A stretch of 64,000 nt of DNA from positions 94,798 through 158,797 of the forward strand of contig CBDCZQ010000001.1 in assembly GCA_965224575.1 (NCBI GenBank), given 5' to 3'. How positions within the stretch are numbered: the first letter of the stretch is position 1; each line of letters starts with the position of its first letter. Origin of the DNA: Methylococcales bacterium. GTDB taxonomy: Bacteria > Pseudomonadota > Gammaproteobacteria > Methylococcales > Methylomonadaceae. Below, piece by piece: positions 1 to 64,000 of the stretch. The notes beneath the pieces were generated by a model. The model was given only the letters and a program-made list of their open reading frames with translations, made no database searches and was not told the DNA's origin. The position numbers and the translations under genes are program-made.

Positions 1-395
1 TTGATATTCCAATAATCTTTATCAGTGGTCATGGAAATATTCCTATTTCATCAAAAGCATTCCGAAATGGTGCTGTAGATTTTTTAGAAAAACCACTAGA
101 CGATAAAATATTGCTAGAACGTATTAATCAAACATTAAAGCAAGTCCAATTCAATTGGAAAAAAAAACACCATCATCATGAAGTACAAGAACTATACGCA
201 CACCTGACAGTTCGCGAAAAAGAAGTCATGAAACTAATCGCAAAAAGCCATTCTAATAAAGAGGCTGCACGTATTTTAGACATCAGCAATCGAACTATTG
301 ATATACACAGGGCGCATGTTATGGAAAAAATGAAGTCAGAAAGTCTTGCAGACTTGATCATTAAGGCAGTTATTTGTGGGATAGTTAAATTTTGA
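1..395 (+). CDS. FixJ/NarL-type response regulator, 3' part (5' end lies outside the window)
   Basis: The frame is open from base 3. DIPIIFISGHGNIPISSKAFRNGAVDFLEKPLDD is the end of a receiver domain. It is followed by LTVREKEVMKLIAKSHSNKEAARILDISNRTIDIHRAHVMEKM, a LuxR/GerE-type HTH. Stop at 393-395. Confidence 0.85.
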   Translation, partial: DIPIIFISGHGNIPISSKAFRNGAVDFLEKPLDDKILLERINQTLKQVQFNWKKKHHHHEVQELYAHLTVREKEVMKLIAKSHSNKEAARILDISNRTIDIHRAHVMEKMKSESLADLIIKAVICGIVKF

Positions 396-750
396 CAGAT
401 TTAAAGTCATTCAATTCTGTACACGATACAAAAAATATAGAAAGTTGCTATAAGCTCGTTTAAATGTAATTAAATACCCTATTTCTGTTTTAGCAAACAT
501 GAATAACGGTCAATTAAAAATCAACTAAGTACTACTACCTTAAACGAGCTCTTTCATTGGAACAAGGCAAGAATGGATTGTTTTGTCGACATGTTGGTGG
601 CTCTAATGGCAGTAGCACCGCTAATCCCAAAAATTTATTTTAGTACTTCACAAAAAGATCCATTGAATACCTTACAATAGAAAAAGACTCATTATAAGGT
701 GTTCAGCCCGAAGGTAAGCCAACCCGAAATTTACGTTATACGGCTAAAAG

Positions 751-944
751 CTAAAACTTCGTACCGCAGGGAGCTCCTCTTGGGTTGTTGAAGAGCGTTA
801 CCAGAAACCTAGCATCAGCAATATTTATTACTTTGTCACCATTAAAATCATAATTTATTGTGGTGTAAGTAATCGTGCCACCTCTAATAATTCTAAGAAC
901 CTCGCTTAAATCCCCCCTGTCAATACAAAGCCTTCTCCAATACG
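751..944 (-). pseudogene. 3' gene fragment encoding a dockerin-like C-terminus, cut off by the IS end at 945
   Basis: The minus-strand translation is ...CIDRGDLSEVLRIIRGGTITYTTINYDFNGDKVINIADARFLVTLFNNPRGAPCGTKF* (stop 751-753). It parallels the C-terminus of the 2324-3917 product (CVDRTDLLLLLREI...DLNEDGVINIADARKLVTLFSQPRGVACQ*). There is no start codon and the frame runs into the IS. Confidence 0.55.
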
Positions 945-2318
945 AAATGAGTCTGAAACTACCCTCGCATTCCAGTATAAAATGAGTCTAAGCTGACAAA
1001 ATCAGACAATCTGTTCATGATGGAGCAATGAAAGCTATCATGAATCTTAAAGCCTTAAAAAACACCGAAGAGTTACAAACTTTTTTAGACGGATCACAAA
1101 CCATTGTATTTAGTGTGCCTGGTAATAAAACAGCACGCTATGGTTTTATCCAGTCGGTACTAAAACAGTTCCACTACAGAGGTTAACTAAACGACAAAAA
1201 GGCATTGTGATACGCTTTTTGCTGCAAGTAACCGCCTATTCTCGCCAACAACTAACCCGTCTCATCCATCAATACCTGAGAGCAGGTGTTATACAACAAC
1301 GTACTCCTCATAAGCCAGCAGGGTTTAAACAAAAATACACAGCAACAGATATTGCTTTATTGGCAAAAATGGACGAACGGTATGATACGCCAAGTGGTGC
1401 AGTCATTAAAAAACTTTGTGAACGTGCCTTTTCAGTCTTTGATGAAACAGAATATGAAAATATTGCTCACATTTCAGTGTCTCATCTCTACAATATTCGC
1501 GGCTCTACAGGCTATCAAAAACAGCGAAGAACGTTTGAGAAAACCAAGTCTAGACAGGTGGCTATTGGTGAAAGACGTCAACCCAATGCGGAGGGAAACC
1601 TGGCTATATTCGGGTAGACACTGTTCATCAAGGTGATCAAGATGGAGTGAAGGGGGTTTATCATATCAATGCGGTGGATGAAGTCACTCAATATGAAGTG
1701 GTGCTGTCTTGTAGCCGAATCAGTGAACAGTTTTTGATCCCTGTCTTAACAGAAATGCTTGAAACTTTTCCTTTCGACATCAGCGGATTTCATGCGGATA
1801 ATGGCTCGGAATATATTAATCATCAAGTGGCTAAACTGCTAAATAAACTACATATTGAACTGACTAAATCTCGCTCAAGGCAGAGCAATGATAATGCATT
1901 GGCAGAAAGTAAAAATGCTTCAGTCGTCCGTAAAACCTTTGGCTATAGCCATATAGAACAGCATTGGGCAGATGAACTTAATGTATTTAATAGAGAATAT
2001 CTCAACCCTTTTCTCAATTACCACCGTCCTTGCTATTTCCCAACCATTGTTACGGATGAAAAAGGAAAACAAAGGAAGAAATATCGCTATGATAAGATGA
2101 TGACGCCTTATGAAAAGCTAAAATCGCTGGAACAGGCTGAAAACTATCTAAAAGAATCTCTATCCTTTGAGCAATTAGATAAAGATGCTTATGAGATGAG
2201 CGATAATAAATTTACTGACCAAATGAACCTTGCTAAAAAGCAACTTTTTAAACAAATAAATGAACAGAAAAAAGCCTGATTTTTAGATCTGGATTAAATG
2301 GACTGTTCAGACTCATTT
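945..2318 (+). mobile_element. Decayed insertion sequence with an rve/DDE-type transposase, bounded by 13-bp inverted repeats
   Basis: AAATGAGTCTGAA at 945-957 has its exact reverse complement TTCAGACTCATTT at 2306-2318. A subterminal AAATGAGTCT copy lies at 980-989. These enclose the transposase frames. The exact outer ends and IS family cannot be fixed by eye, and no obvious target-site duplication is present. Confidence 0.7.
1028..2279 (+). pseudogene. DDE (integrase-core/rve) transposase broken into three frames
   Basis: Three pieces: 1028-1186 (MKAIMNLK...FHYRG*), 1207-1617 (open from 1129) and 1647-2279 (open from 1572). Joined, they read ...GERRQPNAEG/KPGYIRVDTVHQGDQDGVKGVYHINAVDEVTQYE...FHADNGSEYINH...SRSRQSNDNALAESKN, the D-D-E region of an integrase-core fold. 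This needs two frameshifts, near 1180 and near 1595. Confidence 0.75.
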
Positions 2319-2323
2319 GTTAA

Positions 2324-3917
2324 TTGGAAAATACTGATACAGCTTGGCCTGGCTTGGTCGGTTGGTTAAGACTGGATATTCCTGAAGAACTTAGGGACAG
2401 ACATCCTACAAAAGGCATTATCTCAACCAACACAGAGGGTGGCTATATAGCAGAATGTGGGACATCTATGGCAGCACCAGCGAGTTGCTTTGATGTTACA
2501 GCAATTTGTAGAAAAACACGGAATTGATCTAGCTGTTAATCCTCCACTGCCATCTACAATCAAAGCAATCCTGGTTCAAACTGCTGAGGATATGATTCAT
2601 GAGAAAGCGTATCCAAGAGATGCAGTAAATCCCGATACAGGCACTCCGGTTTTATATTACGAAGGTCCAGATTTTGCCACTGGATATGGACTAGTAAATG
2701 CTAAAAAAGCTGTTGATTTAATTGAAAATTCAGCTAATAAGACACTTATTCGCGAATCTAAACTAGATGTCGATCAGAATGAGATTTATTCAGTTTATAT
2801 CACATCGTCTATAGCTGAGCTAAAAATCACACTTGCCTGGGATGATGTTGAAGCATCTACATCTTTGGGTGATGAAAGAATATCTCGGTTAGTTAATGAT
2901 CTTGATTTGGTATTGATAGACCCTAATGGAAGTCGGCATTTTCCTTGGACGTTAACGTCCCAATTTGATCCTGATGCAGATTGGAATCCACCTTTACCCG
3001 TTGCTGATTGTTCAGGTTCAGGTCCTAAATGCGGAGATCTTGATCCTATTGAATCTTCAGATGTTATTCCAGCATTTAAAGGAGAAGATCATCAAAATAA
3101 TGTAGAACAAGTAGTGATAAAAAATCCGGCAATTGGAACATGGCAGGTTGTAGTTAAAGGATTTGATATTCAAAATGTAGAAAGTGATTTGCAGTCATAT
3201 TCTCTTGTTGCCACTGAACCAATGGTTCAAAGCAAAATATTAAGCAATAGTTCTTGGAAATCATATGATAGTCTACAGCCAGGTTGGGAATCCCTTGGTT
3301 TTGATGATTCAGACTGGCGAAATGCTTATGCTCCTTATCCTTTTCTCTCAAGCTATCCACCGGAACGCTGGATACCAAATACCGATGCTGTCTATATGTG
3401 GGATTGGCCTGATGCTGGTGATCCAACAGGCAAAAATGGTCCTATAGAAACTTGGTATAGAAAAACGTTTAATATACCTGTAGATATTACTTATATTAAA
3501 AATGCTATTGCTACAGTCGCTGCTGATGATGATTTTGATTTTTACGTCAATGGCACATTAGCTTATGCTGACTGGAATGGCGTGGTTTGGGGTGCTCCCT
3601 ATATAATCGATATAAAGCCTTACCTTATTGAAGGAGAGAATATTTTTGCAATGTATGCAAAAGATTCATATGGAATTTGGGGGTGGGCTTTGGTTGATGC
3701 CGCTATCGAAATCTCATTTCAACAGGGATTAAAAGGAGATCTGAATAAAGATGGTTGTGTTGATCGTACCGATTTATTACTACTTCTAAGAGAAATACGC
3801 AGCCCAGCTCCTTATGATTTATCATTTGATCTTAATGAAGATGGTGTTATCAATATAGCTGATGCACGTAAACTGGTGACTTTATTTAGTCAGCCTCGAG
3901 GAGTAGCTTGTCAATAA
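2324..3917 (+). pseudogene. Subtilisin-family (S8) serine peptidase, 5'-truncated by the IS and frameshifted at the catalytic Ser motif; C-terminal dockerin-like pair
   Basis: ORF 2324-2527 ends ...ECGTSMAAPAS, where GTSMAAP is the subtilase Ser box. The sequence continues in another frame as VALMLQQFVEKHGIDL... (ORF 2457-3917). The Asp and His catalytic regions are absent, and the coding sequence starts right after the IS end. The C-terminus is DLNKDGCVDRTDLLLLL...DLNEDGVINIADARKLV. Confidence 0.7.
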
Positions 3918-3931
3918 TCATCAGTTCTAGT

Positions 3932-3975
3932 GCGATTAATGGCGGACTGTTTTCCGCTATTAATCGTCATTTTTA
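3932..3975 (+). terminator. Putative rho-independent terminator after the peptidase gene
   Basis: An imperfect stem CGATTAATGGCGGA / TTCCGCTATTAATCG is followed by TCATTTTTA, 15 nt after the stop codon. Confidence 0.45.
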
Positions 3976-4266
3976 CATCAAGAAAGTAAATTCAGATATG
4001 CAGTTCTTTTATTTTTTAGTTTATTCATTCATCAATTAATAGAGGTACCCTTTAATAATATTTTAAATTGTGTGTTCTTGTTTAGCGTAGCGTAGCCATA
4101 TGACTTTTTTTTCAGCAAGTTGTTTCAGAACCTAGCTCCCAATAATTAAAAGAGGCAAAAATTCCTCATTCCTAACAACACGAAGTATAAAAATGTATTG
4201 CAATCTTTTAAACTAAAGAATATTATTAAACTCTAATATTATAATAATCAATTTAGGAGCTGCGTA

Positions 4267-5874
4267 ATGAATAACATAATAAATAATCAACGCCGAAATT
4301 TTTTGAAAACTACTGGTATTACTGCAGCTGCGGCAGTAAGTTATCCTTCATTACTTCGTGCTGCTAATTCTGGAGCTATTAATAAGGCTTCAGCTAACTT
4401 TCATGCTGATGTTGAAATAGAACTAAGCATGGATGTTACTAAGGTTCAAATCTTTAAGGGCTCTAAAACTCGAGTCTGGAAAGTACAGGGTAAAGTATTG
4501 AAAGGGTCTCCATCTAGTGTAAATAATTTAACAGGAACTTACCTTGCGCCTACTCTACATTTTCAAAAAGGGCAAAAAGTCAGGATTTATTTAAAAAACA
4601 ACCTTCCTGCCGAATCTATTCTTCATTGGCATGGACTTCATGTTCCATCAAAGATGGATGGTAATCCAATGTATGCGATTAATCATGGCGAAACCTACAT
4701 TTATGAATTTGAAATTCTTAATAGAGCAGGGACTTATTGGTATCATTCTCATGCGCATGGCGTGACTGCAAAACAAGTTTATTCTGGTATGGCCGGTTTT
4801 TTTATTGTGAGTGATAAAGAAGAACAGGCTTTAAACTTACCTAAAGACCAATATGATTTACCATTAGTTATTCAAGACCGTAGTTTTGATTCTGATAATC
4901 AACTTAAGTATAGCAATCATATGATGCAACGGATGCAGGGTTTTTTGGGTGATCAAATAATGATTAATGGTCAACCTGATTTTGTATTACCTGTTGAAAA
5001 TAGGGCATATCGCTTACGTTTATTAAATGGTTCTAATTCAAGGATTTATAAACTGGCTTGGGATGACGGGTCTCCAGTTACTGTTATTGGAACGGATGGT
5101 GGTTTGTTAGAACGACCAGAAACAATGCCTTATGTTATGTTAGCTCCCGCACAAAGACGCGAATTGTGGGTGGATTTTAGTGATAAAGCTATAGGTACCG
5201 AGCTAACTATGCGAAGTATCCCATTTGAAGGTGCTTCTATGCATGGAGGAATGATGGGCGGCGGCATGATGGGGGGGCGTGGAGGAATGGGCATGGGAGG
5301 GATGTCTGGAAATTCATTACCTGCAGGTGGAGACTATCCGGTATTGAAAGTAAAAATTGTTAAAAAGGCTAAAAGTAATGATTCCTTGCCTTCTCGTTTA
5401 ACATCAATAAAACCTCTTAAAGTAAAAGATGCTGCTAATTCTACCAACCCTAGGACAATTGCTTTATCAATGGGACGTATGTCTGCATTATTGAATGGTC
5501 GCTCTTATAAAATGAATGATGTTAGACCTGATGAAGTGATTCCTGTAAATACCTTACAACTAATGGAATTTGATAATAATGGTAGAGGTGGCGGCATGGG
5601 AATGATGAATATGGCTATGCCACATCCTATGCACTTACATGGTGAGCAGTTTCAAATTATAAAACGAGAAATCAGTTCTGGTTCTGAAGACGCTTATGCT
5701 TCGGTATCAAAAGGGTTAGTCGATAATGGCTGGCATGATACGGCTCTTGTTATGTCAGGTGAAAAAGTAACTTTTCTAAAACCTTTTAATGATTTTAAAG
5801 GTATGTTTATGTATCACTGCCACAATCTTGAACATGAGGATTTAGGTATGATGAGAGATTATTTAATTAAATAA
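4267..5874 (+). CDS. Tat-exported multicopper oxidase (CueO/laccase-like) with Met/Gly-rich inserts
   Basis: Twin-arginine leader QRRNFLKTTGITAAAAV. Copper-site motifs HWHGLH, WYHSHAHG, HPMHLHG and HCHNLEHEDLGMM. Met-rich loops MHGGMMGGGMMGGRGGMGMGGMSG and GRGGGMGMMNMAMPHP. RBS AGGAG lies upstream. Confidence 0.92.
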   Translation: MNNIINNQRRNFLKTTGITAAAAVSYPSLLRAANSGAINKASANFHADVEIELSMDVTKVQIFKGSKTRVWKVQGKVLKGSPSSVNNLTGTYLAPTLHFQKGQKVRIYLKNNLPAESILHWHGLHVPSKMDGNPMYAINHGETYIYEFEILNRAGTYWYHSHAHGVTAKQVYSGMAGFFIVSDKEEQALNLPKDQYDLPLVIQDRSFDSDNQLKYSNHMMQRMQGFLGDQIMINGQPDFVLPVENRAYRLRLLNGSNSRIYKLAWDDGSPVTVIGTDGGLLERPETMPYVMLAPAQRRELWVDFSDKAIGTELTMRSIPFEGASMHGGMMGGGMMGGRGGMGMGGMSGNSLPAGGDYPVLKVKIVKKAKSNDSLPSRLTSIKPLKVKDAANSTNPRTIALSMGRMSALLNGRSYKMNDVRPDEVIPVNTLQLMEFDNNGRGGGMGMMNMAMPHPMHLHGEQFQIIKREISSGSEDAYASVSKGLVDNGWHDTALVMSGEKVTFLKPFNDFKGMFMYHCHNLEHEDLGMMRDYLIK

Positions 5875-6003
5875 TCAGGCTATATAGACGTATCTTTAAT
5901 TTGATTTTTGTCGGTACGAACAAGAGAAATTCGCGTCCGTGACCCTATGAAATATACTATAATAAATTCTGTCCCAAGGGCTATGTGTGAGGGGCGTAAT
6001 TAC

Positions 6004-6165
6004 AAAGTGAAGTAAAGGTAGATATTTGTAGGTTGGGCTGCCGTCACTTTGGTAACCCAACAAACGGTATATAAAATGTTAGGTTAACGATAGAGCTGTT
6101 AGCCTAACCTACGTGAGCGTTGGTGAATTGCTTCATAAAGAAATAAAGATAAATACTTCAGCACC
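6004..6165. repeat. BIME-like composite intergenic repeat (two hairpin modules containing GTAGGTTGGGC / GCCCAACCTAC)
   Basis: Module 1: GTAGGTTGGGCTGCCGTCACTTTGGTAACCCAAC. Module 2: GTTAGGTTAACGATAGAGCTGTTAGCCTAACCTAC. The element is flanked by AAAGTGAAGTAAA. It is near-identical in reverse orientation to 40041-40208 and related to 47721-47838 and 59033-59118. Confidence 0.8.
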
Positions 6166-6204
6166 CTTATCTAAGATAACCGAATAAAAAATGAGAAAAC
6201 TTCT

Positions 6205-6783
6205 ATGTTTTATTTAAAATATAAACTAAATAATTCATTACTACGCCTAAGTTTTATTGGCATACTTGTTAGCCTTCTTTTGGGATGTTCTCGATCTACA
6301 CATTCGGTAAAGCCGAGTTCAGAACCTCCCCCTCCTTTACCGTCAACGGAAATTTACTTTTATCCTGAAAAGGGACAAAGCAAGTCACTTCAACAAAGAG
6401 ACCGCTACGAATGTTATCGATGGGCAGTAAAAAAATCAGGCTTTGACCCTAACCAAGCACAATTAGCACCTCATCAGCGCTTTGAGGTAAAAGCCTCGCC
6501 GCGGCCTGGTACTGGTGTAATTGTTGGTGCCGCTACCGGAGCTGTTATTGGTTCAATCAGTGCCCATCCACGACGAAGTGCTGAAGGATTAGTATTTGGT
6601 GCAGTTGCTGGAGCGTTGGTGGGAGCTGCAACTGATATTGCTCGGCACGACCGAGCTACTCGAATACAACGCCAATATGATGAAAATGATGCTAATCGCT
6701 ATGTACGACTGGAAATGCAATCACGGAATTATCGCCGTGCAATGTCAGCCTGTTTGGAAGGACGAGGCTATAGTGTTCAATGA
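6205..6783 (+). CDS. Lipoprotein with a glycine-zipper segment and a C-terminal ...ACLEGRGYSV module
   Basis: Lipobox LLLGCS. Gly-zipper GVIVGAATGAVIGS...GLVFGAVAGALVGAA. It shares YPxxGQ...RYxCxRW...DP and YRRAMSACLEGRGYSVQ with the next gene. Confidence 0.65.
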   Translation: MFYLKYKLNNSLLRLSFIGILVSLLLGCSRSTHSVKPSSEPPPPLPSTEIYFYPEKGQSKSLQQRDRYECYRWAVKKSGFDPNQAQLAPHQRFEVKASPRPGTGVIVGAATGAVIGSISAHPRRSAEGLVFGAVAGALVGAATDIARHDRATRIQRQYDENDANRYVRLEMQSRNYRRAMSACLEGRGYSVQ

Positions 6784-6870
6784 ATTAAGGATGAGAGTAC
6801 AATTAATATTAAGGGTTTGTAGCTTGCTACCCTTGAAATACTAACTCTCCCGATGAATTAGGATAATAAA

Positions 6871-7605
6871 ATGAAAACAAAGCTATTAACCAGCTTAGCT
6901 CTATTATTGATTGTATTATTAAGTACTACTTCTGTTTATGCTGATCGTGGTGAGCGAATATTTGGGCGTTCAGGTGTAGATTTAAGGCACCGTAGTTCAA
7001 AACCAAATAGAAAACCAAATCAAAGAAAACCAAATCAAAAACATTTTAGATTCGATACTCGCTATCGACATGATCGGCAGTATCCACGGAGAGGATATAT
7101 GACGAATCGTCTGCCTTTTAGAAGGCCTCCCATCCGTTATCGGAATCATGATTATTTTTTTCAGCGGGGTATTTGGTATCGTCCCTCAGGTTCTCGTTTT
7201 ACAGTGGTTGTTCCACCCATTGGTATAGTTGTAGCTAATTTACCCTCATTTTATACCACTCTTTGGGTCGGTAATATCCCTTATTATTATGCGAATGATA
7301 TTTACTATACTTGGCAGGCTAGTCGAAATGGTTATGTTGTCACAGAACCACCCAGAAACCTTGTTGAGGAAGAAGAGCCGCCTCTTATGGCTGATGAATT
7401 ATTTATTTATCCTAAAAATGGTCAAAATGAGAGACAACAAGCTGATGATCGTTATGGCTGTCATCGCTGGAGCGTTAGCCAAACAGATTATGATCCAACA
7501 TTTCCTGCAGAAAATATTTCAGTCAGCAATCTAAGTCGTAAAAGAGAAGATTATCAACGTGCGATGAGAGCTTGTTTGGAAGGACGTGGTTACAGTGTAC
7601 GATAA
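6871..7605 (+). CDS. Secreted paralogue of the preceding gene (basic PNxK repeats, ...ACLEGRGYSV C-terminus)
   Basis: Signal peptide ending VYADRG. Repeat KPNRKPNQRKPNQK. IYPKNGQNERQQADDRYGCHRWSVSQTDYDP and YQRAMRACLEGRGYSVR match 6205-6783. RBS AGGA. Confidence 0.65.
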   Translation: MKTKLLTSLALLLIVLLSTTSVYADRGERIFGRSGVDLRHRSSKPNRKPNQRKPNQKHFRFDTRYRHDRQYPRRGYMTNRLPFRRPPIRYRNHDYFFQRGIWYRPSGSRFTVVVPPIGIVVANLPSFYTTLWVGNIPYYYANDIYYTWQASRNGYVVTEPPRNLVEEEEPPLMADELFIYPKNGQNERQQADDRYGCHRWSVSQTDYDPTFPAENISVSNLSRKREDYQRAMRACLEGRGYSVR

Positions 7606-7620
7606 GGCAATTGGAAAAAA

Positions 7621-8136
7621 ATGAAATTTTATCTTGTACTATTTAGTTTTCTAACTATCACTAATACTCTCCCTGTTGTAGCTGTTGAACAGGCGACTAA
7701 TGACAGGCTTGATGAAGTTGAGCGTCTTGGCGAGCATGTTATGCCTTTTGACTTAAACCAGACCTTACATGTTTTTTCCAAAACTGAGCAAGGTGGGGTG
7801 CAGCAAGTCATATCAAAACTTCCTTCGGATACGAAACAGATTACATTAATTCGTGATCATCTGAAAGAGATTACTACTAAATTTAAAAAAGGTGACTTTA
7901 CCGATCCTACCAAAGTCCATGGAAAAAACATGCCTGGGTTAAACGAATTAAAAAATGCAGAATCAGGTTCAATTGTTATTCAATATCGCGAATTAACTAA
8001 TGGTGCAGAGATTACTTATTCAACAAAAATTCCAACATTGATTAGTGCAATTCATCAATGGTTTGATGCACAACTTAGTGATCATGCTCGACACGCAACG
8101 GGTAAACACCCTCATCATATGATGCATAATCAGTAA
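7621..8136 (+). CDS. Periplasmic protein of unknown function with a His-rich C-terminus
   Basis: Signal peptide MKFYLVLFSFLTITNTLPVVA. The C-terminus is DHARHATGKHPHHMMHNQ. No family was recognised with certainty. Confidence 0.55.
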   Translation: MKFYLVLFSFLTITNTLPVVAVEQATNDRLDEVERLGEHVMPFDLNQTLHVFSKTEQGGVQQVISKLPSDTKQITLIRDHLKEITTKFKKGDFTDPTKVHGKNMPGLNELKNAESGSIVIQYRELTNGAEITYSTKIPTLISAIHQWFDAQLSDHARHATGKHPHHMMHNQ

Positions 8137-8159
8137 TTTCTAGAATTTTCTTTTTAAAG

Positions 8160-8323
8160 TTAAGGAACCTCTGATTAAGTTGATTAGAATTTAGCGCAGA
8201 AAAAACTGTCGCTATTTTTCACGAAGTGAGACGTAATAGTCACTCTATTGCACCGGTCTTCGTGGAAAATATCGGCAGTTTTAGCAAGCTAAAAATAATT
8301 GGACTTGATCAGAGGTTCCTTAA
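8160..8323. repeat. MITE-like, almost fully palindromic 164-bp element (TIR TTAAGGAACCTCTGAT)
   Basis: TTAAGGAACCTCTGAT at 8160-8175 pairs with ATCAGAGGTTCCTTAA at 8308-8323. The interior is also self-complementary (AAAACTGTCGCTATTTTTCACGAAG / CTTCGTGGAAAATATCGGCAGTTTT). A TIR-only mini copy lies at 31199-31237. Confidence 0.75.
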
Positions 8324-8721
8324 TAAACAAAGTAAGAATATTTTATTTTTTATTACTATTGACGGAGGATGAGGAAAGTTGAATGCTAAAATATTCAAAA
8401 ACAGGATCAGATAAAGTTTAACAATAGGTTCGCCATTACGCTCTAATATTGCTAGTAAGCAATTAACATAATCGATAGTTGATATACCTATCAATACAAT
8501 GCTGTACGATTATTATCAACAAAACTTATAGTTTATAAATTATAAACTAATGTCTGCAATAAAAAATACTTTTTCTAAGGTAAACTAACTTTCTTTGTGA
8601 AATTAGATCGCTGAGTATCTGGCAAGTTCTGAATATTGTCCTCCCCCTTTTTTTTTAAAAACTACCTATTTCACAAAAAAAATTATAAAAAATATATCCT
8701 TATTAGCAGAAGAGAATAAAA

Positions 8722-9302
8722 ATGAAACTAAAGATATTAATTGCAAGTATTGCTTTACCTTTAATGATTGGCTCTGCAAATGCTGAAGCTGAAAAAAAAC
8801 AACCTCAGTAAATGCACCAAGACAATATAATAAAGTCTTTAATCCGCGCCAAAAAGAATACCCAAATCATTTAGGTTTTAATGACTTACATATCCAGGCC
8901 ATTAGACATCTTGTTCCTGATTCAAATGATGTAAATGACCCAAAACTACAAACAATCGTTCACCATCATTGCAAAGCATATGCTGACTCAACTTTCCTTT
9001 GCTTAATGTTCCATTCTGGTATGAAGGATCAGGATAAACCCATTGGTTTTGAATATATTATTACGACTGCCCAGTTTAATAAACTTCCAAAAGAAGAAAA
9101 AAAATACTGGCATTATCATAAAGAAGAAGTACCAAGAGCACATGCAACCTTTCCAGATTTGACTGCGGATGAAGCAGCTAAAATATTGCCTGATATTAAT
9201 GAAACTTATGGCAAAGTGGTTTACTTTCAACAGCCTCATCATGAGTTTTCATTAGGTGAACCTTATGTCGTGATTGTTCAAGATATGCCTGAGCAAGATT
9301 AA
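8722..9302 (+). pseudogene. DUF1264 (OBAP-like) secreted protein, frameshifted in an A8 tract
   Basis: The signal peptide MKLKILIASIALPLMIGSANAEAEKKQPQ* stops at 8809-8811. The next frame, open from 8793, continues NAPRQYNKVF...HLGFNDLHIQAIRHL...HHHCKAYADSTFLCLMFHSGMKDQDKPIGFEYIITTAQFNKLPKEEKKYWHYHKEEV. The switch falls in A8 at 8792-8799, and A9 would restore the frame. Confidence 0.6.
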
Positions 9303-9314
9303 AGTTAAATCATG

Positions 9315-9348
9315 TTGGTTGGGTTGCCAAAAAGACGGCCGCCCAACC
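9315..9348. repeat. Single-module copy of the GTTGGGTTGCC...CCCAACC hairpin repeat
   Basis: GTTGGTTGGGTTGCCAAAAAGACGGCCGCCCAACC resembles module 1 of the 6004-6165 family and the copy at 11127-11164. Confidence 0.6.
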
Positions 9349-9378
9349 AAACCAAACCAAACCAAACCAAACCAAACC
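9343..9378. repeat. Pentanucleotide microsatellite (CCAAA)6 plus partial units
   Basis: Six perfect CCAAA units at 9347-9376 with partial units on both sides. It lies between the convergent DUF1264 and cysN stop codons. Confidence 0.9.
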
Positions 9379-9387
9379 TTAGATAAA

Positions 9388-11022
9388 CTAATAAATAATT
9401 TTTTGTTGTTTCAGTTCGCTATAAATATCTTCAACTGATTGTCTCTCACAATCAAATGATACATTAGTTAATTCAGTTTGCTTGCCAAGAGAAATACAAA
9501 TTAAGCCCGCATTCTTTATAGCTAAAATTAACCCATCAATATCTGCGACTTGATCTTCAAGAACCGTTGCGGCATGCCCTGTATCAAATAATTTTCGTTC
9601 CAATTTATACGCAATTTCTTGGCTTGTAGAACCCACTAAATTAATGGCTGATGCTTTTTGGCTAAACCTGGCTGCTCTTTCGTCTTCAGAAACATTCGCT
9701 AAATCTTCATTTCCAGCTTCACCAGTAATCATACCCGCACCCACTGTCACGTTGCTTAAACGGTCGATTATGATAAAAGCCCCTGTGCTTTTATTTAGTT
9801 TATAGGGATCAAATACAACGGGGGCATTAACTGAAATAGTACATGATGCAATTTCATTTAATTGTAAATTATCTGCATCATGATGCTCTAATGTATTAAC
9901 ATCAATTCTGTAATTAATTGAAGAAATTGAGCCAGAAACACTGCGAGTTGCCAGTTTGATAATATATTGACGAGCAGGAGACATAACTTGTTCTGACATC
10001 CAAACTATTGATGCATTAAATTTATCCGTAACTATGGCTGATAAAGAACCTGAACCAACAATCATATCACCACGGCTAATATCTATTTCATCCTCCATTG
10101 TTAATGTGACAGCCATAGGTGGAAAGGCTTTTTCTAAATCACCTTCATAGGTCACAATAGATTTTATTTTGCTTGTTTTACCAGAAGGTAATACGCTGAT
10201 TTGATCGCCTTTATTAAAGATACCTGAGGCGACTGTTCCACAAAATCCACGAAAATCAAGGTTTGGTCGGTTAACATATTGGACAGGAAAACGTGCATCT
10301 TCAAAATTATGATCATGAACTATGCTAATCGTATTTAACAGATCCATCATCGCCTTTCCTGTATACCAAGGCATATTTTTACTTGGGTTAACGACATTAT
10401 CTCCGTCTAAAGCAGACATGGGAATAAAGTGAATGTCGTCCAAATCAATTTTTGAAGTAAAGTCTAAATAATCTTGTTTAATTTTATCGAAAGTGTCCTC
10501 GCTATATTCCACTAAATCCATTTTATTTACTGCAACAATAATATGTTTAATACCCAATAATGAAGCAATAAAACTATGCCTTTTAGTTTGTGTTTGCACA
10601 CCATAACGTGCATCAATCAAAATCACAGCAAGATCACAAGTTGATGCGCCCGTTGCCATGTTGCGTGTGTATTGTTCATGGCCAGGGGTGTCGGCAATAA
10701 TGAACTTACGTGTTGAGGTAGAAAAGTAGCGGTAGGCAACATCAATGGTAATTCCCTGTTCACGTTCTGCTTGTAAACCATCCACTAACAAAGCTAAATC
10801 AATTTTACCTGCACCGGTAGTGCCAGATTTTACGCTATCTGATTTAACAGCGCTTAACTGGTCTTCATAAATCATTTTTGAGTCGTATAACAAACGACCA
10901 ATTAGGGTACTTTTACCATCATCCACATTTCCACAAGTTAAAAAACGTAATAGCTCCTTACGTTCATGTTCAGCTAAATATTCATTAATGTCTGTACTGA
11001 TTAAATCAGATTGGTGGGACAT
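9388..11022 (-). CDS. cysN: Sulfate adenylyltransferase subunit 1 (GTPase) with a ~95-aa degenerate APS-kinase-like tail
   Basis: G-domain motifs [23 protein letters not shown] and NKMD, with EF-Tu-like domains II and III. At 544 aa it is longer than a plain CysN of about 475 aa. The tail reads [42 protein letters not shown]. Confidence 0.92.
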
Positions 11023-11126
11023 GGGAGATCCTTTAAAAATTTTTGGTGGTAGATGAAAGTAGCTTTTAGGCTAACATATTAACTATGGTGCATTGTGCCG
11101 CTAATATAGCTTACTCTTTCACCTTC

Positions 11127-11164
11127 TTGTTGGGTTGTCAAAAAGACGACAGCCCAACCTACAA
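11127..11164. repeat. Single-module hairpin repeat inserted between cysD and cysN
   Basis: TTGTTGGGTTGTCAAAAAGACGACAGCCCAACCTACAA, the same family as 9315-9348 and module 1 of 6004-6165. Confidence 0.65.
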
Positions 11165-11181
11165 TAATAGTGGGTGTGCTT

Positions 11182-12090
11182 TTAAAAATACCCTTCGCGT
11201 TTTTTTTGCTCCATAGAACCGGACTGATCATGATCTATTAATCTACCTTGCCGTTCTGATGTGGTGGTTAGAAGCATTTCCTGAATAATTTCAGGCAAAG
11301 TTGTTGCTTCTGATTCGACTGCTCCTGTCAAGGGATAGCAACCCAATGTTCTAAAACGTACCATTTTCATTTCAATTTTTTCATCAGCTCCAATTGGCAT
11401 ACGATCATCATCAACCATAATGAGCATTCCATCTTTATTAACAACGGGACGTTCTTTAGCAAAATAAAGTGGAACAATAGGAATATTTTCTAGGTGTATA
11501 TATTGCCAAACATCTAATTCAGTCCAATTAGAAATTGGAAAAACACGAATACTTTCTCCTTTATCCAATTTACCGTTATAAATATTCCATAATTCTGGTC
11601 GTTGGTTTTTCGGATCCCACCGATGATTTTTATCTCGAAAAGAATAAACTCGTTCTTTTGCCCGAGATTTTTCTTCATCTCGACGAGCACCACCAAAGGC
11701 AGCATCAAATTGATATTTATCCAATGCTTGTTTTAAACCATCTGTTTTCATTACATCAGTATGTTTTTTACTGCCGTGAGTAAAAGGACCAATACCTTGA
11801 TCAATTCCATCCTGATTACTATAAACAATAATATCAAGTCCTAAGTCATTGATCATTTTATCCCTAAATTCAATCATTTCCTTAAATTTCCATTTAGTAT
11901 CAACATGCATCATTGGAAAAGGAGGCTTACCAGGATAAAAAGCTTTCATGGTTAAATGTAGCATCACTGCAGAATCTTTACCGACAGAATACAACATCAC
12001 TGGCTTATCAAATTCAGCCGCTACTTCACGGATAATATGAATACTTTCTGCTTCAAGTTGTTTGAGATGAGTTAATTTATAATCAGTCAT
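11182..12090 (-). CDS. cysD: Sulfate adenylyltransferase subunit 2
   Basis: 302 aa. PAPS-reductase/ATP-PPase fold motifs [37 protein letters not shown] and the ending ...[12 protein letters not shown], typical of CysD. Confidence 0.93.
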
Positions 12091-12587
12091 TAATGAGGTT
12101 TCCGTAGCGCAAAATCATACTTGTATTAAACTCACTATTTTAAAACTAATTTGATCTGATTGCTAGAAGGAGATGAGAGTAATGTATCAATTATAAAAAA
12201 TAGATTCATTAAAATGATAAAGTTTCTACTATTTTCTTCTGGATCTTACAAAACTTTATAAAAAAAGTTATTCTCTTGTTATAGCCTTCTGCGAAGGCAT
12301 CAGCGGAAAAGAAATCTATTGTTGAAAGAGCGGAAGCTGAGTGCTGTGACTCAAGGTTTGATGTGGAAAAGTTAACATGGATGTGAAAAACATAAGCCAT
12401 CCTTATTTATTGGGCACCTTTTGTATTGGTAGGTGAGTGGCATTAAGTAGGAGGGGCTTTCAGCCGCGACCGAATCAGGAGAAATTGCGGCTAAAACCAG
12501 AAAAATTAAAACCTGTGAGCTAAATCATAGCTCATCATACAAAACTAGAAGAAGATAAGACTAAATGTTAAATAAAAGTTTTTAGTC

Positions 12588-15500
12588 ATGGTAAGGTTAA
12601 TTAATAACAAACAGATAGGAAGCATCATGCCATTCACCTTTTTTTATCGTTATACCCTTATATTAGTTGCCCTGTTCTTGACACTACTTTCAACTTCGGC
12701 GCAGTCAGCCACTAAATTTCAGCCTGATGCCATGTGGCCGAAACTAACACAAAGTGGGCGCTATTTTAATTTTCCTTCAGGCATTGCCCGCGATACACAA
12801 GGGCTGTTTTATATTACTGATACGGGAAGTCATAAGATTAAAGTATTAACGGCAGAAGGCGAATTATTACGGATTTGGGGTAATTTTGGTGATAAAGCTG
12901 GGCAGTTCAATCATCCTAGAGGTATTGCTATCTCTCCTTCGGGTGAAGTTTTTGTAGCAGATGCTAATAATAGTCGAATTCAGGTCTTTAGTTTAACCGG
13001 TCAGTTTTTACGCCAATGGGGAGACCACGGCAGTGCAAAGGAACAATTAGATTATCCAACGAATTTAGTGGTCAATCCACAAGGCCTTATTATTGTCAGT
13101 GATACTGCAAATGATCGCATTCAAGTTTTTGATGGAACTGGGCGCTGGATACAGACAGTTGGGGAAGGTCTGTTGACGAATCCTCACGGCATGGCTTTTA
13201 GCCCCACAGGTGAGTTATATATAGCAGATCGTACAAACCACCGGATCAGCATCTTTAGCGTAGAAGGAAACTATTTGCGTAGCTTTGGTGAAGAAGGCAC
13301 TGAATTAGGTCAGTTTGACGAGCCTCAGAATCTTGCTTTTGATGCACAGGGCTTGTTGTATGTGACTGAACTCGGCAACAATCGAGTTCAAGTATTTAAT
13401 CAGCAAGGTGAGGCCGTTACCCGTTGGGGAGGATTTACTAGCCCCGTTGGTCTCGTCATTGATAATAAAACTCAGACAGTTTATGTGGCCGAAAGAGCTA
13501 TTAATCGTATTGTACAAATTAATTTTCAGGGGGCTAAGAAAGACACATGGCAAAGCCAGGGCAGTGAGCCAGGTGAACTCTCATTCCCTTTAGTATCCGT
13601 TAATCCTCAAGGTAATGTTTATGTTGCTGATTTACTGAATGACCGAATTCAGGTCTTTTCATCCACCGGTGAGTTACTGCAAAATTTTGGTGCGTCTGGG
13701 AGAGAACCAGGTCAATTTCTGTTCCCAATTGCTGTAGCTTTTGACTCGCAACAACGTGTTTATGTTGCTGATTTTGTAAATGATCGTATTCAAGTTTTTG
13801 ATCAACAAGGCAACTACCTCCGACATTTTGGTGTTTCTGGAAGTGGTGAACAACAACTGAATCATCCTAGAAATTTATTTATCAATAACGGTTTACTTTA
13901 TATAAGCGATCTTTTTAATGATCGAGTACAGGTTTTTACTTTAGACGGTGTGTGGGTGCGTGGCTGGGGAGAAAAAGGAACGGGGCAAGGGCAATTTAAT
14001 CAACCTGATGGTATTGTGGTTGATGATCAAGGGCAAGTTTATGTTGTAGATAGTGGAAACAATAGAATTCAGGTATTTGATGAAAAAGGCACCTTTCTTG
14101 GTCAATGGGGAAACAAGGGGAGTGAGCCGAGTGAATTTAACTTCCCTACCGGCTTAGCTCTTTCCCCAAATGGCTTACTGTATGTGGCCGATGCGGTAAA
14201 CAACCGCATTCAAGTCTTTCAACGTGATGGTACCTTTATTGAAAGTATTGGCAGTGCCGGTACACAAGCTGGGCAACTAGCTCAACCTTATTCTGTTGCC
14301 TTAATTGATGAAGATACCTTGGTCATAGGGGAGCGTTCCAATAATAGAGTCCAGGTCTTGCGCCGTAAAGAGGTCGTAACATCACCTCACAAAGCCATTA
14401 TTTTAGCGGGTGGCGGTTTGCCCACTGAAACACATTTTAATGCCTTATGGGATTCGACTCAGTTACTCAGTAATAATGCCTATTTTGCTTTACGTGCACA
14501 AGGCTATAACAAGGATGCTATTAAATTTTTAAGCTCGGGAAATTTGGGCAATGATTTAGATGAAAATGGCAAAGCCGATGATTTAGAAGCTGCAACACTG
14601 GTTTCTTTAGAGCAATCTATCACTAACTGGGCAAGTGATGCGGGGGATGTATTGATATATCTAATTGACCATGGGGGGCCAGGCACTTTCAAAATCAACC
14701 AGAATGAAATACTCAGTCGAGAACAACTGAAACAATGGGTTGATAGTTTACAAAGTAAGACAAATGGAAAAGTCACTGTGGTTATTGAGGCCTGTCAATC
14801 CGCCAGTTTTTTTGATGGTCTAGGAACTAATAATCGCATATTAATTGCCAGTGCAGATAAAGAACAACCTGCGGTCATCAGTAATCAGGGAATGAATTCC
14901 TTTTCCTATCACTTCTGGTACGCTGTACATACAGGGCAACCTTTACTTCAGGCGTTTAAAAAAGCCCAACAAGGAATGAGCAGCCAAACTGTGTTGGTTA
15001 ACAATAAGGAACAAAGACAAAAAGCCCAACTTGAAGCGGATGGCAATGGTCTATTTGATAACGCTGACGAAACGGTACTTGGTGATTACTGCCTGGGAAA
15101 TTGTCAACAATTGGCTGCTGACGAACCTCAATTAACGCCCATAACTACTAGCTCCACGCTCAACGGTGAAATCAAACTTGCCCTCAGCGTACAAGTCACA
15201 AGCTTAGCGCCGATTAGCCGTGCCTGGGCAATTATCAGTCGCCCAGATGTCAATCATACAGATCTTAATCAACCTATTACCGACCTGCCACAGATTCCTC
15301 TACTCTGTACAGAACAGGAAGCAGGCAAATACCTTTGCCAAGGTGAATACCCATCATTTGATGTCAATGGAGACTACAACATTACGTTTTATGCTAGTGA
15401 TACTCAAGCACGCACCAGTGTGCCAAACACCAGTATCACCATAAAACAGACAGCGGGTAAAGATAATACACTCAGTACCTCCAAATACAGTACACTTTAT

Positions 15501-15794
15501 GATGTAAAAACTGGTGCTGTTACTCTACAAGATGTTGTAGTAGAAGGGCAACACTATCGAGTGAACTTGCAATCCCAAAATGATCTCTTTGTGTTGACCT
15601 CTGTTGACCCCACAACACGGTTTTTTGAAATTCCAGCTCAATTCAATTTTGAAAGCGGATTGTTAGCAATTCCACAGGTCGAGGTAAATGGTCATATCTA
15701 TTCAGCAAATTTACAAAAGCAGACTGGTGAGGGTTTTGTCTTTAAGTTAGACAATGTCATTGATTTTGGTGTTTCACGTAGGGTGGAAAAGTGA
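12588..15794 (+). CDS. Secreted 12-blade NHL-repeat protein fused to a legumain-like (peptidase C13) domain and a ~330-aa C-terminal region
   Basis: Twelve repeats ending xRIQVF (HKIKVL, SRIQVF, DRIQVF, HRISIF, NRVQVF...). These are followed by AIILAGGG...LIYLIDHGGPG...VTVVIEACQSASF, a His-Gly / Cys dyad context like legumain DHGxPG / IEACxSxS. The likely true start is ATG 12627 (MPFTFFYRYTLILVALFLTLLSTSAQS) with an AGGAAG RBS. Confidence 0.8.
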   Translation: MVRLINNKQIGSIMPFTFFYRYTLILVALFLTLLSTSAQSATKFQPDAMWPKLTQSGRYFNFPSGIARDTQGLFYITDTGSHKIKVLTAEGELLRIWGNFGDKAGQFNHPRGIAISPSGEVFVADANNSRIQVFSLTGQFLRQWGDHGSAKEQLDYPTNLVVNPQGLIIVSDTANDRIQVFDGTGRWIQTVGEGLLTNPHGMAFSPTGELYIADRTNHRISIFSVEGNYLRSFGEEGTELGQFDEPQNLAFDAQGLLYVTELGNNRVQVFNQQGEAVTRWGGFTSPVGLVIDNKTQTVYVAERAINRIVQINFQGAKKDTWQSQGSEPGELSFPLVSVNPQGNVYVADLLNDRIQVFSSTGELLQNFGASGREPGQFLFPIAVAFDSQQRVYVADFVNDRIQVFDQQGNYLRHFGVSGSGEQQLNHPRNLFINNGLLYISDLFNDRVQVFTLDGVWVRGWGEKGTGQGQFNQPDGIVVDDQGQVYVVDSGNNRIQVFDEKGTFLGQWGNKGSEPSEFNFPTGLALSPNGLLYVADAVNNRIQVFQRDGTFIESIGSAGTQAGQLAQPYSVALIDEDTLVIGERSNNRVQVLRRKEVVTSPHKAIILAGGGLPTETHFNALWDSTQLLSNNAYFALRAQGYNKDAIKFLSSGNLGNDLDENGKADDLEAATLVSLEQSITNWASDAGDVLIYLIDHGGPGTFKINQNEILSREQLKQWVDSLQSKTNGKVTVVIEACQSASFFDGLGTNNRILIASADKEQPAVISNQGMNSFSYHFWYAVHTGQPLLQAFKKAQQGMSSQTVLVNNKEQRQKAQLEADGNGLFDNADETVLGDYCLGNCQQLAADEPQLTPITTSSTLNGEIKLALSVQVTSLAPISRAWAIISRPDVNHTDLNQPITDLPQIPLLCTEQEAGKYLCQGEYPSFDVNGDYNITFYASDTQARTSVPNTSITIKQTAGKDNTLSTSKYSTLYDVKTGAVTLQDVVVEGQHYRVNLQSQNDLFVLTSVDPTTRFFEIPAQFNFESGLLAIPQVEVNGHIYSANLQKQTGEGFVFKLDNVIDFGVSRRVEK

Positions 15795-16693
15795 TAACGC
15801 CTTCCACCGTTTGCCAATAATAAAAATGTTGGATGACGCTATCGAGACTGTGAAAGTATTAAGAATCCAAACGCGAATAATATCCACACCTGAAATACAG
15901 ATTAACGTAGATAGTAATGGCTCTACGACGCTATCAACAAACTTTAAATCGACAGCAAGATTGTTGTTACTCTCGGGAAATTTTCGGGGTCTGGTCTTGC
16001 CATACCATACTGATAGCTATAACCAAAAAATCCATCCGATAAAGACGGGTGGCCTTGGTGTTATTCTTTTAGATTAAGACCTCATAACAATGCACTATTC
16101 TAAGTAGATCAACTTCCAATCAAAAGATTAAGGTAAGTTGATTACAAAGTTATAAATTATCATGGCTATTAACAAAACACAGGTTATCTAAATAATTAGC
16201 CCCTCTCGTTTCCATGCTCCTGCGTGGAAATCTACCAGCCTACTGAAACAGCTCGGTATGCATTCCCCCGCGGACGATGGACGAAAAACCTGTGGTTTGT
16301 TTACAGTCATGTAAATTATTTAGTCATTAATTTGTCATATTAATTTCAGATAATTAGCTCGTTATTAATTAAAAATGAGAATCAGAATGAATGCATTTGA
16401 AAATAAACACTTCGCTCCTTCCTTTGAAGTTAAATTTATCTTAAATGAGCGGAACAAATACAATGTTAGAATGGAATATGAATATCTGGGTTTTGATAAG
16501 CATGGACTAGACTTATCTTCCAAAACGAACCACTTTGTTATAAAAGCCTTATATTCAATTCGATTACGATTATGGAACATTGCCTTAAATCAAAGAGGTG
16601 GAATTAGAAATTTTCGTGAAATTCCCTAAAAGCTTGTTGGTAGTTAATTTATGATATGGGGTTTCAAAACTTATAATTAACTTTAGCATTCTC

Positions 16694-17746
16694 TTACTCT
16701 AGATATGTAACAAAACCACTATAATCAATTGGTAAAATATTTTCAGAGTTGCTCAGTATATTTAATACTTCTTGAATTTGCGCATTTAACTCTTTAAAAA
16801 CCAAAAAATAATATTCACTGCAAATAGGAGAAAAATATAAATTCAATCGTTTTGCAGCACTTTCTATTCCTATCGTTACATCGGCCTGTTTGCTAGCAAT
16901 CATACTTGCCACGGCTAAGTGTGTATGTTCCTCATGATAATATCCTTTAATATTTTCCTGCTTTATATTCTTTTGGTTTAATAAATTATCAACTAATAAA
17001 CGTGTACCTGATCCAATTTGTCGATTAACAAATATTAATTGCTTATCTACAATATCTTGTAATGAATCGACTGGGTTATAGGGATAACTAATAATTCCCT
17101 GTTGACGTCGTTCTAATAATACAAATTGATCCTGTTTTTTATCTAAATGTTGTGTGTATTCAGCTAATTGGTGATGATGTTTTCCCCTCGTTATAATATG
17201 AAACCCTGCCATATTGCACTTTTTTTTTGCATAAGCAGCTAATGCTGCCCCACTTCCATCTATGTGTATTTCAATAGGGACATTGTATTGGCGGAGTTTA
17301 TTGATTTTTTCTGAATCACTAGCAACAATTATTAATTGTTGTGATTTGGTCAATTCTGTCTGTAACAATTGATTTGCTTTCTCATTTGATGTTGTTAAAG
17401 AAGGCTTTATATTTTGCTTATTTTTTTCTGTAATATCTATAAGCTTTTTTCCAAGTTCACTTAGATGAGTCCCTTTACCCCTTTGCTTTTTTACTAACGC
17501 CAAGCCAAAAAGTTCTTTCATTTGATTAAGTAGATTCTAGGCTTTTCGGTATGAATAGCCACAATGATTAGCTGCAGTTTGTAGGTTGTTTTCATCTTGG
17601 ATTGCTTTTAGCAACTTTAATGCTGGCTCAAAATCATAATTAATATCATTGATTACCAGGCTGGAATGTAGTTCGTATTGTATTTTTATTTTATTCATGT
17701 AATTTAATACATATTTTAAAAAAATATAACTAGTTATATAATGCAT
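16694..17746 (-). pseudogene. ModE-N/TunR-like oxyanion-responsive regulator (winged HTH plus PBP-like domain) with an in-frame TAG
   Basis: ORFs 17746-17537 and 17521-16694 are in the same frame. Across the junction the sequence reads ...NHCGYSYRKA*NLLNQMKELFGLALVKKQRGKGTHLSELGKKL. The TAG (17537-17539) sits where ModE-type HTHs have the conserved Trp (SYKSAWD). Confidence 0.7.
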
Positions 17747-17817
17747 AAAAATAACAATAATTTCAATATTACCCTAATTTAATTATGTATTTTTTTTCAT
17801 AAAGGGAAAAGTCAAAG

Positions 17818-19161
17818 ATGAAGATTAAAAAGTTAGCTTTGCTAGGGGCAATCTGCGGAACCATTACACCTCAAGTTCAGGCCGAGTCAGAATTACTCTT
17901 ATTAATCGAAATGTTACATAATAATGGCACAGTTGATGATGCTCAGTATCAACGTTTATTGGATGAAATTAATGCAGATAAAGCACCTAGCATTAAAAAA
18001 GAAAATATAGCTGTTCAAAATACAAAAAAGCCAAATGAAAAACAGCCATCCGTTGAAATTACAGTTGATAAAGGAGGGATTCAATTTAAATCAAACGATA
18101 ACGAGTTTTCAGCTAAAATTGGTGGTCGAGTCCAGCTAGATTCTGTCTGGTATGATGAAGATGGTGCTGAAATGGGGAATGGAACAGAAATACGCCGTGC
18201 CAGACTCTATATTCAAGGACATATGTTTTACGACTGGGGGTATAAGTTTCAATATGATTTTACTGGTTCTGGCAAAGGAGGAATAAAAGATGCATTCCTT
18301 ACTTACAATGGTTTTGATTCTATTCAATTAAAAGCCGGTAATTTTAAAGATCCTTTTATGCTACAGGAACAAACCAGTTCTAAATACGTTACCTTTACTG
18401 AAAGATCATTACTTGATACTTTTTCATCAGGACGTCACCTCGGTGTAATGGCTTCTACAAAACATAAACATTGGACAGCTTCTGCTGGTTTTTTTGGTGA
18501 TTCGGTCAGTACCTCTGAAAGAGGAAAAGATGAAGGCTGGAGTGTTTCTAGCCGGTTAACCTATGCACCATTTAATGAAAAAACACGACTGATCCATTTT
18601 GGACTTGCAAGTGATTATCGCGATACGGGTGATGAAGGAATAGTACGATTTAAACAGCAACCAGAGACACATGTTTCGGGCACTAATATTATAGACACTG
18701 GCGTTATTGATTTTGCAGATACTACATTTAAATTGGGTGCTGAATTTGCAGTTATTGAAGGGCCGTTTTCACTTCAATCTGAATATATCTGGTCAAAGGT
18801 TGAGCGTAATGGAGTGGCTGATCTTGATTTTGATGGTTGGTATGCAGAAGCAGCTTTCTTTTTGACAGGTGAATCACGCCATTATAAAAAAGGAAAATTT
18901 GGTGGGATTTCTCCTAAAGCGGTTGTCGGGCGAGGAGGTTTAGGGGCATGGCAACTTGCAGCACGTTATAGCTCAGTTGATCTGAATGACCATGAAGTAG
19001 AAGGCGGACAAGCGGATAGTGTAACGGTTGGAATCAACTGGTTTCCAACCTCTACGCTTCGATTTTCCGGAAATTATGTTAATGTTTTAGATAATGATGG
19101 TGGATCTCATCATGGCGAAGAGCCAAGTTTATTTCAGGTTCGTGGACAGTGGGCATTTTAA
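17818..19161 (+). CDS. Anion-selective porin of the OprO/OprP family
   Basis: Signal peptide ending VQAESE. Family-like blocks KIGGRVQLD, RRARLYIQG, WGYKFQYDF, LKAGNFKDPF, WQLAARYS, GINWFPTSTLRFSGNY and a terminal ...VRGQWAF. Confidence 0.8.
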   Translation: MKIKKLALLGAICGTITPQVQAESELLLLIEMLHNNGTVDDAQYQRLLDEINADKAPSIKKENIAVQNTKKPNEKQPSVEITVDKGGIQFKSNDNEFSAKIGGRVQLDSVWYDEDGAEMGNGTEIRRARLYIQGHMFYDWGYKFQYDFTGSGKGGIKDAFLTYNGFDSIQLKAGNFKDPFMLQEQTSSKYVTFTERSLLDTFSSGRHLGVMASTKHKHWTASAGFFGDSVSTSERGKDEGWSVSSRLTYAPFNEKTRLIHFGLASDYRDTGDEGIVRFKQQPETHVSGTNIIDTGVIDFADTTFKLGAEFAVIEGPFSLQSEYIWSKVERNGVADLDFDGWYAEAAFFLTGESRHYKKGKFGGISPKAVVGRGGLGAWQLAARYSSVDLNDHEVEGGQADSVTVGINWFPTSTLRFSGNYVNVLDNDGGSHHGEEPSLFQVRGQWAF

Positions 19162-19988
19162 GAATGAATAAACTCCTGCACTCTCTATTTATCATTGTGT
19201 GCCTAGCTTTTTCTCAATTGTGCTGGACTGCAAATATTTTGAGAATGTCTACAACAACGAGTACGGAAAATTCTGGATTACTTGGGGTTTTAAATCCAGC
19301 ATTTGAAGCAAAATATAATATTAAAATGCATGTAATTCCTGTTGGTACAGGAAAAGCGCTTAAAATTGGTGGTAATGGTGACGTTGATATAGTCTTCGTT
19401 CACGCACCTAGCGCAGAATTAAAATATGTGAAACAAGGTGATTTTATTGATCGCTCTGCAGTGATGCATAATGATTTTGTAATTGTCGGCCCTGAAAATG
19501 ATCCTGCCGGTATTGCATCGACAAAAACTGTCACTGAGGCCTTAGCTAAGATTTCAGCCAATCAGTCCTCTTTTATTTCACGCGGTGATGACTCTGGCAC
19601 TCATAAAAAAGAAATACAGCTATGGAGAAATGCCCATATTAAACCAAATGGGGAATGGTATTTAGCCGTAGGCCAAGGAATGGGCTCCGTACTAAAAATG
19701 ACTAATGATCTGCAAGCCTACACATTAACTGATAGAGGGACTTTGCTTGCCTATTCCGATAAAATTTCGTTAAAAATTTTATCGGAAGGTGATAGCTTAC
19801 TCTATAACCCTTACCATATAATGGCTGTTAACCCTAAGAAACACCTATCAGTACAATATGATTTTGCACAAAAATACATCACCTTTTTGACCGGGAATGA
19901 AGGGCAGTCAATCATTAAAAATTTCCGACTCAGAGGTCAACCACTTTTTTATCCTGACGCAACGCCTCATGCCATACCAAAAAAATAA
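19149..19988 (+). CDS. tupA: Tungstate/molybdate-type ABC transporter periplasmic binding protein
   Basis: LRMSTTTSTENSGLLGVLNPAFE matches the TupA TTTSTxxSGLL anion-binding motif, followed by RGDDSGTHKKE. The likely start is ATG 19164 (MNKLLHSLFIIVCLAFS). The gene overlaps the end of the porin gene. Confidence 0.8.
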   Translation: MGILRMNKLLHSLFIIVCLAFSQLCWTANILRMSTTTSTENSGLLGVLNPAFEAKYNIKMHVIPVGTGKALKIGGNGDVDIVFVHAPSAELKYVKQGDFIDRSAVMHNDFVIVGPENDPAGIASTKTVTEALAKISANQSSFISRGDDSGTHKKEIQLWRNAHIKPNGEWYLAVGQGMGSVLKMTNDLQAYTLTDRGTLLAYSDKISLKILSEGDSLLYNPYHIMAVNPKKHLSVQYDFAQKYITFLTGNEGQSIIKNFRLRGQPLFYPDATPHAIPKK

Positions 19989-20004
19989 ATGTAGGCTTAA
20001 TTAA

Positions 20005-20697
20005 TTGGACTTTTTTTCTCAATCATTATCGGTTGCATTTAATCTTATTTTTCAATTTGACCCCAGCGTTTGGCGTGTAGTTTGGATTTCCCTGAAAATC
20101 TCACTTATTGCAGTCATTGTTTCTGCCGCATTAGCTATTCCGTTAGGAACATTTATTGCGATTAACAAATTTAAAGGAAAACAATTTTTACAACAAATCT
20201 TGAATACCTTGATGGCTATACCCACGGTAGTTATTGGTTTATTACTTTATGGTGTATTAAGTCGCCAGGGTATTTTAGGTGGTTTAGGACTGTTATATAG
20301 CCAATGGGCTATTATTCTTGGCGAATGCTTACTTATTTTTCCTATTATTGTTAATTTAACAATCGTGGCGATTCATTCATCCGATAGTCGATTAGTCCCT
20401 ACCTTGCTTTCATTAGGTGCAAATAAATGGCAGTTAGTAAAAGGGGTATTAAGTGAAACACGCTTTGCAGTTATGGCTGGATTAGTGACAGGGTTTGGTC
20501 GAGCAATTGGTGAAGTAGGTATTGCCATGATGCTAGGTGGAAATATTGAGGGCCATACTCGAACAATGACGACTGCAATAGCGTTAGAAACCAGCAAGGG
20601 GGAATTTGAGTCTGGTCTAGCCTTAGGGATATTGCTTTTGACAATCGCTTTTATTGTCAACATAGGGCTACAACAATTACAACGTGAAGCTGAATGA
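20005..20697 (+). CDS. tupB: ABC transporter permease (TupB-like)
   Basis: 230 aa with about 5 TM segments. The EAA-like loop is LSLGANKWQLVKGVLSETRFAVMAGLVTGFGRAIGEVG. Confidence 0.8.
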   Translation: MDFFSQSLSVAFNLIFQFDPSVWRVVWISLKISLIAVIVSAALAIPLGTFIAINKFKGKQFLQQILNTLMAIPTVVIGLLLYGVLSRQGILGGLGLLYSQWAIILGECLLIFPIIVNLTIVAIHSSDSRLVPTLLSLGANKWQLVKGVLSETRFAVMAGLVTGFGRAIGEVGIAMMLGGNIEGHTRTMTTAIALETSKGEFESGLALGILLLTIAFIVNIGLQQLQREAE

Positions 20698-21347
20698 CTA
20701 TGTTGTATCATCTAAATCATATACAGTTTGCTTATGCAAAAAAAACAGTTCTGGAAATTGAGCAGCTTGAAATTTCAGCCAACAATGTGACGGCTTTGTT
20801 AGGTAATAATGGTGCAGGAAAAAGCACCTTATTAAAGCTGCTAGCTTTTCTGGAAAGCCCACAGCAAGGACAGCTGTTATTTAAGGGTAAGAATACGAAT
20901 ACATCTTCATTATTATCTTTAAGAAAACGAGTGGTATTAGTTGCACAAAAGCCTTATCTGTTAAAAGGGACTGTTCTTGAGAATGTTTTATTAGGGCTAA
21001 AGTTTAGATCTATACCGCTCCAGCTAGCAAAAAAACAAGCACTTGAAGCATTAGAGTGGGTTGGGATTGCTAGTTTTTCAAATAGACCGGTGGCAAAATT
21101 ATCTGGAGGGGAGGCTCAAAAAGTCGCTTTGGCAAGAGCGCTTGCGCTTAAGCCAGAAGTCTTATTATTAGATGAGCCCTTTACTCATTTAGACCAAGAA
21201 AGTATTAAACATCTCAGCCATATAATTACACATTTTTCCCAATCTGATGGTCAGTCGGTGATATTTAGCGCGCATGATGGATTACATGTAACAACACTTG
21301 CTGAAAAAACTATATTTTTACGATCTGGTCGTTGTGTGAATACTTAA
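20694..21347 (+). CDS. tupC: ABC transporter ATP-binding protein (TupC-like)
   Basis: Walker A GNNGAGKST, signature LSGGEAQKV and Walker B LLLLDEP. ATGA start/stop overlap with tupB. Confidence 0.85.
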   Translation: MTMLYHLNHIQFAYAKKTVLEIEQLEISANNVTALLGNNGAGKSTLLKLLAFLESPQQGQLLFKGKNTNTSSLLSLRKRVVLVAQKPYLLKGTVLENVLLGLKFRSIPLQLAKKQALEALEWVGIASFSNRPVAKLSGGEAQKVALARALALKPEVLLLDEPFTHLDQESIKHLSHIITHFSQSDGQSVIFSAHDGLHVTTLAEKTIFLRSGRCVNT

Positions 21348-21364
21348 TAATTCTAAATTAAAGA

Positions 21365-22402
21365 TTATTTATCTTCAATTTTTTTCAATCTATTTTCCAG
21401 ATTTTTAAATCTCTTAAACAGTTGAGGTAGTTTGCTTAACGCAGCTAATTCTCTCCAGGCGACTTTTTTATCTTTTGCTGGGCTACCAAAAACTGTTTGA
21501 CAAGGCTCAACGTCACTAGCAACACCTGTTCTTGCCATAACCACAGTTTGATGCCCAATAGTCACATGATCCGCAAGAGCCGAACCTCCAGCCAATACAA
21601 CACCATCACCTAAGGTACAAGAGCCTGAAATTCCCACTTGCCCACAGATTATCGCATTTTTACCCACATTGATATTGTGTCCTAATTGTACAAGATTATC
21701 AATTTTTGTCCCTGCACCTATGGTACTTGCACCTAGTGCACCTCTATCTATACAGCTATTTGCTCCAATTTCTACATTATCTGCAATTATCACGTTTCCA
21801 ACATGGGGTACTTTAACATGCTCATTGTTACGATATTTATAGCCAAAACCATCAGCAGCAATAATTGTCCCAGAGTGAATGGTGACATTATTACCAATTT
21901 GGGTATTATCGTAGATCACAACATTGGGATAGAGACGGCAATTTTTACCAATCGTTACATTCCGCCCGATACTGACACTTGCAAAAATTTCTGTTCCATC
22001 ACCAATTGATGAATATTCTTCTATGGAAGAAAAAGCACTTATATGAATATCATTTCCAAGAGATACATTTTCCGCAATTGCCACTTGTTTTGAAATAGAC
22101 CTAGTCAATTTTGGTGTAGGGTGAAGTGCGCTAACTGCCTGTAAAAAACTAATCTCTGGGTCTTCACATAATAGTAAAACCAAATCTTTAGGTGCATCAT
22201 CCGTAGAAAATTGACTAGAGATAAAACAAGCCGATGCCTTGGTCTCTTTTAAATATTTTGTATATTTTTTACTACTTAATACAGTCACCTGATTTTCAGC
22301 TGCAGACATAATATCTGCTGCTGATACAATTTCTAAGGATTCATCACCCGCTTGAACTTCAGCTTTACAACGTTGGGCTAGTTCTTTAACTGTCAGTGTC
22401 AT
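21365..22402 (-). CDS. lpxD: UDP-3-O-acylglucosamine N-acyltransferase
   Basis: Left-handed beta-helix hexapeptide repeats (IGNNVTIHSGTII, IADNVEIGANSCIDRG, LVQLGHNINVGKNAII, GQVGISGS) and a C-terminal coiled tail. The preferred start ATG 22402 (MTLTVKELAQ) lies 1 nt after the upstream stop. The ORF track extends to 22438. Confidence 0.85.
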   Translation of the reverse strand: MTLTVKELAQRCKAEVQAGDESLEIVSAADIMSAAENQVTVLSSKKYTKYLKETKASACFISSQFSTDDAPKDLVLLLCEDPEISFLQAVSALHPTPKLTRSISKQVAIAENVSLGNDIHISAFSSIEEYSSIGDGTEIFASVSIGRNVTIGKNCRLYPNVVIYDNTQIGNNVTIHSGTIIAADGFGYKYRNNEHVKVPHVGNVIIADNVEIGANSCIDRGALGASTIGAGTKIDNLVQLGHNINVGKNAIICGQVGISGSCTLGDGVVLAGGSALADHVTIGHQTVVMARTGVASDVEPCQTVFGSPAKDKKVAWRELAALSKLPQLFKRFKNLENRLKKIEDK

Positions 22403-22403
22403 A

Positions 22404-24635
22404 TTATTTCCAGATTTCAATAATGTTAGTAAAGTCATCAGTCCATGGTTTTACACCAAAGTATAAAGGCAATTTTTGCCAATGTCCTGATTGGCTTTTG
22501 CGTAATGGTGCTAATGTTTCTGGCTGTTTAGCCATCACCACCCAGTCTGTGGCAAAAACTAAAGGTAAGTCTTGCTTCGGTTTAAATTCTTGTATTAAAG
22601 CGGATAGCTTCAAATACTTTACATGGTCTGAAATAACTTTTTTTAATTCCAGATGGCGATTGGTGATATGAAATGCCAAAATTCCATTAGGTTTAAGCTT
22701 AGCAAAATATAATTCCATCGCTTCCCGTGTTAACAAATGCATAGGAATAGAATCAGAACTAAAAGCATCGAGCATCAGTAAATCAAATTTTTGATCAACT
22801 TCCTTATTTAAGGATAAACGTGCATCTCCAACACTAAAAGTTGTATTTTTACTGCATCGTTTTAAATAGGTAAAGTAATCTGTATTTTGAGCGGTATCAA
22901 TGACTAAAGGATCAATTTCGTATTGTATCCAGTGTTGATTGTCTTTTGCATAACAGGCTAATGCACCGGCTCCTAAACCAACAACACCAATTTCCCAGCC
23001 GTTGTTTTGATTATCATAGGCTTTGAACAATTGACCCATTGGGCCTTGCCGACTGAAATAAGTTAAAGGTGTTGTCTGTAAATGAGCCGCCAGTCGTTGA
23101 GCACCATGTTTAGTAGTGCCGTGATAGAGTTCGTGGTACTTTTCTGGTCGTTTATTTTCATCCATCAACACACTTTCTCTGACTGATAACACACCAAAAA
23201 AACTACGTTCTTGGTACATAACATTAGAGATCAGGTTTTGTATGCCTAAAGTGAAAAATAAAATAACGCCTGTTAGTAACGCTAAAGTTACAGGGCGTGA
23301 TCGAAAAGCATAAATTAAACCAGCTAATAAAATAAGTCCATTAGTCGCGCCATAAACAAGCTCTTGAGAGAGCTTGTCACTAAAAAAATAAACTCCTAGC
23401 CCAATAAATAAAAGCAAAACAGGGAATAATTCTTGTAATCCTAATTTTTGTGTTCGTAAGCCAGGTCTTAATAATAAAGCAGCAACAATCATAATCGGAT
23501 ATTCATAAACGGCATTAAAAATAAACGGGGCAACAAATGTATTGAACATACCACCCAGCATACCGGCAAAGGACATAATGAGATAAAAATGGGTTAAATG
23601 CTTAGTGTGAGGACGATTTTTAGCCAACTCTCCATGACAAACCATAACCGCTAAAAAAAAGGACGTTAAATGAATAATAATATTAAGCCAGTAGGGTATT
23701 GCGCCGGGGTCTACAAAGGAATAAGCAATAAACGGTAGTAAAACAACAGGCTGCAACCACACCATAACAGGATGGATTTTATCTGCCCATTTTGAAAAAA
23801 CAAAAATATAGGTGAGTAAATATAACGTTAAAGGAATAATCCACAACAACGGAACAGATGCAACATCGGTACTAATAAAATTAGTCAATCCTAATAATAA
23901 GCTAGAAGGAACAAAGGCTAATGCAAACCAGTGCAATTGAGTTGATAACGGTAAGTCTTCTTCACTTTCAATTTCTGCTGAACTTTCAATAGTTGTTGTT
24001 TGCTGATTACGCCAAAGTACAAAAGCACAAGCAACTATCAATAAACATAAAAAACCAAAACCAAAACTCCAAAAACTTTTTTGTTGTAGTAAACCTATAT
24101 TCGGTTCTAATAAAAAAGGATAACTTAACAAAGCGATCATACTGCCAGCATTACTGGCGGCATAGAGATAATAAGGGTCTTCACTGGTATGATGTCCTAC
24201 CCCTGAAAACCATTTCTGCAATAAAGGAGATGTAGTAGAAACCACAAAAAAAGGTAAGCCAATAGCCAAAACCAAAGTCCACATAATCCAAAGAGTTGGA
24301 TCACTATCCGTGGGGGGTAAAGTGTTTTCAGGTAGTGCTATCGGTAAAGCAATCAGGCTGATTGCAACCACTATTGCATGAATTTGAATTTGACGATGTG
24401 GGCTAAATTTAGACGATAAAAAATGTGCGTACAAATACCCCAAAAACAAAATAGTCTGATAAAACACCATACAGGTATTCCATACAGCAGGAGAACCACC
24501 AAGCAGAGGGAGAAGAATTTTTCCAAACATCGGTTGAAGAACAAACATCAATGTTGCACTGATGAATAATGTCCCTGCAAATAATAAAATTAAAGTAAAA
24601 CTGCGATCAGATAATTGTTTTTGCATTGCATTCAT
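22404..24635 (-). CDS. Fused polytopic membrane protein / spermidine-synthase-like methyltransferase-fold protein
   Basis: 743 aa. The N-terminal ~480 aa has about 12 or more hydrophobic segments. The C-terminal domain carries VGLGAGALACY...YEIDP...GDAR...FDLLMLDAFSSDSIPMHLLTRE, like a spermidine synthase core. Confidence 0.75.
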   Translation of the reverse strand: MNAMQKQLSDRSFTLILLFAGTLFISATLMFVLQPMFGKILLPLLGGSPAVWNTCMVFYQTILFLGYLYAHFLSSKFSPHRQIQIHAIVVAISLIALPIALPENTLPPTDSDPTLWIMWTLVLAIGLPFFVVSTTSPLLQKWFSGVGHHTSEDPYYLYAASNAGSMIALLSYPFLLEPNIGLLQQKSFWSFGFGFLCLLIVACAFVLWRNQQTTTIESSAEIESEEDLPLSTQLHWFALAFVPSSLLLGLTNFISTDVASVPLLWIIPLTLYLLTYIFVFSKWADKIHPVMVWLQPVVLLPFIAYSFVDPGAIPYWLNIIIHLTSFFLAVMVCHGELAKNRPHTKHLTHFYLIMSFAGMLGGMFNTFVAPFIFNAVYEYPIMIVAALLLRPGLRTQKLGLQELFPVLLLFIGLGVYFFSDKLSQELVYGATNGLILLAGLIYAFRSRPVTLALLTGVILFFTLGIQNLISNVMYQERSFFGVLSVRESVLMDENKRPEKYHELYHGTTKHGAQRLAAHLQTTPLTYFSRQGPMGQLFKAYDNQNNGWEIGVVGLGAGALACYAKDNQHWIQYEIDPLVIDTAQNTDYFTYLKRCSKNTTFSVGDARLSLNKEVDQKFDLLMLDAFSSDSIPMHLLTREAMELYFAKLKPNGILAFHITNRHLELKKVISDHVKYLKLSALIQEFKPKQDLPLVFATDWVVMAKQPETLAPLRKSQSGHWQKLPLYFGVKPWTDDFTNIIEIWK

Positions 24636-25012
24636 ATTGGGGTTTAGAAAACTTATTATTTTTTTTCACTATGATAAATCATTTTGCTGTTTTTAGCTGT
24701 TTTCAACCCTTATTTGTCATAAATAAACAGGAATACCTCATTACTTATTCTTAAATAACACCTTTTATAAACTATTCAGGTTTTTAAATAACAGAAGTCA
24801 GTGTAGAATGGTATTTACTTAGGCCGTAAATACATTAAAAATCAATATGTTGTAATTAATTGTGTTAAGTAAATAATTAATTTTACTTTGGCCGTGATTA
24901 TTATTTTGAGCAGCATGATAAATAATGATCCCATTGTCTCCTTTTATAAATTTCAATCGTTACTATAGAGTAAGACATAGGGTCTTATATTTAATTAATC
25001 GAGGAGAAAATT

Positions 25013-25369
25013 ATGAAAGAATTTATGTTGATTTACAAAGGCGGGGATCCTGAATGGATGAAAAATGCATCTAAGGAAGAAATGGCAGCTTCAATGGCGC
25101 GCTGGGGTGCCTGGATGGGTGCGTTACAGGAAAAAGATCAATTGGCTTCTGGCGGTTCACCTCTCCAGTTTTCGGGAAAAAGACTGAATCAAGATGGTGT
25201 TGTCACCGATATATCGGCATCTGAATTTAAGGAATTGGTGACAGGGTTTTCTATTGTCAAAGCAAATGATATGGATGAGGCCATTTCAATCGCTAAAGAA
25301 TGTCCTATTTTTAATTATCCTGACATTGTGGTTGAAGTAAGGGAAGTGATGAATATAGAGTGCTCATAA
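25013..25369 (+). CDS. YciI/YCII-related (DGPF-domain) protein
   Basis: 118 aa: MKEFMLIYKGG...WGAWMGAL...GGSPL...GFSIVKANDMDEAISIAKECP. This is the typical partner of COG4941-type sigma factors. Confidence 0.7.
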   Translation: MKEFMLIYKGGDPEWMKNASKEEMAASMARWGAWMGALQEKDQLASGGSPLQFSGKRLNQDGVVTDISASEFKELVTGFSIVKANDMDEAISIAKECPIFNYPDIVVEVREVMNIECS

Positions 25370-25417
25370 CTTTCTGTTTTAATGATTATTTCTTTCCAGC
25401 TCCCTTAGGAGAAAAAC

Positions 25418-25690
25418 ATGACAATATTTCATATCGGTACACTCTATGCCAAGCCAGAACATACCGCTAATTTAATTAAATCGTTTGAAGGATTAAACCT
25501 AGCTCCAGGGCATATTGCACATAAATGCTATAGAGACCTTGAAGATAAAAATAAAGTAACACTAGTTGAAGAATGGGAAAGCAAAGCAGATCATGAGAAC
25601 TTTATTAACGCTTTTTCAGAAGAAGAAATGGAGCAATGGCTGAATATGCTTTCTCAAAAGGGTGAAGATTCATACTATGAAGTGATATAA
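25418..25690 (+). CDS. ABM-domain (antibiotic biosynthesis monooxygenase-like) protein
   Basis: 90 aa: ...LYAKPEHTANLIKSFEGL...VTLVEEWESKADHENFINAFSEEEM..., ferredoxin-like ABM fold signatures. RBS AGGAG. Confidence 0.7.
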   Translation: MTIFHIGTLYAKPEHTANLIKSFEGLNLAPGHIAHKCYRDLEDKNKVTLVEEWESKADHENFINAFSEEEMEQWLNMLSQKGEDSYYEVI

Positions 25691-25726
25691 AGCAGTTTAA
25701 TTACTTTTTAATTTTACTTTTCAATA

Positions 25727-25869
25727 TCACTTTTCAATTAAGAGACACTCTATTTGATGCATCATGACTTGATGTTCCTGTGGAGTGTCTCCCCTTTTCT
25801 TAGATTTATCAGCCAATAAATAAGTCCGTTTTGTATTGCCTGCTTTGGCATTTAAAAGAGGCAGTATAG
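25727..25869 (-). pseudogene. 3' remnant (47 codons) of the COG4941-type sigma factor gene
   Basis: The minus-strand translation ILPLLNAKAGNTKRTYLLADKSKKRGDTPQEHQVMMHQIECLLIEK* matches the C-terminus of the 31819-33087 product (ILAHLNAKAGNAKRAYLLADKSRKRGGTPQEHRVMMHQIERLLIEK*). Confidence 0.8.
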
Positions 25870-26032
25870 GTTATGTTTTTTGATGATCAAGATAAAGTCA
25901 ATAAAGCTATACAAATTAAAGTGAAGAATAAAATTCACTTTTTTTAACTATTTTGCATCTATTTTTCATTACTTCTCGTAATAAGTTATGAGTGAGATAA
26001 AAATCTCACGATAATCATACGAGGAGAAGACA

Positions 26033-27640
26033 ATGAAAAAAATAATCCATAGACCAACCGTTCTTGGGTTGGCGCTAGCATTAAGCTGTAATACTTATGC
26101 GGCAAATCACCGCGAAGCTCCCATTACAGCACTGGATCATAAAGCTGATATTACTGATGTTTTTGCTTTTGTCAGTTATGACAACCCAGACAAAGTCACC
26201 TTCATTATGAATGTTGATCCATTGCTGGAACCTGCTAATGGCCCCACGCGATTTCCATTTGATCCAGAGATTCGTTATAGCATTAAGATAGACAATAATC
26301 ATGATGCTATTGAAGACATTAGTTTTGATTTTCAATTTAATACTGATTTTCGTTTGCCAGGTGTTTTTGTCGGGTTAGTAGGTGTCGGAGATGGATTGGT
26401 AGCACCTGATAATTCACCTCTACCTGTGCTTCCCGGTACACCGATTGTTCCTCCAGCCATTACTGCATTGGACGGCCATGGTTCAGAAGGGCTAAATTTG
26501 ACTCAACAGTATACTGTGAAAATGGTGAAATACCGAAGGGGACGAGCTAAACATCATAAAAAACTGACTAAAGATCTTAAATTATATGCAGTACCCAACA
26601 ATGTTGGACCTCGAACCATGCCAGATTATGCTGCCTTGGTAGAGAAGGGAATTTATCAATTAAATAATGACATAAAAGTGTTTGCAGGCACTGTTGATGA
26701 CCCATTCTATATTGATTTAGGGGCTGTTTTTGATTCATTTAATTTAAGAACAGCTGCTTTTGAAACAGGTATCCCTGGAGTGTTGAACGACGCTCAAGAT
26801 AGTAATAATCAGCAAAACTTTGCACCTGATGATATTGCAGGATTTAATGTCAATAGTATTGCGATTGAAGTGCCCATTGCTTTAATTACTAAGGATGGAT
26901 ACAAACATGATGCGACAGACCCCGAAGCGACTATTGGTGTCTGGGCGACAACCTCAAGACCACGGGTTAAAGTATTATCCAGAAAACCTGGACGTGATGC
27001 CTATACATCACGAAGCATGGTACAAATTCAACGCATGGGAAACCCTTTATTCAATGAATTATTGATTGGTATTGGGTCTAAAGACAAATTCAGCATGAGT
27101 AAACCAAAAAATGATGTTCAATTTGCTAATTTTGCGCTTGACCCCGTATTGGCTCGAGTACTTAATGCACTATACGATACGGTCAGCCCAGGGGTTTTAC
27201 CCGTACCTGATGCGCCACGAAAAGATCTGTTGCCACTGGTTCAGTATATTCCACCTGTTGCCTCTGCGGATACACCTGCAGGCCCCGTTGCTGATCTATT
27301 ACGATTAAACACAGGGTTTCCAGCAACTGCCATGGCACAACGTAGCCGATTAGGTTTTCTAACACTTCTGGATGCTGATCCTGGCAATGATGATCCTGCT
27401 GGTTTTCCAAATGGACGACGTGTTTCTGATGATGTGGTCGATATTGCCACTAGAGCTGTTATTGGTGTTTTGGCTGGGGAAGACTTTAATCGATTCCCTC
27501 ATAATCGCGTGGGAGATGGCGTAAACACTAATGATGTGCCCTATAGAGAAACCTTCCCATATGTCGGTTTAGCTCATTCAGGATTGGAAAGCCGTCATGT
27601 TGATACGGGTGAGGCTGGTTGTACAGGCGTTTGTCCATAA
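26033..27640 (+). CDS. Secreted DUF4331-family protein
   Basis: Signal peptide ending TYAANHREAPITALDHKADITDVFAFVS, matching the characteristic DUF4331 N-terminus (SHREAP...D.TDVYAF). 535 aa. RBS GAGGAG. Confidence 0.75.
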   Translation: MKKIIHRPTVLGLALALSCNTYAANHREAPITALDHKADITDVFAFVSYDNPDKVTFIMNVDPLLEPANGPTRFPFDPEIRYSIKIDNNHDAIEDISFDFQFNTDFRLPGVFVGLVGVGDGLVAPDNSPLPVLPGTPIVPPAITALDGHGSEGLNLTQQYTVKMVKYRRGRAKHHKKLTKDLKLYAVPNNVGPRTMPDYAALVEKGIYQLNNDIKVFAGTVDDPFYIDLGAVFDSFNLRTAAFETGIPGVLNDAQDSNNQQNFAPDDIAGFNVNSIAIEVPIALITKDGYKHDATDPEATIGVWATTSRPRVKVLSRKPGRDAYTSRSMVQIQRMGNPLFNELLIGIGSKDKFSMSKPKNDVQFANFALDPVLARVLNALYDTVSPGVLPVPDAPRKDLLPLVQYIPPVASADTPAGPVADLLRLNTGFPATAMAQRSRLGFLTLLDADPGNDDPAGFPNGRRVSDDVVDIATRAVIGVLAGEDFNRFPHNRVGDGVNTNDVPYRETFPYVGLAHSGLESRHVDTGEAGCTGVCP

Positions 27641-27717
27641 TAAATATTTTGTCCATTAGTTCATAATATTGGACTAATGGGCTTAAACCATAAAGCCTAA
27701 ATAAATGGAGAAAAATT

Positions 27718-28905
27718 ATGAAAAATTCTCATGTTATTTTAATGCTTCTGACCGTGATGTCCGGGTTCACTCATGCCCAACCTTTTATACCTAAAGATGA
27801 TGGCCTAGTTTTGGAAAGACTTCCTGAGCAACTTTTTCAATCCAAAACTAACACAACAATTAAGCGGCTTAGAGCTCAGCTTAATTCTAATCCGCAAGAC
27901 TGGTTATCTGCCCGTCAATTAGCCTTACATTATATTGAGTTATCAAAAACTCAATCTGACCCTCGATATATGGGCTATGCACAAGCCGTATTAAAACCAT
28001 GGTGGGAAATACCACAACCAACAATACAGGCATTAATTTTACGAGCGATTATTCGTCAAAATGCCCATGATTTTAAGGGTGCACTTAATGATTTGGAGCA
28101 AGTTTTAAATGTGCAGCCTAGTCATACTCAAGCGAATTTAATCAAAGCCACTATTGCAACAGTACAAGGCAATTACCAAACAGCTATACAACATTGCCGA
28201 CAATTAATGCGTAGATCATCAATACTCTTGACCTTGATATGTCAAAGCACACCAGCAAGTTTAAGCGGCAAGGCAGAAATTAGTTATCAATTATTAAACC
28301 AGACCTTATCAGCTACATCACCGATGCCTGAGAAAGAAAAAACTTGGGCGTGGACTTCCTTAGCTGAAATTGCCTGGCGACTTGGCAAATTTAAAGCGGC
28401 TGAAGGACATTTTCAGGTGGCGATGAAAATCGGCGTAAGAGATATGTATTTACACAAGGTTTATGCTGATTTTTTGTTGCAACAACAACGCCCAGATGAA
28501 GTAGTACAGTTAATTGACTCAGATACTCAAGTTGATTCATTGTTGTTGCGGTTAACACTCGCTGAGCAAATGACGGGGGCTACGAAACTAACTAAGCATA
28601 TTGCTATATTAAAAGAACGCTTTAAGGCCAACCGAAAAAGGGGATCAACATTACATCAAGGGGATGAGGCAAGGTTTCTATTGTATCTACTAAATCAGCC
28701 ACAAGCAGCCCTGAAATTAGCTAAACAAAACTGGCAAGTTCAACGCGAGTCTCCTGACACCTATATCCTGTTGCAGTCAGCAATAATGACTAATGATTTT
28801 GCAACAATTGAGGACATTAAATATTGGCTGGAAAAACAAGGGACGGAAGATGTGTTGATAAAGCAAATGTTGGCAACGCATGAGGATATGAGTCATGAAA
28901 CCTAG
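27718..28905 (+). CDS. Secreted TPR-repeat protein
   Basis: Signal peptide MKNSHVILMLLTVMSGFTHAQ. Helical-repeat composition throughout. It overlaps the next gene by 11 nt. Confidence 0.6.
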   Translation: MKNSHVILMLLTVMSGFTHAQPFIPKDDGLVLERLPEQLFQSKTNTTIKRLRAQLNSNPQDWLSARQLALHYIELSKTQSDPRYMGYAQAVLKPWWEIPQPTIQALILRAIIRQNAHDFKGALNDLEQVLNVQPSHTQANLIKATIATVQGNYQTAIQHCRQLMRRSSILLTLICQSTPASLSGKAEISYQLLNQTLSATSPMPEKEKTWAWTSLAEIAWRLGKFKAAEGHFQVAMKIGVRDMYLHKVYADFLLQQQRPDEVVQLIDSDTQVDSLLLRLTLAEQMTGATKLTKHIAILKERFKANRKRGSTLHQGDEARFLLYLLNQPQAALKLAKQNWQVQRESPDTYILLQSAIMTNDFATIEDIKYWLEKQGTEDVLIKQMLATHEDMSHET

Positions 28906-30019
28906 AGTAATGCTGATTGTTCTAATGCTTGTTTCACCCCTTGCCTGGAGCCATAAATCCAGCGACAGCTTTATTGATTTAAATGTTATTAATGACAATA
29001 TTGCAGGTCGTTGGGATATTGCTTTAAGGGATTTAGAATATGCACTGGCTTTGGATGGAGATGGTGATGGAGAAATCACCTGGTTTGAATTACGAACTCG
29101 ATATCAAGATATTGAAACCTATGCATTCGCTCATTTTCAGGTGAACAATAATCTTGATAAATGTGTTCATAAAATAGGACAATTACAAGTAGATCATCGT
29201 TCAGATGGCGTCTATGCAGTAATAAGTTTTAACCTGCAATGTTCAAAGCCTGTCGATCAACTTACCGTGAATTATCAATTATTGTTTGATTTGGATCCTA
29301 CTCACCGAGGTTTGGTGCAAATAGGTAAAGGTGATAATTCCTATTTTTTAATTTTCAGCCCCGAGAAGCAACTAATAGAGATAAATTTCAGATTATCAAA
29401 TCAATGGCAGACATTTCTTCAGTTTTTAACAGAAGGTATTTGGCATATCTGGAAAGGTTATGATCACATTCTGTTTTTGCTTTGTCTGTTATTACCCTCA
29501 GTAGTCAGAAAAACGGCTATAGGTAGGGGGCAATATGATCGCTTTACTAGCATACTCTGGCAGGTTGGAAAAATTGTCACGGCCTTTACCATTGCACACT
29601 CCATCACTCTAATTCTAGGTGTTTTACAAGTGCTTAGTTTGCCAGCAAGACTGGTAGAGTCAGTGATTGCTTTTTCCGTTATTTTAGTTGCAGCAAATAA
29701 CCTGACTCCTTTTTTTAATGAACGCACCTGGTTGGTTGCTTTCATCTTTGGTTTAATTCATGGTTTTGGATTTGCCAGTGTACTGGCTGATTTAGGGTTG
29801 ACGACTGCTAACTTTGGAGTTGCTCTAGTTAGTTTTAATTTGGGTGTTGAGATAGGACAATTGGCTATTGTATCGATATTTTTGCCAGTTGCTTATTATT
29901 TAAGACAATACTGGTTTTATAAACGTGTGATTTTATATGCTGGATCACAAGCAATCATATTATTGGCTACAGTCTGGTTTTTGCAAAGAGCTTTCGACTT
30001 AAATTTATTAAATGCCTAG
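28895..30019 (+). CDS. HupE/UreJ-family membrane protein with an N-terminal periplasmic domain
   Basis: Signal peptide, then a ~170-aa soluble part, then GYDHILFLLCLLL...FTIAHSITL...GLIHGFGFA...FNLGVEIGQL, HupE/UreJ-like TM motifs. Confidence 0.7.
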   Translation: MKPRVMLIVLMLVSPLAWSHKSSDSFIDLNVINDNIAGRWDIALRDLEYALALDGDGDGEITWFELRTRYQDIETYAFAHFQVNNNLDKCVHKIGQLQVDHRSDGVYAVISFNLQCSKPVDQLTVNYQLLFDLDPTHRGLVQIGKGDNSYFLIFSPEKQLIEINFRLSNQWQTFLQFLTEGIWHIWKGYDHILFLLCLLLPSVVRKTAIGRGQYDRFTSILWQVGKIVTAFTIAHSITLILGVLQVLSLPARLVESVIAFSVILVAANNLTPFFNERTWLVAFIFGLIHGFGFASVLADLGLTTANFGVALVSFNLGVEIGQLAIVSIFLPVAYYLRQYWFYKRVILYAGSQAIILLATVWFLQRAFDLNLLNA

Positions 30020-30169
30020 AAAATAGAGTGAATTGTGTTTTTATCTTTATTCAGGTATTGTTGAAATGTTAGAAACAACAGATAAAACAAACAAGATAGC
30101 GCGATCGTTAATGATCAGTCAAAAGACTGAGGGCGATCAAGGTGCGATTTTTCCAAAGGTGATATTCAT

Positions 30170-30754
30170 TTGGCTACAGAAGACCTTACGACCTGTTTAG
30201 CAGAGATTAAAGAACAAAGCGAAGATGCCTTGAGTCAGTTCTATGACCAAACGATTAATAGCGTTTATGGTTTGGCACTGCGCATAACAGGTAACGGTGA
30301 AGACGCGGAAGAGGTTGTTTCTGATGTGTATTTACAAGTTTGGGATCAAGCTGACCTTTACCAGAATGAGAAAGGTTCCATCATGGCTTGGCTGTTAACT
30401 ATTTGCCGATCCCGAGCGATTGATCGTTTTCGTAAACGGCAACGATCCAGTCAGGAAATTTCAGATGAGGAATGTGCCGAATTAATGAGTGCAATTGCCA
30501 GTCCGGAATATCTTTTATCTAATACTCAACAATATTCATCTATAAACCAAGCATTGAAAAAACTATCAGTAACCCAGCGTCAACTTTTATCATTAGCTTT
30601 TTTTAAAGGTATGACCTATCAGGAAATAGCTAATTTTATCGATATGCCACTTGGCACAGTTAAAAGTCATATTCGCAGAAGTTTACTTGAGCTAAAATCG
30701 GAACCCGCATTGCAATATTGTTACTCTTCCAATAGGGAGGAAGACCATGGCTAA
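30170..30754 (+). CDS. ECF-type sigma-70 factor
   Basis: Region 2: FYDQTINSVYGLALRITGNGEDAEEVVSDVYLQVW. Region 4: LSVTQRQLLSLAFFKGMTYQEIANFIDMPLGTVKSHIRRSL. The start codon is uncertain (TTG 30170). Confidence 0.8.
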   Translation: MATEDLTTCLAEIKEQSEDALSQFYDQTINSVYGLALRITGNGEDAEEVVSDVYLQVWDQADLYQNEKGSIMAWLLTICRSRAIDRFRKRQRSSQEISDEECAELMSAIASPEYLLSNTQQYSSINQALKKLSVTQRQLLSLAFFKGMTYQEIANFIDMPLGTVKSHIRRSLLELKSEPALQYCYSSNREEDHG

Positions 30755-31202
30755 GCAAAATAAAACAGTGACAGATATTATCTCAAAGAACATTACTGAT
30801 GCTATAGCGGAAGCGGTGACTCCCATCGCACCTCCTGTAACAAGAGCGTCTGAACTTAAAGCTCGCGTAATGGCACGTATTAGCGGAAAAAAATCATTTG
30901 ATTTGATGACAGTTAAAGCTGAAGATGGAGAGTGGATCACCCTATTACCGGGAGTGGAAAAAAAGGTTCTAAGTGAGAGTGCGGAAGGGCTAGTGCAGTC
31001 ATATTTATTGAGAATGGCCGCAGGCTCTACGATACCCCCACATAAGCATGACACTAATGAAGAATGTTTAATGCTGGAAGGTGACGCAATGATCGGTGAT
31101 ATTGCTTTATCGGTAGGTGATTATCATTTTGCGCCTAAAGGCTCGAAACATGGGCTGGTCACAACTGAAACAGGTGTTTTAGCCTTTTTTCGTGCCTATT
31201 AA
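30747..31202 (+). CDS. ChrR-like cupin protein (putative anti-sigma factor lacking the HxxxCxxC zinc motif)
   Basis: It overlaps the end of the sigma gene. The cupin core is GSTIPPHKHDTNEECLMLEGDAMIGD...YHFAPKGSKHG. The N-terminal ~50 aa contain no Cys or His. The stop codon lies inside the hairpin repeat at 31199. Confidence 0.6.
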   Translation: MAKQNKTVTDIISKNITDAIAEAVTPIAPPVTRASELKARVMARISGKKSFDLMTVKAEDGEWITLLPGVEKKVLSESAEGLVQSYLLRMAAGSTIPPHKHDTNEECLMLEGDAMIGDIALSVGDYHFAPKGSKHGLVTTETGVLAFFRAY

Positions 31203-31237
31203 GGAACCTCTAATCGACTTAATCAGAGGTTCCTTAA
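31199..31237. repeat. TIR-only mini copy of the TTAAGGAACCTCT palindromic element
   Basis: TTAAGGAACCTCTAATCGACTTAATCAGAGGTTCCTTAA: the two ends of the 8160-8323 element joined by a short loop. Confidence 0.75.
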
Positions 31238-31238
31238 C

Positions 31239-31356
31239 CTATGTATCTAAAGTGATAACTACATTTCCCTTATTGTGCTTTTTTTCAATACAGCGATGAG
31301 CTTCAATTTTTTGTTCCAAAGGATAGCATTTATCAATGATTGCTTTTATTTTCTCA
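31239..31356 (-). pseudogene. 3' remnant of a medium-chain (Zn-type) dehydrogenase/quinone oxidoreductase gene
   Basis: The minus-strand translation PEKIKAIIDKCYPLEQKIEAHRCIEKKHNKGNVVITLDT* (stop 31239-31241) has the typical MDR C-terminus pattern ...PLE...EAH...E...GK.V. It ends exactly at the duplication boundary. Confidence 0.5.
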
Positions 31357-31482
31357 GGGTTTTCTACTGTCAAAGCAAATGATATGGATGAGGCCATTTC
31401 AATCACTAAAGAATGTCCTGTTTTTAATTATCCCGATATTGTAGTTGAAGTAAGAGAAGTGATGAATATTGAGTGCTCATAA
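31357..31482 (+). pseudogene. 3' remnant (41 codons) of a YciI-family gene
   Basis: GFSTVKANDMDEAISITKECPVFNYPDIVVEVREVMNIECS* compares with GFSIVKANDMDEAISIAKECPIFNYPDIVVEVREVMNIECS* at the end of 25013-25369. No upstream coding sequence is present. Confidence 0.8.
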
Positions 31483-31521
31483 CTTTCGGTTTTAATTATA
31501 GGAGACAATCTAAGGGAAAAT

Positions 31522-31795
31522 ATGACAAAATTTTATACCGGTACACTCTATGTAAAACCTGAACATACCGCTAATTTAAATTAAATCGTTTGAAGGATTG
31601 AACCAAGCTCCAGGGCGTATTGCACATAAAGGTTATAGAGGCCTTGAAGATAAAAATAAAGTAACACTAGTTGAAGAATGGGAAAACAAAGAAGATCATG
31701 AAAACTTTATTAACGCTTTTTCAGAAGAAGAGATGGATCAATGGCTAAATATGCTTTCTCAAAAGGGTGAAGACTCATACTATGAAGTGATATAA
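31522..31795 (+). pseudogene. ABM-domain gene copy with a +1 frameshift
   Basis: MTKFYTGTLYVKPEHTANLN* is then followed in another frame by ...APGRIAHKGYRGLEDKNKVTLVEEWENKEDHENFINAFSEEEMDQWLNMLSQKGEDSYYEVI*. Compared with copy A there is one extra A in CTAATTTAAATTAAATCG. Confidence 0.8.
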
Positions 31796-31818
31796 AGCAG
31801 TTTAATTACTTTTTAATT

Positions 31819-33087
31819 TTACTTTTCAATTAAAAGACGCTCTATTTGATGCATCATGACTCGATGTTCCTGTGGAGTGCCTCCCCTTTTCCTGGATTTA
31901 TCAGCCAATAAATAAGCCCGTTTTGCATTGCCTGCTTTGGCATTTAAATGAGCCAGTATGGCTAAAGGCATATGTGAATGCTTTAGTGCTTTATGTCCCT
32001 CTATAGCTTCAATCCGTTTAATTGCAGCACTTATATCCCCAGTATAGCCAATAGCAATGGCCTGATTTAAACGCGCAATGGGGGAGTTTGTAATTTCAAT
32101 TAGTTTCTCATAGTGTTCGACAATAATACCCCAATTTGTTTTATCAAAATCAATGGCCTGGCAGTGTTCTCTGGCAATTAGAGCTTCATAGAAAAATCGG
32201 CTTGAAGCATGATTGGGAGCTAAACTGACTAGATTTAGAAAGTAGTTGGCCGTATTAATATACTCCGTTTTCCAAAGCTTTCTATTCTGCTGATCAATAG
32301 GAATATTAAAGCCATCCTTATCTACTCTTGAATCAATTCTGGCAATATGAAAGTGCATTAAAGCGAATAATGCCAATGTCTCCTGATTAGCTATTCTAGG
32401 TTCATCAATTAACAAGTTGACCAACCCAATAGCTTCTTGGCAGAACATGATGTTTGTTGCTTTTTTCTCGTCGGAGCTATGAAACCCTTCGTTAAATAGA
32501 AGATATAATACAGTGTGAACCGTATCCATAACCTCAATTATTTTTTCAGGTATTGGAAATTCAAAGTTGTGATGTTTAAGTTTTTGTTTTGTTCTTAAAA
32601 GTCTTTTTTTTACGGTAGCTTCTGGCAGTAAGAGCGCTCTGGCAATAGCCTGAATACTAAATCCGCAAAGTGTTTTTAAAATAAAGGGAATTCTGTTTTC
32701 AGGTTTTATATCCTCATGACAGCACATAAACATTAGTCGTAGTTCGTCGTCTTTTATATTGGATTCTTGAAACTCTCGTTCAATGGTATTGCCCAGAGAC
32801 CATTCACTTTCTAATAATTGAGTTAAATCATCTGCAAATTTAGTTCTGGTTTTATTTGCTCTGATGGTATCTATAGCTTGATTCTTGGCTGTTTGAATAA
32901 TCCAGGCTGACGGCTTATCTGGAATGCCTTTTTGCTGCCAAGAAATCAGCGCCTTACTAAAGGCATCCTGGAGTGTATCTTCAGCCAATTCAAAATTATG
33001 GGGGCCAAAAATTCGAGTAAGTACTGCTAGTAATCGAGTCGCATCTGTTTTATAAATTTGGGCTATATGAGCTTTAATATCATCCAT
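31819..33087 (-). CDS. Sigma-70 family factor with a long C-terminal helical extension (COG4941-like)
   Basis: 422 aa. Region 2: LAEDTLQDAFSKALISW...PSAWIIQTAKNQAIDTIR. Region 4: FILKTLCGFSIQAIARALLLPEATVKKRLLRTKQKL. A ~220-aa TPR-like tail follows. It pairs with YciI/ABM genes. Confidence 0.75.
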   Translation of the reverse strand: MDDIKAHIAQIYKTDATRLLAVLTRIFGPHNFELAEDTLQDAFSKALISWQQKGIPDKPSAWIIQTAKNQAIDTIRANKTRTKFADDLTQLLESEWSLGNTIEREFQESNIKDDELRLMFMCCHEDIKPENRIPFILKTLCGFSIQAIARALLLPEATVKKRLLRTKQKLKHHNFEFPIPEKIIEVMDTVHTVLYLLFNEGFHSSDEKKATNIMFCQEAIGLVNLLIDEPRIANQETLALFALMHFHIARIDSRVDKDGFNIPIDQQNRKLWKTEYINTANYFLNLVSLAPNHASSRFFYEALIAREHCQAIDFDKTNWGIIVEHYEKLIEITNSPIARLNQAIAIGYTGDISAAIKRIEAIEGHKALKHSHMPLAILAHLNAKAGNAKRAYLLADKSRKRGGTPQEHRVMMHQIERLLIEK

Positions 33088-33240
33088 AGTAGTGAGTGTG
33101 CTTTTTCCACGTTTAAGCCGGTTTCTTAACAGATACTGTAATCGAAGTAAGAGTATAATACTGCTTATTTAAGAATATGCTTTATATTTTATTCAATGAT
33201 AGATATGACGATTTATTTAGGTTGATTAGTAAGCCAAAAT

Positions 33241-33351
33241 CTTGAAGCTCGTAGGGCGGAAAAACGATGGTACACTCCACCTTTTCCTTAAAAATGTCGG
33301 ATTACGTGTCGCTCCATCCAACCTACGAAGTATGCCGTACGGGCTTCAAAG
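33241..33351. repeat. Hairpin-flanked intergenic element containing the CCAACCTAC motif
   Basis: CTTGAAGCTCGTA (33241-33253) pairs with TACGGGCTTCAAG-like (33338-33351). The interior contains ...CTCCATCCAACCTACG. Its relationship to the 6004 family is only partial. Confidence 0.4.
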
Positions 33352-33401
33352 AGTATAATAGAATTTAATCTTAAAGCTTATCTTCGATTGAGTTCTTATC
33401 C

Positions 33402-34099
33402 ATGTTAAAAATACTTTTTGTTGCTTTTATCTTCTTATCTGGGTTAGCTGGTTGTGCAGGAGATATAAAGAAAAAGCCAGCAGTACCAAAGAATCAAATA
33501 GACTGTCAAGGACAAAGTCAAAAAAACTACCTCGAACCAATAAGACACAAAGTGAGACAAAATTACCAGAAGAAACTAAATTACCAGAAAAAGAAAAGTT
33601 AATTCCTTTAAAAAAGGCTACTCAAAAAAAACTGAAACCGCCTTCTGAAAAACACACACCTTTAACGGAAGAGGAGGCATTGAAAAAACAAATTGCCGAA
33701 CTGGGTAAACAAATTCGATATAGAAAAAAAAGTTCAAAAAAAAGTCAAAAAAAAACTAGAATCAAATATGTAAATTCTGTAAGTGGGCACAGAGATGTTG
33801 CTGCTCAATATGTAAAAGATTGGGAACGAAAGATAGTATGTGCTGTGCATCTAAATTATCCAGAGAGTGCGAAAAGTAAAAAACCTCTAAGATTGGCGAT
33901 ATCAGTTGGTATAAATACAGATGGCTCTATTTACAGCATACGAATTGATAGAACGTCTGGAATACAGTTGGTTGATGCTGCTATGAAACGAAGTGTAAGG
34001 CAAAGCGCACCTTTTCCTGCTTTACCTAAAGTACTGCTAGAAGAGCTTGATATCTTGATGATAAAGAGCTTTTGGACTTTCTGGGATGAGAGCTTCTAA
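33402..34099 (+). CDS. TonB-like lipoprotein (Lys/Pro/Glu-rich linker plus TonB C-terminal domain); the signal peptide is in a different frame (frameshift or error)
   Basis: Frame A gives MLKILFVAFIFLSGLAGCAGDIKKKPAVPKNQ... (lipobox LAGC) and stops at 33602. Frame B (33452-34099) gives ...KLPEETKLPEKEKLIPLKK...NYPESAKSKKPLRLAISVGINTDGSIYSIRIDRTSGIQLVDAAMKRSVRQSAPFPALP. The join is possible at A5 (33471-33475) or A7 (33520-33526). Confidence 0.65.
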
Positions 34100-34320
34100 T
34101 TGATGAAAAACTATAAAATATCTCATTATAATTGAGGGTAATTTAACTTTAATATTCGACTTGCGTCTGTTGTTTGGCTAAATAATATTTGTATTAGAAA
34201 CGATGATCTCTTTATACCTTGTAACTAAAATACATTATGGAGTTTGATTGATTTTTTTAATGGATTCTCAATATATTTGCCTTTTGTTGGGAACAGTTAC
34301 TTTGTATAGCGGATAATAAA

Positions 34321-35304
34321 TCAAGCAATAACAATTTTATTTAAAGCCCCCGCTTGTTCATTAACTAGTTTAGGGACTAAATACCCAGGTAATTGTGTTT
34401 TTATTTGATCCATCAGTGAAATAGCTGTTTTTTGATTAACTTCAAAATGATGAGTTCCTGATGCTCTATCAAGCAAGTGTAGATAATAGGGTAATATTTC
34501 AAATGAAAAAAGTCTTTCACTTAGCGCAACTAATTCCTCTGCTGTATCATTAATGCCTTTCAATAAAACAGATTGATTTAACAACGTTACATTACAATTT
34601 TTTATTTTTTGACAGGCGATTCTTACATTCTCACTTAACTCATTTGTATGGTTTGAATGGACTACAAAAATAATGTTTTTTTTGATTGTTGATAGTGACT
34701 GACAGAAGTCCTTTGTAATTCTGCTAGGTAATACTATGGGAATACGACTGTGGATCCTTATTCGTTTTAAATGACTAATTTTATCTAACTGGTCAATTAA
34801 GCTGAACAGTTTTTTGTTATTGAGGAGTAACGGGTCGCCGCCACTTAATATAACTTCTGAAATGTCTTGATTATCTTTAATGTATTGTATTGCTTGATCT
34901 AGTTTTTGTGTGCGGAGTTGAAAGTTGGAATATGGAAAGTTTCTACGAAAGCAATAACGACAATTAATAGCACAACTACCGGTAGTAATAAAAAGAACTC
35001 TCCCATGATATTTATGGATAACCCCTGTTTCTGCCATCGCACTAATATCGCCTACTGGATCGTTACTGAACCCTTGGAATTCAACTTCTTCATCTTGAAT
35101 AGGTAGAATTTGCTTAAGCAAAGGATCATTAAAATTACCTTTTTCCATTCTATCTACAAATTCTCTAGGGACACGCAAAGGAAATTCAGCCGAATGTAAA
35201 ATGCTATTCTGGCTAGGTGTAAGATCTAGATAGTTACAAAGTTCTTTTGCATTGCTAAATCCTTCTGTTAGTTCCTGTTGCCATGTTTTTAGATTTTGAT
35301 TCAA
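34321..35304 (-). CDS. epmB: EF-P beta-lysylation protein (lysine 2,3-aminomutase-like radical SAM enzyme)
   Basis: CAINCRYCFRR radical-SAM CxxxCxxC motif, SGGDPL and the length of 327 aa. It is divergent from efp. Confidence 0.88.
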   Translation of the reverse strand: MNQNLKTWQQELTEGFSNAKELCNYLDLTPSQNSILHSAEFPLRVPREFVDRMEKGNFNDPLLKQILPIQDEEVEFQGFSNDPVGDISAMAETGVIHKYHGRVLFITTGSCAINCRYCFRRNFPYSNFQLRTQKLDQAIQYIKDNQDISEVILSGGDPLLLNNKKLFSLIDQLDKISHLKRIRIHSRIPIVLPSRITKDFCQSLSTIKKNIIFVVHSNHTNELSENVRIACQKIKNCNVTLLNQSVLLKGINDTAEELVALSERLFSFEILPYYLHLLDRASGTHHFEVNQKTAISLMDQIKTQLPGYLVPKLVNEQAGALNKIVIA

Positions 35305-35377
35305 ATTTTTTCCTATATTGTGACCGCACGAAGTATATTATAATGTGCTGATTACAGTTTGTTTATATGAGAAAAAA

Positions 35378-35947
35378 ATGGCTAAATATAGTACTAATGA
35401 ATTTAAAGCGGGCTTAAAAATAATGCTGGATGCTGATCCTTGCGCAATTATTGAGAATGAATTTATCAAGCCAGGTAAAGGCCAAGCTTTTAATCGAGTC
35501 AAAATTAGAAATTTAAAAACCGGTCGTGTAATAGAGCGTACTTTTAAATCAGGCGAGTCTGTAGAGGGTGCAGATGTTGTCGATATGGAAATGCAGTTTT
35601 TATATAGTGATGGTGAATTTTGGCACTTTATGGAACCCGATACATTTGAACAATATCAAGCTGATGAAAATGCCGTTGCGGATTCAGTTAAGTGGTTAAA
35701 AGATCAGGATATTTGCACTATGACATTATGGAATGATTCCCCATTAACAGTGACCCCGCCTAACTTTGTTGAATTAGCGATTGCTGAAACAGATCCTGGT
35801 TTAAAAGGTGATACCTCTGGCGGCGGTGGAAAACCGGCAACTTTAGAAACAGGTGCTGTGGTTCGAGTTCCTCTTTTTATCCAAATTGGTGAATTAATTA
35901 AAGTTGACACACGCACAGGAGAGTATGTGTCTAGAGTTAAAGATTAA
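35378..35947 (+). CDS. efp: Translation elongation factor P
   Basis: [50 protein letters not shown] contains the KPGKG loop with the modified Lys. The likely start is ATG 35378; the ORF track begins at 35345. Confidence 0.93.
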
Positions 35948-35956
35948 ATCCGTTTT

Positions 35957-36937
35957 GTGACGGAGCTATGGAAACCAGCTTGTGAGATAAAGCAACTACG
36001 TTTACGAGCACAGATGTTATCAACTATTCGTGGTTTTTTTGATCGTAAAGTAGTGATGGAAGTTGAAACGCCTTTGCTTTGTCAGGCAACAGGGACTGAT
36101 CCTCAACTTGATTTTTTTTCAACTGAATATCACGTATTGCCAAGAAATAAACCGATGTACTTACAGACATCGCCTGAATTTGCAATGAAAAGACTGCTAG
36201 CTGCTGGAAGTGGATCTATTTTTCAAATATGTAAAGCCTTTAGGAATGGAGAGTCTGGCAAGTTTCATAATCCTGAGTTTTCTATTCTTGAGTGGTACCG
36301 AGTTGATTTTAATTTAGAGCAATTAATAGATGAAGTGATTGATTTTTTGACTGAACTATTAGACGGTTATTGTGTTATTGAGTCAGTTCAAAAAGTTAGC
36401 TATGGAGATATTTTTAAACAGGTTACGGGTTTAAATGCATTTAACTTTTGTCAACAAAATTACGAATCGTATGCGTCAAAAAATTCGATTTCTGATGCGA
36501 TTAAAATTTGTGGGTCTGATCATTCGATGTGGCTAGATTTTATTTTTAGTCATCAAGTTCAACCTCAATTAAAAAAATATACGATCTGTATAGTTTCTGG
36601 CTATCCAGCGATTCAATCATCGTTGGCAAGAATAAATAGTCACAATCCAGATATTGCAGATAGATTTGAGGTTTTTATCAAAGGAATAGAAATAGGTAAT
36701 GGTTTTTTTGAATTATCAGATGCCAAAGAACAGGAAAGTCGTTTTAATCAAGAAAACAAAATCAGACATACAAAAGATTTAGAACTAGTTGAGAAAGACC
36801 AGCTTTTTCTTCAAGCACTTAAGGCTGGATTACCTGATTGTAGTGGTATTGCTTTAGGGCTGGACAGATTGTTGATGATAATGACGAATACACAAGATAT
36901 TGAAGATGTTATAAGCTTTCCCTTAGGGCGAGCATGA
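35957..36937 (+). CDS. epmA: EF-P-lysine lysyltransferase (truncated LysRS paralogue, GenX/PoxA)
   Basis: Class II aaRS core without an anticodon domain: FFDRKVVMEVETPLL, LQTSPEFAMKRLLAAG, FRNGESGKFHNPEFSILEWY, GCSGIALGLDRLLM. 326 aa, GTG start. Confidence 0.88.
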   Translation: MTELWKPACEIKQLRLRAQMLSTIRGFFDRKVVMEVETPLLCQATGTDPQLDFFSTEYHVLPRNKPMYLQTSPEFAMKRLLAAGSGSIFQICKAFRNGESGKFHNPEFSILEWYRVDFNLEQLIDEVIDFLTELLDGYCVIESVQKVSYGDIFKQVTGLNAFNFCQQNYESYASKNSISDAIKICGSDHSMWLDFIFSHQVQPQLKKYTICIVSGYPAIQSSLARINSHNPDIADRFEVFIKGIEIGNGFFELSDAKEQESRFNQENKIRHTKDLELVEKDQLFLQALKAGLPDCSGIALGLDRLLMIMTNTQDIEDVISFPLGRA

Positions 36938-36983
36938 TATACTTCTTCCATTTGACTATGAATTTTTTTAAACGGGTACGTTA

Positions 36984-39371
36984 GTGAAAATAAAAATATT
37001 TCACCTATTAATGTTGATGACAATATTAAGCTTCCAAACTGTAAAAGGTGAGGATGGCTTTTTAGTTGAAAATATTCAAGTTAAAGGATTGCAAAGAATT
37101 TCGGCAGGAACAGTTTATAACTATCTTCCAGTAACGGCAGGAGAAAAATTTTCTTCTAGTAGCATTAATTTAGCTGTCAAATCTTTATTTAAAACTGGGT
37201 TTTTTAGTGATATTTCTTTAGAAAGGGAAGGCTCAACGCTAGTTGTAACCGTGGTTGAGAGACCAACTATTGCAAAAATAATATTTGAAGGTAATAGTGA
37301 TCTAAGTACCGAAGACTTAACTAAAGCGCTTAAACAGATAGGCTTATCAGAAGGACAGGTGTTTAACCGGCAAATTTTAGATAAAGTAGAACAAGAGTTA
37401 AGACGGCAATATTTTAGTCATGGAAAATATGGTTTGAAAATAAAAACAGAAGTGTCAAAACTGACTAGAAACCGGGTGGGTATACATATTGATATTTCTG
37501 AAGGTCGGGTCGCAAAAATTAAAAATATCAATATTATTGGAAATAAAGTTTTTGAAAATGAAACTTTAACGGATGAATTTGAACTAAGTACTACAAACTG
37601 GTTATCTTTTTATACAAAAGACGATCAATATGCCAAGCAAAAGTTATCTGCTGATCTTGAAAGCTTGCGCTCATATTATTTAGATCGTGGTTACATTAAT
37701 TTTTCTATCGAATCGACACAGGTTGCGATAACGCCCGATAAAAAAGAGATTTATGTCACTGTGAATATAAAAGAAGGCGAATTATTTACCTTAGAAAAAG
37801 TAAAGTTGTCGGGGAATTTAATTGTAGACCCAGAAGAAATGGTTGATTTGGTTCAAGTAGGGCCAGGCGAAATTTTTTCACGAAAGAGTGCGACTCTAAC
37901 ATCTAAAGCTATTTCTGATCGACTAGGTGATGAAGGCTATGTTTTTTCTAATGTGAATATGGTACCTGAAATTGATCAGGAATCAAAAACAGTGGTGATG
38001 ACCTTTTTTGTTGATCCAGGAAAACGTGTTTATGTAAACCGGATTAATATGAGTGGTAATACCAAGACCAGAGATGAGGTTATGCGTCGGGAGCTACGAC
38101 AAATGGAATCTAGTTGGGCTTCAACAAGAAAAATAGAACGATCAAAAACCAGGCTGGAACGGTTAGGGTATTTTGAAGAGGTTAATGTTGAAACACCTGC
38201 GGTAGTCGGTGCATCAGATCAAATTGATGTTAACTACTCTATTACTGAAAAATCTTCGGGTAATTTAATGGCAGGGATCGGGTTTTCTCAGACACAAGGG
38301 GTTGTGTTTAACGCCAATGTTTCTCAAGATAATGTGTTTGGTACAGGAAAAAGAATTAACTTGGCGTTTAATAATAGTGATGTTTCAACGCGATATAGCT
38401 TCGGCTACTTTGATCCCTATTTTACCTTGGATGGTGTGAGTTTAGGTTATGATATTGGTTATACAGCCAGGGATGCGGAAGAAGCAAATATTTCCAGTTA
38501 TTCGACCGATGTGTTTAATTCTGGATTTAACTTTGGTATTCCATTAAATGAAAATGATCGCTTACGATTTAATCTAGACTTTAGACATACTAAATTAAAT
38601 ACAGCGGATGAGGGGAAAATTCATTCGGCTTGTAACAATGGAACGCTTGATGAAGCAAAATATCAATTCACGGGCTCAATACCTCTTTCATCTAATGAAA
38701 TTGCAAGATTTATTTGTAAAAATGGAGAAAAATTCATAACCTTTTTTGGTTCAATAGGTTGGACTCACGATACTTTGAACCGGGCAATCTTTCCTACTGA
38801 TGGAGGGCAACAACGTATATCTGCACTTGCTACTATTCCTGGAAGTGATTTAACCTATTATAAAGTTGCTTATAAACAGCAGTATTATTTTCCTATAGCC
38901 AAAGATTTAACCTTTAGGTTGTTGGGTGAAATTGCTTATGGAGATGGTTATGGAGATACCAACGAATTACCATTTTTTGAGCATTATTATGGTGGAGGTG
39001 TGCGTTCTGTTCGAGGGTTTGAAGATAATACTCTTGGACCCAGAGATTCTCAAAATAGGGCTTTTGGGGGATCAACTAAAATTGCTGGAAAGGCAGAATT
39101 ATTTTTCCCCGTTCCTTTTTTTAGTGATGTAAGGTCAATAAGGATCGGAGCCTTTGTAGATGCGGGTATGATTGATGATGGTTTTGACTTTGGAGAAATG
39201 AGATATTCTGCTGGTGTTTCAGGTGAATGGCTATCACCTTTTGGTGCTTTGTCTATTAGTTTTGCTGTGCCTTTAAATGCGAAAGAAGACATAAAGGATC
39301 GTTTTGGAAACATAGTTGAGCGCGGGGATGAGGAACAGCTATTTCAGTTCTCATTTGGCTCTGGGTTTTAG
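36984..39371 (+). CDS. bamA: Outer membrane protein assembly factor BamA
   Basis: 795 aa. Five POTRA-like repeats (IQVKGLQRISAGTVYNYL..., IIFEGN..., INIIGNKVF..., KLSGNLIV..., INMSGNTKTRDEVMRREL) precede the barrel. The ending is ...FQFSFGSGF. Confidence 0.93.
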   Translation: MKIKIFHLLMLMTILSFQTVKGEDGFLVENIQVKGLQRISAGTVYNYLPVTAGEKFSSSSINLAVKSLFKTGFFSDISLEREGSTLVVTVVERPTIAKIIFEGNSDLSTEDLTKALKQIGLSEGQVFNRQILDKVEQELRRQYFSHGKYGLKIKTEVSKLTRNRVGIHIDISEGRVAKIKNINIIGNKVFENETLTDEFELSTTNWLSFYTKDDQYAKQKLSADLESLRSYYLDRGYINFSIESTQVAITPDKKEIYVTVNIKEGELFTLEKVKLSGNLIVDPEEMVDLVQVGPGEIFSRKSATLTSKAISDRLGDEGYVFSNVNMVPEIDQESKTVVMTFFVDPGKRVYVNRINMSGNTKTRDEVMRRELRQMESSWASTRKIERSKTRLERLGYFEEVNVETPAVVGASDQIDVNYSITEKSSGNLMAGIGFSQTQGVVFNANVSQDNVFGTGKRINLAFNNSDVSTRYSFGYFDPYFTLDGVSLGYDIGYTARDAEEANISSYSTDVFNSGFNFGIPLNENDRLRFNLDFRHTKLNTADEGKIHSACNNGTLDEAKYQFTGSIPLSSNEIARFICKNGEKFITFFGSIGWTHDTLNRAIFPTDGGQQRISALATIPGSDLTYYKVAYKQQYYFPIAKDLTFRLLGEIAYGDGYGDTNELPFFEHYYGGGVRSVRGFEDNTLGPRDSQNRAFGGSTKIAGKAELFFPVPFFSDVRSIRIGAFVDAGMIDDGFDFGEMRYSAGVSGEWLSPFGALSISFAVPLNAKEDIKDRFGNIVERGDEEQLFQFSFGSGF

Positions 39372-39499
39372 GTATAAGGTTTTTATTTTATTTTTTGTAT
39401 CGCTTCACCTAATACCCCATCGTGTGTTAGGTTAGTTTGTATACTGTTCACTTGAATATTAGTTTTTATATTCAAATAATTTTATGATTTAGAGATAGG

Positions 39500-40006
39500 T
39501 TGATGATGAAAAAAAGAGGTTCTTTATTTTTAGCACTTTTGCTTGCAGCTAACGTAAGTTATGCTGAAATAAAAATTGGTTTTGTTAATGTAGCTAGGGT
39601 TCTTGAAAAAGCACCACAAGCAGAAAAAGCAAAAAAACGATTAGAAAAGGAGTTTTCACCACGCGACAAGCATCTGGTTTCGCAAGGCAAAGAAATCAAA
39701 AAGCTTGAAGAAAAATTAAATCGTGATGCTTCCGTTATGGGTGAATCAGAGCGGATTAAACTTGAAAGAGATATTATTGCCAAGAGACGGGAAGCTAAAA
39801 GATCTCAACAAGAGTATAGTGAAGATTTGAATATGCGTAACAATGAAGAGTTTAGAAAGTTGCAACGCAGAATTTTTGAAGCAGTAAAAATTCTGGCAAA
39901 AGATGAAAAATTTGACTTAATATTAACAGATGGTGTTATCCATGCTAGCCCTGCAATTGATATTACCGAACAGGTTCAGAAAAAGCTGTTAAATTTATCA
40001 GATTAG
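39500..40006 (+). CDS. skp: Periplasmic chaperone Skp (OmpH)
   Basis: 168 aa. Signal peptide, then KIGFVNVARVLEKAPQAEKAKKRLEKEF and a coiled-coil, Lys/Glu-rich body. It lies directly after bamA. Confidence 0.85.
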   Translation: MMMKKRGSLFLALLLAANVSYAEIKIGFVNVARVLEKAPQAEKAKKRLEKEFSPRDKHLVSQGKEIKKLEEKLNRDASVMGESERIKLERDIIAKRREAKRSQQEYSEDLNMRNNEEFRKLQRRIFEAVKILAKDEKFDLILTDGVIHASPAIDITEQVQKKLLNLSD

Positions 40007-40040
40007 TTTTTAAAATCAGAGAGTAGATAAGAGGGGACGA

Positions 40041-40208
40041 TTAAAAGTGAAGTAAAGTAGAAGTTTTATCTTTTTCTTTATGAAGCAGCTCACCAACTCT
40101 CGCGTAGGTTAGGCTAGAGTTCTATCGTTACCTAACATTTTTAGCATACCGTTTGTTGGGTTGCCGAAGAGACGGCAGTCCAACCTACATTATTACTTCA
40201 CTTTTAAG
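40041..40208. repeat. BIME-like composite repeat, inverted copy of 6004-6165, occupying the skp-fabZ gap
   Basis: TIRs AAAAGTGAAGTAAAG (40043-40057) and TTACTTCACTTTTAA (40194-40208). The interior is GTAGGTTAGGCTAGAGTTCTATCGTTACCTAAC ... GTTGGGTTGCCGAAGAGACGGCAGTCCAACCTAC. Confidence 0.8.
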
Positions 40209-40226
40209 AAAACCTGGTAGATATAG

Positions 40227-40670
40227 ATGGCTGGACCATTAGATATATTACAAATTCAAGAACTTTTGCCTCATAGATATCCTTTTTTATTGGTAGATAA
40301 GGTTATAGAGTGTGAATCTAAAGTCCGTTTGTTAGCCTGTAAAAATGTGACATTTAACGAACCTTTTTTTCAAGGACATTTTCCAAAACAACCCGTGTTT
40401 CCAGGCGTTTTAATGCTTGAAGCATTGGCTCAAGCAACAGCTTTATTAACGTCTCAATCAGATGATCAATTTGGGACAGGAACGACTTATTTTTTGGCAG
40501 GTATTGATAAAGCACGTTTTAAGAAACAAGTGGGGCCAGGGGACCAGTTAATGTTAGAAGTTATCTATGTTAAAAGCAGACGAAATATATGGTCTTTTGA
40601 ATGTCGAGCTGAAGTTGATGGTGAGCTTGCGGCAAGTGCAAATATCATGTGCGCAGCAGTGGTAGGATAG
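40227..40670 (+). CDS. fabZ: 3-hydroxyacyl-ACP dehydratase
   Basis: [14 protein letters not shown]...[23 protein letters not shown], canonical FabZ motifs. 147 aa. Confidence 0.93.
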
Positions 40671-40671
40671 T

Positions 40672-41442
40672 TTGATAGATTCTAGAGCAATTGTTGATTT
40701 AAATGCAGAAGTAGCAGACGATGTGACGATAGGGCCTTTTTCTATTATTGGTGCTGATGTACAAATTGACTCAGGGTCAGTCATTGGGCCGCATGTTGTT
40801 ATTAAAGGTTCAACGGCAATAGGAAAAGATAATCATATTTATCAGTTTAGCTCCATTGGTGAAGATCCTCAGGATCAAAAATATGCTGATGAAGAAACGC
40901 GGCTAGAGATTGGCGATAGAAATATTATCCGTGAGTTTACAACAATGCATAGAGGGACTTTGCAAGACAAAGGATTAACCTTGATTGGTAGCGATAATTT
41001 ATTTATGGCTTATACTCATGTCGCTCATGATTGTATGATTGGTGATCATGTCATTATGGCAAATGGAGCATCTATTGCTGGTCATGTTCATTTAGGTGAT
41101 CATGCAATTTTAGGCGGTTTCACTTTAGTCCATCAGTTTACTCAAATAGGTGCTTATAGTTTTTCTGCTATGGGTAGTGCCATTACACAAGATATTCCTC
41201 CATTTGTTATGGTTGGAGGAAGGCCAACTCGTCCCTATGGGATAAATTCTGTTGGTATGGAAAGGATAGGTATTTCGCCAGAAGTGGTCCGACAAATAAG
41301 AAAAGCCTATAAAATTTTGTATAAAACTAATATGCGTCTTGAAGATGCAATAGAGGAAATGGAAGACCTTGCTGGTGAAAGTAAAGAGTTGTCAGATATG
41401 GTTAGTTTTTTACGCAATGTTACGCGAGGGATTTTAAGATAA
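40672..41442 (+). CDS. lpxA: UDP-N-acetylglucosamine acyltransferase
   Basis: Hexapeptide beta-helix ([27 protein letters not shown]...) followed by [24 protein letters not shown] and a helical C-terminal domain. 256 aa, TTG start 1 nt after the fabZ stop. Confidence 0.9.
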
Positions 41443-42059
41443 ATTCTCAAGTTGTAGCTGGTATTGATGAAGTTGGAAGAGGGTGTATTGTTGGAGCAGT
41501 CGTTGCTGCGGTTGTTATTTTAGATAAAGATAGGCCTATTTTTGGTTTAACAGATTCTAAAAAACTGACTGCCAAGAAACGACAAGAATTTTCTAGTTTG
41601 ATTAAATCACATGCGTTGGCTTGGGCAATAGGCAGGGTAGAACCGAGTGAAATAGATCAACTGAATATTCTTCAAGCTACCTTATTAGCAATGAAAAGAG
41701 CCTATTCCCAACTCCATATTATTCCTGATTGGGTTCAAGTGGACGGTACTTTTTATCCAAATATAGCTAGCCCTGGCGAAACAATTATTCAGGGTGACTC
41801 TAAAGTGGCTGAAATTTCAGCAGCTTCAATTATAGCTAAAGTAGCAAGAGATGAAGAAATGAGCACTTTAGATTTGTTATATCCCGGCTATGAATTTTCT
41901 AAGCATAAAGGTTATCCAACAAAATTGCACTTGGAAAGGTTAGCTAGTTTAGGAATAACTGAACAGCATAGACGATCATATTCTCCTGTAAAAAAACAAT
42001 TAGCATTAGCTAATGCTTCATTTACTACGAAATTTTCCAGCTTAGGAATGAGGATTTAA
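41439..42059 (+). CDS. rnhB: Ribonuclease HII; no canonical start codon upstream of the catalytic motif
   Basis: The frame is open from 41406 and reads ...(I)[28 protein letters not shown]...[10 protein letters not shown]...ATLLAMKRA...[20 protein letters not shown]...GYPT. The first ATG/GTG/TTG in frame is TTG 41598, downstream of DEVGRG. The 5' coordinate is therefore provisional (ATA 41439 or ATT 41463). Confidence 0.75.
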
Positions 42060-42203
42060 TAATATCCGGTTCTTGGCGCAGAGTTTTTGTTCGTATTCAA
42101 GGCGTATAAACTGGCGCATAGCAGGTTACGCAACTATTTCTATAACGCAGAAGACGGACAAAAAAACAAGTCAAGAATCCGATATTATTAAATCCTCGTT
42201 CCT
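42044..42203. repeat. MITE-like 160-bp element (TIR AGGAxTGAGGATTTAATAATATCCG)
   Basis: AGGAATGAGGATTTAATAATATCCGG at 42044-42069 pairs with CCGATATTATTAAATCCTCGTTCCT at 42179-42203. A 195-bp relative lies at 59212-59406. The left TIR supplies the last codons and stop of rnhB. Confidence 0.8.
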
Positions 42204-42296
42204 TAATGTCAATTATTTATGCTACTAGTATAATAAGCGATTAAATCCTCACTTTCTTTAACAGAAAAATCAAATCGTCAATATAAAAATGCCTTC

Positions 42297-45200
42297 ATGA
42301 AACCTGAGTTTGTCCATTTACGCGTTCATTCTGAATTCTCATTAGTAGATGGAATTGTCAAAATAAAACCATTAGTTAAGAAATTGCTTGGTTTTAATAT
42401 GCCTGCTGTTGCGCTAACAGAACAATCCAATCTTTTTTCATTAGTTAAGTTTTATCAAGCAACCCAATCTCAGGGTATTAAAGCAATTGTAGGCTCAGAT
42501 GTTTATATAGTTAATGCCGAAGACCCTGAAAAACCTTTTAGACTGACCTTAATTGCTAGAGATAACAAAGGCTATACAACACTAACAGAGTTAGTTTCCA
42601 AGGCTTATCAGGAAGGACAATATCAAGATGTTCCGATGATAAAAAAGGAGTGGATTAAGGTTAATCATCAAGGGTTGATTGCAATCTCTGCGGGGATGGA
42701 AGGGGATGTGGGAATTGCTCTTTTAGCTGATAAGCATGAAATTGCCGAACAATGTGCATCTGATTGGATGGAAATTTTTGATCAGAATTTTTATCTTGAA
42801 ATCCAACGTGTAGGGAAGAATGAGGAAGAACGTTATCTCCAGTCTGCCGTAGAACTGGCACTAAAACTTGATTTACCTGTTGTAGCCACTAATGATGTGC
42901 GGTTTTTAGATAAAGCAGATTTTGATTCACATGAAGTACGTGTTTGTATTAATCAGGGAAGAGTTCTGGATGATACTCGGCGACCAAAAGATTATACCAA
43001 TCAACAATATCTTCGTAGTACAGAAGAGATGTTGGAATTATTTTCAGATATTCCAGAAGCTTTAGAAAATACGGTAGAAATAGCCAAACGATGCAATGTT
43101 GAATTAACCCTAGGAAAAAATTATTTACCCGATTTCCCTGTTCCTGAAGGAATGACCTTAGATGAGTTTTTTATTGATGCATCAAAAAAAGGGCTTGATG
43201 AAAGGTTGCAACAATACCCGGCGATTGGAGAGGGGACGGAAGAAGAGAATTTTAAAGTCTATGCAGATCGCTTAGAGTTAGAGTTAAACGTAATCACCCA
43301 AATGGGCTTTCCTGGCTATTTTATGATTGTTGCTGACTTTATTCAGTGGGCTAAAAATCAATTGATTCCAGTTGGGCCGGGCAGAGGGTCTGGAGCGGGT
43401 TCCTTAGTTGCCTATGCACTTAAAATTACAGACCTTGACCCTATAGAATTCGATTTATTATTCGAACGGTTTTTAAATCCAGAACGGGTTTCCATGCCAG
43501 ATTTTGATATTGATTTTTGTATGGATAGGCGCGATGAAGTGATTGATTATGTCGCCAGATATTATGGACGGGATCATGTTTCACAAATTATCACATACGG
43601 ATCAATGGCTGCAAAAGCGGTGATACGAGATGTTGGACGAGTTTCTTCATTTGCTTACGGGTTTGTTGATAGCCTAGCTAAGTTAGTGCCGTTTGAAATA
43701 GGGATGACGCTAACTAAAGCATTACAGGAAAGCCCAGATTTAAAACAACGTTACGAGTCAGAAGAGGATGTAAAGTCTTTGATTGATATGGCGCTTTCTT
43801 TGGAGGGGATATCAAGAAATGCTGGTAAACACGCCGGTGGTGTTGTTATATCCCCAACTAAACTGACCGATTTTTCACCGCTTTATTGTGAAGAGGGTGG
43901 TGGAAATTTAGTCACCCAGTTTGATAAAGATGATGTAGAAGCCGTGGGTCTGGTTAAGTTTGATTTTTTAGGCTTAAGAACTTTAACCATTATTGATTGG
44001 GCGCTGCAGACCATTAATGCACGAAAAAAACAACATAATGAATCCTTAGTCGATATAACCCAGATTCCTCGTGATGATGAAACAACCTATGCAGAAATAT
44101 TTATAAAATGTCAGACAACGGCTGTATTTCAGTTGGAATCTCGTGGTATGAAAGAATTGATCAGGAAGTTAAAGCCTGATTGTTTTGATGACATTATTGC
44201 TCTAGTTGCATTATTTAGACCTGGGCCGTTAGAGTCAGGGATGGTTGATGATTATATTAATGTTAAACATGGAGCCAAAGCTGAATATGCACACCCATTA
44301 CTGGTTGATATTTTAAGCCCAACAAATGGCGTTATTTTGTATCAGGAACAAGTGATGCAAATTGCCAGGGAATTAGCTGGCTATACCTTAGGTGGCGCGG
44401 ATATGTTGCGTCGAGCTATGGGTAAGAAAAAACCGGAAGAAATGGCCAAGCAACGGACAATCTTCACGGAAGGAGCAATTAAAAATCAAATTGATGAATC
44501 AATAGCAACCTACGTTTTTGATTTGATGGAAAAGTTTGCAGGCTATGGGTTTAATAAATCACATTCTGCTGCTTATGCTTTAATTGCCTACCAGACTGCA
44601 TGGCTTAAACGACATTATCCCTCAGCATTTATGGCTGCTGTTATGTCATCCGATATGGACAATACGGATAAGGTGGTCATATTAATTCAAGAATGCAAGG
44701 AAATGAAATTAACCTTGTACCCGCCTGATATTAACCTATCGAATTTTAAATTTACCATTAATGATAAAAACGAAATTCTCTATGGTATCGGTGCTATCAA
44801 AGGGGTAGGTGAGGCTGCCATTGAAGACTTGTTAAAGGAACGAAAAGAAAATGGGGCATTTGCTGGGCTGTATGATTTATGTAAACGTGTTGAATTACGC
44901 AAGGTAAACAAAAGGGTGCTGGAAGCACTGATAAAAGGTGGGGCTTTTGATAATATTGATGATAATAGAGTTGCTCATTTAGCCGAATTGCCTACCGTGT
45001 TAAGGGTAGCAGACCAGCATGGAAAAATGAGTCAGACAGGCCAAAATGATATGTTTGGTTTGGCAGTCAATGTAGAAAAGAGTGATGACTTGGAAGCCTA
45101 TACAACCATAGTTGAGCGATGGACTGAAAAAGAAAAGCTTGAGGAAGAAAAGGTAACATTAGGCCTCTATCTGACAGGCCATCCAATTAAACAATACGAA

Positions 45201-45791
45201 GAGGAATTAAAGCATATCAGGAATGCAAGTATTGCCTCTTTACTTGCTGATGCAGAAAGATCAAAATCTAAAATGGAAGCAAGGGTTGTTGGGTTGGTTG
45301 TAGAAATGAGAGTTAGGCAAACAAAAAAAGGAACGATGATGGGGTTTGCAATTTTGGATGATATAACGGGTAAAATAGAAGTTGCTGCTTTTAGTAAAAC
45401 CTTTGAAGCCTATAAACATATTTTATTAAAAGATACTATTATAGTGGCAGAAGGCCCTGTAGAAGCCAATGATTTTTCGGGTGGATATAGTTTAAGAGCA
45501 GATAGATTATATACTTTTGAAGAGGCACGAGAGTTATTTGCTAGAAGTATAGTGCTAAACTTTGAAGGGGCAGAAAAACAATTGACTATAAAGCCTTTGA
45601 TTGAAAGCTTAAAAGATATTTTAAAACCATTTATAGGCGGAAATTGTCCTCTGCAAATAGCATATTGTTCAAACGAAGCAAAAGCTTCTTTGCAATTGGG
45701 TGATGAATGGAGAGTTCATCCAACAGATGAATTAATTGCAGGTTTAACAAAATTTTTTTTAGCTGATAATGTTCAGGTGAAATACCGCTAA
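42297..45791 (+). CDS. dnaE: DNA polymerase III alpha subunit
   Basis: 1164 aa. PHP domain FVHLRVHSEFSLVDG, polymerase core GPGRGSGAGSLVAYALKITDLDP, PDFDIDF, HAGGVVI, and FNKSHSAAYALIAYQTAWLK. Confidence 0.95.
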   Translation: MKPEFVHLRVHSEFSLVDGIVKIKPLVKKLLGFNMPAVALTEQSNLFSLVKFYQATQSQGIKAIVGSDVYIVNAEDPEKPFRLTLIARDNKGYTTLTELVSKAYQEGQYQDVPMIKKEWIKVNHQGLIAISAGMEGDVGIALLADKHEIAEQCASDWMEIFDQNFYLEIQRVGKNEEERYLQSAVELALKLDLPVVATNDVRFLDKADFDSHEVRVCINQGRVLDDTRRPKDYTNQQYLRSTEEMLELFSDIPEALENTVEIAKRCNVELTLGKNYLPDFPVPEGMTLDEFFIDASKKGLDERLQQYPAIGEGTEEENFKVYADRLELELNVITQMGFPGYFMIVADFIQWAKNQLIPVGPGRGSGAGSLVAYALKITDLDPIEFDLLFERFLNPERVSMPDFDIDFCMDRRDEVIDYVARYYGRDHVSQIITYGSMAAKAVIRDVGRVSSFAYGFVDSLAKLVPFEIGMTLTKALQESPDLKQRYESEEDVKSLIDMALSLEGISRNAGKHAGGVVISPTKLTDFSPLYCEEGGGNLVTQFDKDDVEAVGLVKFDFLGLRTLTIIDWALQTINARKKQHNESLVDITQIPRDDETTYAEIFIKCQTTAVFQLESRGMKELIRKLKPDCFDDIIALVALFRPGPLESGMVDDYINVKHGAKAEYAHPLLVDILSPTNGVILYQEQVMQIARELAGYTLGGADMLRRAMGKKKPEEMAKQRTIFTEGAIKNQIDESIATYVFDLMEKFAGYGFNKSHSAAYALIAYQTAWLKRHYPSAFMAAVMSSDMDNTDKVVILIQECKEMKLTLYPPDINLSNFKFTINDKNEILYGIGAIKGVGEAAIEDLLKERKENGAFAGLYDLCKRVELRKVNKRVLEALIKGGAFDNIDDNRVAHLAELPTVLRVADQHGKMSQTGQNDMFGLAVNVEKSDDLEAYTTIVERWTEKEKLEEEKVTLGLYLTGHPIKQYEEELKHIRNASIASLLADAERSKSKMEARVVGLVVEMRVRQTKKGTMMGFAILDDITGKIEVAAFSKTFEAYKHILLKDTIIVAEGPVEANDFSGGYSLRADRLYTFEEARELFARSIVLNFEGAEKQLTIKPLIESLKDILKPFIGGNCPLQIAYCSNEAKASLQLGDEWRVHPTDELIAGLTKFFLADNVQVKYR

Positions 45792-45827
45792 TAGAATGTT
45801 GTGATCGTGTGATGAATAAATACGAAA

Positions 45828-47678
45828 ATGAAAAATAAAATAGTAGCCTCACTAATTATTGCTTCAACAATGCCAGGGGCATTTGCAGATTCCAATTATG
45901 GTGATATGCAATCAATGGTGAATTTTCTTACAGCTAATGTTGATAAAGGTTCAGGTGTCTCATATGTCGCAACAGCTGGAGCTTTAAAAGGGAAGATTTT
46001 ACCTTTAAGTTATTATAATACGGCAAGCTATTGGGGAGAATATGTGTGTCATATTGGTGGTAATAAGTGTGATGTAATTGATCAATATAACGCAGAAAAC
46101 CATACTTTAACGCCAGTGGAAAATTCCCTGAGTGGTGATTTGCAGATAGAGCGTGTCAATATAAATTCAGGTTCAGATGTTTATGATGCAGCTACTTGGC
46201 AGTTGGCTTTAAGTGTTGCCGCTACACATGGGTTAACAGGCCCCAATAATAAATCATTGTTTGATATTGCTAACAACCAAAATCAATTGCTACAGTTAGG
46301 TTATGATGGTGATGCAGTTAATGCACCTATCGCCGGAGCAAATAGAGCGGTAACGACAGATGAAGGTGTTTTTAAGTATAACGGGCAGTCAATAGCTAAG
46401 CCTGAAAATGCTTTTTATTTTCGAATGATAGCGCGAGATTGGCTATCAAACGACCCTTTTATCAATACGGATTATGCCAAATATATAACAGCCAACAATT
46501 TACCTGCTGACAATCCACTTTATCAAAAAGGTAAAGTAACATGGGCAGATTGGAAGCCAATTACAGGTGAGAATGCCTGGGCTTTTTTAATAGGGCCATT
46601 GCAATCGGCTCATCTACAAAACAGTCAAGGTGGTGGAAAAGACGAGGAGGGTGTTGTGCCATTTGACTCAGTACCCATCCAAAATGCGATTAATGTTTTG
46701 TATGCCTTTAGTCGTATGCAATCTGAAATTGGTGCGGTTTATTATGCAACAGAAGGCTCATTATCGAACGCCGGAACTCAGCCTGTTGATCCATATGATG
46801 TTTCAACTGAAAATAATGCCTCCCTACTTGCTGGTTTATTGATATTGAAGAAAATTCTTACGCAACAGGAGAACCCTCAAACACTGCCTTACTTGAAAGT
46901 GATTGAAGTGATGATTAATGGTGGGGTAATGCCTAACCGAAAGACCACAGAAGGCTTACTCAATTTTTTTAAAAAATATGCCTGGGATGCCAAAACCGAT
47001 AATTTTTATCAGGGTGGTTTAGCTAATAAACCGAATAAAGCAGCATGGATCCCAACAATTGAACCAAGGCCGGTTGATGTTAATACCTGGGCTGTCGCAG
47101 TTTTAGGTCAGCCTTTAATTGATAGCTGGTATGGTTATGGTACTGCTTATAAAATTTGGTATAAAATGAAAGTTTGGGGTGGCTACTATGATAATAGTGG
47201 AGACCTTTGGGGCGTAGGATATTCAAATCAGGATGGCAATGCTGTAAGAAGGAGAAAGGGAAAAGGTATCATGTCGGCAGAATGGACTGCCGGAGCAATT
47301 AACATGCTAAAGAGTTTGATAGCACAATATACCTTACTAGAGTCCATTCACCCCTATGTAAAAAAATATGTAGCGAGTCTGAAAGTGGATTTGCAAAGTA
47401 TGGAAACTCACATAAGCGTATTAAGAGTTATTAACTACAGTAAGATCAGTATGTTCAATTCTGTTCGTCCGGAAAACTATGATAGTTTGGTGAGCCTGGC
47501 AAAAAACCAGCAAGCCTACTTATATGCAAGCAAGCGTTACTTTATTCCATTCGGTTGGTACGCAAACCCATTACCCAGTAACGCATCAACTTCATGGGCA
47601 TTATTAATGAACTATAACTATAATCCTTTTACTTTAGGTGGGGGACGTATGCCAAATTTTATGCCAAAAACTAAATAG
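45828..47678 (+). CDS. Secreted protein of unknown function (616 aa)
   Basis: Signal peptide MKNKIVASLIIASTMPGAFA. Long uninterrupted ORF. No catalytic motif was recognised; any resemblance to (alpha/alpha)6 glycoside-hydrolase-like proteins is only a weak impression. Confidence 0.6.
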   Translation: MKNKIVASLIIASTMPGAFADSNYGDMQSMVNFLTANVDKGSGVSYVATAGALKGKILPLSYYNTASYWGEYVCHIGGNKCDVIDQYNAENHTLTPVENSLSGDLQIERVNINSGSDVYDAATWQLALSVAATHGLTGPNNKSLFDIANNQNQLLQLGYDGDAVNAPIAGANRAVTTDEGVFKYNGQSIAKPENAFYFRMIARDWLSNDPFINTDYAKYITANNLPADNPLYQKGKVTWADWKPITGENAWAFLIGPLQSAHLQNSQGGGKDEEGVVPFDSVPIQNAINVLYAFSRMQSEIGAVYYATEGSLSNAGTQPVDPYDVSTENNASLLAGLLILKKILTQQENPQTLPYLKVIEVMINGGVMPNRKTTEGLLNFFKKYAWDAKTDNFYQGGLANKPNKAAWIPTIEPRPVDVNTWAVAVLGQPLIDSWYGYGTAYKIWYKMKVWGGYYDNSGDLWGVGYSNQDGNAVRRRKGKGIMSAEWTAGAINMLKSLIAQYTLLESIHPYVKKYVASLKVDLQSMETHISVLRVINYSKISMFNSVRPENYDSLVSLAKNQQAYLYASKRYFIPFGWYANPLPSNASTSWALLMNYNYNPFTLGGGRMPNFMPKTK

Positions 47679-47720
47679 TTTTATACACCCGCTAGAGTTA
47701 CAGTACAGGAAGGGTGAGAT

Positions 47721-47838
47721 AAAAGTGAAGTAAATAAAATATAAGTTGGGCTGCCGTCTTCTTGGCACCCCAGCTTTTGCTAAAGATGTTGGGTTAACGA
47801 TAAAGCTGTTAGCCCAACCTACTCATTCTTTACTCACA
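47721..47838. repeat. BIME-like composite repeat (shorter copy)
   Basis: AAAAGTGAAGTAAA ... GTTGGGCTGCCGTCTTCTTGGCACCCCAGC ... GTTGGGTTAACGATAAAGCTGTTAGCCCAACCTAC ... TCTTTACTCAC. Confidence 0.75.
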
Positions 47839-47884
47839 CCCGTAGAAGAAGCTTTGGTAGAAACAAGATGAGATGAGCTACAAT

Positions 47885-47954
47885 CATAGCCCATAGCCCA
47901 TAGCCCATAGCCCATAGCCCATAGCCCATAGCCCATAGCCCATAGCCCATAGCC
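47885..47954. repeat. Heptanucleotide microsatellite (CATAGCC)10
   Basis: Ten perfect tandem CATAGCC units, intergenic. Confidence 0.95.
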
Positions 47955-48240
47955 ATAATCATAAAGTAGTCAATTACAATCGTTCTTTTGCTCTGGGCAT
48001 CATACTCAACATAGTGTTTGTTGTTATCGAAGCCAGTTATGGAATAATTGTAGAAAATCTCTCATGATAATGAGTGAAGACAGCCAGTTTAAAAAGAAAG
48101 CAGAATGTAAAAGGTATGACAACGGATATAATGATACCAGTTCAAGAACTTATTCTACTTCTTCGAGAAACAATAGTACTCCTAACTGTTAGGAGTGAGG
48201 GTTTAATGGCAAAGCATAACAACTAAAAAGGGCAATTTAT

Positions 48241-48495
48241 ATGAGTAATTTTATTATCTATTCAATCGTAGCATCCATCTTGCTAACGGCTGTTCTAAAC
48301 ATTTTGCCACTTCTATTTCCAAATGTTGCTGCAAAAGTACAGAAAAAAATCGAAGAAAATGCAAGGAAGGCAATAGAACAGCACGAAGATGATGCTCGTC
48401 CCCGTGTTGCAGTATTTTTTCCCTGGAAAGCAATGGTTATTGGCTCTATCGTACTCACTGTATTAGTCAATATTATAGGATCGCTTGCTCGTTAA
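48241..48495 (+). CDS. Small two-TM membrane protein (84 aa), hypothetical
   Basis: Two hydrophobic segments (FIIYSIVASILLTAVLNILPLLF and AMVIGSIVLTVLVNIIGSL) flank a charged loop. There is no similarity evidence. Confidence 0.4.
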   Translation: MSNFIIYSIVASILLTAVLNILPLLFPNVAAKVQKKIEENARKAIEQHEDDARPRVAVFFPWKAMVIGSIVLTVLVNIIGSLAR

Positions 48496-48625
48496 TAATC
48501 ATAGGAAAATACCTTGTTTAAACCTTTGGGAAAGTTGAAGATAAGTCATTTAAAAAAAATCTTAAGATGAAGTTATTTCTTGCATGTTCCTAAGTACGAT
48601 CAAAAATTAAATTAATAGAAACTCC

Positions 48626-48814
48626 ATGAAATATACACAATTGACAGTTATTATTCTAACTCTTGTATACTAAGCCACAGCTTTTGCAGAAATTAGCACA
48701 GATAGCACAGTAGGACCAGCTCATACCCTTGGTGCAAATAATAGTCGATTTACCATTGGCCAAAATCTTGGAAGTTTAAGTGGTATGAAATCCACTATGA
48801 AAATAGTTTTTTAG
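48626..48814 (+). pseudogene. Remnant of the 5' end of a two-partner-secretion (filamentous haemagglutinin-type) exoprotein gene
   Basis: MKYTQLTVIILTLVY*ATAFAEISTDSTVGPAHTLGANNSRFTIGQNLGSLSG... resembles the start of a TPS domain (I.TDGSLG...L.G....I....G...G). It has an in-frame stop in the leader and terminates after ~46 further codons. Confidence 0.4.
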
Positions 48815-49264
48815 ATATTGGCCTGATTTGACATTCCATACCTGTTTTTACATCATTTTTTGAGGCTGGAATATATATTCTATTGCAGAACGCCACAAGA
48901 GCTCAAATGAGTACAGGTATAGCACCATAGTCTCCAGTGTTCCAGTATGGGCAACGAGCAATAACCATGGTTGCTTAACAGTCTGTACAGATCAATGGGT
49001 CGTTGTCTGACTGTACCCAAAAATTTTTGGGGTCAAATTTAAGACAATACTGTAATCCCCTAATCAGTAAGTTTTTTAGCTATTCACGCTAGAAACTCCC
49101 TTGGCTTTTATACATTTCTTCTCTATACATGACAAAAAAGTTGATATATCCATTCAATCAATCCTATTCAATCGACTTTAAAGCAGTTTCACTATAGAGC
49201 GTTAAATAAATAGTAAAAAGGCATTCTGTAAAAATGGCAAAGGGAGTATTAGGTATGCCTATGA

Positions 49265-51673
49265 TTAGTTTGCCAATAAATTAATGCGTGCCATTAGTAC
49301 CGAAAGATCTGACCCGTCGGTGGTTTTTATACTAAAGTCAGCATTATTGTAACCATTTGAAAAAGTGCCGCTAACGGGGAAAGTTACGGTTCTGGTTTGT
49401 CCTCCTCCTTGAGTTGTGAGGACATTGCTGCTTCCATTAGTATGAACAAGCTGTAGCCCCATGATCCGATCATCTTTAAAGCTTATCTTGACATCAATTT
49501 TGCACCCGTTTGAACAGCGTTCCTGCATGAGCTGGTCATTAATATCGAATAACATTTCATTGGATTTTCGGGCGTAAAGCTCATAGTGCTGATTAATGTT
49601 TCTATCCGAAATTAGATTTCCAGCTCCCCAGTTCTCTTCGTCGACAGGCATGTCTTTTCGCATCGACTCATCTGCTATAGTAGGGCTTACCACCGAAAGC
49701 CAGCGACCAAACTCATTTATGGTGACATAGCCGCGATCATTGCCCTCAATTAAACACTGTTCTGAGGTATTACCACTTTTATACTCTGGGGGAAATAGCC
49801 CGAACGACGGATTCAGCGTTTTGTCACCTAAAATAACAAAAGCATCGGGTGTATCAGAACGGGTTCGTCCCAGTGTTTTTGAAAGGTAGGTGATGAAATC
49901 ACCTGAATGGAACTTAGTCTTTAGTCTCTCTGGGTGAGCAGAGTCAGGCGTGTATTGATGTTCAAATTGGTTATTGATGCTTTTCAGGTAATCAAGGCCT
50001 TCTGACCTTATCGATATATAGTTTCTACGTAACTGTAGTGCCCGCATTGAACTCATGTAAAAACGATATGCCTGATTGCTTAGCGGGCCTCCATAATCTA
50101 AAACCCAGTCCTCTGGACCATAAAATTCATTTTCATCACCCCAGTATTTATTTTGAATGGAATCGGCAAAGTCTTCATCGAACGTCATAGAGCAACTTTT
50201 ATCGATATTGTTTCCCGTCACTAAATTAACGCCATAAGTGTTTCCGGTATACCTCATCCAGTCTTCAATTTCTCCCTCTCTGTTTCCTATACCCTTGGCT
50301 TTCGCATAATTAATAATGGAAGGCAGTCTTGCATCAAAAGCAGATGGGCCAAACACGCCAGAGTAGCTGATGAACGCTAGTTTATTCTTGTGAACACCAA
50401 ATGCATCCACATACATATTGATAATGTCCTTAACGGTATCCTCAAAATTATCGGGTGTTAAACCATTATTTATACTTGCAGTGTCTTCACCAAGAGTCGA
50501 ATTTACCCAGAATTCACCCCATCCATCACGACCTCCACCATAGACCAGATTACCGAAGTCATCACTTTCTGGGCATTCACTGTTATTGTTGCCCTGATAA
50601 TACTCGCCATCAGCTATACCAAGATGGACGCCGATAATTTTATTGTTTCCTGCATATTCATTTGCAAAGGCATTAATAAACCCTTTCAACTGCATAACAT
50701 ACTCAGGTTTCCAGAACTGTAGGCTTTTATTCTCCAAGTAAGGTATAGAAGCCCATTCTGGAGCATGACACTGAGAATTCACCTCTAACCTGACTAACAC
50801 TTTATTATTGGTGGCATCCAGTCTTTGTTGAAAATCGTCCCAATCAAAGTGACCTTGAACACCTTCGCTCAAGCGCCAGACAACCTCCATAAAGTTGGTG
50901 CTTACTTCGGGGTCATCATTCCAGTTTCCACCTGTCATGCCTCCTTTGCTGGATTGGGTTGTGTATAGAGGTAATGACCAATCCATACCTTCGCTCAGCA
51001 AAGATATGCTGGCACCCAAAGCAATAGAGTGATTATTTGATTCGGTTAAAGCAGCGATCCAAAACCCATCCCAGGGATTTAGTTGATTATTCGTGCCTTT
51101 TTCAACATAGCTATTTCCATCATAAGTCCATACTTTGTTATGGAGAAGATTATTCTCTTTGGCCTTGTCAATGTTGCAGTTACCGTCATTGCAGGGGAGA
51201 GCAGTGGTGGTCAATCGAAGATCACCGAGATTCAAAGGGGATGAAAAAGGGTTTCCTGCTAGGTTCCATTGGTTAGATCCATCTTTTGATGGGGCTAGTG
51301 GAATTGATTCACTAGAGGCTATGGTACTGCCTTGTGGCATTTTCAGGGTGATCGATTTTCCTTCCTCAATAAGTTGGATAATCCAGTAGCCACTCCCTTT
51401 TTCCAATGTATCCGATAATGATACAGGCTCACCGTATTCATTGGAGTGGGGGTTATAGGCATAAATAGTCCAGTTTTGACCATAGGTACCACCTACACCT
51501 ATATTATCACCGATAATCTTTTCTAGTGTATTGGCTGATTCTGGAGGGGTGGCGGGTAATGAGATCATCCTCCATTTGTTATAAGGTAGTTCGAGCGTGG
51601 GGATAGTAGTTGCCAAAGAGCTAGTTGAAGCAATGAATAGCAAGCATGTAATAAAATATTTAATCGAAGCCAT
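49265..51673 (-). CDS. Secreted protein of unknown function (802 aa)
   Basis: Signal peptide MASIKYFITCLLFIASTSSLATT. Long ORF. The central part (FWKPEYVMQLKGFINAFANEYAGNNKIIGVHLGIADGEYY) is vaguely TIM-barrel glycoside-hydrolase-like, but this is unconfirmed. Confidence 0.6.
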   Translation of the reverse strand: MASIKYFITCLLFIASTSSLATTIPTLELPYNKWRMISLPATPPESANTLEKIIGDNIGVGGTYGQNWTIYAYNPHSNEYGEPVSLSDTLEKGSGYWIIQLIEEGKSITLKMPQGSTIASSESIPLAPSKDGSNQWNLAGNPFSSPLNLGDLRLTTTALPCNDGNCNIDKAKENNLLHNKVWTYDGNSYVEKGTNNQLNPWDGFWIAALTESNNHSIALGASISLLSEGMDWSLPLYTTQSSKGGMTGGNWNDDPEVSTNFMEVVWRLSEGVQGHFDWDDFQQRLDATNNKVLVRLEVNSQCHAPEWASIPYLENKSLQFWKPEYVMQLKGFINAFANEYAGNNKIIGVHLGIADGEYYQGNNNSECPESDDFGNLVYGGGRDGWGEFWVNSTLGEDTASINNGLTPDNFEDTVKDIINMYVDAFGVHKNKLAFISYSGVFGPSAFDARLPSIINYAKAKGIGNREGEIEDWMRYTGNTYGVNLVTGNNIDKSCSMTFDEDFADSIQNKYWGDENEFYGPEDWVLDYGGPLSNQAYRFYMSSMRALQLRRNYISIRSEGLDYLKSINNQFEHQYTPDSAHPERLKTKFHSGDFITYLSKTLGRTRSDTPDAFVILGDKTLNPSFGLFPPEYKSGNTSEQCLIEGNDRGYVTINEFGRWLSVVSPTIADESMRKDMPVDEENWGAGNLISDRNINQHYELYARKSNEMLFDINDQLMQERCSNGCKIDVKISFKDDRIMGLQLVHTNGSSNVLTTQGGGQTRTVTFPVSGTFSNGYNNADFSIKTTDGSDLSVLMARINLLAN

Positions 51674-52497
51674 TTTTTTCCTATTTATATATATCCCCAG
51701 TGTTCTGTGAATTTAGGTACAGACTCTGGTTGGTTAAACATGATGTTCCGTATTACTATTTTTTGAATGGTGCTATCAGGGCTTTATGGATCTAAATTTT
51801 AATGCCCTTTCCCAACTTAATGCAAGAATTTTATGAATAAAATGGATAAAAACCTAACTGGGAAATAGATATAGGGGGCGTGACAGGTGTTAAAAATACT
51901 TATTGATGCACTCTCAATTCAATAAAACTAGTGCTGAATGCGGATTCTGAGAGTGAAAGACAATAGATTCTCTATGCTGGGGTTCCATCAAGTTTTTGGA
52001 ACAGCATAATGATTTAATTTAGATTAGTAGATGGTGTCATAGCGGTTTAACCTCATTGTTTGTTGAATGAGCTTACAAAATTTACCCTGGTATGAGAACA
52101 ATAGAAAATGAGGTTACACTGTTTCTGCGATGAAGCAGTTTTTTGCTTTTTTCTCAGATATAGCGGCTTCACCCTACGGTTAAGGCTGTTTAGTAATATT
52201 AGAGTATTATTTATTTTAACCGTTCAAAAGCTACTCAGAGTCAAGTTAAAATGTACCCCGTCATCTTGTAAATTGTATTCGGTTTTATCGCGGGCATGAT
52301 TAAGATCATGGGCATAGTGAAAATCAGCTTTGATATATTAATCCAATATCTTTAGTAAAAGTAGTATTGGGTTGCAAAAAAAATGGCTGCCGAACCTGCA
52401 ATATTTTTTATGTACTTTATAATCGACCCCACGATTCTGTATATGGTTTTTTATTTAAAAGATTATTTTTGGTTTGTCTGAAGTAAAGCAGAAAAAC

Positions 52498-52536
52498 AAG
52501 GTGATATTTCACATAATTTATGTGAAATATCACCTT
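52498..52536. repeat. Perfect 39-nt palindrome (19-bp arms, 1-nt centre)
   Basis: AAGGTGATATTTCACATAA-T-TTATGTGAAATATCACCTT. It lies in the 1.1-kb AT-rich gap upstream of 52814 and the cytochrome cluster. Confidence 0.9.
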
Positions 52537-52813
52537 TACATGAAAACAAAAGTGAAGATAATTAAGCTCGTTCAAAAAAAATTAGTGACCTATTTTTAAG
52601 TGAGAGAGCTTTAAAAGGCATAATGAAATTATTTTGGCAAATTATAAATATTTTGTTCTTCTATTAAAATAGCGATGGATATTAAAGCCGTACTAAAAAA
52701 TTTTTAAGAGAAAATGTATTATGAGATTGAATAATGAAAAAACTTGATCATAAACAATTATTGAACATCAGCAACGTAAAATTAACTAAATTATTCGAGA
52801 GAGGAGTATAAAA

Positions 52814-53155
52814 ATGGTAGTGTGGACTGGGTTTGGTTTTTTAATAGCAATCATTGGTTTTGGTGCATTAGTTGGTACTGAAATTATTGTAGAAAATATT
52901 GCTGGAAATGAAAGTTTCTATCAAGATAACCCGTGGGTAATATTTTTTGGAATGGTTGTAGCTGCTGCTATAACGCATGCCTTAAATAAAACGATATTAT
53001 TGCCAAAATCTAAAGTAGTACTAGATAAAGAAACTAAGGAAGAGATTCTTTTGCGTAATGAACACTCTTTATTTTTCATTGCTGCTAAATGGTGGCCAGT
53101 CATTTTTATTGGTATTGGTGTGGTTTTTGCGATAAGGAGTTTTACAAACAGCTAA
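52814..53155 (+). CDS. Small membrane protein (113 aa, 3 TM), hypothetical
   Basis: Hydrophobic segments VVWTGFGFLIAIIGFGALVG, VIFFGMVVAAAITHAL and WWPVIFIGIGVVFAI. RBS GAGGAG 6 nt upstream. Confidence 0.45.
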   Translation: MVVWTGFGFLIAIIGFGALVGTEIIVENIAGNESFYQDNPWVIFFGMVVAAAITHALNKTILLPKSKVVLDKETKEEILLRNEHSLFFIAAKWWPVIFIGIGVVFAIRSFTNS

Positions 53156-53485
53156 TAATCGTATAAACAGAGAATCTGTAGGTAGAATAATTTAGCAGAA
53201 ATTATTGAGGAAGAATTAAAGATAAAGCGGACAAATAATCAAATTAAGACTTGGAATATTATAATATTATTAAATGTTATTTTATATGTAAGTGATTGTA
53301 TTTAAAAATAAAACCCTGTCTGTGTCTTAGGGTAAAAATTAAGTATTAATAATATATTAAAAAGTTCAATGAAAATATTATGTTTTGCGTTAGAATGCCA
53401 TTATATGAGAATCAGAAAAAATAATTAGAAGCTAAAAATATCGTAAAGCAAGACAAAATAAACTTAGTAAAAGAGGGTATTGTGT

Positions 53486-55270
53486 ATGATGTTAAATAGA
53501 CTGAATAAAAAATTTGTAACAGTTGTAGTCAGCTTTTTGTTGCTGACTATGTTTCAATCAAATACATTCGCTGATGAGGATGCAGTCGAGAAGGATGAGG
53601 CTGCTGAAGGTCATTTGGGGTTGTTTGTAGGGAATCGATTTCCTTCTGCAAATGAATGTAAATCCTGTCATCCAAAACACTATAAAGAGTGGTCAGTTTC
53701 TCAGCATGCTTATGCTCAATTGAGTCCCGTCTATATGGCAATGCAGAAGACCATTAATGCTGTAACAAGCAGTACCAATGGTGATTTCTGTATTCGATGT
53801 CATACCCCTGTAGGTATGAATCTGGAAGAAACCCCTTTTATGGCTAATTTAGACCGACATCCTACTTCAAGAGAGGGCGTTACTTGCATAGTTTGTCATC
53901 GGATGAATTTGGAATATGGAAAAGTTTCAGGTCGAGTGGCTTTACTGGAAGGTGATTTACAAAAACCAGTTTTTGGACCTAAAGGAAATAAAAATTTACA
54001 ACAAGCACTTGATGATCATCCTTTTTCATTAAAAGAAGGTGAGTCTGGTCGAAAGGTTCATTTAAAAGCGGGTCATTTTCCACGTATTTCAGATTCTGGG
54101 TTCTGTGGTGTATGTCACGATGTTAACTTATTTAATGGTTTTCGTTTAGAAGAAGCCTTTGCAGAATACAAAAACTCACCCGCTGCAAAAGAAGGCATTA
54201 GTTGTCAAGACTGCCATATGGGTAAAATTCAAGGTAAGAAATCAGGTTATGAAGAAGGTCCTGCCGCTTATCTTGGTGATGATTCTTCCAAACCTACAGC
54301 GCCAAGAAAATTGACTAATCATTATTTCGCAGGCCCTGACCACAGTATTATTCACCCAGGTATTTTTCCACACAATGAGGAAGCTGTAGAAATTGCAACA
54401 CTAAAAGAGTGGTTATTGTTTGACTATAAAGCAGGCTGGGGTACAGATGAATTTGAAGATAGTGTCGAAGACGATGCTGAGTTTCCAGAAGTTTGGGACT
54501 CTGTCGATGCCCGGTATGAAGCTAGAGAAGTATTAGATCAGCAATTTGAATTGTTGGAATGGGCCAAGGAAAAACGTGTAGAGGTATTAAAAAATGGCTT
54601 TGCTCATGGTGATATTAAAGTAGTCGAGGCGACTGAAAAAGATGGTATTAAGATTGAAGTCGAAGTTAAAAATATTACCAATGGTCATAATGTTCCTACT
54701 GGCTTTGATGCTGAACGAGTGATTTGGTTACAAACAACAATCACCAACCAAGAAGGGAAAATAATTTTCAAATCTGGAGACCTTGATCCAAATGGGGATG
54801 TACGTGATGCTCATTCACTCTATGTACATAATGGTGAAATTCCATTAGATTCTCAGTTACTGAATTTACAGTCCAAATTTCTGACTCGTAATGTTCGTGG
54901 GGGGGAAAGAGAACAAGTTCTCCCCATCAATTTTTCATTAGATCCACTGCCTTTTGTCCGGCCATCAACACGTTCAACTATTTTGACTGGGCAACCCTTT
55001 GGAGCTAGAAAACATCGGATGACAATTCCGCCGTTAGCAACTCGAATTCATAATTACAAAGTAGATTCTGAATTATTGACGGGTGCTGGTGAATATACTC
55101 TAAAGATTGCAATGAAGGTTGGAATGGTTCCTATCAACTTAATTGATGCTATAAAAGGTGTTGGTTTTGATTATGGGATGTCGACCAGAGAAATCGCTGA
55201 TGGAATTCGTGATGGACACACAACTGTATGGGAAACTGAAACTAAAATCCAAGTTCAATCTGCCAAGTAA
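53486..55270 (+). CDS. Periplasmic pentaheme c-type cytochrome with a ~300-aa heme-free C-terminal domain
   Basis: Signal peptide ...SNTFADE. Five CxxCH motifs: CKSCH, CIRCH, CIVCH, CGVCH, CQDCH. The C-terminal part contains VKNITNGHNVPTGFDAERVIWLQTTITNQEGK. The ORF track starts at TTG 53480; ATG 53486 has the better RBS spacing. Confidence 0.85.
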   Translation: MMLNRLNKKFVTVVVSFLLLTMFQSNTFADEDAVEKDEAAEGHLGLFVGNRFPSANECKSCHPKHYKEWSVSQHAYAQLSPVYMAMQKTINAVTSSTNGDFCIRCHTPVGMNLEETPFMANLDRHPTSREGVTCIVCHRMNLEYGKVSGRVALLEGDLQKPVFGPKGNKNLQQALDDHPFSLKEGESGRKVHLKAGHFPRISDSGFCGVCHDVNLFNGFRLEEAFAEYKNSPAAKEGISCQDCHMGKIQGKKSGYEEGPAAYLGDDSSKPTAPRKLTNHYFAGPDHSIIHPGIFPHNEEAVEIATLKEWLLFDYKAGWGTDEFEDSVEDDAEFPEVWDSVDARYEAREVLDQQFELLEWAKEKRVEVLKNGFAHGDIKVVEATEKDGIKIEVEVKNITNGHNVPTGFDAERVIWLQTTITNQEGKIIFKSGDLDPNGDVRDAHSLYVHNGEIPLDSQLLNLQSKFLTRNVRGGEREQVLPINFSLDPLPFVRPSTRSTILTGQPFGARKHRMTIPPLATRIHNYKVDSELLTGAGEYTLKIAMKVGMVPINLIDAIKGVGFDYGMSTREIADGIRDGHTTVWETETKIQVQSAK

Positions 55271-55287
55271 CTAAACAGGAATGTCTA

Positions 55288-56676
55288 ATGAATAAAAAAT
55301 TAAAGTTATTTAATATTACAAAACATAGTCTGTTTTTGAGCTTGTTACTTTCGTCTAGCGTGCTGTTTGCATCTGAAACGAGCAGACTTTCTGATATTGC
55401 CCCACCATTTCAAGGTGATGATGAACTACCTAAGAGAACACCTCCTATTATTGAAATTGGTGATGCTTTTTTAGGAACAGGAAATATTTCGCCTGGTTTT
55501 ACTTTGCCTACGGGTGCAGTATGGCAACCACGTTTTTGGGTTTATGGACAGTTAAACTCTGCAGTTCAAGCATGGGATACGGGTGACGGTACTTTTAATG
55601 CAGAATGGGCAAATCGACTTGATCTTTTTGGTAATTTACAATTAACAGGGACAGAGAGAGTCGTTATTGGTATACAGCCATTACAAAGCAAGGGTGGGCA
55701 ACATACTGGGTATGAATTTGGCCCTGAAGATCGAGGTTTTGAAGGCGCGAATATTAATATTCGGACATTGTTCTTTGAAGGAGACTTTTCTGAATTATTT
55801 CCAAAACTTGACGTGAAAGATTTTTCATCAAATGATTTAGGTTTTTCAGTTGGTCGGCAAAGTATTTTGTTTCAGGATGGATTTATCATTAACGATATTG
55901 TTGATTCCATAGGTATTACCCGAAATAATCTCCGTTTTTCCAGTCTTCCCTGGTTAAGCAATGGACGTATTAGCGCGGTTTATGCTTGGAATGGTATTCA
56001 TCGGGATGATAATTTAGAAGATGAAAACGCTGATTTATTTGCTATTTTTTCTCAATGGGATACTACATTTAGTACTATTGATATTGATGTCGCTTATGTT
56101 AATACAGATGACGAATCGGGTGGAGATCTTCTGAGTGGAGGTATTAGTGGAGTGCAAAGGTTTGGTGGTCTTTCAACCACACTTCGAGCCTTAGGTTCGT
56201 GGGCACCTGATGGCAGGTCTCGTCAATCGGATAATGGCGCATTGTTTTTTGCTGAGGCTGCCTGGACACCAGCTTATAGTGTAAATCTAGCTTACTTAAA
56301 TGCTTTTGCTTCCATCAATAACTTTCGTTCAGCGGCTCGTGATGTAAGAACTGGAGGGCCACTTGGACGAACTGGATTGTTGTTTGCTGCTCGGTCAGTG
56401 GGTGCATTTCCACCTGCTTTAAGCAATAGAGCTGATAAGGCTTATGGAATTGCTGCTGGCTACCAGATGTTCTTTGACAATAATAGGCGCCAGTTTATTA
56501 TGGAAATAGGTGGTCGTGCTGATGACAGCAATGATACCACGGGAGCTGGAATAGCCGCACGTTTACAACAAGCAATAGGAAAAAGGTATATTGCTCAGGT
56601 TGATGGTTTTGGTGTTATTAGAGATGATACTGATCTTGGCTATGGTGTACGGTTTGAAATGACAGTTAAATTCTAA
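55288..56676 (+). CDS. Predicted outer-membrane beta-barrel (porin-like) protein
   Basis: Signal peptide ...SVLFASE. Alternating-hydrophobic strands with aromatic girdles, Gly-rich turns, and a C-terminal ...GYGVRFEMTVKF with terminal Phe. It lies 17 nt after the pentaheme gene. Confidence 0.65.
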   Translation: MNKKLKLFNITKHSLFLSLLLSSSVLFASETSRLSDIAPPFQGDDELPKRTPPIIEIGDAFLGTGNISPGFTLPTGAVWQPRFWVYGQLNSAVQAWDTGDGTFNAEWANRLDLFGNLQLTGTERVVIGIQPLQSKGGQHTGYEFGPEDRGFEGANINIRTLFFEGDFSELFPKLDVKDFSSNDLGFSVGRQSILFQDGFIINDIVDSIGITRNNLRFSSLPWLSNGRISAVYAWNGIHRDDNLEDENADLFAIFSQWDTTFSTIDIDVAYVNTDDESGGDLLSGGISGVQRFGGLSTTLRALGSWAPDGRSRQSDNGALFFAEAAWTPAYSVNLAYLNAFASINNFRSAARDVRTGGPLGRTGLLFAARSVGAFPPALSNRADKAYGIAAGYQMFFDNNRRQFIMEIGGRADDSNDTTGAGIAARLQQAIGKRYIAQVDGFGVIRDDTDLGYGVRFEMTVKF

Positions 56677-56691
56677 TTAAAATAGGTTGAT

Positions 56692-57954
56692 TTGATGAAT
56701 ACTGAGGGTTTAATCCAAATTGCAGGATTATGTATTAGTGGTTTAGTTTTGCTACAAGTTATTTTCCTCAGTTTTTCATCTTTACGTGCAGGGGTTTATA
56801 AGCGACGTCAATGGCAAACTGAATTATCTGTTCTTGAAAAGCAAATTTCGTTACATGCACTTAACCTTGATTTAGCAAAAAATAAAAGTAAAGGTGCGTG
56901 GGAGGGTTACAGAAAATTTACAATTTCAAAAAAAGAACATGAAAAAAAAAGTGGTATCTGTTCTTTTTATTTGAAACCACATGATGGAATGTCGATTCCT
57001 TCTTTTGAACCAGGACAATATTTATTTTTCAAGTTAAATCTCTCTACTGAAAAAAAACCTATTCTTCGTTGTTATTCTTTATCTGATAGCCCTTTAAATA
57101 AGGATTGTTATCGTGTAAGTATAAAAAAAGCATTGCCTCCAGGAGATAATTCAAATCTACCTAGTGGCATTTCTTCTAGTTATTTTCATGATAACTTGCA
57201 AGAGGGCGATATTGTTGATGTTAGAGCGCCAAGTGGTAAGTTTTATATAGATCTATTAAGTCATAAACCTGTAGTTCTTATTGGTGGAGGCGTTGGTATT
57301 ACCCCTGTGCTTAGTATGCTGAATGCACTTTGTGATATAAATTCTCAGCGAGAAATTTGGTTCTTTTTTGGAATTAGAAATGGTGATGAACATATTATGG
57401 AGTCACATTTCAAAGCGATTGAAGACAAATTCGATAATATCCATATTAATATTTGCTACAGTAGACCAACCGAGCAGGATAAAAAAGAGAAAAAATATCA
57501 TCATGCCAGTCGGGTAAATATTGACTTGTTAAAACAATTGTTACCTAGTAACAATTATGAGTTTTATTTTTGTGGGCCACCTCAAATGATGGATAGTTTG
57601 GAAACAGACCTTAAAACTTGGGGTGTCCCCAAATCCTCTGTTAATTTTGAGCGTTTTGGCAGCCCGTCAAAAAAAATAGTAGAAACTCTGGATAAATCAA
57701 TCCCCATCAATTTTAGTCGTAGTCAAAAAACTTTAAATTGGGATGGGGCGCAATCCTTACTTGATCTTGCGGAAGATAATAATATTGTCATAGACTCCTC
57801 TTGTAAACGGGGAATGTGTGGTTTGTGTCAAACTTCAATTAAATCTGGCTCTGTATTCTACGATGAAATACCTGAATATTTACCTGAATTGGAAGAGGGG
57901 TTGTGCTTACCCTGTGTAGCAAAGACTAAGGACAAACTGGAATTAGATGCCTGA
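56692..57954 (+). CDS. Membrane-anchored ferredoxin-NAD(P) reductase-like flavoprotein with a C-terminal plant-type 2Fe-2S domain
   Basis: N-terminal TM LIQIAGLCISGLVLLQVIFLSF. FAD motif RCYSLSD. NAD(P) motif GGGVGITPVLSM. FCGPPQMM. 2Fe-2S ligands CKRGMCGLCQ...CLPC. Confidence 0.8.
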   Translation: MMNTEGLIQIAGLCISGLVLLQVIFLSFSSLRAGVYKRRQWQTELSVLEKQISLHALNLDLAKNKSKGAWEGYRKFTISKKEHEKKSGICSFYLKPHDGMSIPSFEPGQYLFFKLNLSTEKKPILRCYSLSDSPLNKDCYRVSIKKALPPGDNSNLPSGISSSYFHDNLQEGDIVDVRAPSGKFYIDLLSHKPVVLIGGGVGITPVLSMLNALCDINSQREIWFFFGIRNGDEHIMESHFKAIEDKFDNIHINICYSRPTEQDKKEKKYHHASRVNIDLLKQLLPSNNYEFYFCGPPQMMDSLETDLKTWGVPKSSVNFERFGSPSKKIVETLDKSIPINFSRSQKTLNWDGAQSLLDLAEDNNIVIDSSCKRGMCGLCQTSIKSGSVFYDEIPEYLPELEEGLCLPCVAKTKDKLELDA

Positions 57955-57991
57955 TTCCTTAAATGTTAACTTAAAGAGAGAAATCAAGATT

Positions 57992-59011
57992 ATGAATATA
58001 TTAATTAGAAGGATTCAAAGTTTTTTTCTATTTTCTATGATAGCACTAAGCTTATTAAATCCCGCATTCTCAAAAGAGGTTTCTCCGGAAACGATGGCAA
58101 CTTTAGGACCTAAAGCTTGTGCAAATTGTCATAAATCTTCAATCCGAGCATGGAAACCAACCCATCACTTTAAAACTTTTAAAGCCTTAACAAGAAATAA
58201 AGAAGCAAAGGTCATTGCTAAAAAAATGGGTATTAAGCGAATGAAAAGCGGAAGTGATTGTTTGACTTGTCATTTCACCTCTAAACCGAAAAAAGGTAAA
58301 ACAAAAGTAGTAGCGGGTATCTCCTGTGAATCTTGTCATGGTCCAGCAAAAGGCTGGATGGATATTCATAGTGATTTTGGTGGAAAAGGAGTTAAAGCAG
58401 CGGATGAAACACCAGAGCATAAAGTTACACGCTTTGCTGAGTCAGTTAAAAACGGCATGATTAGACCTTCTAATTTATATGATGTAGGTAAAAACTGTTA
58501 TAGCTGCCATACAGTCCCTAATGAAAAACTAGTTAATACAGGTGGTCATACCGCAGGTAGTGATTTCGAATTGGTAAAATGGAGTCAAGGAGAAGTGCGT
58601 CATAATGTCTGGTATGACGATAAAGTGAATAACTCTCCAGCTGTAGAGCGCTTACGTATGATGTATATTATTGGTAAAGCATTGGATCTAGAATATGCAT
58701 TACGAGGACTTGCAAAAGCGACTGAAGAACAAACTTACTATACATCAATGGTTAAACGTCAACAAACTGCTTCAGCAGATTTACAGCAAGTCGCTGATAA
58801 ATTAAAAGTTGCTGAAATAACAGCCATCATAACTGCGGCTTCTAGTGCCGAGGTTAAAGTTAATAATTTAGATGCTCTAAATGGTGCAGCAGATAAAGTC
58901 GGTGCTGCTGCTCAGGCAGCCGCTAAGAAATTTGATGGTGCTCAGTTTGCAGCTATTGATGGTTTGTTACCTGCGGCAGCTGATTATAAGGGTGCAGTAT
59001 TTCAACCATAA
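57992..59011 (+). CDS. Periplasmic tetraheme c-type cytochrome with an Ala-rich C-terminal tail
   Basis: Signal peptide MNILIRRIQSFFLFSMIALSLLNPAFS. Four CxxCH motifs: CANCH, CLTCH, CESCH, CYSCH. The tail reads ...AAASSAEVKVNNLDALNGAADKVGAAAQAAAKKFDGAQFAAIDGLLPAAADYK. The ORF track starts at 57947, overlapping the previous gene. Confidence 0.85.
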   Translation: MNILIRRIQSFFLFSMIALSLLNPAFSKEVSPETMATLGPKACANCHKSSIRAWKPTHHFKTFKALTRNKEAKVIAKKMGIKRMKSGSDCLTCHFTSKPKKGKTKVVAGISCESCHGPAKGWMDIHSDFGGKGVKAADETPEHKVTRFAESVKNGMIRPSNLYDVGKNCYSCHTVPNEKLVNTGGHTAGSDFELVKWSQGEVRHNVWYDDKVNNSPAVERLRMMYIIGKALDLEYALRGLAKATEEQTYYTSMVKRQQTASADLQQVADKLKVAEITAIITAASSAEVKVNNLDALNGAADKVGAAAQAAAKKFDGAQFAAIDGLLPAAADYKGAVFQP

Positions 59012-59032
59012 ATTAAGATATTGTTTTTTGTA

Positions 59033-59118
59033 GGTTGGGCTAACAGCTCTATCGTTAACCCAACGACTTTATGTTATGTAAAGTTAGGTGTAAAAAAGAA
59101 ACAGCCCAACCTACAACA
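59033..59118. repeat. Partial BIME-like repeat
   Basis: GTAGGTTGGGCTAACAGCTCTATCGTTAACCCAAC (module 2, inverted) ... AACAGCCCAACCTACAAC. Confidence 0.7.
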
Positions 59119-59211
59119 ATCTCTTAGCATAATGCTAATCAGACTTTAGAGCTTTTGCTTGAGTCTACCTTACAGAAGCTTTGGTATTGAAAGAAAAATT
59201 TGTTTCACCTT

Positions 59212-59406
59212 AGGAGTGAGGATTTAATAATATCCGTATCTTGACGCAGGGTTTTAGTTCGTTTCAAGGCCTAGAAACGAGCGCATAGCAGGCTACGCAA
59301 CCGTTTCTACAACGCAGAAGACGAGCAAAAAGATTAGAAAATATTTAGCGATTCTTAATGCTTTAGTACAAATTAAGATACGGATATTATTAAATCCTCA
59401 CTCCTT
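59212..59406. repeat. MITE-like 195-bp element, relative of 42044-42203
   Basis: AGGAGTGAGGATTTAATAATATCCGTATC at 59212-59240 pairs with GATACGGATATTATTAAATCCTCACTCCT at 59378-59406. The internal ...GCGCATAGCAGGCTACGCAAC...AACGCAGAAGACG... is shared with the 42-kb copy. Confidence 0.8.
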
Positions 59407-59426
59407 AGGATTAAGTCAAGTAAATT

Positions 59427-61115
59427 ATGATTGATAAAGAAAAATGGTGGGACCCGAGAATGACAGAACAGGATATTAAGAATATCCTGTTCTGTGAAAT
59501 TTTCAATAAAATTGACCAAGATAAATTTCCATCAAGTCGTTCATTAGAAAGTATTATTTGTGAGCATACTCGTCTGGTTGATTTTAAAGCAGGGGAGGTG
59601 ATTGTTCGTGCTGGTGATTATGGTAATTCAGCTTTTTTAATTATTGATGGAAATGTTGACATTATTTTGCCAACTAATAGTTCGGATAAAATCTTTGGTC
59701 ATCCTGTTTCACAGCCGACTAATTGGTTTAAAGAAATAGCAAAATTGTGGAAAAACAGCGTTTACCCTGAGGTTAGAAATTACCAAAACAATGCATCAAA
59801 TACTTTAGATATTCAGGTTGACCATGATAGACACAGAGTCTTTATTAAGAATTATTCTAAAATAATAGAGCAGTTAAAAAAAAGTGTTATTAAAAGAACA
59901 TCAGGAGATATTACTGGTGAAATCGCAGCATTAAGCCGTTCCCCCAGAACGGCACATATCATAGCGTCTACAGACAGTCAGTTATTAGAAATTCGTTGGC
60001 AAGGTTTACATACATTGCGTAAGTTTAATGATGAATTTCGACAAAAAGTGGATATGCTTTATAGAAAGAACAGCCTGGATGCCTTACGTATATTACCTTT
60101 GTTTTCAAATTTAGAAAAACATGAACAAGATCAGGTTATTGAGCATTCGCTGTTTGAATCTTATGGTGAGTTTTCTTGGCAGGATGACTATAAAAAAGAT
60201 GTTGAGCAGGAATCTTCTGATTTATTAAAGAATGAAACTTTAATTGTTGCAGAAGGTGATTATGCCGATGGTTTATTATTTATACGTTCAGGTATTGCTC
60301 GTGTTAGTAATAAATACAATCATGGACATAGGGTTTTAAAGTATCTTAATAAAGGAGATGTTTTTGGCTTGGATGTGATGATACATAATTGGAAAAATAA
60401 GGACAGTATTCCATTGGCGACAAGTCTATATGCAGTTGGGTATACTGATGTTTTACGTGTTCCTTATCATATAATTGAACAATTTGTTTTACCTAAAATG
60501 TCATCCTCAGAAATAGATAAAAGCTTGTTGGAGCTTGAAACTATTTCTAGTGAAAATAAAGACTATGCAAAGGATCTGCGTATTTCAGATGGCATGTTAG
60601 ATTTTATGAGTGATTATCGCTACATAAATGGTTCAGCTAGTATGTTAATAGATCTGGATCGATGTATTCGGTGTGATGATTGCGTTAATGCTTGTGCTGT
60701 AGGGCATAATAATAATCCTCGTTTTAACAGGCATGGCCGGCGATATGATCATTTTATGGTAGCTAATGCTTGTATGCATTGCCATGATCCTGTTTGTATG
60801 ATTGGTTGTCCAACAGGTGCAATTCATCGAGAACCCAGTGGACAAATTGCCATTAATGATGATACCTGTATTGGTTGTAGTACCTGCGCCAATTCTTGTC
60901 CATATGACAATATCAGGATGATAAGTGCAAGGGATGAAATGGGAGAACTTATGACAGATGAAATGAGCCAGAAACCTGTCATAAAAGCAACGAAATGTGA
61001 TTTATGCGTCGATCAGATTGGTGGCCCTGCCTGTGTAAGAGCGTGTCCGCATGATGCATTAACTCGTATAGATTTTCTTGCTTTATCTACTTTAATTGAT
61101 AAGTGGGATCAATAA
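59427..61115 (+). CDS. Cytoplasmic fusion of two cyclic-nucleotide-binding (CAP-effector) domains and an NrfC/DmsB-type four-cluster FeS module
   Basis: cNMP domain 1: FKAGEVIVRAGDYGNSAFLIIDGNV...GDITGEIAALSRSPRTAHIIA. Domain 2: LIVAEGDYADGLLFIRSGIARV...GDVFGLD. Four Cys clusters: CIRCDDCVNAC, CMHCHDPVCMIGCP, CIGCSTCANSCP, CDLCVDQIGGPACVRACP. No Tat or Sec leader. Confidence 0.8.
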   Translation: MIDKEKWWDPRMTEQDIKNILFCEIFNKIDQDKFPSSRSLESIICEHTRLVDFKAGEVIVRAGDYGNSAFLIIDGNVDIILPTNSSDKIFGHPVSQPTNWFKEIAKLWKNSVYPEVRNYQNNASNTLDIQVDHDRHRVFIKNYSKIIEQLKKSVIKRTSGDITGEIAALSRSPRTAHIIASTDSQLLEIRWQGLHTLRKFNDEFRQKVDMLYRKNSLDALRILPLFSNLEKHEQDQVIEHSLFESYGEFSWQDDYKKDVEQESSDLLKNETLIVAEGDYADGLLFIRSGIARVSNKYNHGHRVLKYLNKGDVFGLDVMIHNWKNKDSIPLATSLYAVGYTDVLRVPYHIIEQFVLPKMSSSEIDKSLLELETISSENKDYAKDLRISDGMLDFMSDYRYINGSASMLIDLDRCIRCDDCVNACAVGHNNNPRFNRHGRRYDHFMVANACMHCHDPVCMIGCPTGAIHREPSGQIAINDDTCIGCSTCANSCPYDNIRMISARDEMGELMTDEMSQKPVIKATKCDLCVDQIGGPACVRACPHDALTRIDFLALSTLIDKWDQ

Positions 61116-61933
61116 TGAATTATTCTGGGCGTCGCATTCAAAATAGTTTGTTAAGCATTGCACTAACTGCTGTTTTACTTATTTTTTTAAAAATATATGG
61201 GATTCCTTTATATCGAATGCAAGTCTGGTCAGGCTGGATTCTTTTTACCTTAATTTTATTGCTGCTAATTTATAATATTAGGAAGAAACTTTCGATGTTA
61301 CCTTTAGGAAGGGCTGCATTTTGGTTGCAGTGTCATGCTTATTTGGGCTTAGTAACATGTGTTATGTTTATCCAGCATATTAACTTTCGGTTTCCCAGTG
61401 GAAATTTTGAAATTCTATTTTCTAGCGTTTTTATTTTTACTGCTTTTACTGGAATATTTGGCTTGATACTGTCTAGAGTTGTCCCTAAATATTTATCAAG
61501 CAGAGGGGAAGAGGTAATTTTTGAGCGTATTCCAATATTTACTGTTAAGCTTAAAGATCAATCTCAAGCACTCATTAAAGAGTGTGTGAGTGCAACAAAA
61601 TCAAAAGTATTATTTGATTATTATCAGCAACATTTATTTGAATATTTTTGTGAACCAAAAAATATTTTTTTTCATTTAATAGGGTCTAATTCAGCATGGA
61701 ATAAAATGCTTATTAAACACCGTACTTTTGATCGGTTTTTAAGTGATGAAGAGAATGAATATGCTGATAAATTACTCATTTTAATGCGACAAAAGAACGA
61801 CCTTGATTACCATTATGCTCTTCAAGGTCTATTAAAAGCCTGGACTTTTTTGCATTTTCCCCTGAGTTTTGCACTGTTGGTTTTATCCCTACTCCATGTG
61901 GCATTGGTTTATGCTTTTGTCGGAGGTATTTAA
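61115..61933 (+). CDS. Polytopic inner-membrane protein (about 5 TM, conserved-looking His in TM segments), unknown family
   Basis: TM segments include AAFWLQCHAYLGLVTCVMFIQHI and FLHFPLSFALLVLSLLHVALVY. The ATG at 61115 overlaps the upstream TAA (TAATG), and its own TAA overlaps the next ATG (TAATG at 61931-61935). The ORF track starts at GTG 61103. Confidence 0.65.
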   Translation: MNYSGRRIQNSLLSIALTAVLLIFLKIYGIPLYRMQVWSGWILFTLILLLLIYNIRKKLSMLPLGRAAFWLQCHAYLGLVTCVMFIQHINFRFPSGNFEILFSSVFIFTAFTGIFGLILSRVVPKYLSSRGEEVIFERIPIFTVKLKDQSQALIKECVSATKSKVLFDYYQQHLFEYFCEPKNIFFHLIGSNSAWNKMLIKHRTFDRFLSDEENEYADKLLILMRQKNDLDYHYALQGLLKAWTFLHFPLSFALLVLSLLHVALVYAFVGGI

Positions 61934-64000
61934 TGCGTAGCAAAGCCCAACCTCTTCAAAATTTTGATTTTCAAGAGAGTCCTTATGAAAGACCTAATCA
62001 AAAGTGGGTCTGTGGAAAAAAGGCTCAGGGGTGTCCCTGTGAAATAGGGCCTGATAAAAAAGGGAAATGCCGAGCAGATTTTGAATGTAAACCTAAAGCT
62101 AGCATAAATGGCGATCAGTGGAATTGTACACGTTCTAGTTCTTTTGGTGGTAATTGTACTCATGGTCCGTTACCTGATGGTACATGTTGCCAGCCCATTA
62201 CCCCTTGTTATCCAGTCCGAAGTATTAGATATAAGCGGTCTTTGGTAATAAAGTGGGTAACGATAGCGACTTTAGGAATTCTTCTGCTTCTCATAAATGG
62301 AAGTAGTAAACATCATTTTATCAGCCCAGGCGAATTAACCTATCAGCATGCGAATAATACTGAATGCTCTGATTGCCATCAAGTTTTTGATAAAGGGTTT
62401 ACTGGATGGGTACATCAGGCACTCAATTCCGTCAATATTATTGATAACAATGAGCAATGTATTAATTGTCATGAACTAGGTGAACATGCTGATGAAGCGC
62501 ATGGATTGTCTGAAGCAGGACTTAAAAAAATATCTTATACCTTGGATGCAGGGAAAGAAAGTCCGGATAGGCAACAAATTGCCTGTATGACATGCCATGT
62601 TGAGCACCATGGTACAAATAATAATTTGTTGGCAGTTAATAGCCAGAATTGTGCTTTATGTCATGATCTTCCTTTTAAGAATGGTAAAAAATCTCATCCT
62701 GAATTCCGTCAATATCCTTATCGACATAGAACAGGGATTATTTTTGATCATACTCAACATTACGATAAACATTTTTTTGATAAAAGTGGTGAAACTCGGA
62801 AAGAGAATGCACCGAGTTCATGTTTAACTTGTCATGCAAGTGATAAGAATGGGATAAAAATGGTTGTTAGGGATTATCAGAAAACATGTTCTGAATGCCA
62901 CAATAGTCTATTTGAAGAATCAGAGGCATTTCCTGTCATTACTGTTCCTGCTTTAGATACTGAAAATATTGTTTCACTAGGAGCCTGGCCTGCTGATGCA
63001 GATGCTGGATTAACACCTTTTATGAAATTACTTCTTTCCAATGGCGATAAAATCAAAGCCGTTTTGGCAGAACTTGATGGAGGCGATCTTACAGAATTGG
63101 AAGAAGAAGATGCACAAGTTGTTGCTTGGAGCATTAAAGAATTATTTTACGATATATATAAACAGGGAGATGTTGCTGTTACACAACGATTAGCAAATGC
63201 ATTTAATTGCCAAATAAATTCAAAGGGTAAATTGATTCAAGAACCCGCTTGTCAATTAACAGTGAATAAATTAGATGCTTTAGTTTCAGCTTTCCCATAT
63301 CCACTCTTTTGCTCTGCCCAAAAGGAATGGTTTCCAAAACTGGCTAATGAAATTAAGCTTTATCTTGATTTTAAAGGGAAAAGAAAAAATATTTTGTCTA
63401 ATTCCTCACTCACTTTTTGCGAAACGATAAATAAGACTGCGGATAGTGATTCAGATTCAGAGGCTTGGATGCTAGATTATTTTACTCTGAGTTACCGCCC
63501 TGTAACTCATGCTGATAAATTTTTTAGCACATGGTTAAATGCCAGTCAAAATCATCAGGGTGAATCATTAGATGACAAAACACGAAAAGAAATATTTGAT
63601 TTGTTAAACTCTGAAGATTCAGCAGGGCAGTGTATTTATTGTCATAGTGTTGATAGTATTGATACAGATAATAATTATATACATTGGTCAACTCCTCAGT
63701 GGAACCCAAAGCGTAAAGACTTTATTCGTTTTAATCATGCGGGTCATTTACGACACCAAGAAGAAAGTGTATGTAAAGATTGTCATAAAGAAAACAAAGA
63801 AGCTGATTACTTAGCCAGCTATAAAAACAGTACTCCTTTAGATTTTCAGAGTAATTTCTCAACTGGAAAAGAACAATGCGAGACTTGTCATAATCAAGCG
63901 ATGACAGAAAAACAATGTCAAACATGTCATAATTATCATGTTAGTGATGATAATGATTTTTCCAATCAGGATTTTATGGGAAGAGGAAACTTAAAAGTTT
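61933..64000 (+). CDS. Membrane-anchored multiheme c-type cytochrome (at least 10 hemes) with a Cys-rich N-terminal cytoplasmic segment; 3' end outside the window
   Basis: This ORF is not in the supplied track because it has no stop in the window. It runs for 689 codons without a stop from ATG 61933. The pre-TM region has 11 Cys (CGKKAQGCPCEIGPDKKGKCRADFECKP...NCTRSSSFGGNCTHGPLPDGTCCQPITPCYP). The TM segment is WVTIATLGILLLLI. It then carries CSDCH, CINCH, CMTCH, CALCH, CLTCH, CSECH, CIYCH, CKDCH, CETCH and CQTCH. Confidence 0.85.
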   Translation, partial: MRSKAQPLQNFDFQESPYERPNQKWVCGKKAQGCPCEIGPDKKGKCRADFECKPKASINGDQWNCTRSSSFGGNCTHGPLPDGTCCQPITPCYPVRSIRYKRSLVIKWVTIATLGILLLLINGSSKHHFISPGELTYQHANNTECSDCHQVFDKGFTGWVHQALNSVNIIDNNEQCINCHELGEHADEAHGLSEAGLKKISYTLDAGKESPDRQQIACMTCHVEHHGTNNNLLAVNSQNCALCHDLPFKNGKKSHPEFRQYPYRHRTGIIFDHTQHYDKHFFDKSGETRKENAPSSCLTCHASDKNGIKMVVRDYQKTCSECHNSLFEESEAFPVITVPALDTENIVSLGAWPADADAGLTPFMKLLLSNGDKIKAVLAELDGGDLTELEEEDAQVVAWSIKELFYDIYKQGDVAVTQRLANAFNCQINSKGKLIQEPACQLTVNKLDALVSAFPYPLFCSAQKEWFPKLANEIKLYLDFKGKRKNILSNSSLTFCETINKTADSDSDSEAWMLDYFTLSYRPVTHADKFFSTWLNASQNHQGESLDDKTRKEIFDLLNSEDSAGQCIYCHSVDSIDTDNNYIHWSTPQWNPKRKDFIRFNHAGHLRHQEESVCKDCHKENKEADYLASYKNSTPLDFQSNFSTGKEQCETCHNQAMTEKQCQTCHNYHVSDDNDFSNQDFMGRGNLKV

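Follow-up and report, generated by a model that had tools for sequence, protein, structure and literature searches.

Gene content and arrangement of the locus

The stretch of DNA analysed here (64,000 nucleotides of contig CBDCZQ010000001.1 from a Methylococcales bacterium, henceforth called the window) harbours seven co-directional open reading frames, all located on the + strand, which we designate ptdA to ptdG for the reasons given below. Their coordinates, gaps and overlap agree with those of an initial annotation made from the sequence alone. The first gene, ptdA (53486..55270), encodes a secreted pentahaem cytochrome c of 594 aa and is separated by 17 nt from ptdB (55288..56676), the product of which is predicted to be an outer-membrane beta-barrel of 462 aa and about 18 strands. 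The following gene, ptdC (56695..57954), codes for a membrane-anchored FNR-type flavoprotein of 419 aa. Its distance from ptdB amounts to 18 nt with the start chosen by the gene caller and to 15 nt, as originally proposed, with an alternative TTG start at 56692. An overlap of 8 nt connects ptdC to ptdD (57947..59011), which encodes a periplasmic c554-like tetrahaem cytochrome of 354 aa whose signal peptide begins at an internal Met (57992) that may be the true ptdD start. Further downstream, ptdE (59427..61115) encodes a cytoplasmic protein of 562 aa comprising two cNMP-binding domains and a four-cluster ferredoxin module, and ptdF (61115..61933) an inner-membrane protein of 272 aa in which five TM helices are predicted and which also has a helical domain on the cytoplasmic side. 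The last gene, ptdG (61933..64000), runs off the end of the window; an ENA contig of identical sequence (L001) supplies the part beyond 64000 and completes it to a decahaem protein of 813 aa ending at the window-equivalent position 64374. Of the two TAATG stop/start overlaps claimed initially, the one at 61933 (ptdF/ptdG) is read directly in the sequence, while the one at 61115 (ptdE/ptdF) follows from the ORF end coordinate and the gene calls.

The number of CxxCH motifs, previously given as at least 19, is exactly 19, with five in ptdA, four in ptdD and ten in ptdG. No CxxCK motif is present among the cytochromes of the cluster, and the remaining 53.5 kb of the window contain only three CxxCH motifs in 106,954 six-frame codons. 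The division of the seven genes into two operons, however, is not supported: the ptdD-ptdE gap, part of which is a strain-specific inserted repeat, yielded no + strand terminator.

Identity and conservation of the cluster

The locus, carried on the chromosome of a gammaproteobacterium resembling Cocleimonas, almost certainly represents the ptdABCDEFG cluster in complete form, since it shares its seven genes and their order with the cluster named in a 2023/24 preprint by Elbon, Stewart & Glass (bioRxiv 10.1101/2023.11.21.568154). In addition, three contigs from Table S7 of this preprint (FWZX01000031, JABDKW010000018 and MABD01000037, corresponding to our loci L063, L025 and L037) each carry, in unchanged order, a homologue of every ptd gene of the window. 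The earlier statement that the gene combination matches no named system was thus wrong. The initial annotation had also considered that the cluster might turn out to be a known, characterised system; known and named it is, yet uncharacterised, as the preprint gives its function as unknown and contains no functional experiments. The published order of products (penta-haem cytochrome with beta-sandwich, porin, FAD/NAD(P) oxidoreductase, tetra-haem cytochrome, cNMP/Fe-S protein, membrane protein, deca-haem cytochrome) shows no essential difference from the window copy, which adds a lineage-specific C-terminal DUF4384 domain on PtdG, missing from most orthologues, and an OmpA-like gene downstream of ptdG. 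New in the present study are the family assignment of PtdA, the likeness of PtdB to known channels, the conserved histidines of PtdF, the co-occurrence of a PtdG domain with PtdE and the recognition of ptdAB as the core of the cluster.

The co-conservation of the seven-gene neighbourhood proved strong when checked in other genomes. The genes are kept together in hundreds of bacterial genomes, mostly marine, and the order ABCDEFG, by far the commonest arrangement, is found in about 45 of 80 related loci from lineages given as six phyla (Gamma- and Alphaproteobacteria, Verrucomicrobiota, Lentisphaerota, Planctomycetota and Nitrospinota). Besides ptd, no flanking gene family is common to more than eight loci. 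While ptdC and ptdE are optional, ptdAB constitutes the constant core and the only invariant pair across the loci, and a multihaem cytochrome gene adjoins the barrel gene in 78/81 loci. Four clusters in Phycisphaerae (L048, L052, L068 and L071) lack both C and E (ABDFG), ABCDFG and ABDEFG variants occur as well, and one locus (L084) contains ptdCDEFG without adjacent ptdAB. The most conserved products are PtdA and PtdB with median identities of 60% (across phyla) and 48%, respectively, and the haem counts of PtdA (five), PtdD (four) and PtdG (ten) are kept in 67/70, 65/65 and 49/51 orthologues. Most hosts are aerobic marine heterotrophs or else oxidise nitrite or sulfur.

The pentahaem cytochrome PtdA and the barrel PtdB

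PtdA consists of an N-terminal five-haem domain and a C-terminal Ig-like domain. It matches the Pfam family Cytochrome_C554 (1.9e-9), while its best NCBIfam match, ExtKL, reaches 40 bits compared to a cutoff of 250 bits. The profile of its orthologues aligns with cytochrome c552 of T. tepidum (PDB 5ZE8) with an E value of 7e-14, the alignment being colinear through a 'GHxxPTG' loop, and weakly, in three short patches (E ~0.03), with the polysulfide reductase MccSep/ExtKL (PDB 9WT8). At the level of sequence profiles PtdA belongs to the c552/MccSep pentahaem family, of which these two proteins are its closest members. The MccSep gene, too, adjoins the gene of an outer-membrane barrel (extI). 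Invariant residues of PtdA sit at the positions of the catalytic Cys and Sec of MccSep, whose active site (C239, Sec325) is described in a further preprint (bioRxiv 10.1101/2025.11.18.688581): R220-L221-E222-E223 aligns with the loop bearing the haem-2 ligand C239, and 'GHNVPTGF' with 'GHSIPDGU', the bearer of Sec325. PtdA is, however, about 150 aa longer, possesses neither a conserved extra Cys nor Sec and contains RLEE in place of the QCC loop and Phe in place of Sec. Since the conserved histidines of PtdA (H45, H76, H194, H281, H292 and others) are sufficient for five bis-His haems, an open catalytic haem is only a candidate feature of this protein.

The relationships of PtdA also bear on the direction of electron flow. 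It is conceivable, albeit very improbable, that PtdA oxidises a low-potential periplasmic donor such as a reduced sulfur or nitrogen compound and that the electrons run inwards to NAD(P)+ or ferredoxin in support of lithotrophy. In Nitrosomonas, hydroxylamine oxidoreductase donates electrons to c554-type cytochromes; furthermore, c552 originates from a purple sulfur bacterium, and lithotrophs (Nitrospinales, a Cocleimonas-like sulfur oxidiser, Acidiferrobacter) are among the hosts. Such a flow would, however, have to proceed against the membrane potential in a cluster without a recognisable coupling site. Moreover, the hosts are mostly heterotrophs, and MccSep and MccA, the relatives of PtdA that have been characterised, both act as reductases.

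PtdB starts with a signal peptide, ends in ...VKF and has, in front of the barrel, an N-terminal segment of some 45 residues that is highly conserved. It has no Pfam or NCBIfam match, relatives in 270 species-level genomes and more than 2000 homologues, all of them unannotated. The proposal that the gene at 55288 encodes a barrel is borne out by an AF2 model (pLDDT 80.1, pTM 0.75), the top Foldseek matches of which are chitoporin, MOMP, AlgE, OccK/OprD and Wzi (E 5.5e-11 to ~3e-8; query-normalised TM 0.40-0.56). As modelled, the fold of PtdB is similar to that of substrate-specific channels with 18 strands (AlgE, OprD/Occ, chitoporin), its own strand count being about 18 (18 to 20).

These observations weaken the analogy to Mtr/Pcc systems drawn in the initial annotation. 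According to the porin-cytochrome conduit reading, also proposed by Elbon and co-workers (bioRxiv 10.1101/2023.11.21.568154), PtdB would sheathe a haem protein and electrons would pass out to Fe(III)/Mn(IV) minerals or complexes, or in from an external donor; for this, the authors point to unexplained Fe reduction in oxygen-deficient zones. The envelope-spanning logic and the adjacency of barrel and multihaem cytochrome genes are indeed shared with MtrCAB/Pcc, and the 19 c-type haems are distributed over three cytochromes, of which PtdG is anchored in the inner membrane. Judged from haem spacing, a chain of 19 haems is estimated to be roughly long enough for crossing the periplasm. Weak Pfam matches to domains II/IV of MtrC/MtrF and the presence of a cytochrome nanowire relative in the c552 family point in the same direction, and by size alone PtdB could serve as a cytochrome sheath since the predicted Geobacter Pcc porins are similarly sized. 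PtdB, with its roughly 430 mature residues, has only about 18 strands, however, whereas the MtrB barrel comprises 26, and neither membership of MtrB_PioB nor of the MtrA family is detected, with DmsE/MtrA family scores of 16-29 bits against a cutoff of 192 bits. With a size of about 65 kDa, the two-domain PtdA seems over-bulky for threading PtdB. No lipobox Cys was seen in its signal peptide, PSORTb places it in the periplasm (bioRxiv 10.1101/2023.11.21.568154), and no product is annotated or predicted as a surface lipoprotein cytochrome. Also in contrast to MtrCAB/Pcc, ptd encodes a cytoplasmic NAD(P)H/Fe-S input. As the largely aerobic hosts likewise fit poorly, we consider the conduit unlikely, yet the strongest competitor of a chain which ends in an enzyme.

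Electron input, membrane step and proposed route

Profile searches of Pfam and NCBIfam confirm the domain assignments. PtdC, which begins with a TM helix, continues with the FAD and NAD(P) domains and ends in a [2Fe-2S] domain of the plant type, matches FAD_binding_6, NAD_binding_1 and Fer2 as well as the reductase region of flavohaemoprotein (Hmp; 8.6e-75). Conserved features of PtdC are its RxYS, GGGxGxxP and CGP motifs along with Cys371/376/379/408. PtdD matches Cytochrome_C554 (3.1e-15), its NCBIfam score for Cyt554_Nsmonas (55.8 bits) lying far below the cutoff of 400 bits. PtdE matches cNMP_binding (8.7e-24) and Fer4_11 as well as regions of AegA, HydN and DmsB. Its ferredoxin module is of the DmsB/HydN type and contains 16 conserved Cys in four motifs, hence four [4Fe-4S] motifs compared to the two stated in the preprint. 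The phosphate-binding cassette of its first cNMP domain is canonical (G164 and E165 in 40/40 orthologues, R174 in 31/40), while the second domain is degenerate in the window copy. Some variants carry FHA domains on both PtdC and PtdE beside a Ser/Thr kinase, which points to regulation of the cytoplasmic subunits. The compartments assumed initially hold as well: a signal peptide or Tat motif is found in none of 40 PtdE orthologues, an N-terminal hydrophobic anchor in 41/45 PtdC orthologues, and a hydrophobic, signal-peptide-like N-terminal segment in 50/60, 46/73 and 50/62 orthologues of PtdA, PtdB and PtdD, respectively.

In PtdF, four invariant His (H74, H88, H247 and H261) are located on two TM helices with i/i+14 spacing, the first of them missing in one Phycisphaerae variant. 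Judged by this conservation only, they suggest that PtdF is a candidate di-haem b cytochrome. A structure search of the PDB with its AF2 model (pLDDT 90.6) gave no neighbour (best E 0.65), and a sequence-profile search of the PDB likewise gave no match. The sub-threshold Pfam matches comprise DUF4405 (23/35 members) and two b-type cytochrome families, Ni_hydr_CYTB (7) and Ferric_reduct (2); the label "ferric reductase-like" used in the preprint is not reproduced above threshold. PtdG possesses a cytoplasmic Cys-rich N-terminus with a conserved Cys pattern, one TM helix and, in the periplasm, a decahaem domain into which about 240 aa free of haem are inserted. The Cys-rich N-terminus is present in 46/47 loci with ptdE compared to 1/11 without it (p = 2e-9).

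In the reading we consider best, a chain fed by NAD(P)H or quinol and gated by cNMP would lead to a reductase in the periplasm, located at a dedicated channel of the outer membrane. To a gated, envelope-spanning chain which ends in an enzyme, unlike an Mtr-type wire through a porin, we assign a probability of about 45%. The trans-envelope electron transfer proposed in the initial annotation is retained herein with respect to domains, compartments, barrel and co-conservation, but not with respect to novelty, Mtr/Pcc likeness and the two-operon split. PtdC would oxidise NAD(P)H and pass the electrons via FAD to its own [2Fe-2S] cluster, from where PtdE would carry them onward through its four [4Fe-4S] clusters under control of cyclic-nucleotide binding. 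PtdE and the Cys-rich N-terminus of PtdG may jointly dock at the cytoplasmic face of PtdF, whose two putative b haems would take the electrons over the inner membrane. Haem counts and topology are consistent with a periplasmic route from PtdG via PtdD to PtdA. By homology, PtdA would be an enzyme-like cytochrome reducing a soluble substrate, and PtdB the channel for entry of this substrate or exit of the product.

The input module is favoured by the FNR motifs, the Hmp-reductase match, the 16 Cys and the cNMP cassette of PtdE, the FHA variants and the PtdG-PtdE co-occurrence, and the membrane step by the four invariant His together with the Ni_hydr_CYTB and Ferric_reduct matches. Enzyme and channel are favoured by the colinearity with c552/MccSep, the aligned active-site loops, the missing lipoprotein Cys, the 18-strand neighbours of PtdB and the outstanding conservation of the invariant pair PtdA/PtdB. 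Against this mechanism count the weak MccSep alignment, a possibly all-bis-His PtdA, the AF2-based strand count, the nanowire relative, PtdF haems deduced from His only, the Phycisphaerae variant without the first His and the L084 locus. Moreover, electrons that leave the cytoplasm for the periplasm would cost the cell membrane potential, with no obvious physiological gain.

In lineages without PtdC and/or PtdE, PtdF may tap the quinol pool in a CbcL-like manner. If this applied throughout, PtdF and PtdG would form a CbcL/CymA-like quinol:cytochrome c oxidoreductase feeding a periplasmic branch, with PtdC and PtdE as regulatory or redox-sensing accessories. The ABDFG loci and the ABCDFG and ABDEFG variants agree with this, as do the Ni_hydr_CYTB matches, this family taking in quinone-reactive b subunits (FdnI, HydC, the N-terminal domain of CbcL), and the cNMP and FHA domains, which suggest signalling. 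The seven-gene form is, however, by far predominant, PtdC and PtdE retain all catalytic FNR motifs, [2Fe-2S] ligands and cluster Cys, and no quinone site was identified; in addition, the PtdG Cys domain tracking PtdE implies electrons or a redox signal at the cytoplasmic face. We regard a purely quinol-fed branch as improbable, even more so than the conduit.

The gated chain ending in an enzyme would share with Tmc/Hmc and FdnGHI/CbcL systems the combination of periplasmic multihaem cytochrome c, membrane cytochrome b and Fe-S protein, the ferredoxin of PtdE, with its four clusters, being of the FdnH/DmsB/HydN type. Differing from these systems, the ptd Fe-S subunit lies in the cytoplasm as a fusion with cNMP-binding domains, CCG/HdrD-type and NrfD-type subunits are missing, and no Hmc or Tmc family of NCBIfam comes near its cutoff (HmcB 47.6/420, HmcA 15.8/400, TmcA 18.3/114). 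With NOX/FRE and MsrQ-Fre the cluster has in common an FNR-type NAD(P)H dehydrogenase and a membrane protein with two candidate bis-His haem sites on two helices, by which cytoplasmic NAD(P)H electrons would reach the outer side of the inner membrane. In contrast to these systems, the ptd parts reside on separate polypeptides with extra [2Fe-2S] and 4x[4Fe-4S] relays. PtdF stays below the PF01794 threshold, shows no Foldseek match to any solved structure, whether of NOX type or not, and spaces its His by i/i+14, and the acceptor would be a 19-haem c-type chain rather than, directly, O2 or Fe(III).

Layout and identity of the gene cluster

Seven co-directional open reading frames on the forward strand extend from position 53486 to the end of the window, which bears out the observation of the initial annotation. 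They comprise ptdA (53486-55270), recognised by its haem motifs, ptdB (55288-56676), whose product is modelled by AF2 as a barrel, ptdC (56695-57954), assigned by its Pfam domains, ptdD (57947-59011), which codes for a c554-like tetrahaem cytochrome according to Pfam and NCBIfam, ptdE (59427-61115) with cNMP-binding and ferredoxin domains, ptdF (61115-61933), and ptdG, which starts at 61933 and continues past the window end. The genes are separated by 17 nt (A-B) and 15-18 nt (B-C) or overlap by 8 nt (C-D), and two TAATG stop/start overlaps are present at 61933 (read directly) and at 61115 (deduced from the ORF coordinates). The ENA contig L001, which is identical to the window (its position 4060 corresponds to 53486), supplies the sequence beyond 64000 and completes ptdG, which ran off the end in the first reading, to 813 amino acids. 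The CxxCH motifs number five in PtdA, four in PtdD and ten in PtdG, giving exactly the 19 that had previously been stated as a minimum. As the other 53.5 kb of the window contain only three such motifs in 106,954 six-frame codons, chance is ruled out.

The genes bamA, skp, fabZ, lpxA, rnhB and dnaE lie upstream and the GC content is even across the sequence, so that the cluster belongs to an ordinary chromosomal region; the nearest genome match is a MAG of an uncultured Cocleimonas sp. Just upstream we also note an 802-aa ORF (49265-51673, reverse strand) with a signal-peptide-like start and a 616-aa ORF (45828-47678, forward strand), both without a Pfam match. Downstream of ptdG, L001 carries a gene for an OmpA-like protein followed by unrelated genes. 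The gap of 415 nt between ptdD and ptdE, at which two operons had been distinguished, harbours a MITE-like element roughly 200 nt long (59208-59409). It has 35-nt terminal inverted repeats, which are 97% complementary, and occurs once within the window. Since about 187 nt of it (59216-59402) are absent from three otherwise 91-97% identical contigs (L002, L085 and L086), the element is a strain-specific insertion inflating the apparent distance between the two "operons". The terminator scan revealed no forward-strand terminator in this gap, promoter and terminator scans altogether yielded counts at chance level, and an Rfam scan of 52000-64000 returned no family.

The seven products and their order are those of ptdABCDEFG, defined as genes for a penta-haem cytochrome, a porin, an FAD/NAD(P) oxidoreductase, a tetra-haem cytochrome, a cNMP/Fe-S protein, a membrane protein and a deca-haem cytochrome (bioRxiv 10.1101/2023.11.21.568154). 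ORFs, domains and family HMMs give the order A-B-C-D-E-F-G, the haem-motif counts of 5, 4 and 10 agree, and the seven window proteins match, in order and with 30-64% identity, those of three contigs from Table S7 of that preprint (FWZX01000031, JABDKW010000018 and MABD01000037, here L063, L025 and L037). The initial annotation was therefore wrong in holding that no named system fits, while the electron conduit it proposed comes near the speculation of the preprint. Its interpretation is partly supported. Literature searches for the cluster, including under other names, returned nothing besides this preprint, which reports that the cluster is found mainly in marine or saline settings, that ptdAB is transcribed in an alphaproteobacterium of an oxygen-deficient zone and that the function 'remains completely unknown' (bioRxiv 10.1101/2023.11.21.568154). 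The discovery itself was made there; the value of the window is confirmatory in providing a Thiotrichales copy and sharper testable hypotheses. The present analysis adds the enzyme kinship of PtdA, the channel likeness of PtdB, a candidate assignment for PtdF, the tracking of PtdE by PtdG, the four cluster motifs of PtdE and the likely exchange of ptdAB.

Membership in the Hao, Otr, Nrf, Mtr, Hmc and Tmc systems was rejected on the basis of NCBIfam scores and motifs. With the model of the MtrA/DmsE-family decahaem cytochromes (TIGR03508, cutoff 192.2 bits) PtdA, PtdD and PtdG score 29.2, 16.0 and 26.9 bits, respectively, and NrfA is dismissed because the motif count reveals no CxxCK, its active-site motif, in any of these three proteins. 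The Hmc and Tmc complexes of sulfate reducers carry an HmcA/TmcA cytochrome, the HmcB Fe-S protein and an NrfD- or NarI-type membrane subunit, none of which is matched by ptd: the scores amount to 47.6 bits against a cutoff of 420 for HmcB, 15.8 against 400 for HmcA and 18.3 against 114 for TmcA, and PtdF shows no at-threshold match to any Pfam family, including NrfD and NarI.

The PtdA cytochrome and the PtdB barrel

PtdA possesses a Sec-type signal peptide without a lipobox cysteine and five haem motifs within its first about 250 residues, followed by a long conserved C-terminal part. Its profile is colinear with T. tepidum c552 (PDB 5ZE8; E = 7.2e-14), the match spanning the haem motifs and, as a further patch, part of the Ig-like domain. 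This places PtdA in the c552-type superfamily, with which it shares a five-haem N-domain and an Ig-like C-domain. A weak profile match in three colinear patches is also observed to MccSep (9WT8), a periplasmic polysulfide reductase in which C239 ligates haem 2 and Sec325 is located on a loop of the Ig domain (bioRxiv 10.1101/2025.11.18.688581). The PtdA positions aligned to C239 and Sec325 are the invariant stretches R220-L221-E222-E223 and G406-F407, the latter being followed by invariant E410 and R411. Hence, PtdA shares with MccSep the five CxxCH motifs and the Ig-domain loop but has neither the haem-ligating Cys nor the Sec/Cys. Membership in the MccSep/ExtKL family was rejected since Leu/Glu and Phe occupy the aligned positions and no extra Cys is conserved; the ExtKL model NF040886, with a cutoff of 250 bits, gives 40.2. 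By its sequence, PtdA is kin to a family of enzymes and retains the architecture, while its chemistry must be different. The MccSep alignment behind the enzyme reading is, however, weak, and the conserved His residues of PtdA, which suffice for five bis-His haems, count against it.

The rival to a periplasmic enzyme at this point is extracellular electron transfer through a genuine porin-cytochrome conduit, on which the nature of the barrel bears. PtdB has a signal peptide, terminates in VKF and matches nothing in Pfam or NCBIfam. The AF2 model calculated on a 26-sequence alignment (pLDDT 80, pTM 0.75) is a barrel, in agreement with the initial annotation of the gene starting at 55288, and its top Foldseek matches are all 18-strand outer-membrane channels (E = 5.5e-11 to about 3e-8), namely chitoporin, MOMP, AlgE, OccK/OprD and Wzi. 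In Mtr/Pcc systems an MtrB/PioB barrel sheathes the cytochrome, and solved MtrB comprises 26 strands, whereas the PtdB model has about 18. A barrel of the MtrB/PioB family was rejected for PtdB owing to this strand number, the AlgE, OprD and chitoporin neighbours and the lack of a PF11854 match. As modelled, PtdB looks like a solute channel rather than an MtrB-like sheath.

The window was further compared with the Cocleimonas MAG contig L002 and the JGI contigs L086 and L087, other assemblies of a close relative. The DNA of L002 shares about 70-76% identity with the window over ptdAB (53640-56640) and 94-97% over ptdC-E (56640-61250), with a sharp break near 56640 at the ptdB/ptdC boundary. 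L086 shows 76% identity over window positions 53984-57148, reaching into early ptdC, and 94-95% from about 57088 on; in L087, with 83% overall identity, the same divergent PtdB adjoins ptdC. The locus is a mosaic, and the pattern suggests that the ptdAB cassette was swapped by recombination between lineages.

Cytoplasmic and inner-membrane proteins and their co-occurrence

PtdC is an FNR-like flavoprotein with a plant-type ferredoxin domain: FAD_binding_6 (31.2 bits), NAD_binding_1 (72.7) and Fer2 (34.7) all exceed the Pfam cutoffs, the flavohaemoprotein-reductase region of NCBIfam is matched with 8.6e-75, and the RxYS, GGGxGxxP and CGP motifs as well as the four [2Fe-2S] cysteines are conserved. 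The protein starts with an N-terminal TM helix, which 41 of 45 orthologues share. PtdE combines two cNMP-binding domains, the first with a canonical phosphate-binding cassette and the second degenerate in the window organism, with a DmsB/HydN-type four-cluster ferredoxin containing 16 conserved Cys; by our count there are four cluster motifs, in contrast to the two given in the preprint. As none of 40 orthologues carries an export signal, PtdE is placed in the cytoplasm.

Past the window end, L001 encodes a 710-aa membrane protein (16848-18980, window-equivalent about 66274-68406) which is recognised by neither Pfam nor NCBIfam. Its C-terminal region (residues about 409-660) matches class III adenylate cyclase catalytic domains of the PDB in a sequence search (E about 6e-10). 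The predicted cyclase could be a local source of cyclic nucleotide for PtdE; since conservation of its gene does not extend to other ptd loci, we leave it out of the system.

No Pfam domain is assigned to PtdF, and none is precomputed among 120 homologues. Its AF2 model (pLDDT 90.6) combines five TM helices with a helical domain in the cytoplasm, and four invariant histidines, H74, H88, H247 and H261, form two i/i+14 pairs on two of the TM helices. Neither Foldseek with this model (best E 0.65) nor the sequence profile revealed a relative in the PDB. Sub-threshold Pfam matches include DUF4405 and two families of b-type cytochromes, Ni_hydr_CYTB and Ferric_reduct; the latter, the ferric reductase/NOX TM domain PF01794, is hit by two of 35 PtdF members with E about 0.01. 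We regard PtdF as a candidate di-haem b cytochrome with an unsolved fold. The 'ferric reductase-like' label of the preprint would at best be valid as a weak, sub-threshold similarity to b-type cytochromes.

PtdG is rich in Cys over its first about 100 residues; basic residues, one TM helix and the haem domain come next, an order which puts the N-terminus on the inner side of the membrane and the haem domain on the outer side. Six haems precede an insert of about 240 aa that lacks haems, and four follow it. A DUF4384 domain, specific to this lineage, is located at the C-terminus (aa about 695-775, E = 1e-20; window 63979-64000 plus L001 14554-14948). This domain and the OmpA-like gene 3' of ptdG are absent from most orthologous clusters and present in the closest relative (L085). 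The Cys-rich domain is found at 46 of 47 loci with PtdE versus one of 11 without (p = 2e-9), which argues for joint action of PtdE and this domain at the cytoplasmic face.

A conservation scan with one genome per species and PtdB as seed returned 270 relatives and 80 loci, the architectures of which were called by tblastn and family HMMs; owing to the seed, all frequencies are conditional on the presence of PtdB. The co-conservation on which the idea of the initial annotation depended is indeed found: about 45 of the 80 loci show the full order A-B-C-D-E-F-G, and their hosts belong to Gamma- and Alphaproteobacteria, Verrucomicrobiota, Lentisphaerota, Planctomycetota and Nitrospinota. Four loci each display ABCDFG, ABDEFG (Marinicaulis/Parvularculaceae) and ABDFG (Phycisphaerae; their divergent PtdF was confirmed by hhalign with 98.8% probability), and several carry AB without other ptd genes. 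AB is the constant core, DFG are the usual partners and C and E optional inputs. At 36 full loci, the median identity to the window protein is highest for A (60%), followed by D (49%), B (48%), E (43%), C (42%), F (38%) and G (33%). No flanking family is common to more than eight of 81 loci, which limits the module to seven genes; the top flanking "family", glutamate dehydrogenase with its antisense ORF, reflects synteny among related Gammaproteobacteria and was placed outside the system. As a side observation, the MAG locus L084 (7129-12034) encodes PtdC and PtdE with N-terminal FHA domains together with PtdD, PtdF and PtdG. A Ser/Thr protein kinase gene is located divergently upstream and ptdAB is not adjacent. 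FHA domains are also present on several other PtdE homologues.

Proposed electron path and distribution

Gene content, domains, topology and co-evolution are documented by the data above, while we infer cofactor occupancy, flow direction, protein contacts and substrate. The best-supported mechanism would start with the oxidation of NAD(P)H by PtdC, from where electrons would pass via FAD to the [2Fe-2S] cluster. The four [4Fe-4S] clusters of PtdE would relay them under cNMP control, the two b haems of PtdF would take them through the inner membrane, and PtdG (ten haems) would deliver them via PtdD (four haems) to PtdA (five haems), which would reduce a substrate travelling via PtdB. At loci without C and/or E, PtdF together with PtdG may be quinol-driven in a CbcL-like manner. 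A rival account is a quinol-fed branch with C and E as regulators; these reduced loci speak for it, the conserved reductase and cluster motifs of PtdC and PtdE against it. Outward flow from NAD(P)H would dissipate membrane potential, which leaves the benefit to the cell unexplained. Inward flow from a periplasmic donor is a further rival.

Returning to outward flow, we give a probability of about 15% to the reading that Ptd is a bacterial counterpart of the eukaryotic NOX/FRE enzymes stretched across two membranes. A cNMP-gated system driven by NAD(P)H would then feed a pentahaem reductase which is docked in the periplasm at an outer-membrane channel of its own and acts on a dilute solute typical of seawater, such as iodate, O2/ROS or, for reductive iron uptake, organically complexed Fe(III). 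If true, this would amount to a new enzyme class, and PtdF to a new di-haem membrane fold, in hundreds of lineages, most of them marine. The PtdA substrate, once shown, would give a widespread electron-transfer system a role and could also expose a new export route for cytoplasmic reducing power.

Clusters of the ptd type are present in at least 270 species-level genomes and thousands of metagenomic protein clusters. Several hosts bear species names and look like cultured isolates, so that genetic tests should be feasible: Tistlia consotensis, Roseibium aggregatum, Abyssibacter profundi, Spartinivicinus marinus and Sulfidibacter corallicola (Table S7 of the preprint) as well as Thalassobaculum litoreum DSM 18839 (our scan). 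Finally, at locus L082 (1-14903) of a Chthoniobacterales MAG, ptdC, ptdB and ptdA lie on the strand opposite to ptdD-G. The PtdB encoded there is far more divergent, and genes for ResB/CcsA-type cytochrome c maturation adjoin. The ptd family may reach beyond the marine and saline habitats so far reported.

What the first reader, a model, noticed from the sequence alone, without database searches (positions are those of the whole stretch)
59427..61115. Four-cluster ferredoxin module fused to two cyclic-nucleotide-binding domains, with no export signal
NrfC/DmsB/HybA-type four-cluster proteins are normally Tat-exported electron-transfer subunits. This module (CIRCDDCVNAC, CMHCHDPVCMIGCP, CIGCSTCANSCP, CDLC...CVRACP) instead follows about 400 aa containing two CAP-type effector domains. 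The first has an intact phosphate-binding cassette (GEIAALSRSPRTAHIIA). The second is degenerate.

There is no twin-arginine or Sec leader, so the protein is predicted to be cytoplasmic. That suggests electron flow into the membrane complex could be gated by cAMP, cGMP or a related ligand. This would be control of a respiratory-type module at the protein level rather than through transcription.
Basis: partly seen in the sequence, partly recalled or inferred. Interest (0 to 1): 0.65.

Follow-up and report, generated by a model that had tools for sequence, protein, structure and literature searches.

The report
Cyclic-nucleotide-sensing iron-sulfur subunit PtdE
The gene is real and encodes the cytoplasmic iron-sulfur "entry wire" (PtdE) of a widespread, already named but never tested seven-gene electron conduit that runs from the cytoplasm to the outer membrane, and its conserved cyclic-nucleotide pocket makes it a good candidate for a second-messenger switch on electron flow.

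Summary
ORF 59427-61115 encodes 562 aa: two PKA-R-like cyclic-nucleotide-binding (CNB) domains followed by a four-[4Fe-4S] ferredoxin module. It has no leader, and an in-frame stop lies two codons upstream of the ATG.

It is not an artefact. Contigs from independent runs span it without differences, and about 1,000 representative homologs (E<=1e-30) exist, found here in Proteobacteria, Verrucomicrobia, Planctomycetes and several other phyla.

It is not new as an object. The window carries the full cluster ptdABCDEFG (Elbon et al. 2024 preprint), which is "PCC4 subgroup II" of He et al. 2017. This gene is ptdE. Both papers are genomics only and leave the function unknown.

New here:
- PtdE has four clusters (16 invariant Cys), not two.
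- The phosphate-binding cassette of CNB-A is essentially invariant in 81 genomes. CNB-B is degenerate.
- PtdE-PtdF-PtdG form an invariant triad.
- Natural PtdE-PtdF fusions exist.
- FHA domains recur on PtdE and PtdC.

Best reading: NAD(P)H -> PtdC -> PtdE -> dihaem-b PtdF -> multihaem cytochromes -> porin, with entry gated by a cyclic nucleotide. The gating is plausible but untested.

The parts
53480..55270 (+). ptdA: pentahaem c-type cytochrome (596 aa, signal peptide-like N-terminus; CxxCH at aa 60, 104, 136, 209, 242)
   Evidence: Conserved near ptdE in 20 of 33 fully flanked loci.
55288..56676 (+). ptdB: porin-like outer-membrane protein (462 aa, no Pfam hit, ends in Phe)
   Evidence: Homologs follow ptdA in other genomes. 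Called a porin in PMC5566968 and in 10.1101/2023.11.21.568154.
56692..57954 (+). ptdC: membrane-anchored FAD/NAD(P)-binding reductase with a C-terminal 2Fe-2S ferredoxin domain (420 aa)
   Evidence: Pfam FAD_binding_6, NAD_binding_1 and Fer2. The reductase module resembles that of Hmp (NF009805, E 8.6e-75, below cut-off). Present in 32 of 33 fully flanked loci.
57947..59011 (+). ptdD: periplasmic tetrahaem cytochrome, c554-like (354 aa; CxxCH at aa 58, 105, 127, 184)
   Evidence: Present in 32 of 33 fully flanked loci.
59021..59410 (.). Multi-copy small repeat elements inserted in the ptdD-ptdE spacer (17-nt inverted repeat 59025-59041/59103-59119; 35-nt inverted repeat 59208-59242/59375-59409)
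   Evidence: Word depth at 59021-59141 is about 37-112x the single-copy flank in four runs, and contigs break here. No Rfam family matches.
59427..61115 (+). ptdE: the finding; 562-aa cytoplasmic protein with tandem CNB domains plus a four-[4Fe-4S] module
59514..60041 (+). CNB-A (aa ~30-205). It is split by a family-specific ~75-aa insert (aa 81-155, nt 59667-59891) that carries invariant W108 and E115.
   Evidence: the insert has low pLDDT
59904..59966 (+). Phosphate-binding cassette of CNB-A (aa 160-180, GDITGEIAALSRSPRTAHIIA)
   Evidence: Conservation in 81 genomes: G164 81/81, E165 81/81, R171 81/81, R174 79/81. Aligned to PKA-R and PKG PBCs.
60090..60491 (+). CNB-B (aa ~222-355), degenerate cassette. 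The window has V317 and Y335 where the family consensus has E and R.
60639..61076 (+). Four-cluster ferredoxin module (aa 405-550) with 16 Cys in four motifs
   Evidence: 15 of the 16 Cys are present in 81/81 genomes and C452 in 80/81. Aligns over HycB3 residues 7-162.
61103..61933 (+). ptdF: 5-TM inner-membrane protein (276 aa) with two W-x3-H-x13-H motifs (H78/H92 on TM3, H251/H265 on TM5), predicted to bind two b haems. Overlaps ptdE by 13 nt.
   Evidence: Sits directly downstream of ptdE in 72 of 73 loci. Found fused to PtdE in P0185 and P0204.
61933..64000 (+). ptdG (partial, >=689 aa; its ATG overlaps the ptdF stop as TAATG). It has a conserved cytoplasmic Cys-rich N-terminus (aa ~15-95, nt 61975-62217), one TM helix, then >=10 CxxCH haem sites. 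It runs off the window.
   Evidence: Lies downstream of ptdF in 67 of 67 loci.

Best explanation
The gene is ptdE, the cytoplasmic iron-sulfur subunit of the Ptd (PCC4 subgroup II) trans-envelope electron conduit.

Its C-terminal module holds four [4Fe-4S] clusters that form a wire. The wire docks on the cytoplasmic face of PtdF, a 5-TM protein predicted to carry two b haems stacked across the membrane. PtdF in turn feeds the membrane-anchored decahaem PtdG, the tetrahaem PtdD and the porin-pentahaem pair PtdB/PtdA.

Electrons most likely enter from NAD(P)H through the membrane-anchored flavoprotein PtdC (FAD, then 2Fe-2S) and flow outward, bypassing the quinone pool. In effect this is a split NOX/ferric-reductase-type system extended by cytochrome wires to the cell surface.

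The N-terminal PKA-R-like tandem CNB module is a regulatory head. Site A binds a cyclic nucleotide and allosterically permits or blocks electron transfer, or the docking of PtdC or PtdF. Site B is a degenerate relay domain.

Shown here: the architecture, cytoplasmic location, synteny, conservation, and the existence of PtdE-PtdF fusions.

Inferred: haem and cluster loading, the direction of flow, the donor, and gating by nucleotide.
For: Architecture:
- Domain calls.
- The Fe-S module aligns end to end with HycB3/HycB4.
- 15 of the 16 Cys are present in 81/81 genomes and C452 in 80/81.
- The tandem CNB region matches PKA-R and PKG structures by Foldseek at E 3e-16 to 1e-15, probability 1.0.

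Cytoplasmic location: no leader and an upstream in-frame stop.

Complex with PtdF:
- ptdF lies directly downstream in 72 of 73 loci and ptdG in 67 of 67, across Proteobacteria, Verrucomicrobia, Planctomycetes and other phyla.
- The genes overlap.
- Natural in-frame PtdE-PtdF fusions exist in two lineages, each seen on two contigs. Their C-terminal parts align to the window's PtdF at 35% identity, E 1e-50 and 5e-48.

PtdF as a dihaem b protein:
- W74, H78, H92, W247, H251 and H265 are invariant in 46 sequences.
- The model has pLDDT 93 with 5 TM helices.
- Weak Pfam hits of family members converge on DUF4405, Ni_hydr_CYTB and Ferric_reduct.
- He et al. 2017 made the same inference.

Donor: ptdC (FAD/NAD/2Fe-2S) is present in 32 of 33 fully flanked loci.

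Regulation:
- PBC-A is essentially invariant: G164 and E165 81/81, R174 79/81.
- FHA domains are fused to PtdE and/or PtdC in several lineages, and one such locus (L004) lies next to a Ser/Thr kinase.

Direction (inference from established bioenergetics): moving electrons from the cytoplasmic to the periplasmic side is assisted by the membrane potential. Starting from NAD(P)H (-320 mV) it is downhill to any likely acceptor. The reverse, from Fe(II) to NAD(P)+, is uphill twice over.
Against: - No experiment exists on any member. Both papers state that the function is unknown.
- The PtdF model has no significant structural match in the PDB (best E 0.73), and Pfam Ferric_reduct is not hit by the window protein. 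The dihaem assignment therefore rests on motifs.
- He et al. proposed the opposite direction (Fe(II) oxidation feeding quinones). Their PCC4 subgroup I lacks the Fe-S gene, so the conduit can exist without PtdE.
- No cyclase gene was found among the larger window ORFs scanned.
- CNB folds can bind other ligands or none. Trypanosome PKA-R binds nucleosides (structures listed).
- The PtdE model is only moderately confident (pLDDT 73).
Confidence: 0.6

Rival explanations
1. PtdE is a constitutive Fe-S wire. Its CNB domains no longer bind nucleotide and serve only as a scaffold or docking surface for PtdC, PtdF or the PtdG N-terminus.
For: - CNB-B is degenerate in this protein.
- CNB-A is interrupted by a 75-aa family-specific insert carrying invariant residues that could form an interface.
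- No cyclase was found among the larger window ORFs scanned.
Against: The ligand-contacting Gly-Glu...Arg of PBC-A is kept in 79-81 of 81 genomes, in proteins that share only 42-57% identity with the window protein apart from one 73% relative. That is hard to explain without a bound phosphate-ribose ligand.
Confidence: 0.22
2. The conduit runs inward, as He et al. 2017 proposed for PCC4. Extracellular Fe(II) or Mn(II) is oxidised, PtdF passes electrons to quinone, and PtdE/PtdC are a side branch to cytoplasmic acceptors.
For: - The cluster was first found in Zetaproteobacteria and Hyphomicrobium from Fe/Mn-oxidising settings.
- Mariprofundus and other Zetaproteobacteria MAGs carry it.
- A multicopper oxidase gene lies in the window at 4267-5874.
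Against: - Most carriers are not known iron oxidisers: methanotroph-related Methylococcales, Verrucomicrobia, Planctomycetes, marine heterotrophic Alphaproteobacteria, SAR324 and Nitrospinota.
- Inward flow to a cytoplasmic Fe-S/NAD(P)+ system works against both the redox potential and the membrane potential (inference).
- The NAD(P)H-flavoprotein gene is nearly always present.
Confidence: 0.13
3. PtdE is a CRP/FNR-type redox- and nucleotide-sensing regulator, not an electron-transfer subunit.
For: The CRP family combines a CNB fold with Fe-S in FNR. IMG names the protein 'CRP-like cAMP-binding protein'.
Against: - No helix-turn-helix domain is detected.
- The Fe-S part is a complete four-cluster ferredoxin fold.
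- There is strict synteny with, and natural fusion to, the membrane protein PtdF.
Confidence: 0.03
4. The fusion is an assembly or annotation artefact, or the true protein is Tat-exported from an upstream start.
For: None found.
Against: - Independent contigs span the gene with 0 differences.
- There are 971 representative homologs at E<=1e-30.
- An in-frame stop lies two codons upstream.
Confidence: 0.01

Closest known systems
PtdE of the ptdABCDEFG cluster (Elbon et al., bioRxiv 10.1101/2023.11.21.568154), which is the Fe-S protein of 'PCC4 subgroup II' (He et al. 2017, PMC5566968)
   Same: Same seven genes, in the order A-G in this window. Same domain content. The IMP has the same W-x3-H-x13-H motifs. 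The window protein is 42-57% identical (one Methylomarinum MAG 73%) to homologs that sit in that synteny.
   Different: The papers describe two 4Fe-4S clusters, whereas I find four. He et al. do not mention the CNB domains. Neither paper proposes nucleotide gating, reports PtdE-PtdF fusions or FHA variants, or describes the cytoplasmic Cys-rich domain of PtdG. The window copy comes from a deep-sea Methylococcales-like genome.
Cytoplasmic four-cluster ferredoxins HycB/HydN/AegA-N, and NarH on the dihaem-b NarI
   Same: Four CxxCxxCxxxC(P)-type motifs with no export signal. The best sequence matches are 7qv7 HycB3 (E 1e-18), HydN (E 1e-18) and AegA (E 1.5e-21). Like NarH-NarI, it is a cytoplasmic Fe-S wire sitting on a dihaem-b membrane anchor (the NarH-NarI comparison rests on established knowledge).
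   Different: All NCBIfam scores are far below the equivalog cut-offs. There is no catalytic partner such as a hydrogenase, formate dehydrogenase or molybdoenzyme. It carries a 400-aa CNB head that none of these proteins has.
PKA regulatory subunit / PKG tandem CNB-A/B module
   Same: Two consecutive CNB domains. Foldseek gives E 3e-16 to 1e-15 over ~365 columns. The PBC-A sequence is canonical.
   Different: No kinase partner. CNB-A has a 75-aa insert. CNB-B lacks the canonical Glu and Arg. The output is an Fe-S domain.
NOX / ferric-reductase (FRD) transmembrane electron transfer
   Same: The logic is NAD(P)H, then flavin, then two b haems bound by paired H-x13-H motifs on two parallel helices, then the outside. 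PtdC has the FNR-type module.
   Different: The system is split into separate subunits, with a 2Fe-2S cluster and four 4Fe-4S clusters inserted between flavin and haem. PtdF has 5 TM helices and is not a detectable Pfam or Foldseek member of the FRD family. The acceptor is a chain of multihaem cytochromes.
Porin-cytochrome conduits (MtrCAB, PioAB/MtoAB) and Hmc/Tmc-type transmembrane complexes
   Same: A porin plus periplasmic multihaem cytochromes, linked to an inner-membrane redox module.
   Different: Mtr-type systems draw on quinol through CymA. Here a cytoplasmic NAD(P)H/Fe-S entry with a second-messenger domain is encoded in the cluster.
CNB-regulated bacterial enzymes such as the cAMP-dependent protein acetyltransferase Mt-PatA (from memory, not tested here)
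   Same: A CNB domain fused to a non-DNA-binding effector as an allosteric switch.
   Different: There the effector is an acetyltransferase. Here it would be an electron wire.

Membership tests
PtdE / PCC4-subgroup-II Fe-S protein | CNB domain(s) plus a Fer4_11-type Fe-S domain in one polypeptide | tested here: met
   Pfam cNMP_binding E 8.7e-24 and Fer4_11 E 4.5e-9
PtdE / PCC4-subgroup-II Fe-S protein | Lies immediately upstream of the 5-TM IMP that has two W-x3-H-x13-H motifs | tested here: met
   ptdF at 61103-61933 overlaps ptdE. H78/H92 and H251/H265 are invariant. The same arrangement is found in 72 of 73 loci.
PtdE / PCC4-subgroup-II Fe-S protein | The cluster also encodes penta-, tetra- and deca-haem cytochromes, a porin and a FAD/NAD(P) oxidoreductase | tested here: met
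   Haem-motif counts are 5, 4 and >=10. Pfam supports the domain calls. The order A-G is as published.
PtdE / PCC4-subgroup-II Fe-S protein | Sequence homology to cluster members in other phyla | tested here: met
   42-73% identity over the full length to 80 genome loci that show the synteny
Four-cluster ferredoxin superfamily (NrfC/DmsB/HybA/HydN/HycB) | 16 Cys in four cluster-binding motifs | tested here: met
   15 of the 16 Cys are present in 81/81 genomes and C452 in 80/81. Aligns to HycB3 residues 7-162.
Four-cluster ferredoxin superfamily, exported subclass (NrfC/HybA/DsrO) | Twin-arginine signal peptide | tested here: not met
   No RR plus hydrophobic region at the N-terminus. An in-frame stop lies two codons upstream of the start.
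Named equivalogs HydN, DmsB, NrfC, HybA, AegA | Score above the NCBIfam curated cut-off | tested here: not met
   Scores are 42-76 bits against cut-offs of 214-1003
CNB (CAP/PKA-R) domain | Beta-barrel fold and a Pfam score above the gathering threshold | tested here: met
   83.8 bits against 27.5. Foldseek to PKA-R and PKG at E ~1e-16.
CNB (CAP/PKA-R) domain | Canonical PBC: G-E-x-A-L ... R-[TA]-A | tested here: met
   Met for CNB-A. Not met for CNB-B in this protein, which has V317 and Y335.
CNB (CAP/PKA-R) domain | Actual binding of cAMP or cGMP | not testable with these tools
   Needs ITC, DRaCALA or a co-crystal
CRP/FNR transcription factors | C-terminal helix-turn-helix DNA-binding domain | tested here: not met
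   No HTH family among the Pfam hits. The C-terminus is the Fe-S module.
Ferric-reductase domain (FRD/NOX) family, for the partner PtdF | Two bis-His motifs (H-x13-H) on two transmembrane helices | tested here: met
   Invariant in 46 sequences
Ferric-reductase domain (FRD/NOX) family, for the partner PtdF | Detectable sequence or fold homology to PF01794 or to NOX/STEAP structures | tested here: not met
   The window protein gives no hit. Only 3 of 46 relatives hit weakly, while DUF4405 is hit by 21 of 46. The best Foldseek E against the PDB is 0.73.

The most novel reading that the evidence does not exclude
Ptd would be a quinone-independent NAD(P)H-to-cell-surface electron export line. In effect it is a bacterial 'split NOX' prolonged by multihaem wires and a porin. 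Its cytoplasmic entry subunit would be switched on or off by a cyclic nucleotide, and in some lineages also by phospho-threonine signalling through FHA domains. This would be the first case of a second messenger gating a respiratory-type electron wire directly at the protein level. It would be present in about a thousand protein clusters across marine and soil phyla.
Probability: 0.3. Interest if true: 0.8.

Novelty: new member of a known kind. Interest (0 to 1): 0.5.

Why it matters
The Ptd/PCC4 cluster is widespread. There are 971 representative PtdE clusters at E<=1e-30, and carriers include methanotroph relatives, Verrucomicrobia, Planctomycetes, SAR324, Nitrospinota and Zetaproteobacteria. 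Parts of it (ptdAB) are reported as highly transcribed in an oxygen-deficient zone. Yet it has no known function.

If the reading is right, electrons really leave from NAD(P)H through a nucleotide-gated Fe-S subunit. That would add a new route of extracellular electron transfer, metal reduction or electron dumping that does not pass through quinones. It would also add a new mode of control of electron transport by second messengers.

The natural PtdE-PtdF fusions and the invariant PBC give concrete handles for experiments, and several cultured carriers are available.

Tried and rejected
- Tat or Sec leader, or an upstream start: rejected.
- Assembly artefact: rejected.
- Structural match of PtdF to NOX, cytochrome b or any PDB fold: none found. 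FRD membership is therefore left as motif-level only.
- Pfam and NCBIfam for PtdF and PtdB: no hits.
- A cyclase gene near the cluster: none among the larger window ORFs scanned. The CHASE2 protein next to the cluster in L001 showed no cyclase domain in the part held.
- A regulatory RNA in the 415-bp ptdD-ptdE spacer: only chance Rfam matches. The spacer is filled by multi-copy repeats instead.
- cAMP versus cGMP preference from the residue after the PBC Arg: Thr in 62 of 81 but variable, so no call is made.
- RNA runs to test co-transcription: the only runs holding the gene are of unknown library type and are kept as contigs, so this was not informative.
- Literature searches for an experimental study of a CNB-4Fe-4S protein found none.
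- P0217 looked like a third PtdE-PtdF fusion, but its tail degenerates into low-complexity sequence, probably from a frameshift, so it was not counted.
Full report
**1. The observation**

The ORF listing returns the ORF exactly as described: 59427..61115, + strand, 562 aa, ATG start.

Pfam finds cNMP_binding at E 8.7e-24 (83.8 bits against a gathering score of 27.5, three stretches, the best at aa 268-353). It also finds a set of 4Fe-4S families (Fer4_11, Fer4_7, Fer4_9 and others) over aa ~405-550.

The frame is closed two codons upstream of the ATG by a TAA, and four further stops lie in the preceding 40 codons. No longer N-terminus, and hence no hidden Tat leader, is possible. The N-terminus aligns with those of homologs (consensus I-x-R-P-x-R-W-D-x-P-F) and is followed by charged residues rather than a hydrophobic signal core.

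Logan contigs from separate public runs span most or all of the gene with zero differences. This includes the CNB/Fe-S junction and the boundaries to the next two genes. The contigs are 10.4 kb, 8.5 kb and 3.0 kb and cover 59378-62500 (the 3.0-kb one covers 59640-62500). The fusion is real.

**2. What the protein is made of**

*The Fe-S module.* It aligns end to end with cytoplasmic four-cluster proteins:
- HycB3 and HycB4 of the hydrogen-dependent CO2 reductase (7qv7, E 1e-18 and 1.5e-16)
- HydN (E 1e-18) and the AegA N-terminus (E 1.5e-21)
- less closely, DmsB, DsrO, HybA, ArrB and NrfC

All NCBIfam scores are far below the equivalog cut-offs. The module therefore belongs to the superfamily but is an ortholog of none of these.

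I aligned 81 genome copies to a family profile. Fifteen of the 16 cysteines are present in 81/81 and one in 80/81. The protein thus has four clusters, not the "two 4Fe-4S clusters" stated for PtdE in the preprint.

*The N-terminal 400 aa.* An AlphaFold2 model (pLDDT 73, better in the CNB parts) matches tandem CNB-A/B structures of PKA regulatory subunits and PKG. Foldseek gives E 3e-16 to 1e-15 over ~365 columns, probability 1.0.

*CNB-A.* phmmer alignments place GDITGEIAALSRSPRTAHIIA on the phosphate-binding cassettes of PKA-R and PKG. CNB-A is interrupted by a ~75-aa insert specific to this family. The insert has low model confidence but carries invariant W108 and E115.

Across 81 genomes the ligand-contacting residues of cassette A are almost absolute:

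| Residue | Conservation |
|---|---|
| G164 | 81/81 |
| E165 | 81/81 |
| R171 | 81/81 |
| R174 | 79/81 |

The residue after the Arg is Thr in 62/81 and otherwise variable. No cAMP-versus-cGMP call is justified.

*CNB-B.* The family consensus is a shifted, non-canonical FG[LF]xE...SLRA (E317 71/81, R335 66/81). The window protein has Val and Tyr at these two positions.

No helix-turn-helix domain is present.

**3. Surroundings**

ptdE overlaps by 13 nt a 276-aa membrane protein at 61103-61933. The stop of that gene overlaps the ATG of a third gene (TAATG at 61931-61935) that runs off the window.

*The membrane protein (PtdF).*
- It has no Pfam or NCBIfam hit.
- An alignment of 46 homologs shows invariant W74, H78 and H92 on TM3, G117 and G120 on TM4, and W247, H251 and H265 on TM5. 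That makes two W-x3-H-x13-H motifs.
- The model is confident (pLDDT 93). It has five transmembrane helices and a helical ~115-aa insert between TM4 and TM5.
- The insert carries the nearly invariant motif RGEEVIFERIP.
- Foldseek finds no PDB match (best E 0.73).
- Weak Pfam hits of family members converge on dihaem-b families: DUF4405 21/46, Ni_hydr_CYTB 11/46, Ferric_reduct 3/46.

*The third gene (PtdG).* It has a cytoplasmic Cys-rich N-terminus, one TM helix and at least ten CxxCH sites.

*Upstream genes*:
- a pentahaem cytochrome at 53480
- a porin-like protein at 55288
- a membrane-anchored FAD/NAD(P)/2Fe-2S reductase at 56692
- a c554-like tetrahaem cytochrome at 57947

**4. Relatives**

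The word-indexed search returned 4,926 hits. The best 120 all have the same architecture at 44-98% identity. A profile search of 1.84 billion representatives gave 971 proteins at E<=1e-30, and all 150 best listed scored E<=1.3e-97.

A scan of one genome per species returned 80 loci:
- Methylococcales (closest, 73%)
- many Alphaproteobacteria, including the cultured Hwanghaeella grinnelliae, Ferruginivarius sediminum and Kordiimonadales IMCC3096
- Verrucomicrobia
- Planctomycetes, including Candidatus Uabimicrobium amorphum
- SAR324, Nitrospinota, Holophagae, Zetaproteobacteria, Acidiferrobacter, Oceanococcus and a Flavobacteriales MAG

Searching the six-frame ORFs of these loci with the seven window proteins gave the following:

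| Gene | Position relative to ptdE | Loci |
|---|---|---|
| ptdF | directly downstream | 72 of 73 with room |
| ptdG | after ptdF | 67 of 67 |
| reductase (ptdC) | within 10 kb | 32 of 33 fully flanked |
| tetrahaem (ptdD) | within 10 kb | 32 of 33 fully flanked |
| pentahaem (ptdA) | within 10 kb | 20 of 33 fully flanked |
| porin (ptdB) | within 10 kb | 19 of 33 fully flanked |

The gene order is shuffled between clades.

**5. It is already named**

He et al. 2017 (PMC5566968) described "PCC4". It comprises a porin, periplasmic cytochromes with 4, 5 and 10 haems, and a conserved 5-TM inner-membrane protein with two W-x3-H-x13-H motifs that they compared to the ferric-reductase domain. In subgroup II there is also an Fe-S (pfam13247) gene upstream of that membrane protein. 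They proposed an Fe(II)-oxidation conduit to the quinone pool. The word "cyclic" does not occur in their text.

Elbon et al. (bioRxiv 10.1101/2023.11.21.568154) named the same cluster ptdABCDEFG. [quoted passage not shown] They stated that the function "remains completely unknown".

The window carries the cluster in exactly the order A-G. Further searches found no experimental work and no proposal of nucleotide gating.

**6. New evidence bearing on mechanism**

(a) *Natural fusions.* P0185 (843 aa) and P0204 (856 aa) carry a full PtdE followed in frame by a full PtdF. The PtdF parts are 35% identical to the window's PtdF over 266 and 244 aa (E 1e-50 and 5e-48), with both His motifs intact. Each fusion is seen on two different contigs.

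This is Rosetta-stone evidence that the Fe-S end of PtdE sits at the cytoplasmic N-terminus of PtdF. It fixes the topology as N-in, which agrees with the distribution of Lys and Arg in the loops (read directly from the sequence). H78/H251 would then bind the cytoplasmic-side haem and H92/H265 the periplasmic-side haem.

(b) *FHA domains.* They are fused to PtdE (L004/L020, L063, L070, and twice in P0183). They are independently fused to the reductase PtdC (L004, L035, L038, L063). In L004 the cluster lies next to a Ser/Thr kinase. Regulatory domains therefore pile up specifically on the two cytoplasmic entry subunits.

(c) *Bioenergetics* (inference from established principles). Electron movement from the cytoplasmic to the periplasmic side is assisted by, and dissipates, the membrane potential. 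Starting from NAD(P)H it is strongly downhill. Such a line conserves no energy and drains reductant, so tight post-translational control makes sense. The reverse flow, from Fe(II) to NAD(P)+, is uphill in both redox and electrical terms.

**7. Best explanation and rivals**

I conclude with high confidence (about 0.85) that the gene encodes the cytoplasmic four-cluster subunit of the Ptd/PCC4 complex, bound to PtdF.

I conclude with moderate confidence (about 0.45-0.5) that CNB-A binds a cyclic nucleotide and controls electron entry.

An outward, NAD(P)H-fed, quinone-independent direction is my preferred inference but is not shown.

Rivals:
- a constitutive wire with CNB domains as scaffold
- the inward Fe/Mn-oxidation model
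- a CRP/FNR-like regulator (no HTH, fused to a membrane protein)
- an artefact or exported protein (refuted)

**8. Comparison and novelty**

The window adds a Methylococcales-type member, probably from a deep-sea organism. Runs holding it are labelled invertebrate, hydrothermal vent, cold seep and sediment metagenomes, and the window's GC content is about 37%.

The gating idea is new relative to the two papers and is now better motivated, but it is untested.

I rate the finding as a new member of a known, experimentally uncharacterised kind, with interest 0.5.

Noticed in passing
window 59021-59410 (ptdD-ptdE spacer): The 415-bp spacer is filled by small multi-copy repeats. Assembler word depth at 59021-59141 is about 37-112x the single-copy flanks in four independent runs, and contigs break at ~59058/59065 and 59378. 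A 35-nt inverted repeat (59208-59242/59375-59409) and a 17-nt one (59025-59041/59103-59119) look like MITE or REP-type elements. Homologous clusters have much shorter spacers at this point, about 50 bp in L003. The insertion may uncouple ptdABCD from ptdEFG transcription.
   Followed up: partly
window 61975-62217 (PtdG aa ~15-95): The decahaem PtdG has a conserved cytoplasmic Cys-rich domain before its TM anchor. Its consensus is YERPNQxWvCG..G.pC..GPd..G.C....eC.P...gdrW.C.R....GG.C..GPlPdG.Cc...p.C.P, with 8-9 conserved Cys. It was found in 73 loci, has no Pfam family, and is not mentioned in either paper. It may be a metal or Fe-S site, or a docking module for PtdE or PtdF.
   Followed up: partly
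P0185/P0329 (843 aa) and P0204/P0331 (856 aa), metagenomic proteins: These are natural in-frame PtdE-PtdF fusions in two lineages. P0217 (852 aa) looks like a third, but its tail is low-complexity, probably from a frameshift.
   Followed up: yes
L004/L020, L035, L038, L063, L070; P0183, P0199, P0267: FHA domains (one or two) are fused to PtdE and/or PtdC in Planctomycetota, Ca. Uabimicrobium and some Alphaproteobacteria. L004 has a Ser/Thr kinase next to the cluster. P0214, P0230 and P0237 have ~290-350-aa N-terminal extensions with no Pfam hit.
   Followed up: partly
L003 18237-21719 (- strand): One contig carries a second, divergently placed ptdE-ptdF-ptdG triad about 6 kb from the complete cluster. 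The triad can therefore be duplicated as a unit.
   Followed up: no
window 59463-59495: A perfect 15-nt inverted repeat (ACAGAACAGGATATT / AATATCCTGTTCTGT, 3-nt loop) lies inside the first 25 codons of ptdE. It may be a translational or operator element, or chance.
   Followed up: no
window 4267-5874 and 12588-15794: The window also holds a multicopper oxidase gene (Cu-oxidase_3/_2) and a 1068-aa NHL-repeat beta-propeller protein with a Peptidase_C13 domain. They lie about 40-50 kb from the ptd cluster, and no link was tested.
   Followed up: no
window 49265-51673 (-) and 45828-47678 (+): Two large ORFs (802 aa and 616 aa) just upstream of the cluster have no Pfam hit.
   Followed up: no

What the first reader, a model, noticed from the sequence alone, without database searches (positions are those of the whole stretch)
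61933..64000. Large unlisted ORF: at least a decaheme cytochrome with an 11-Cys cytoplasmic head and a single TM anchor, running off the window
The supplied ORF track shows only short spurious ORFs here (62597-62827, 62877-63134, 63524-63925). Frame +1 from ATG 61933 is nevertheless open for 689 codons to the window edge and contains ten CxxCH motifs.

Ahead of the TM helix there are about 95 residues with 11 cysteines (CGKKAQGCPC...C...C...C...C...CC...C). This could bind metal or FeS on the cytoplasmic side. If so, a single polypeptide would carry redox centres on both faces of the membrane, which is unusual for multiheme cytochromes.
Basis: seen in the sequence. Interest (0 to 1): 0.65.

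Follow-up and report, generated by a model that had tools for sequence, protein, structure and literature searches.

The report
Membrane-anchored decahaem cytochrome PtdG
The open frame is a real gene, the ten-haem cytochrome PtdG of a recently named but uncharacterised seven-gene electron-transfer operon (ptdABCDEFG), and its strongly conserved cysteine-rich cytoplasmic head and membrane anchor have apparently not been described before.

Summary
Frame +1 from ATG 61933 is open to the window edge and carries ten CxxCH motifs and one TM helix. The head has 10 cysteines, not 11, and 8 of them are invariant. An identical public contig shows the full protein is 813 aa with exactly ten haem motifs.

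The gene is ptdG, the last gene of the ptdABCDEFG operon named in bioRxiv 10.1101/2023.11.21.568154, where its function is called completely unknown. All seven genes lie at 53480-64000 in the published order.

That preprint calls PtdG periplasmic and does not mention the head or the anchor. Here the head is the best-conserved part of the protein. It consists of two duplicated 4-Cys modules, always N-terminal and on the cytoplasmic side. AlphaFold2 models it confidently, and it has no Pfam, PDB-sequence or Foldseek match.

The neighbour PtdF has four invariant histidines arranged as two H-x13-H pairs in TM helices, which fits a two-haem b wire. Electrons therefore probably cross the membrane through PtdF, not along PtdG's single helix.

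My best guess is that the head is a metal-binding module, probably Fe-S, that links cytoplasmic PtdC/PtdE to the PtdF-PtdG membrane core. Metal binding has not been tested.

The parts
61933..64000 (+). ptdG, first 689 of 813 codons. The gene would end at window-equivalent position 64374.
   Evidence: Open frame with ten CxxCH. Full length taken from the identical contig L081. 58 homologues found.
61933..62232 (+). Cytoplasmic Cys-rich head (aa 1-100) with 8 invariant Cys. It is the best-conserved region of the protein.
   Evidence: Alignments. Identity to homologues is 63% against 36-47% for the periplasmic regions (TM 35%). AF2 mean pLDDT 89.6. No Pfam, PDB or Foldseek match.
61999..62100 (+). 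4-Cys module 1 (aa 23-56): W-x-C-x8-C-xx-GP-x3-G-x-C-x5-C-x-P, with C27, C36, C46 and C52.
   Evidence: Invariant columns. hhalign of module 1 against module 2 gives probability 95.7%, E 1e-8.
62113..62220 (+). 4-Cys module 2 (aa 61-96), with C65, C75, C85 and C92. It ends about 10 residues before the TM helix.
   Evidence: The number of modules ranges from 0 to 3 across lineages.
62239..62304 (+). Single TM helix (aa 103-124), preceded by RSIRYKRS.
   Evidence: Hydropathy. AF2 helix at 98-122. Flank charges.
62365..62901 (+). Periplasmic haem block 1, six CxxCH (aa 145-323).
   Evidence: Pfam cytochrome c3 / Paired_CXXCH hits. Conserved distal His 139, 190, 225, 255, 273 and 276.
62923..63612 (+). 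Non-haem insert (aa 331-560). It is the least conserved periplasmic region and is expanded by acidic low-complexity stretches in some homologues.
63631..63939 (+). Periplasmic haem block 2, four CxxCH (aa 567-666) plus His669.
   Evidence: Pfam Cytochrome_C7 and MtrC/MtrF domain II/IV hits. Conserved His 526, 602, 605 and 669.
61115..61933 (+). ptdF, a 272-aa protein with 5 TM helices and four invariant His arranged as two H-x13-H pairs: H78/H92 and H251/H265 (numbered from GTG 61103). Its stop overlaps the ptdG start by 1 nt.
59427..61115 (+). ptdE, a cytoplasmic protein with cNMP-binding domains and four Cys groups of the DmsB/HybA type (16 Cys).
57947..59011 (+). ptdD, a tetrahaem c554-like cytochrome with an N-terminal signal or anchor.
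56692..57954 (+). ptdC: N-terminal TM helix, FAD/NAD(P)-binding FNR-like module, then a C-terminal 2Fe-2S ferredoxin domain.
55288..56676 (+). ptdB, a putative outer-membrane beta-barrel. It has a signal peptide, no Cys and a C-terminal Phe.
   Evidence: The preprint calls it a porin.
53480..55270 (+). ptdA, a pentahaem cytochrome with a signal peptide.

Best explanation
The ORF is ptdG, the inner-membrane decahaem c-type cytochrome of the ptdABCDEFG operon.

Topology (inferred): the N-terminal 100 residues are cytoplasmic, one helix crosses the membrane, and ten probably bis-His haems lie in the periplasm.

How it works (inferred from anatomy and synteny):
1. PtdC takes electrons from NAD(P)H through FAD to its 2Fe-2S centre.
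2. PtdE carries them along up to four 4Fe-4S clusters.
3. PtdF passes them across the membrane through two stacked b haems.
4. PtdG's ten c haems relay them through the periplasm to PtdD (four haems) and then to PtdA/PtdB (pentahaem plus outer-membrane barrel).

The flow could also run the other way, and the terminal substrate is unknown.

The head of PtdG consists of two duplicated, self-contained 4-Cys modules lying directly on the cytoplasmic membrane surface. I think each most likely binds a metal centre, more likely an Fe-S cluster than zinc. In that case the head docks, and possibly wires, PtdE/PtdC to the cytoplasmic face of the PtdF-PtdG core.

The confidence of 0.55 is for the whole package. 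Taken separately: identity as PtdG about 0.95, N-in topology about 0.9, transmembrane route through PtdF about 0.7, metal-binding head about 0.75, and Fe-S rather than Zn about 0.4-0.45.
For: Identity as PtdG:
- All seven genes are present in the published order and with the published domain content.
- The cluster recurs in Nitrospinota, Nitrospirales, Planctomycetota, Verrucomicrobiota, Alpha- and Gammaproteobacteria.

Topology:
- Flank charges favour N-in in 168 of 168 members.
- There is no N-terminal signal sequence.

Haems as an electron wire:
- Ten conserved non-motif histidines match the ten CxxCH motifs.

PtdF as the transmembrane path:
- Four invariant His form two H-x13-H pairs in TM helices in 58 of 58 homologues, and also in a distant subfamily.
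- E-F and F-G overlap by 1 nt.
- C-E-F-G stays together as a tight core even where A and B are replaced by other genes.

Head as a functional metal module:
- Eight Cys are invariant across the aligned family representatives (up to 148 sequences).
- It is the highest-identity region (63%).
- The internal duplication is significant (E 1e-8).
- Modules occur in 0, 1, 2 or 3 copies, which points to a self-contained unit.
- AF2 gives pLDDT of about 90-95 across head residues 21-100 once the alignment is deep.
- Every locus with PtdE and a complete 5' end of ptdG has the head. All 7 headless loci lack PtdE and the FNR part of PtdC.
- There is no CxxC pair, and Zn(Cys)4 and rubredoxin sites almost always have one (my own knowledge). 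The even 8-9-5 spacing suits a larger cluster better.
- Precedent: RseC has a cytoplasmic N-terminal 4-Cys domain that forms an Fe-S cluster and is membrane-anchored beside the Rsx/Rnf-like complex (PMC11729352).
Against: - No metal, haem or topology measurement exists.
- The head has no ferredoxin, HiPIP, rubredoxin or zinc-ribbon motif and no Pfam, PDB or Foldseek relative. The choice between Fe-S and Zn is a judgement.
- I could not read the model's coordinates, so S-S distances are unknown.
- A module number that varies from 0 to 3, and natural headless PtdG, argue against the head being an obligatory link in a fixed electron chain.
- At least five Nitrospirales loci keep an intact head although PtdE is absent, so PtdE cannot be its only partner.
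- PtdF gives no significant hit to ferric-reductase or cytochrome b561 models. The only hits are DUF4405 at E 0.17 and Ni_hydr_CYTB at E 2, and there is none in PDB sequences.
- No RNA data were found. The runs that hold the sequence have the flat depth expected of DNA.
Confidence: 0.55

Rival explanations
1. The head is a purely structural Zn(Cys)4 module, one zinc per repeat, with no redox role. It only anchors or positions cytoplasmic partners, or stabilises the PtdF-PtdG assembly.
For: - Four-Cys modules in front of a TM helix are commonly zinc-binding in bacteria (my own knowledge).
- A module number of 0 to 3 and natural headless variants show that an exact cofactor chain is not required.
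- The AF2 model is mostly coil with short beta bridges, as in small metal-knuckle domains.
Against: - Neither repeat has a CxxC or CPxC knuckle.
- There is no zinc-ribbon Pfam hit even at E <= 10.
- There is no Foldseek match to any zinc domain.
Confidence: 0.3
2. One reading: PtdG alone carries redox centres on both faces and itself conducts electrons between the cytoplasm and the periplasm.
For: Cytoplasmic invariant cysteines and periplasmic haems lie in one chain.
Against: - The single TM helix has no conserved His or Cys to hold a cofactor and is only 35% conserved. About 30 Å of membrane is too far for one electron-tunnelling step (established electron-transfer theory).
- PtdF, next door and translationally coupled, offers a two-haem route and is present in every locus with an intact upstream flank.
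- Headless PtdG exists in clusters that are otherwise intact.
Confidence: 0.05
3. PtdF is a quinol-oxidising cytochrome b, like the b subunit of CbcL or FdnI/HydC. PtdG would then be fed from the quinone pool. PtdC/PtdE and the head would serve regulation (cNMP sensing, redox or metal sensing) rather than electron input.
For: - There is a weak sub-threshold similarity of PtdF to prokaryotic cytochrome b561 / Ni_hydr_CYTB.
- Inner-membrane multihaem cytochromes of known extracellular electron-transfer systems are quinol dehydrogenases (my own knowledge: CymA, ImcH, CbcL).
- PtdE carries cNMP-binding domains.
Against: - A complete NAD(P)H-FAD-2Fe2S protein and a four-cluster ferredoxin are kept in tight order with F and G across phyla, and also in the distant subfamily. 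That fits an electron-input module better than a sensor.
- No quinone-site motif was identified.
Confidence: 0.15
4. The head is not translated. The real start would be near the TM helix (about Val96), and the upstream 285 nt would be non-coding.
For: The stretch RSIRYKRS followed by a hydrophobic segment looks like a standard signal anchor on its own. Some homologues do start there.
Against: - The head is the most conserved protein segment across phyla, and all eight Cys are invariant.
- The ATG has a GGAGG Shine-Dalgarno sequence and overlaps the ptdF stop.
- Headless loci physically lack the DNA: only about 70 nt separate F and G there.
Confidence: 0.01

Closest known systems
PtdG of the ptdABCDEFG (penta/tetra/deca-haem) operon, bioRxiv 10.1101/2023.11.21.568154
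   Same: It is a decahaem protein encoded last in a cluster with the same gene order and the same domain content: pentahaem, porin, FAD/NAD oxidoreductase, tetrahaem, cNMP + 4Fe-4S protein, TM protein, decahaem. The taxa that carry it are the same.
   Different: The preprint calls PtdG periplasmic (PSORTb) and mentions neither a TM anchor nor a Cys-rich head; 'cysteine' does not occur in its text or in the supplements held. The host here is a Methylococcales-like bacterium, and its PtdG has an extra C-terminal DUF4384 domain.
MtrA/DmsE decahaem cytochromes and MtrCAB porin-cytochrome complexes
   Same: Ten c-type haems forming a wire. The operon also encodes an outer-membrane barrel and further multihaem cytochromes. 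There is a local Pfam hit to MtrC/MtrF domain II/IV.
   Different: The score against the DmsE family model is 26.9 bits against a cut-off of 192. MtrA is soluble and sits inside the porin, whereas PtdG is anchored in the inner membrane and has a cytoplasmic domain.
Inner-membrane cytochromes CymA/NapC/NirT, ImcH and CbcL of metal reducers
   Same: They are TM-anchored multihaem cytochromes that start the periplasmic leg of an electron conduit. CbcL also pairs a two-haem b module with a multihaem c module (my own knowledge).
   Different: PtdG has no NapC/NirT Pfam hit. Those proteins draw on the quinone pool and have no cytoplasmic Cys-rich domain and no dedicated NAD(P)H/Fe-S partners.
NADPH oxidase / ferric reductase (NOX/FRE) and MsrQ-type two-haem b membrane domains with an FNR-like dehydrogenase
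   Same: PtdC (FAD/NAD, with a faint Ferric-reductase NAD_binding_6 hit) together with PtdF (two H-x13-H pairs in TM helices) resembles a split NOX: NAD(P)H, flavin and two stacked b haems across the membrane.
   Different: PtdF gives no Ferric_reduct Pfam hit. PtdC carries an extra 2Fe-2S domain, and a four-cluster ferredoxin (PtdE) sits between them. The acceptor is a decahaem cytochrome, not O2 or Fe(III) directly.
RseC (SoxR-reducing system, partner of Rsx/Rnf)
   Same: It has an N-terminal cytoplasmic four-cysteine domain that can hold an oxygen-sensitive Fe-S cluster. The domain is tethered to the membrane by TM helices beside a membrane electron-transfer complex (PMC11729352).
   Different: The Cys spacing differs (CX5CX2CX5C against C-x8-C-x9-C-x5-C, twice). 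No sequence similarity was detected (no Pfam hit). RseC has no haem domain.

Membership tests
PtdG / ptdABCDEFG operon | Ten CxxCH haem-binding motifs | tested here: met
   Ten motifs in the window. The full-length protein from the identical contig also has exactly ten. Of 100 full-length family representatives, 92 have ten.
PtdG / ptdABCDEFG operon | Encoded with pentahaem, porin, FAD/NAD oxidoreductase, tetrahaem, cNMP+4Fe-4S and TM proteins in the order A to G | tested here: met
   Window 53480-64000 carries all seven in that order. The same order is found in dozens of loci. This matches the description read.
PtdG / ptdABCDEFG operon | Direct sequence match to the accessions listed in the preprint (e.g. 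MBT5131322) | not tested
   Those accessions could not be fetched with the tools. Related Saanich Inlet Rhodospirillaceae loci (L027, L029, L034) do match at 35-37% identity.
MtrA/DmsE decahaem family (TIGR03508) | Score above the curated cut-off of the family model | tested here: not met
   26.9 bits against a cut-off of 192.2.
NapC/NirT/CymA quinol dehydrogenases (PF03264) | Match to the NapC/NirT model | tested here: not met
   No PF03264 hit for PtdG at E <= 0.01.
4Fe-4S ferredoxin domains (for the head) | CxxCxxCxxxCP motif or a Fer4 Pfam match | tested here: not met
   The head has no such motif and no Pfam family at E <= 10.
Zinc ribbon / rubredoxin-like (for the head) | Two CxxC (CPxC) knuckles | tested here: not met
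   There is no CxxC pair among the conserved cysteines; the spacing is 8-9-5 in each module. No Pfam, PDB-sequence or Foldseek match.
Any metal-binding domain (for the head) | Bound Fe, Fe-S or Zn | not testable with these tools
   This needs purification with metal analysis and spectroscopy.
Two-haem transmembrane cytochrome b (NOX/FRE, cytochrome b of bc1, b561 kinds), for PtdF | Two pairs of invariant His on two TM helices, spaced about 13 residues apart | tested here: met
   H78/H92 and H251/H265 are invariant in 58 of 58 homologues, in alignment A5 and in the distant subfamily.
Ferric reductase TM domain (PF01794), for PtdF | Match to the Pfam model | tested here: not met
   The only hits are DUF4405 at E 0.17 and Ni_hydr_CYTB at E 2. 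There is no related PDB sequence.

The most novel reading that the evidence does not exclude
The PtdG head is a new kind of cytoplasmic Fe-S (or Fe(Cys)4) module: a roughly 34-residue unit with a C-x8-C-x9-C-x5-C pattern and no known fold relative. It would wire PtdE/PtdC to the inner haem of PtdF. PtdCEFG would then be a self-contained conduit, independent of the quinone pool, running from NAD(P)H to periplasmic and outer-membrane cytochromes in marine nitrite oxidisers, methanotrophs, planctomycetes and alphaproteobacteria.
Probability: 0.3. Interest if true: 0.75.

Novelty: new member of a known kind. Interest (0 to 1): 0.5.

Why it matters
The ptd operon is widespread in marine bacteria. 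Its carriers include the main marine nitrite oxidisers, the abundant oxygen-deficient-zone Alphaproteobacteria in which it was first described (where ptdAB are highly transcribed), and here a vent- or invertebrate-associated methanotroph. Its function is unknown.

Three points change the working model. PtdG is membrane-anchored with a conserved cytoplasmic Cys4x2 domain. PtdF has a two-haem signature. C-E-F-G is the invariant core. Together these turn 'a porin-cytochrome complex of unknown function' into a concrete, testable proposal: a conduit between cytoplasmic NAD(P)H and the cell surface that bypasses the quinone pool.

The head is also a candidate new metal-binding fold. Cultured carriers listed by the preprint, such as Roseibium aggregatum and Tistlia consotensis, make ordinary genetics and biochemistry feasible.

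Tried and rejected
- Pfam and NCBIfam scans of the head gave nothing, even at E <= 10.
- A head profile against PDB sequences gave only an insignificant match to an SRCR domain (E 0.28).
- AF2 of the head with a 45-sequence alignment was poor (pLDDT 62). I did not use that model. A 148-sequence alignment gave pLDDT 89.6.
- A PtdF profile against PDB sequences gave chance hits only.
- The search for related loci with broad alignments failed because no stretch was conserved enough. It worked with the close group.
- RNA evidence was sought, but the runs holding the sequence have the flat depth expected of DNA, so nothing can be said about transcription.
- The alternative start near codon 96 was rejected on conservation and on the geometry of the headless loci.
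- A periplasmic, disulfide-rich head was rejected. There is no signal peptide, the flank charges point the other way, and both ends cannot be periplasmic with only one TM helix.
Full report
**Observation**

Translation of 61933-64000 in frame +1 gives 689 codons without a stop. It contains ten CxxCH motifs at aa 145, 176, 218, 240, 297, 319, 567, 614, 649 and 662, and one hydrophobic segment at about aa 103-124. The first 100 residues hold ten cysteines, not eleven.

The window has 36.9% GC. From that I calculate that a random frame would hit a stop about every 15 codons, so an open run of this length is not chance. The ATG is preceded by GGAGG and overlaps the TAA of the upstream gene by one base. 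The ORF lister omits ORFs that run off the window, which explains why only short ORFs were listed.

**Full length**

A protein look-up with the upstream gene product found contig L081. It is 100% identical to window 55115-64000 over 8,886 bases and continues beyond it. There the gene encodes 813 aa with exactly the same ten CxxCH motifs. The last 124 aa include a DUF4384 domain, and an OmpA-family gene follows. A second locus, L001, is 94% identical in DNA and labelled 'uncultured Methylomarinum sp.' It shows the same end.

**Family**

A homology search returned 58 proteins. Full-length close relatives are 803-816 aa and cover the query from residue 1.

The N-terminal head is conserved down to homologues of about 30% overall identity. 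Eight cysteines (C27, C36, C46, C52, C65, C75, C85, C92) and several Gly, Pro and Trp residues are invariant. C86 is 82% conserved and C34 is not conserved.

The head is an internal duplication of one unit, W-x-C-x8/9-C-xx-GP-x3-G-x-C-x5-C-x-P. A profile-profile comparison of the two halves gives probability 95.7% and E 1e-8. It is the best-conserved part of the protein: 63% mean identity, against 47% and 44% for the two haem blocks, 36% for the insert and 35% for the TM helix.

A head profile searched against 1.84 billion representative proteins found 654 clusters (572 at E <= 1e-10). In the 150 best-scoring ones listed, the head is at the N-terminus. Of the 100 full-length proteins among these 150, 92 have exactly ten CxxCH. 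Head + TM + decahaem is therefore a fixed architecture.

**Topology**

- There is no N-terminal signal sequence.
- In 168 of 168 family members the 15 residues before the helix carry more net positive charge than the 15 after it (mean +4.4 against +0.2).
- c-type haem attachment takes place on the periplasmic side (established knowledge), so the head must be cytoplasmic.
- Ten conserved histidines outside the motifs (H139, 190, 225, 255, 273, 276, 526, 602, 605, 669) fit ten bis-His electron-transfer haems.

**Neighbourhood**

The six genes upstream encode the following:

| Gene position | Product |
|---|---|
| 53480-55270 | pentahaem cytochrome |
| 55288-56676 | 462-aa secreted protein with no Cys and a C-terminal Phe (outer-membrane barrel signature) |
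| 56692-57954 | TM-anchored FAD/NAD(P) FNR-like protein with a C-terminal 2Fe-2S domain |
| 57947-59011 | tetrahaem c554-like cytochrome |
| 59427-61115 | protein with cNMP-binding domains plus four DmsB/HybA-type cysteine groups |
| 61115-61933 | 272-aa protein with five TM helices |

In 80 loci recovered from reference genomes, the same seven genes recur in the same order. The loci come from Nitrospinota, Nitrospirales, Planctomycetota, Verrucomicrobiota, Alphaproteobacteria and Gammaproteobacteria. E-F and F-G overlap by one base.

**Literature**

The cluster is the ptdABCDEFG operon named in bioRxiv 10.1101/2023.11.21.568154. That preprint describes:
- PtdA: pentahaem
- PtdB: porin
- PtdC: FAD/NAD(P) oxidoreductase
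- PtdD: tetrahaem
- PtdE: cNMP-binding protein with 4Fe-4S clusters
- PtdF: ferric reductase-like TM protein
- PtdG: 'a periplasmic deca-heme protein'

It states that the function 'remains completely unknown'. Its Table S8 gives PSORTb 'Periplasmic' for PtdG. The word 'cysteine' occurs neither in the text nor in the supplements held. Two further searches found no description of the head. The gene is therefore a member of a named family, but its anchor and head appear to be undescribed.

**PtdF**

Four histidines are invariant in 58 of 58 homologues. They form two H-x13-H pairs in TM3 and TM5 (H78/H92 and H251/H265). Two-haem transmembrane cytochromes b such as NOX/FRE and the cytochrome b of bc1 show this pattern (my own knowledge).

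Pfam gives only sub-threshold hints (DUF4405 at E 0.17, Ni_hydr_CYTB at E 2), and there is no PDB sequence relative. Membership of the ferric-reductase family is therefore not shown. The working analogy is still strong: PtdC plus PtdF looks like a split NOX-type system with extra Fe-S centres in between.

**Variation of the head**

| Module copies | Where found |
|---|---|
| 0 | six Nitrospirales loci and a Hyphomicrobium locus |
| 1 | Marinicaulis; Ca. Poriferihabitaceae |
| 2 | most loci |
| 3 | P0040 |

In the headless loci only about 70 nt separate F and G, and no head is encoded within 10 kb. Every locus with PtdE and a complete 5' end of ptdG has the head. All seven headless loci lack PtdE and keep only the 2Fe-2S part of PtdC. 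At least five other Nitrospirales loci without PtdE keep an intact head.

In a distant subfamily of about 570 aa, the core C-E-F-G is kept in tight order while A and B are replaced by other genes. PtdF keeps its four histidines there.

**Structure of the head**

With 45 sequences AF2 gave pLDDT 62. With 148 sequences it gave 89.6, with block means of 90-95 over residues 21-100 and a helix at 98-122. The head is mostly coil with short beta bridges. Foldseek found no relative in the PDB or BFVD. A head profile found nothing significant among PDB sequences or in Pfam. I could not read the coordinates, so the cysteine geometry is unknown.

**Interpretation**

Shown:
- the gene, its ten haem motifs and the single hydrophobic (predicted TM) segment
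- the conserved two-module Cys head
- the operon and its identity with ptd
- the histidine pattern of PtdF

Inferred:
- N-in topology
- b haems in PtdF
- an electron path from NAD(P)H through PtdC, PtdE, PtdF and PtdG to PtdD and PtdA/B, or the reverse
- metal binding by the head

I favour an Fe-S centre per module, at roughly 0.4-0.45, for these reasons:
- the cysteines are cytoplasmic
- the modules have almost no hydrophobic core
- there is no CxxC knuckle
- module 2 ends about 10 residues before the helix, which places it at the membrane surface next to PtdF
- RseC offers a precedent (PMC11729352)

A structural zinc site (about 0.3) is the main rival. The variable module number favours an accessory or docking role over an obligatory relay. 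It is unlikely as the mechanism of transmembrane conduction.

**Verdict**

This is a real gene and a new member of the named but uncharacterised PtdG family. The finding adds a previously unreported anchor and cytoplasmic Cys4x2 domain, and a concrete model for the operon. Interest is moderate.

Noticed in passing
window 59012-59426 (gap between ptdD and ptdE): The gap is 415 nt here, against about 80-120 nt in other loci. It holds a REP-like palindromic element at 59030-59064, with copies at 47788-47822 and 6082-6112. It also holds a MITE-like element of about 200 bp with perfect 31-bp terminal inverted repeats (59212-59242 and 59375-59405) and a partial copy at 42041-42156. In four public runs, depth over this gap is up to about 25-55 times that of the flanks and contigs break there, so the elements are highly multi-copy in this genome.
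   Followed up: partly
L037, L038, L039, L041, L043, L057 (Nitrospirales); L055 (Hyphomicrobium): These are natural headless PtdG variants. The same clusters lack PtdE and keep only the 2Fe-2S ferredoxin part of PtdC. Sister Nitrospirales loci (L008, L015, L018, L019, L040) have the same reduced cluster but keep an intact head.
   Followed up: partly
L083, L084, L085 (contigs carrying P0049 and P0057): A distant subfamily has a shorter decahaem of about 570 aa that still carries the head. It keeps ptdC-E-F-G in tight order but replaces PtdA/PtdB with very large LVIVD-repeat proteins and an HbpS-like protein. This suggests that CEFG is a portable inner-membrane module with exchangeable outer partners.
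   Followed up: partly
window 59427-61115 (ptdE), aa 412-540: PtdE has four cysteine groups (16 Cys) of the DmsB/HybA/NrfC 'four-cluster' type, so it may hold up to four 4Fe-4S clusters. The preprint states two.
   Followed up: no
P0001 (95% identical homologue, JGI): The tenth haem motif reads YQTCH instead of CQTCH, leaving nine CxxCH. This may be a sequencing error or a natural loss of one haem site.
   Followed up: no
window 61000-64000, runs X1-X20: The exact sequence occurs in runs labelled with one coded organism, an invertebrate metagenome, and hydrothermal-vent and sediment metagenomes. The closest genome record is an 'uncultured Methylomarinum sp.' MAG. The source is probably a vent- or invertebrate-associated methanotroph, a host group not listed for ptd in the preprint.
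   Followed up: partly
L081 9262-9846 and L001 2176-2787 (just past the window end): An OmpA-family gene directly follows ptdG in both Methylococcales-type contigs. The C-terminal DUF4384 extension of PtdG is limited to this clade and P0024.
   Followed up: no
window 4267-5874, 12588-15794, 36984-39371, 42297-45791: The rest of the window is ordinary chromosome: a multicopper oxidase, a large NHL-repeat protein with a peptidase C13 domain, BamA and DnaE.
   Followed up: no
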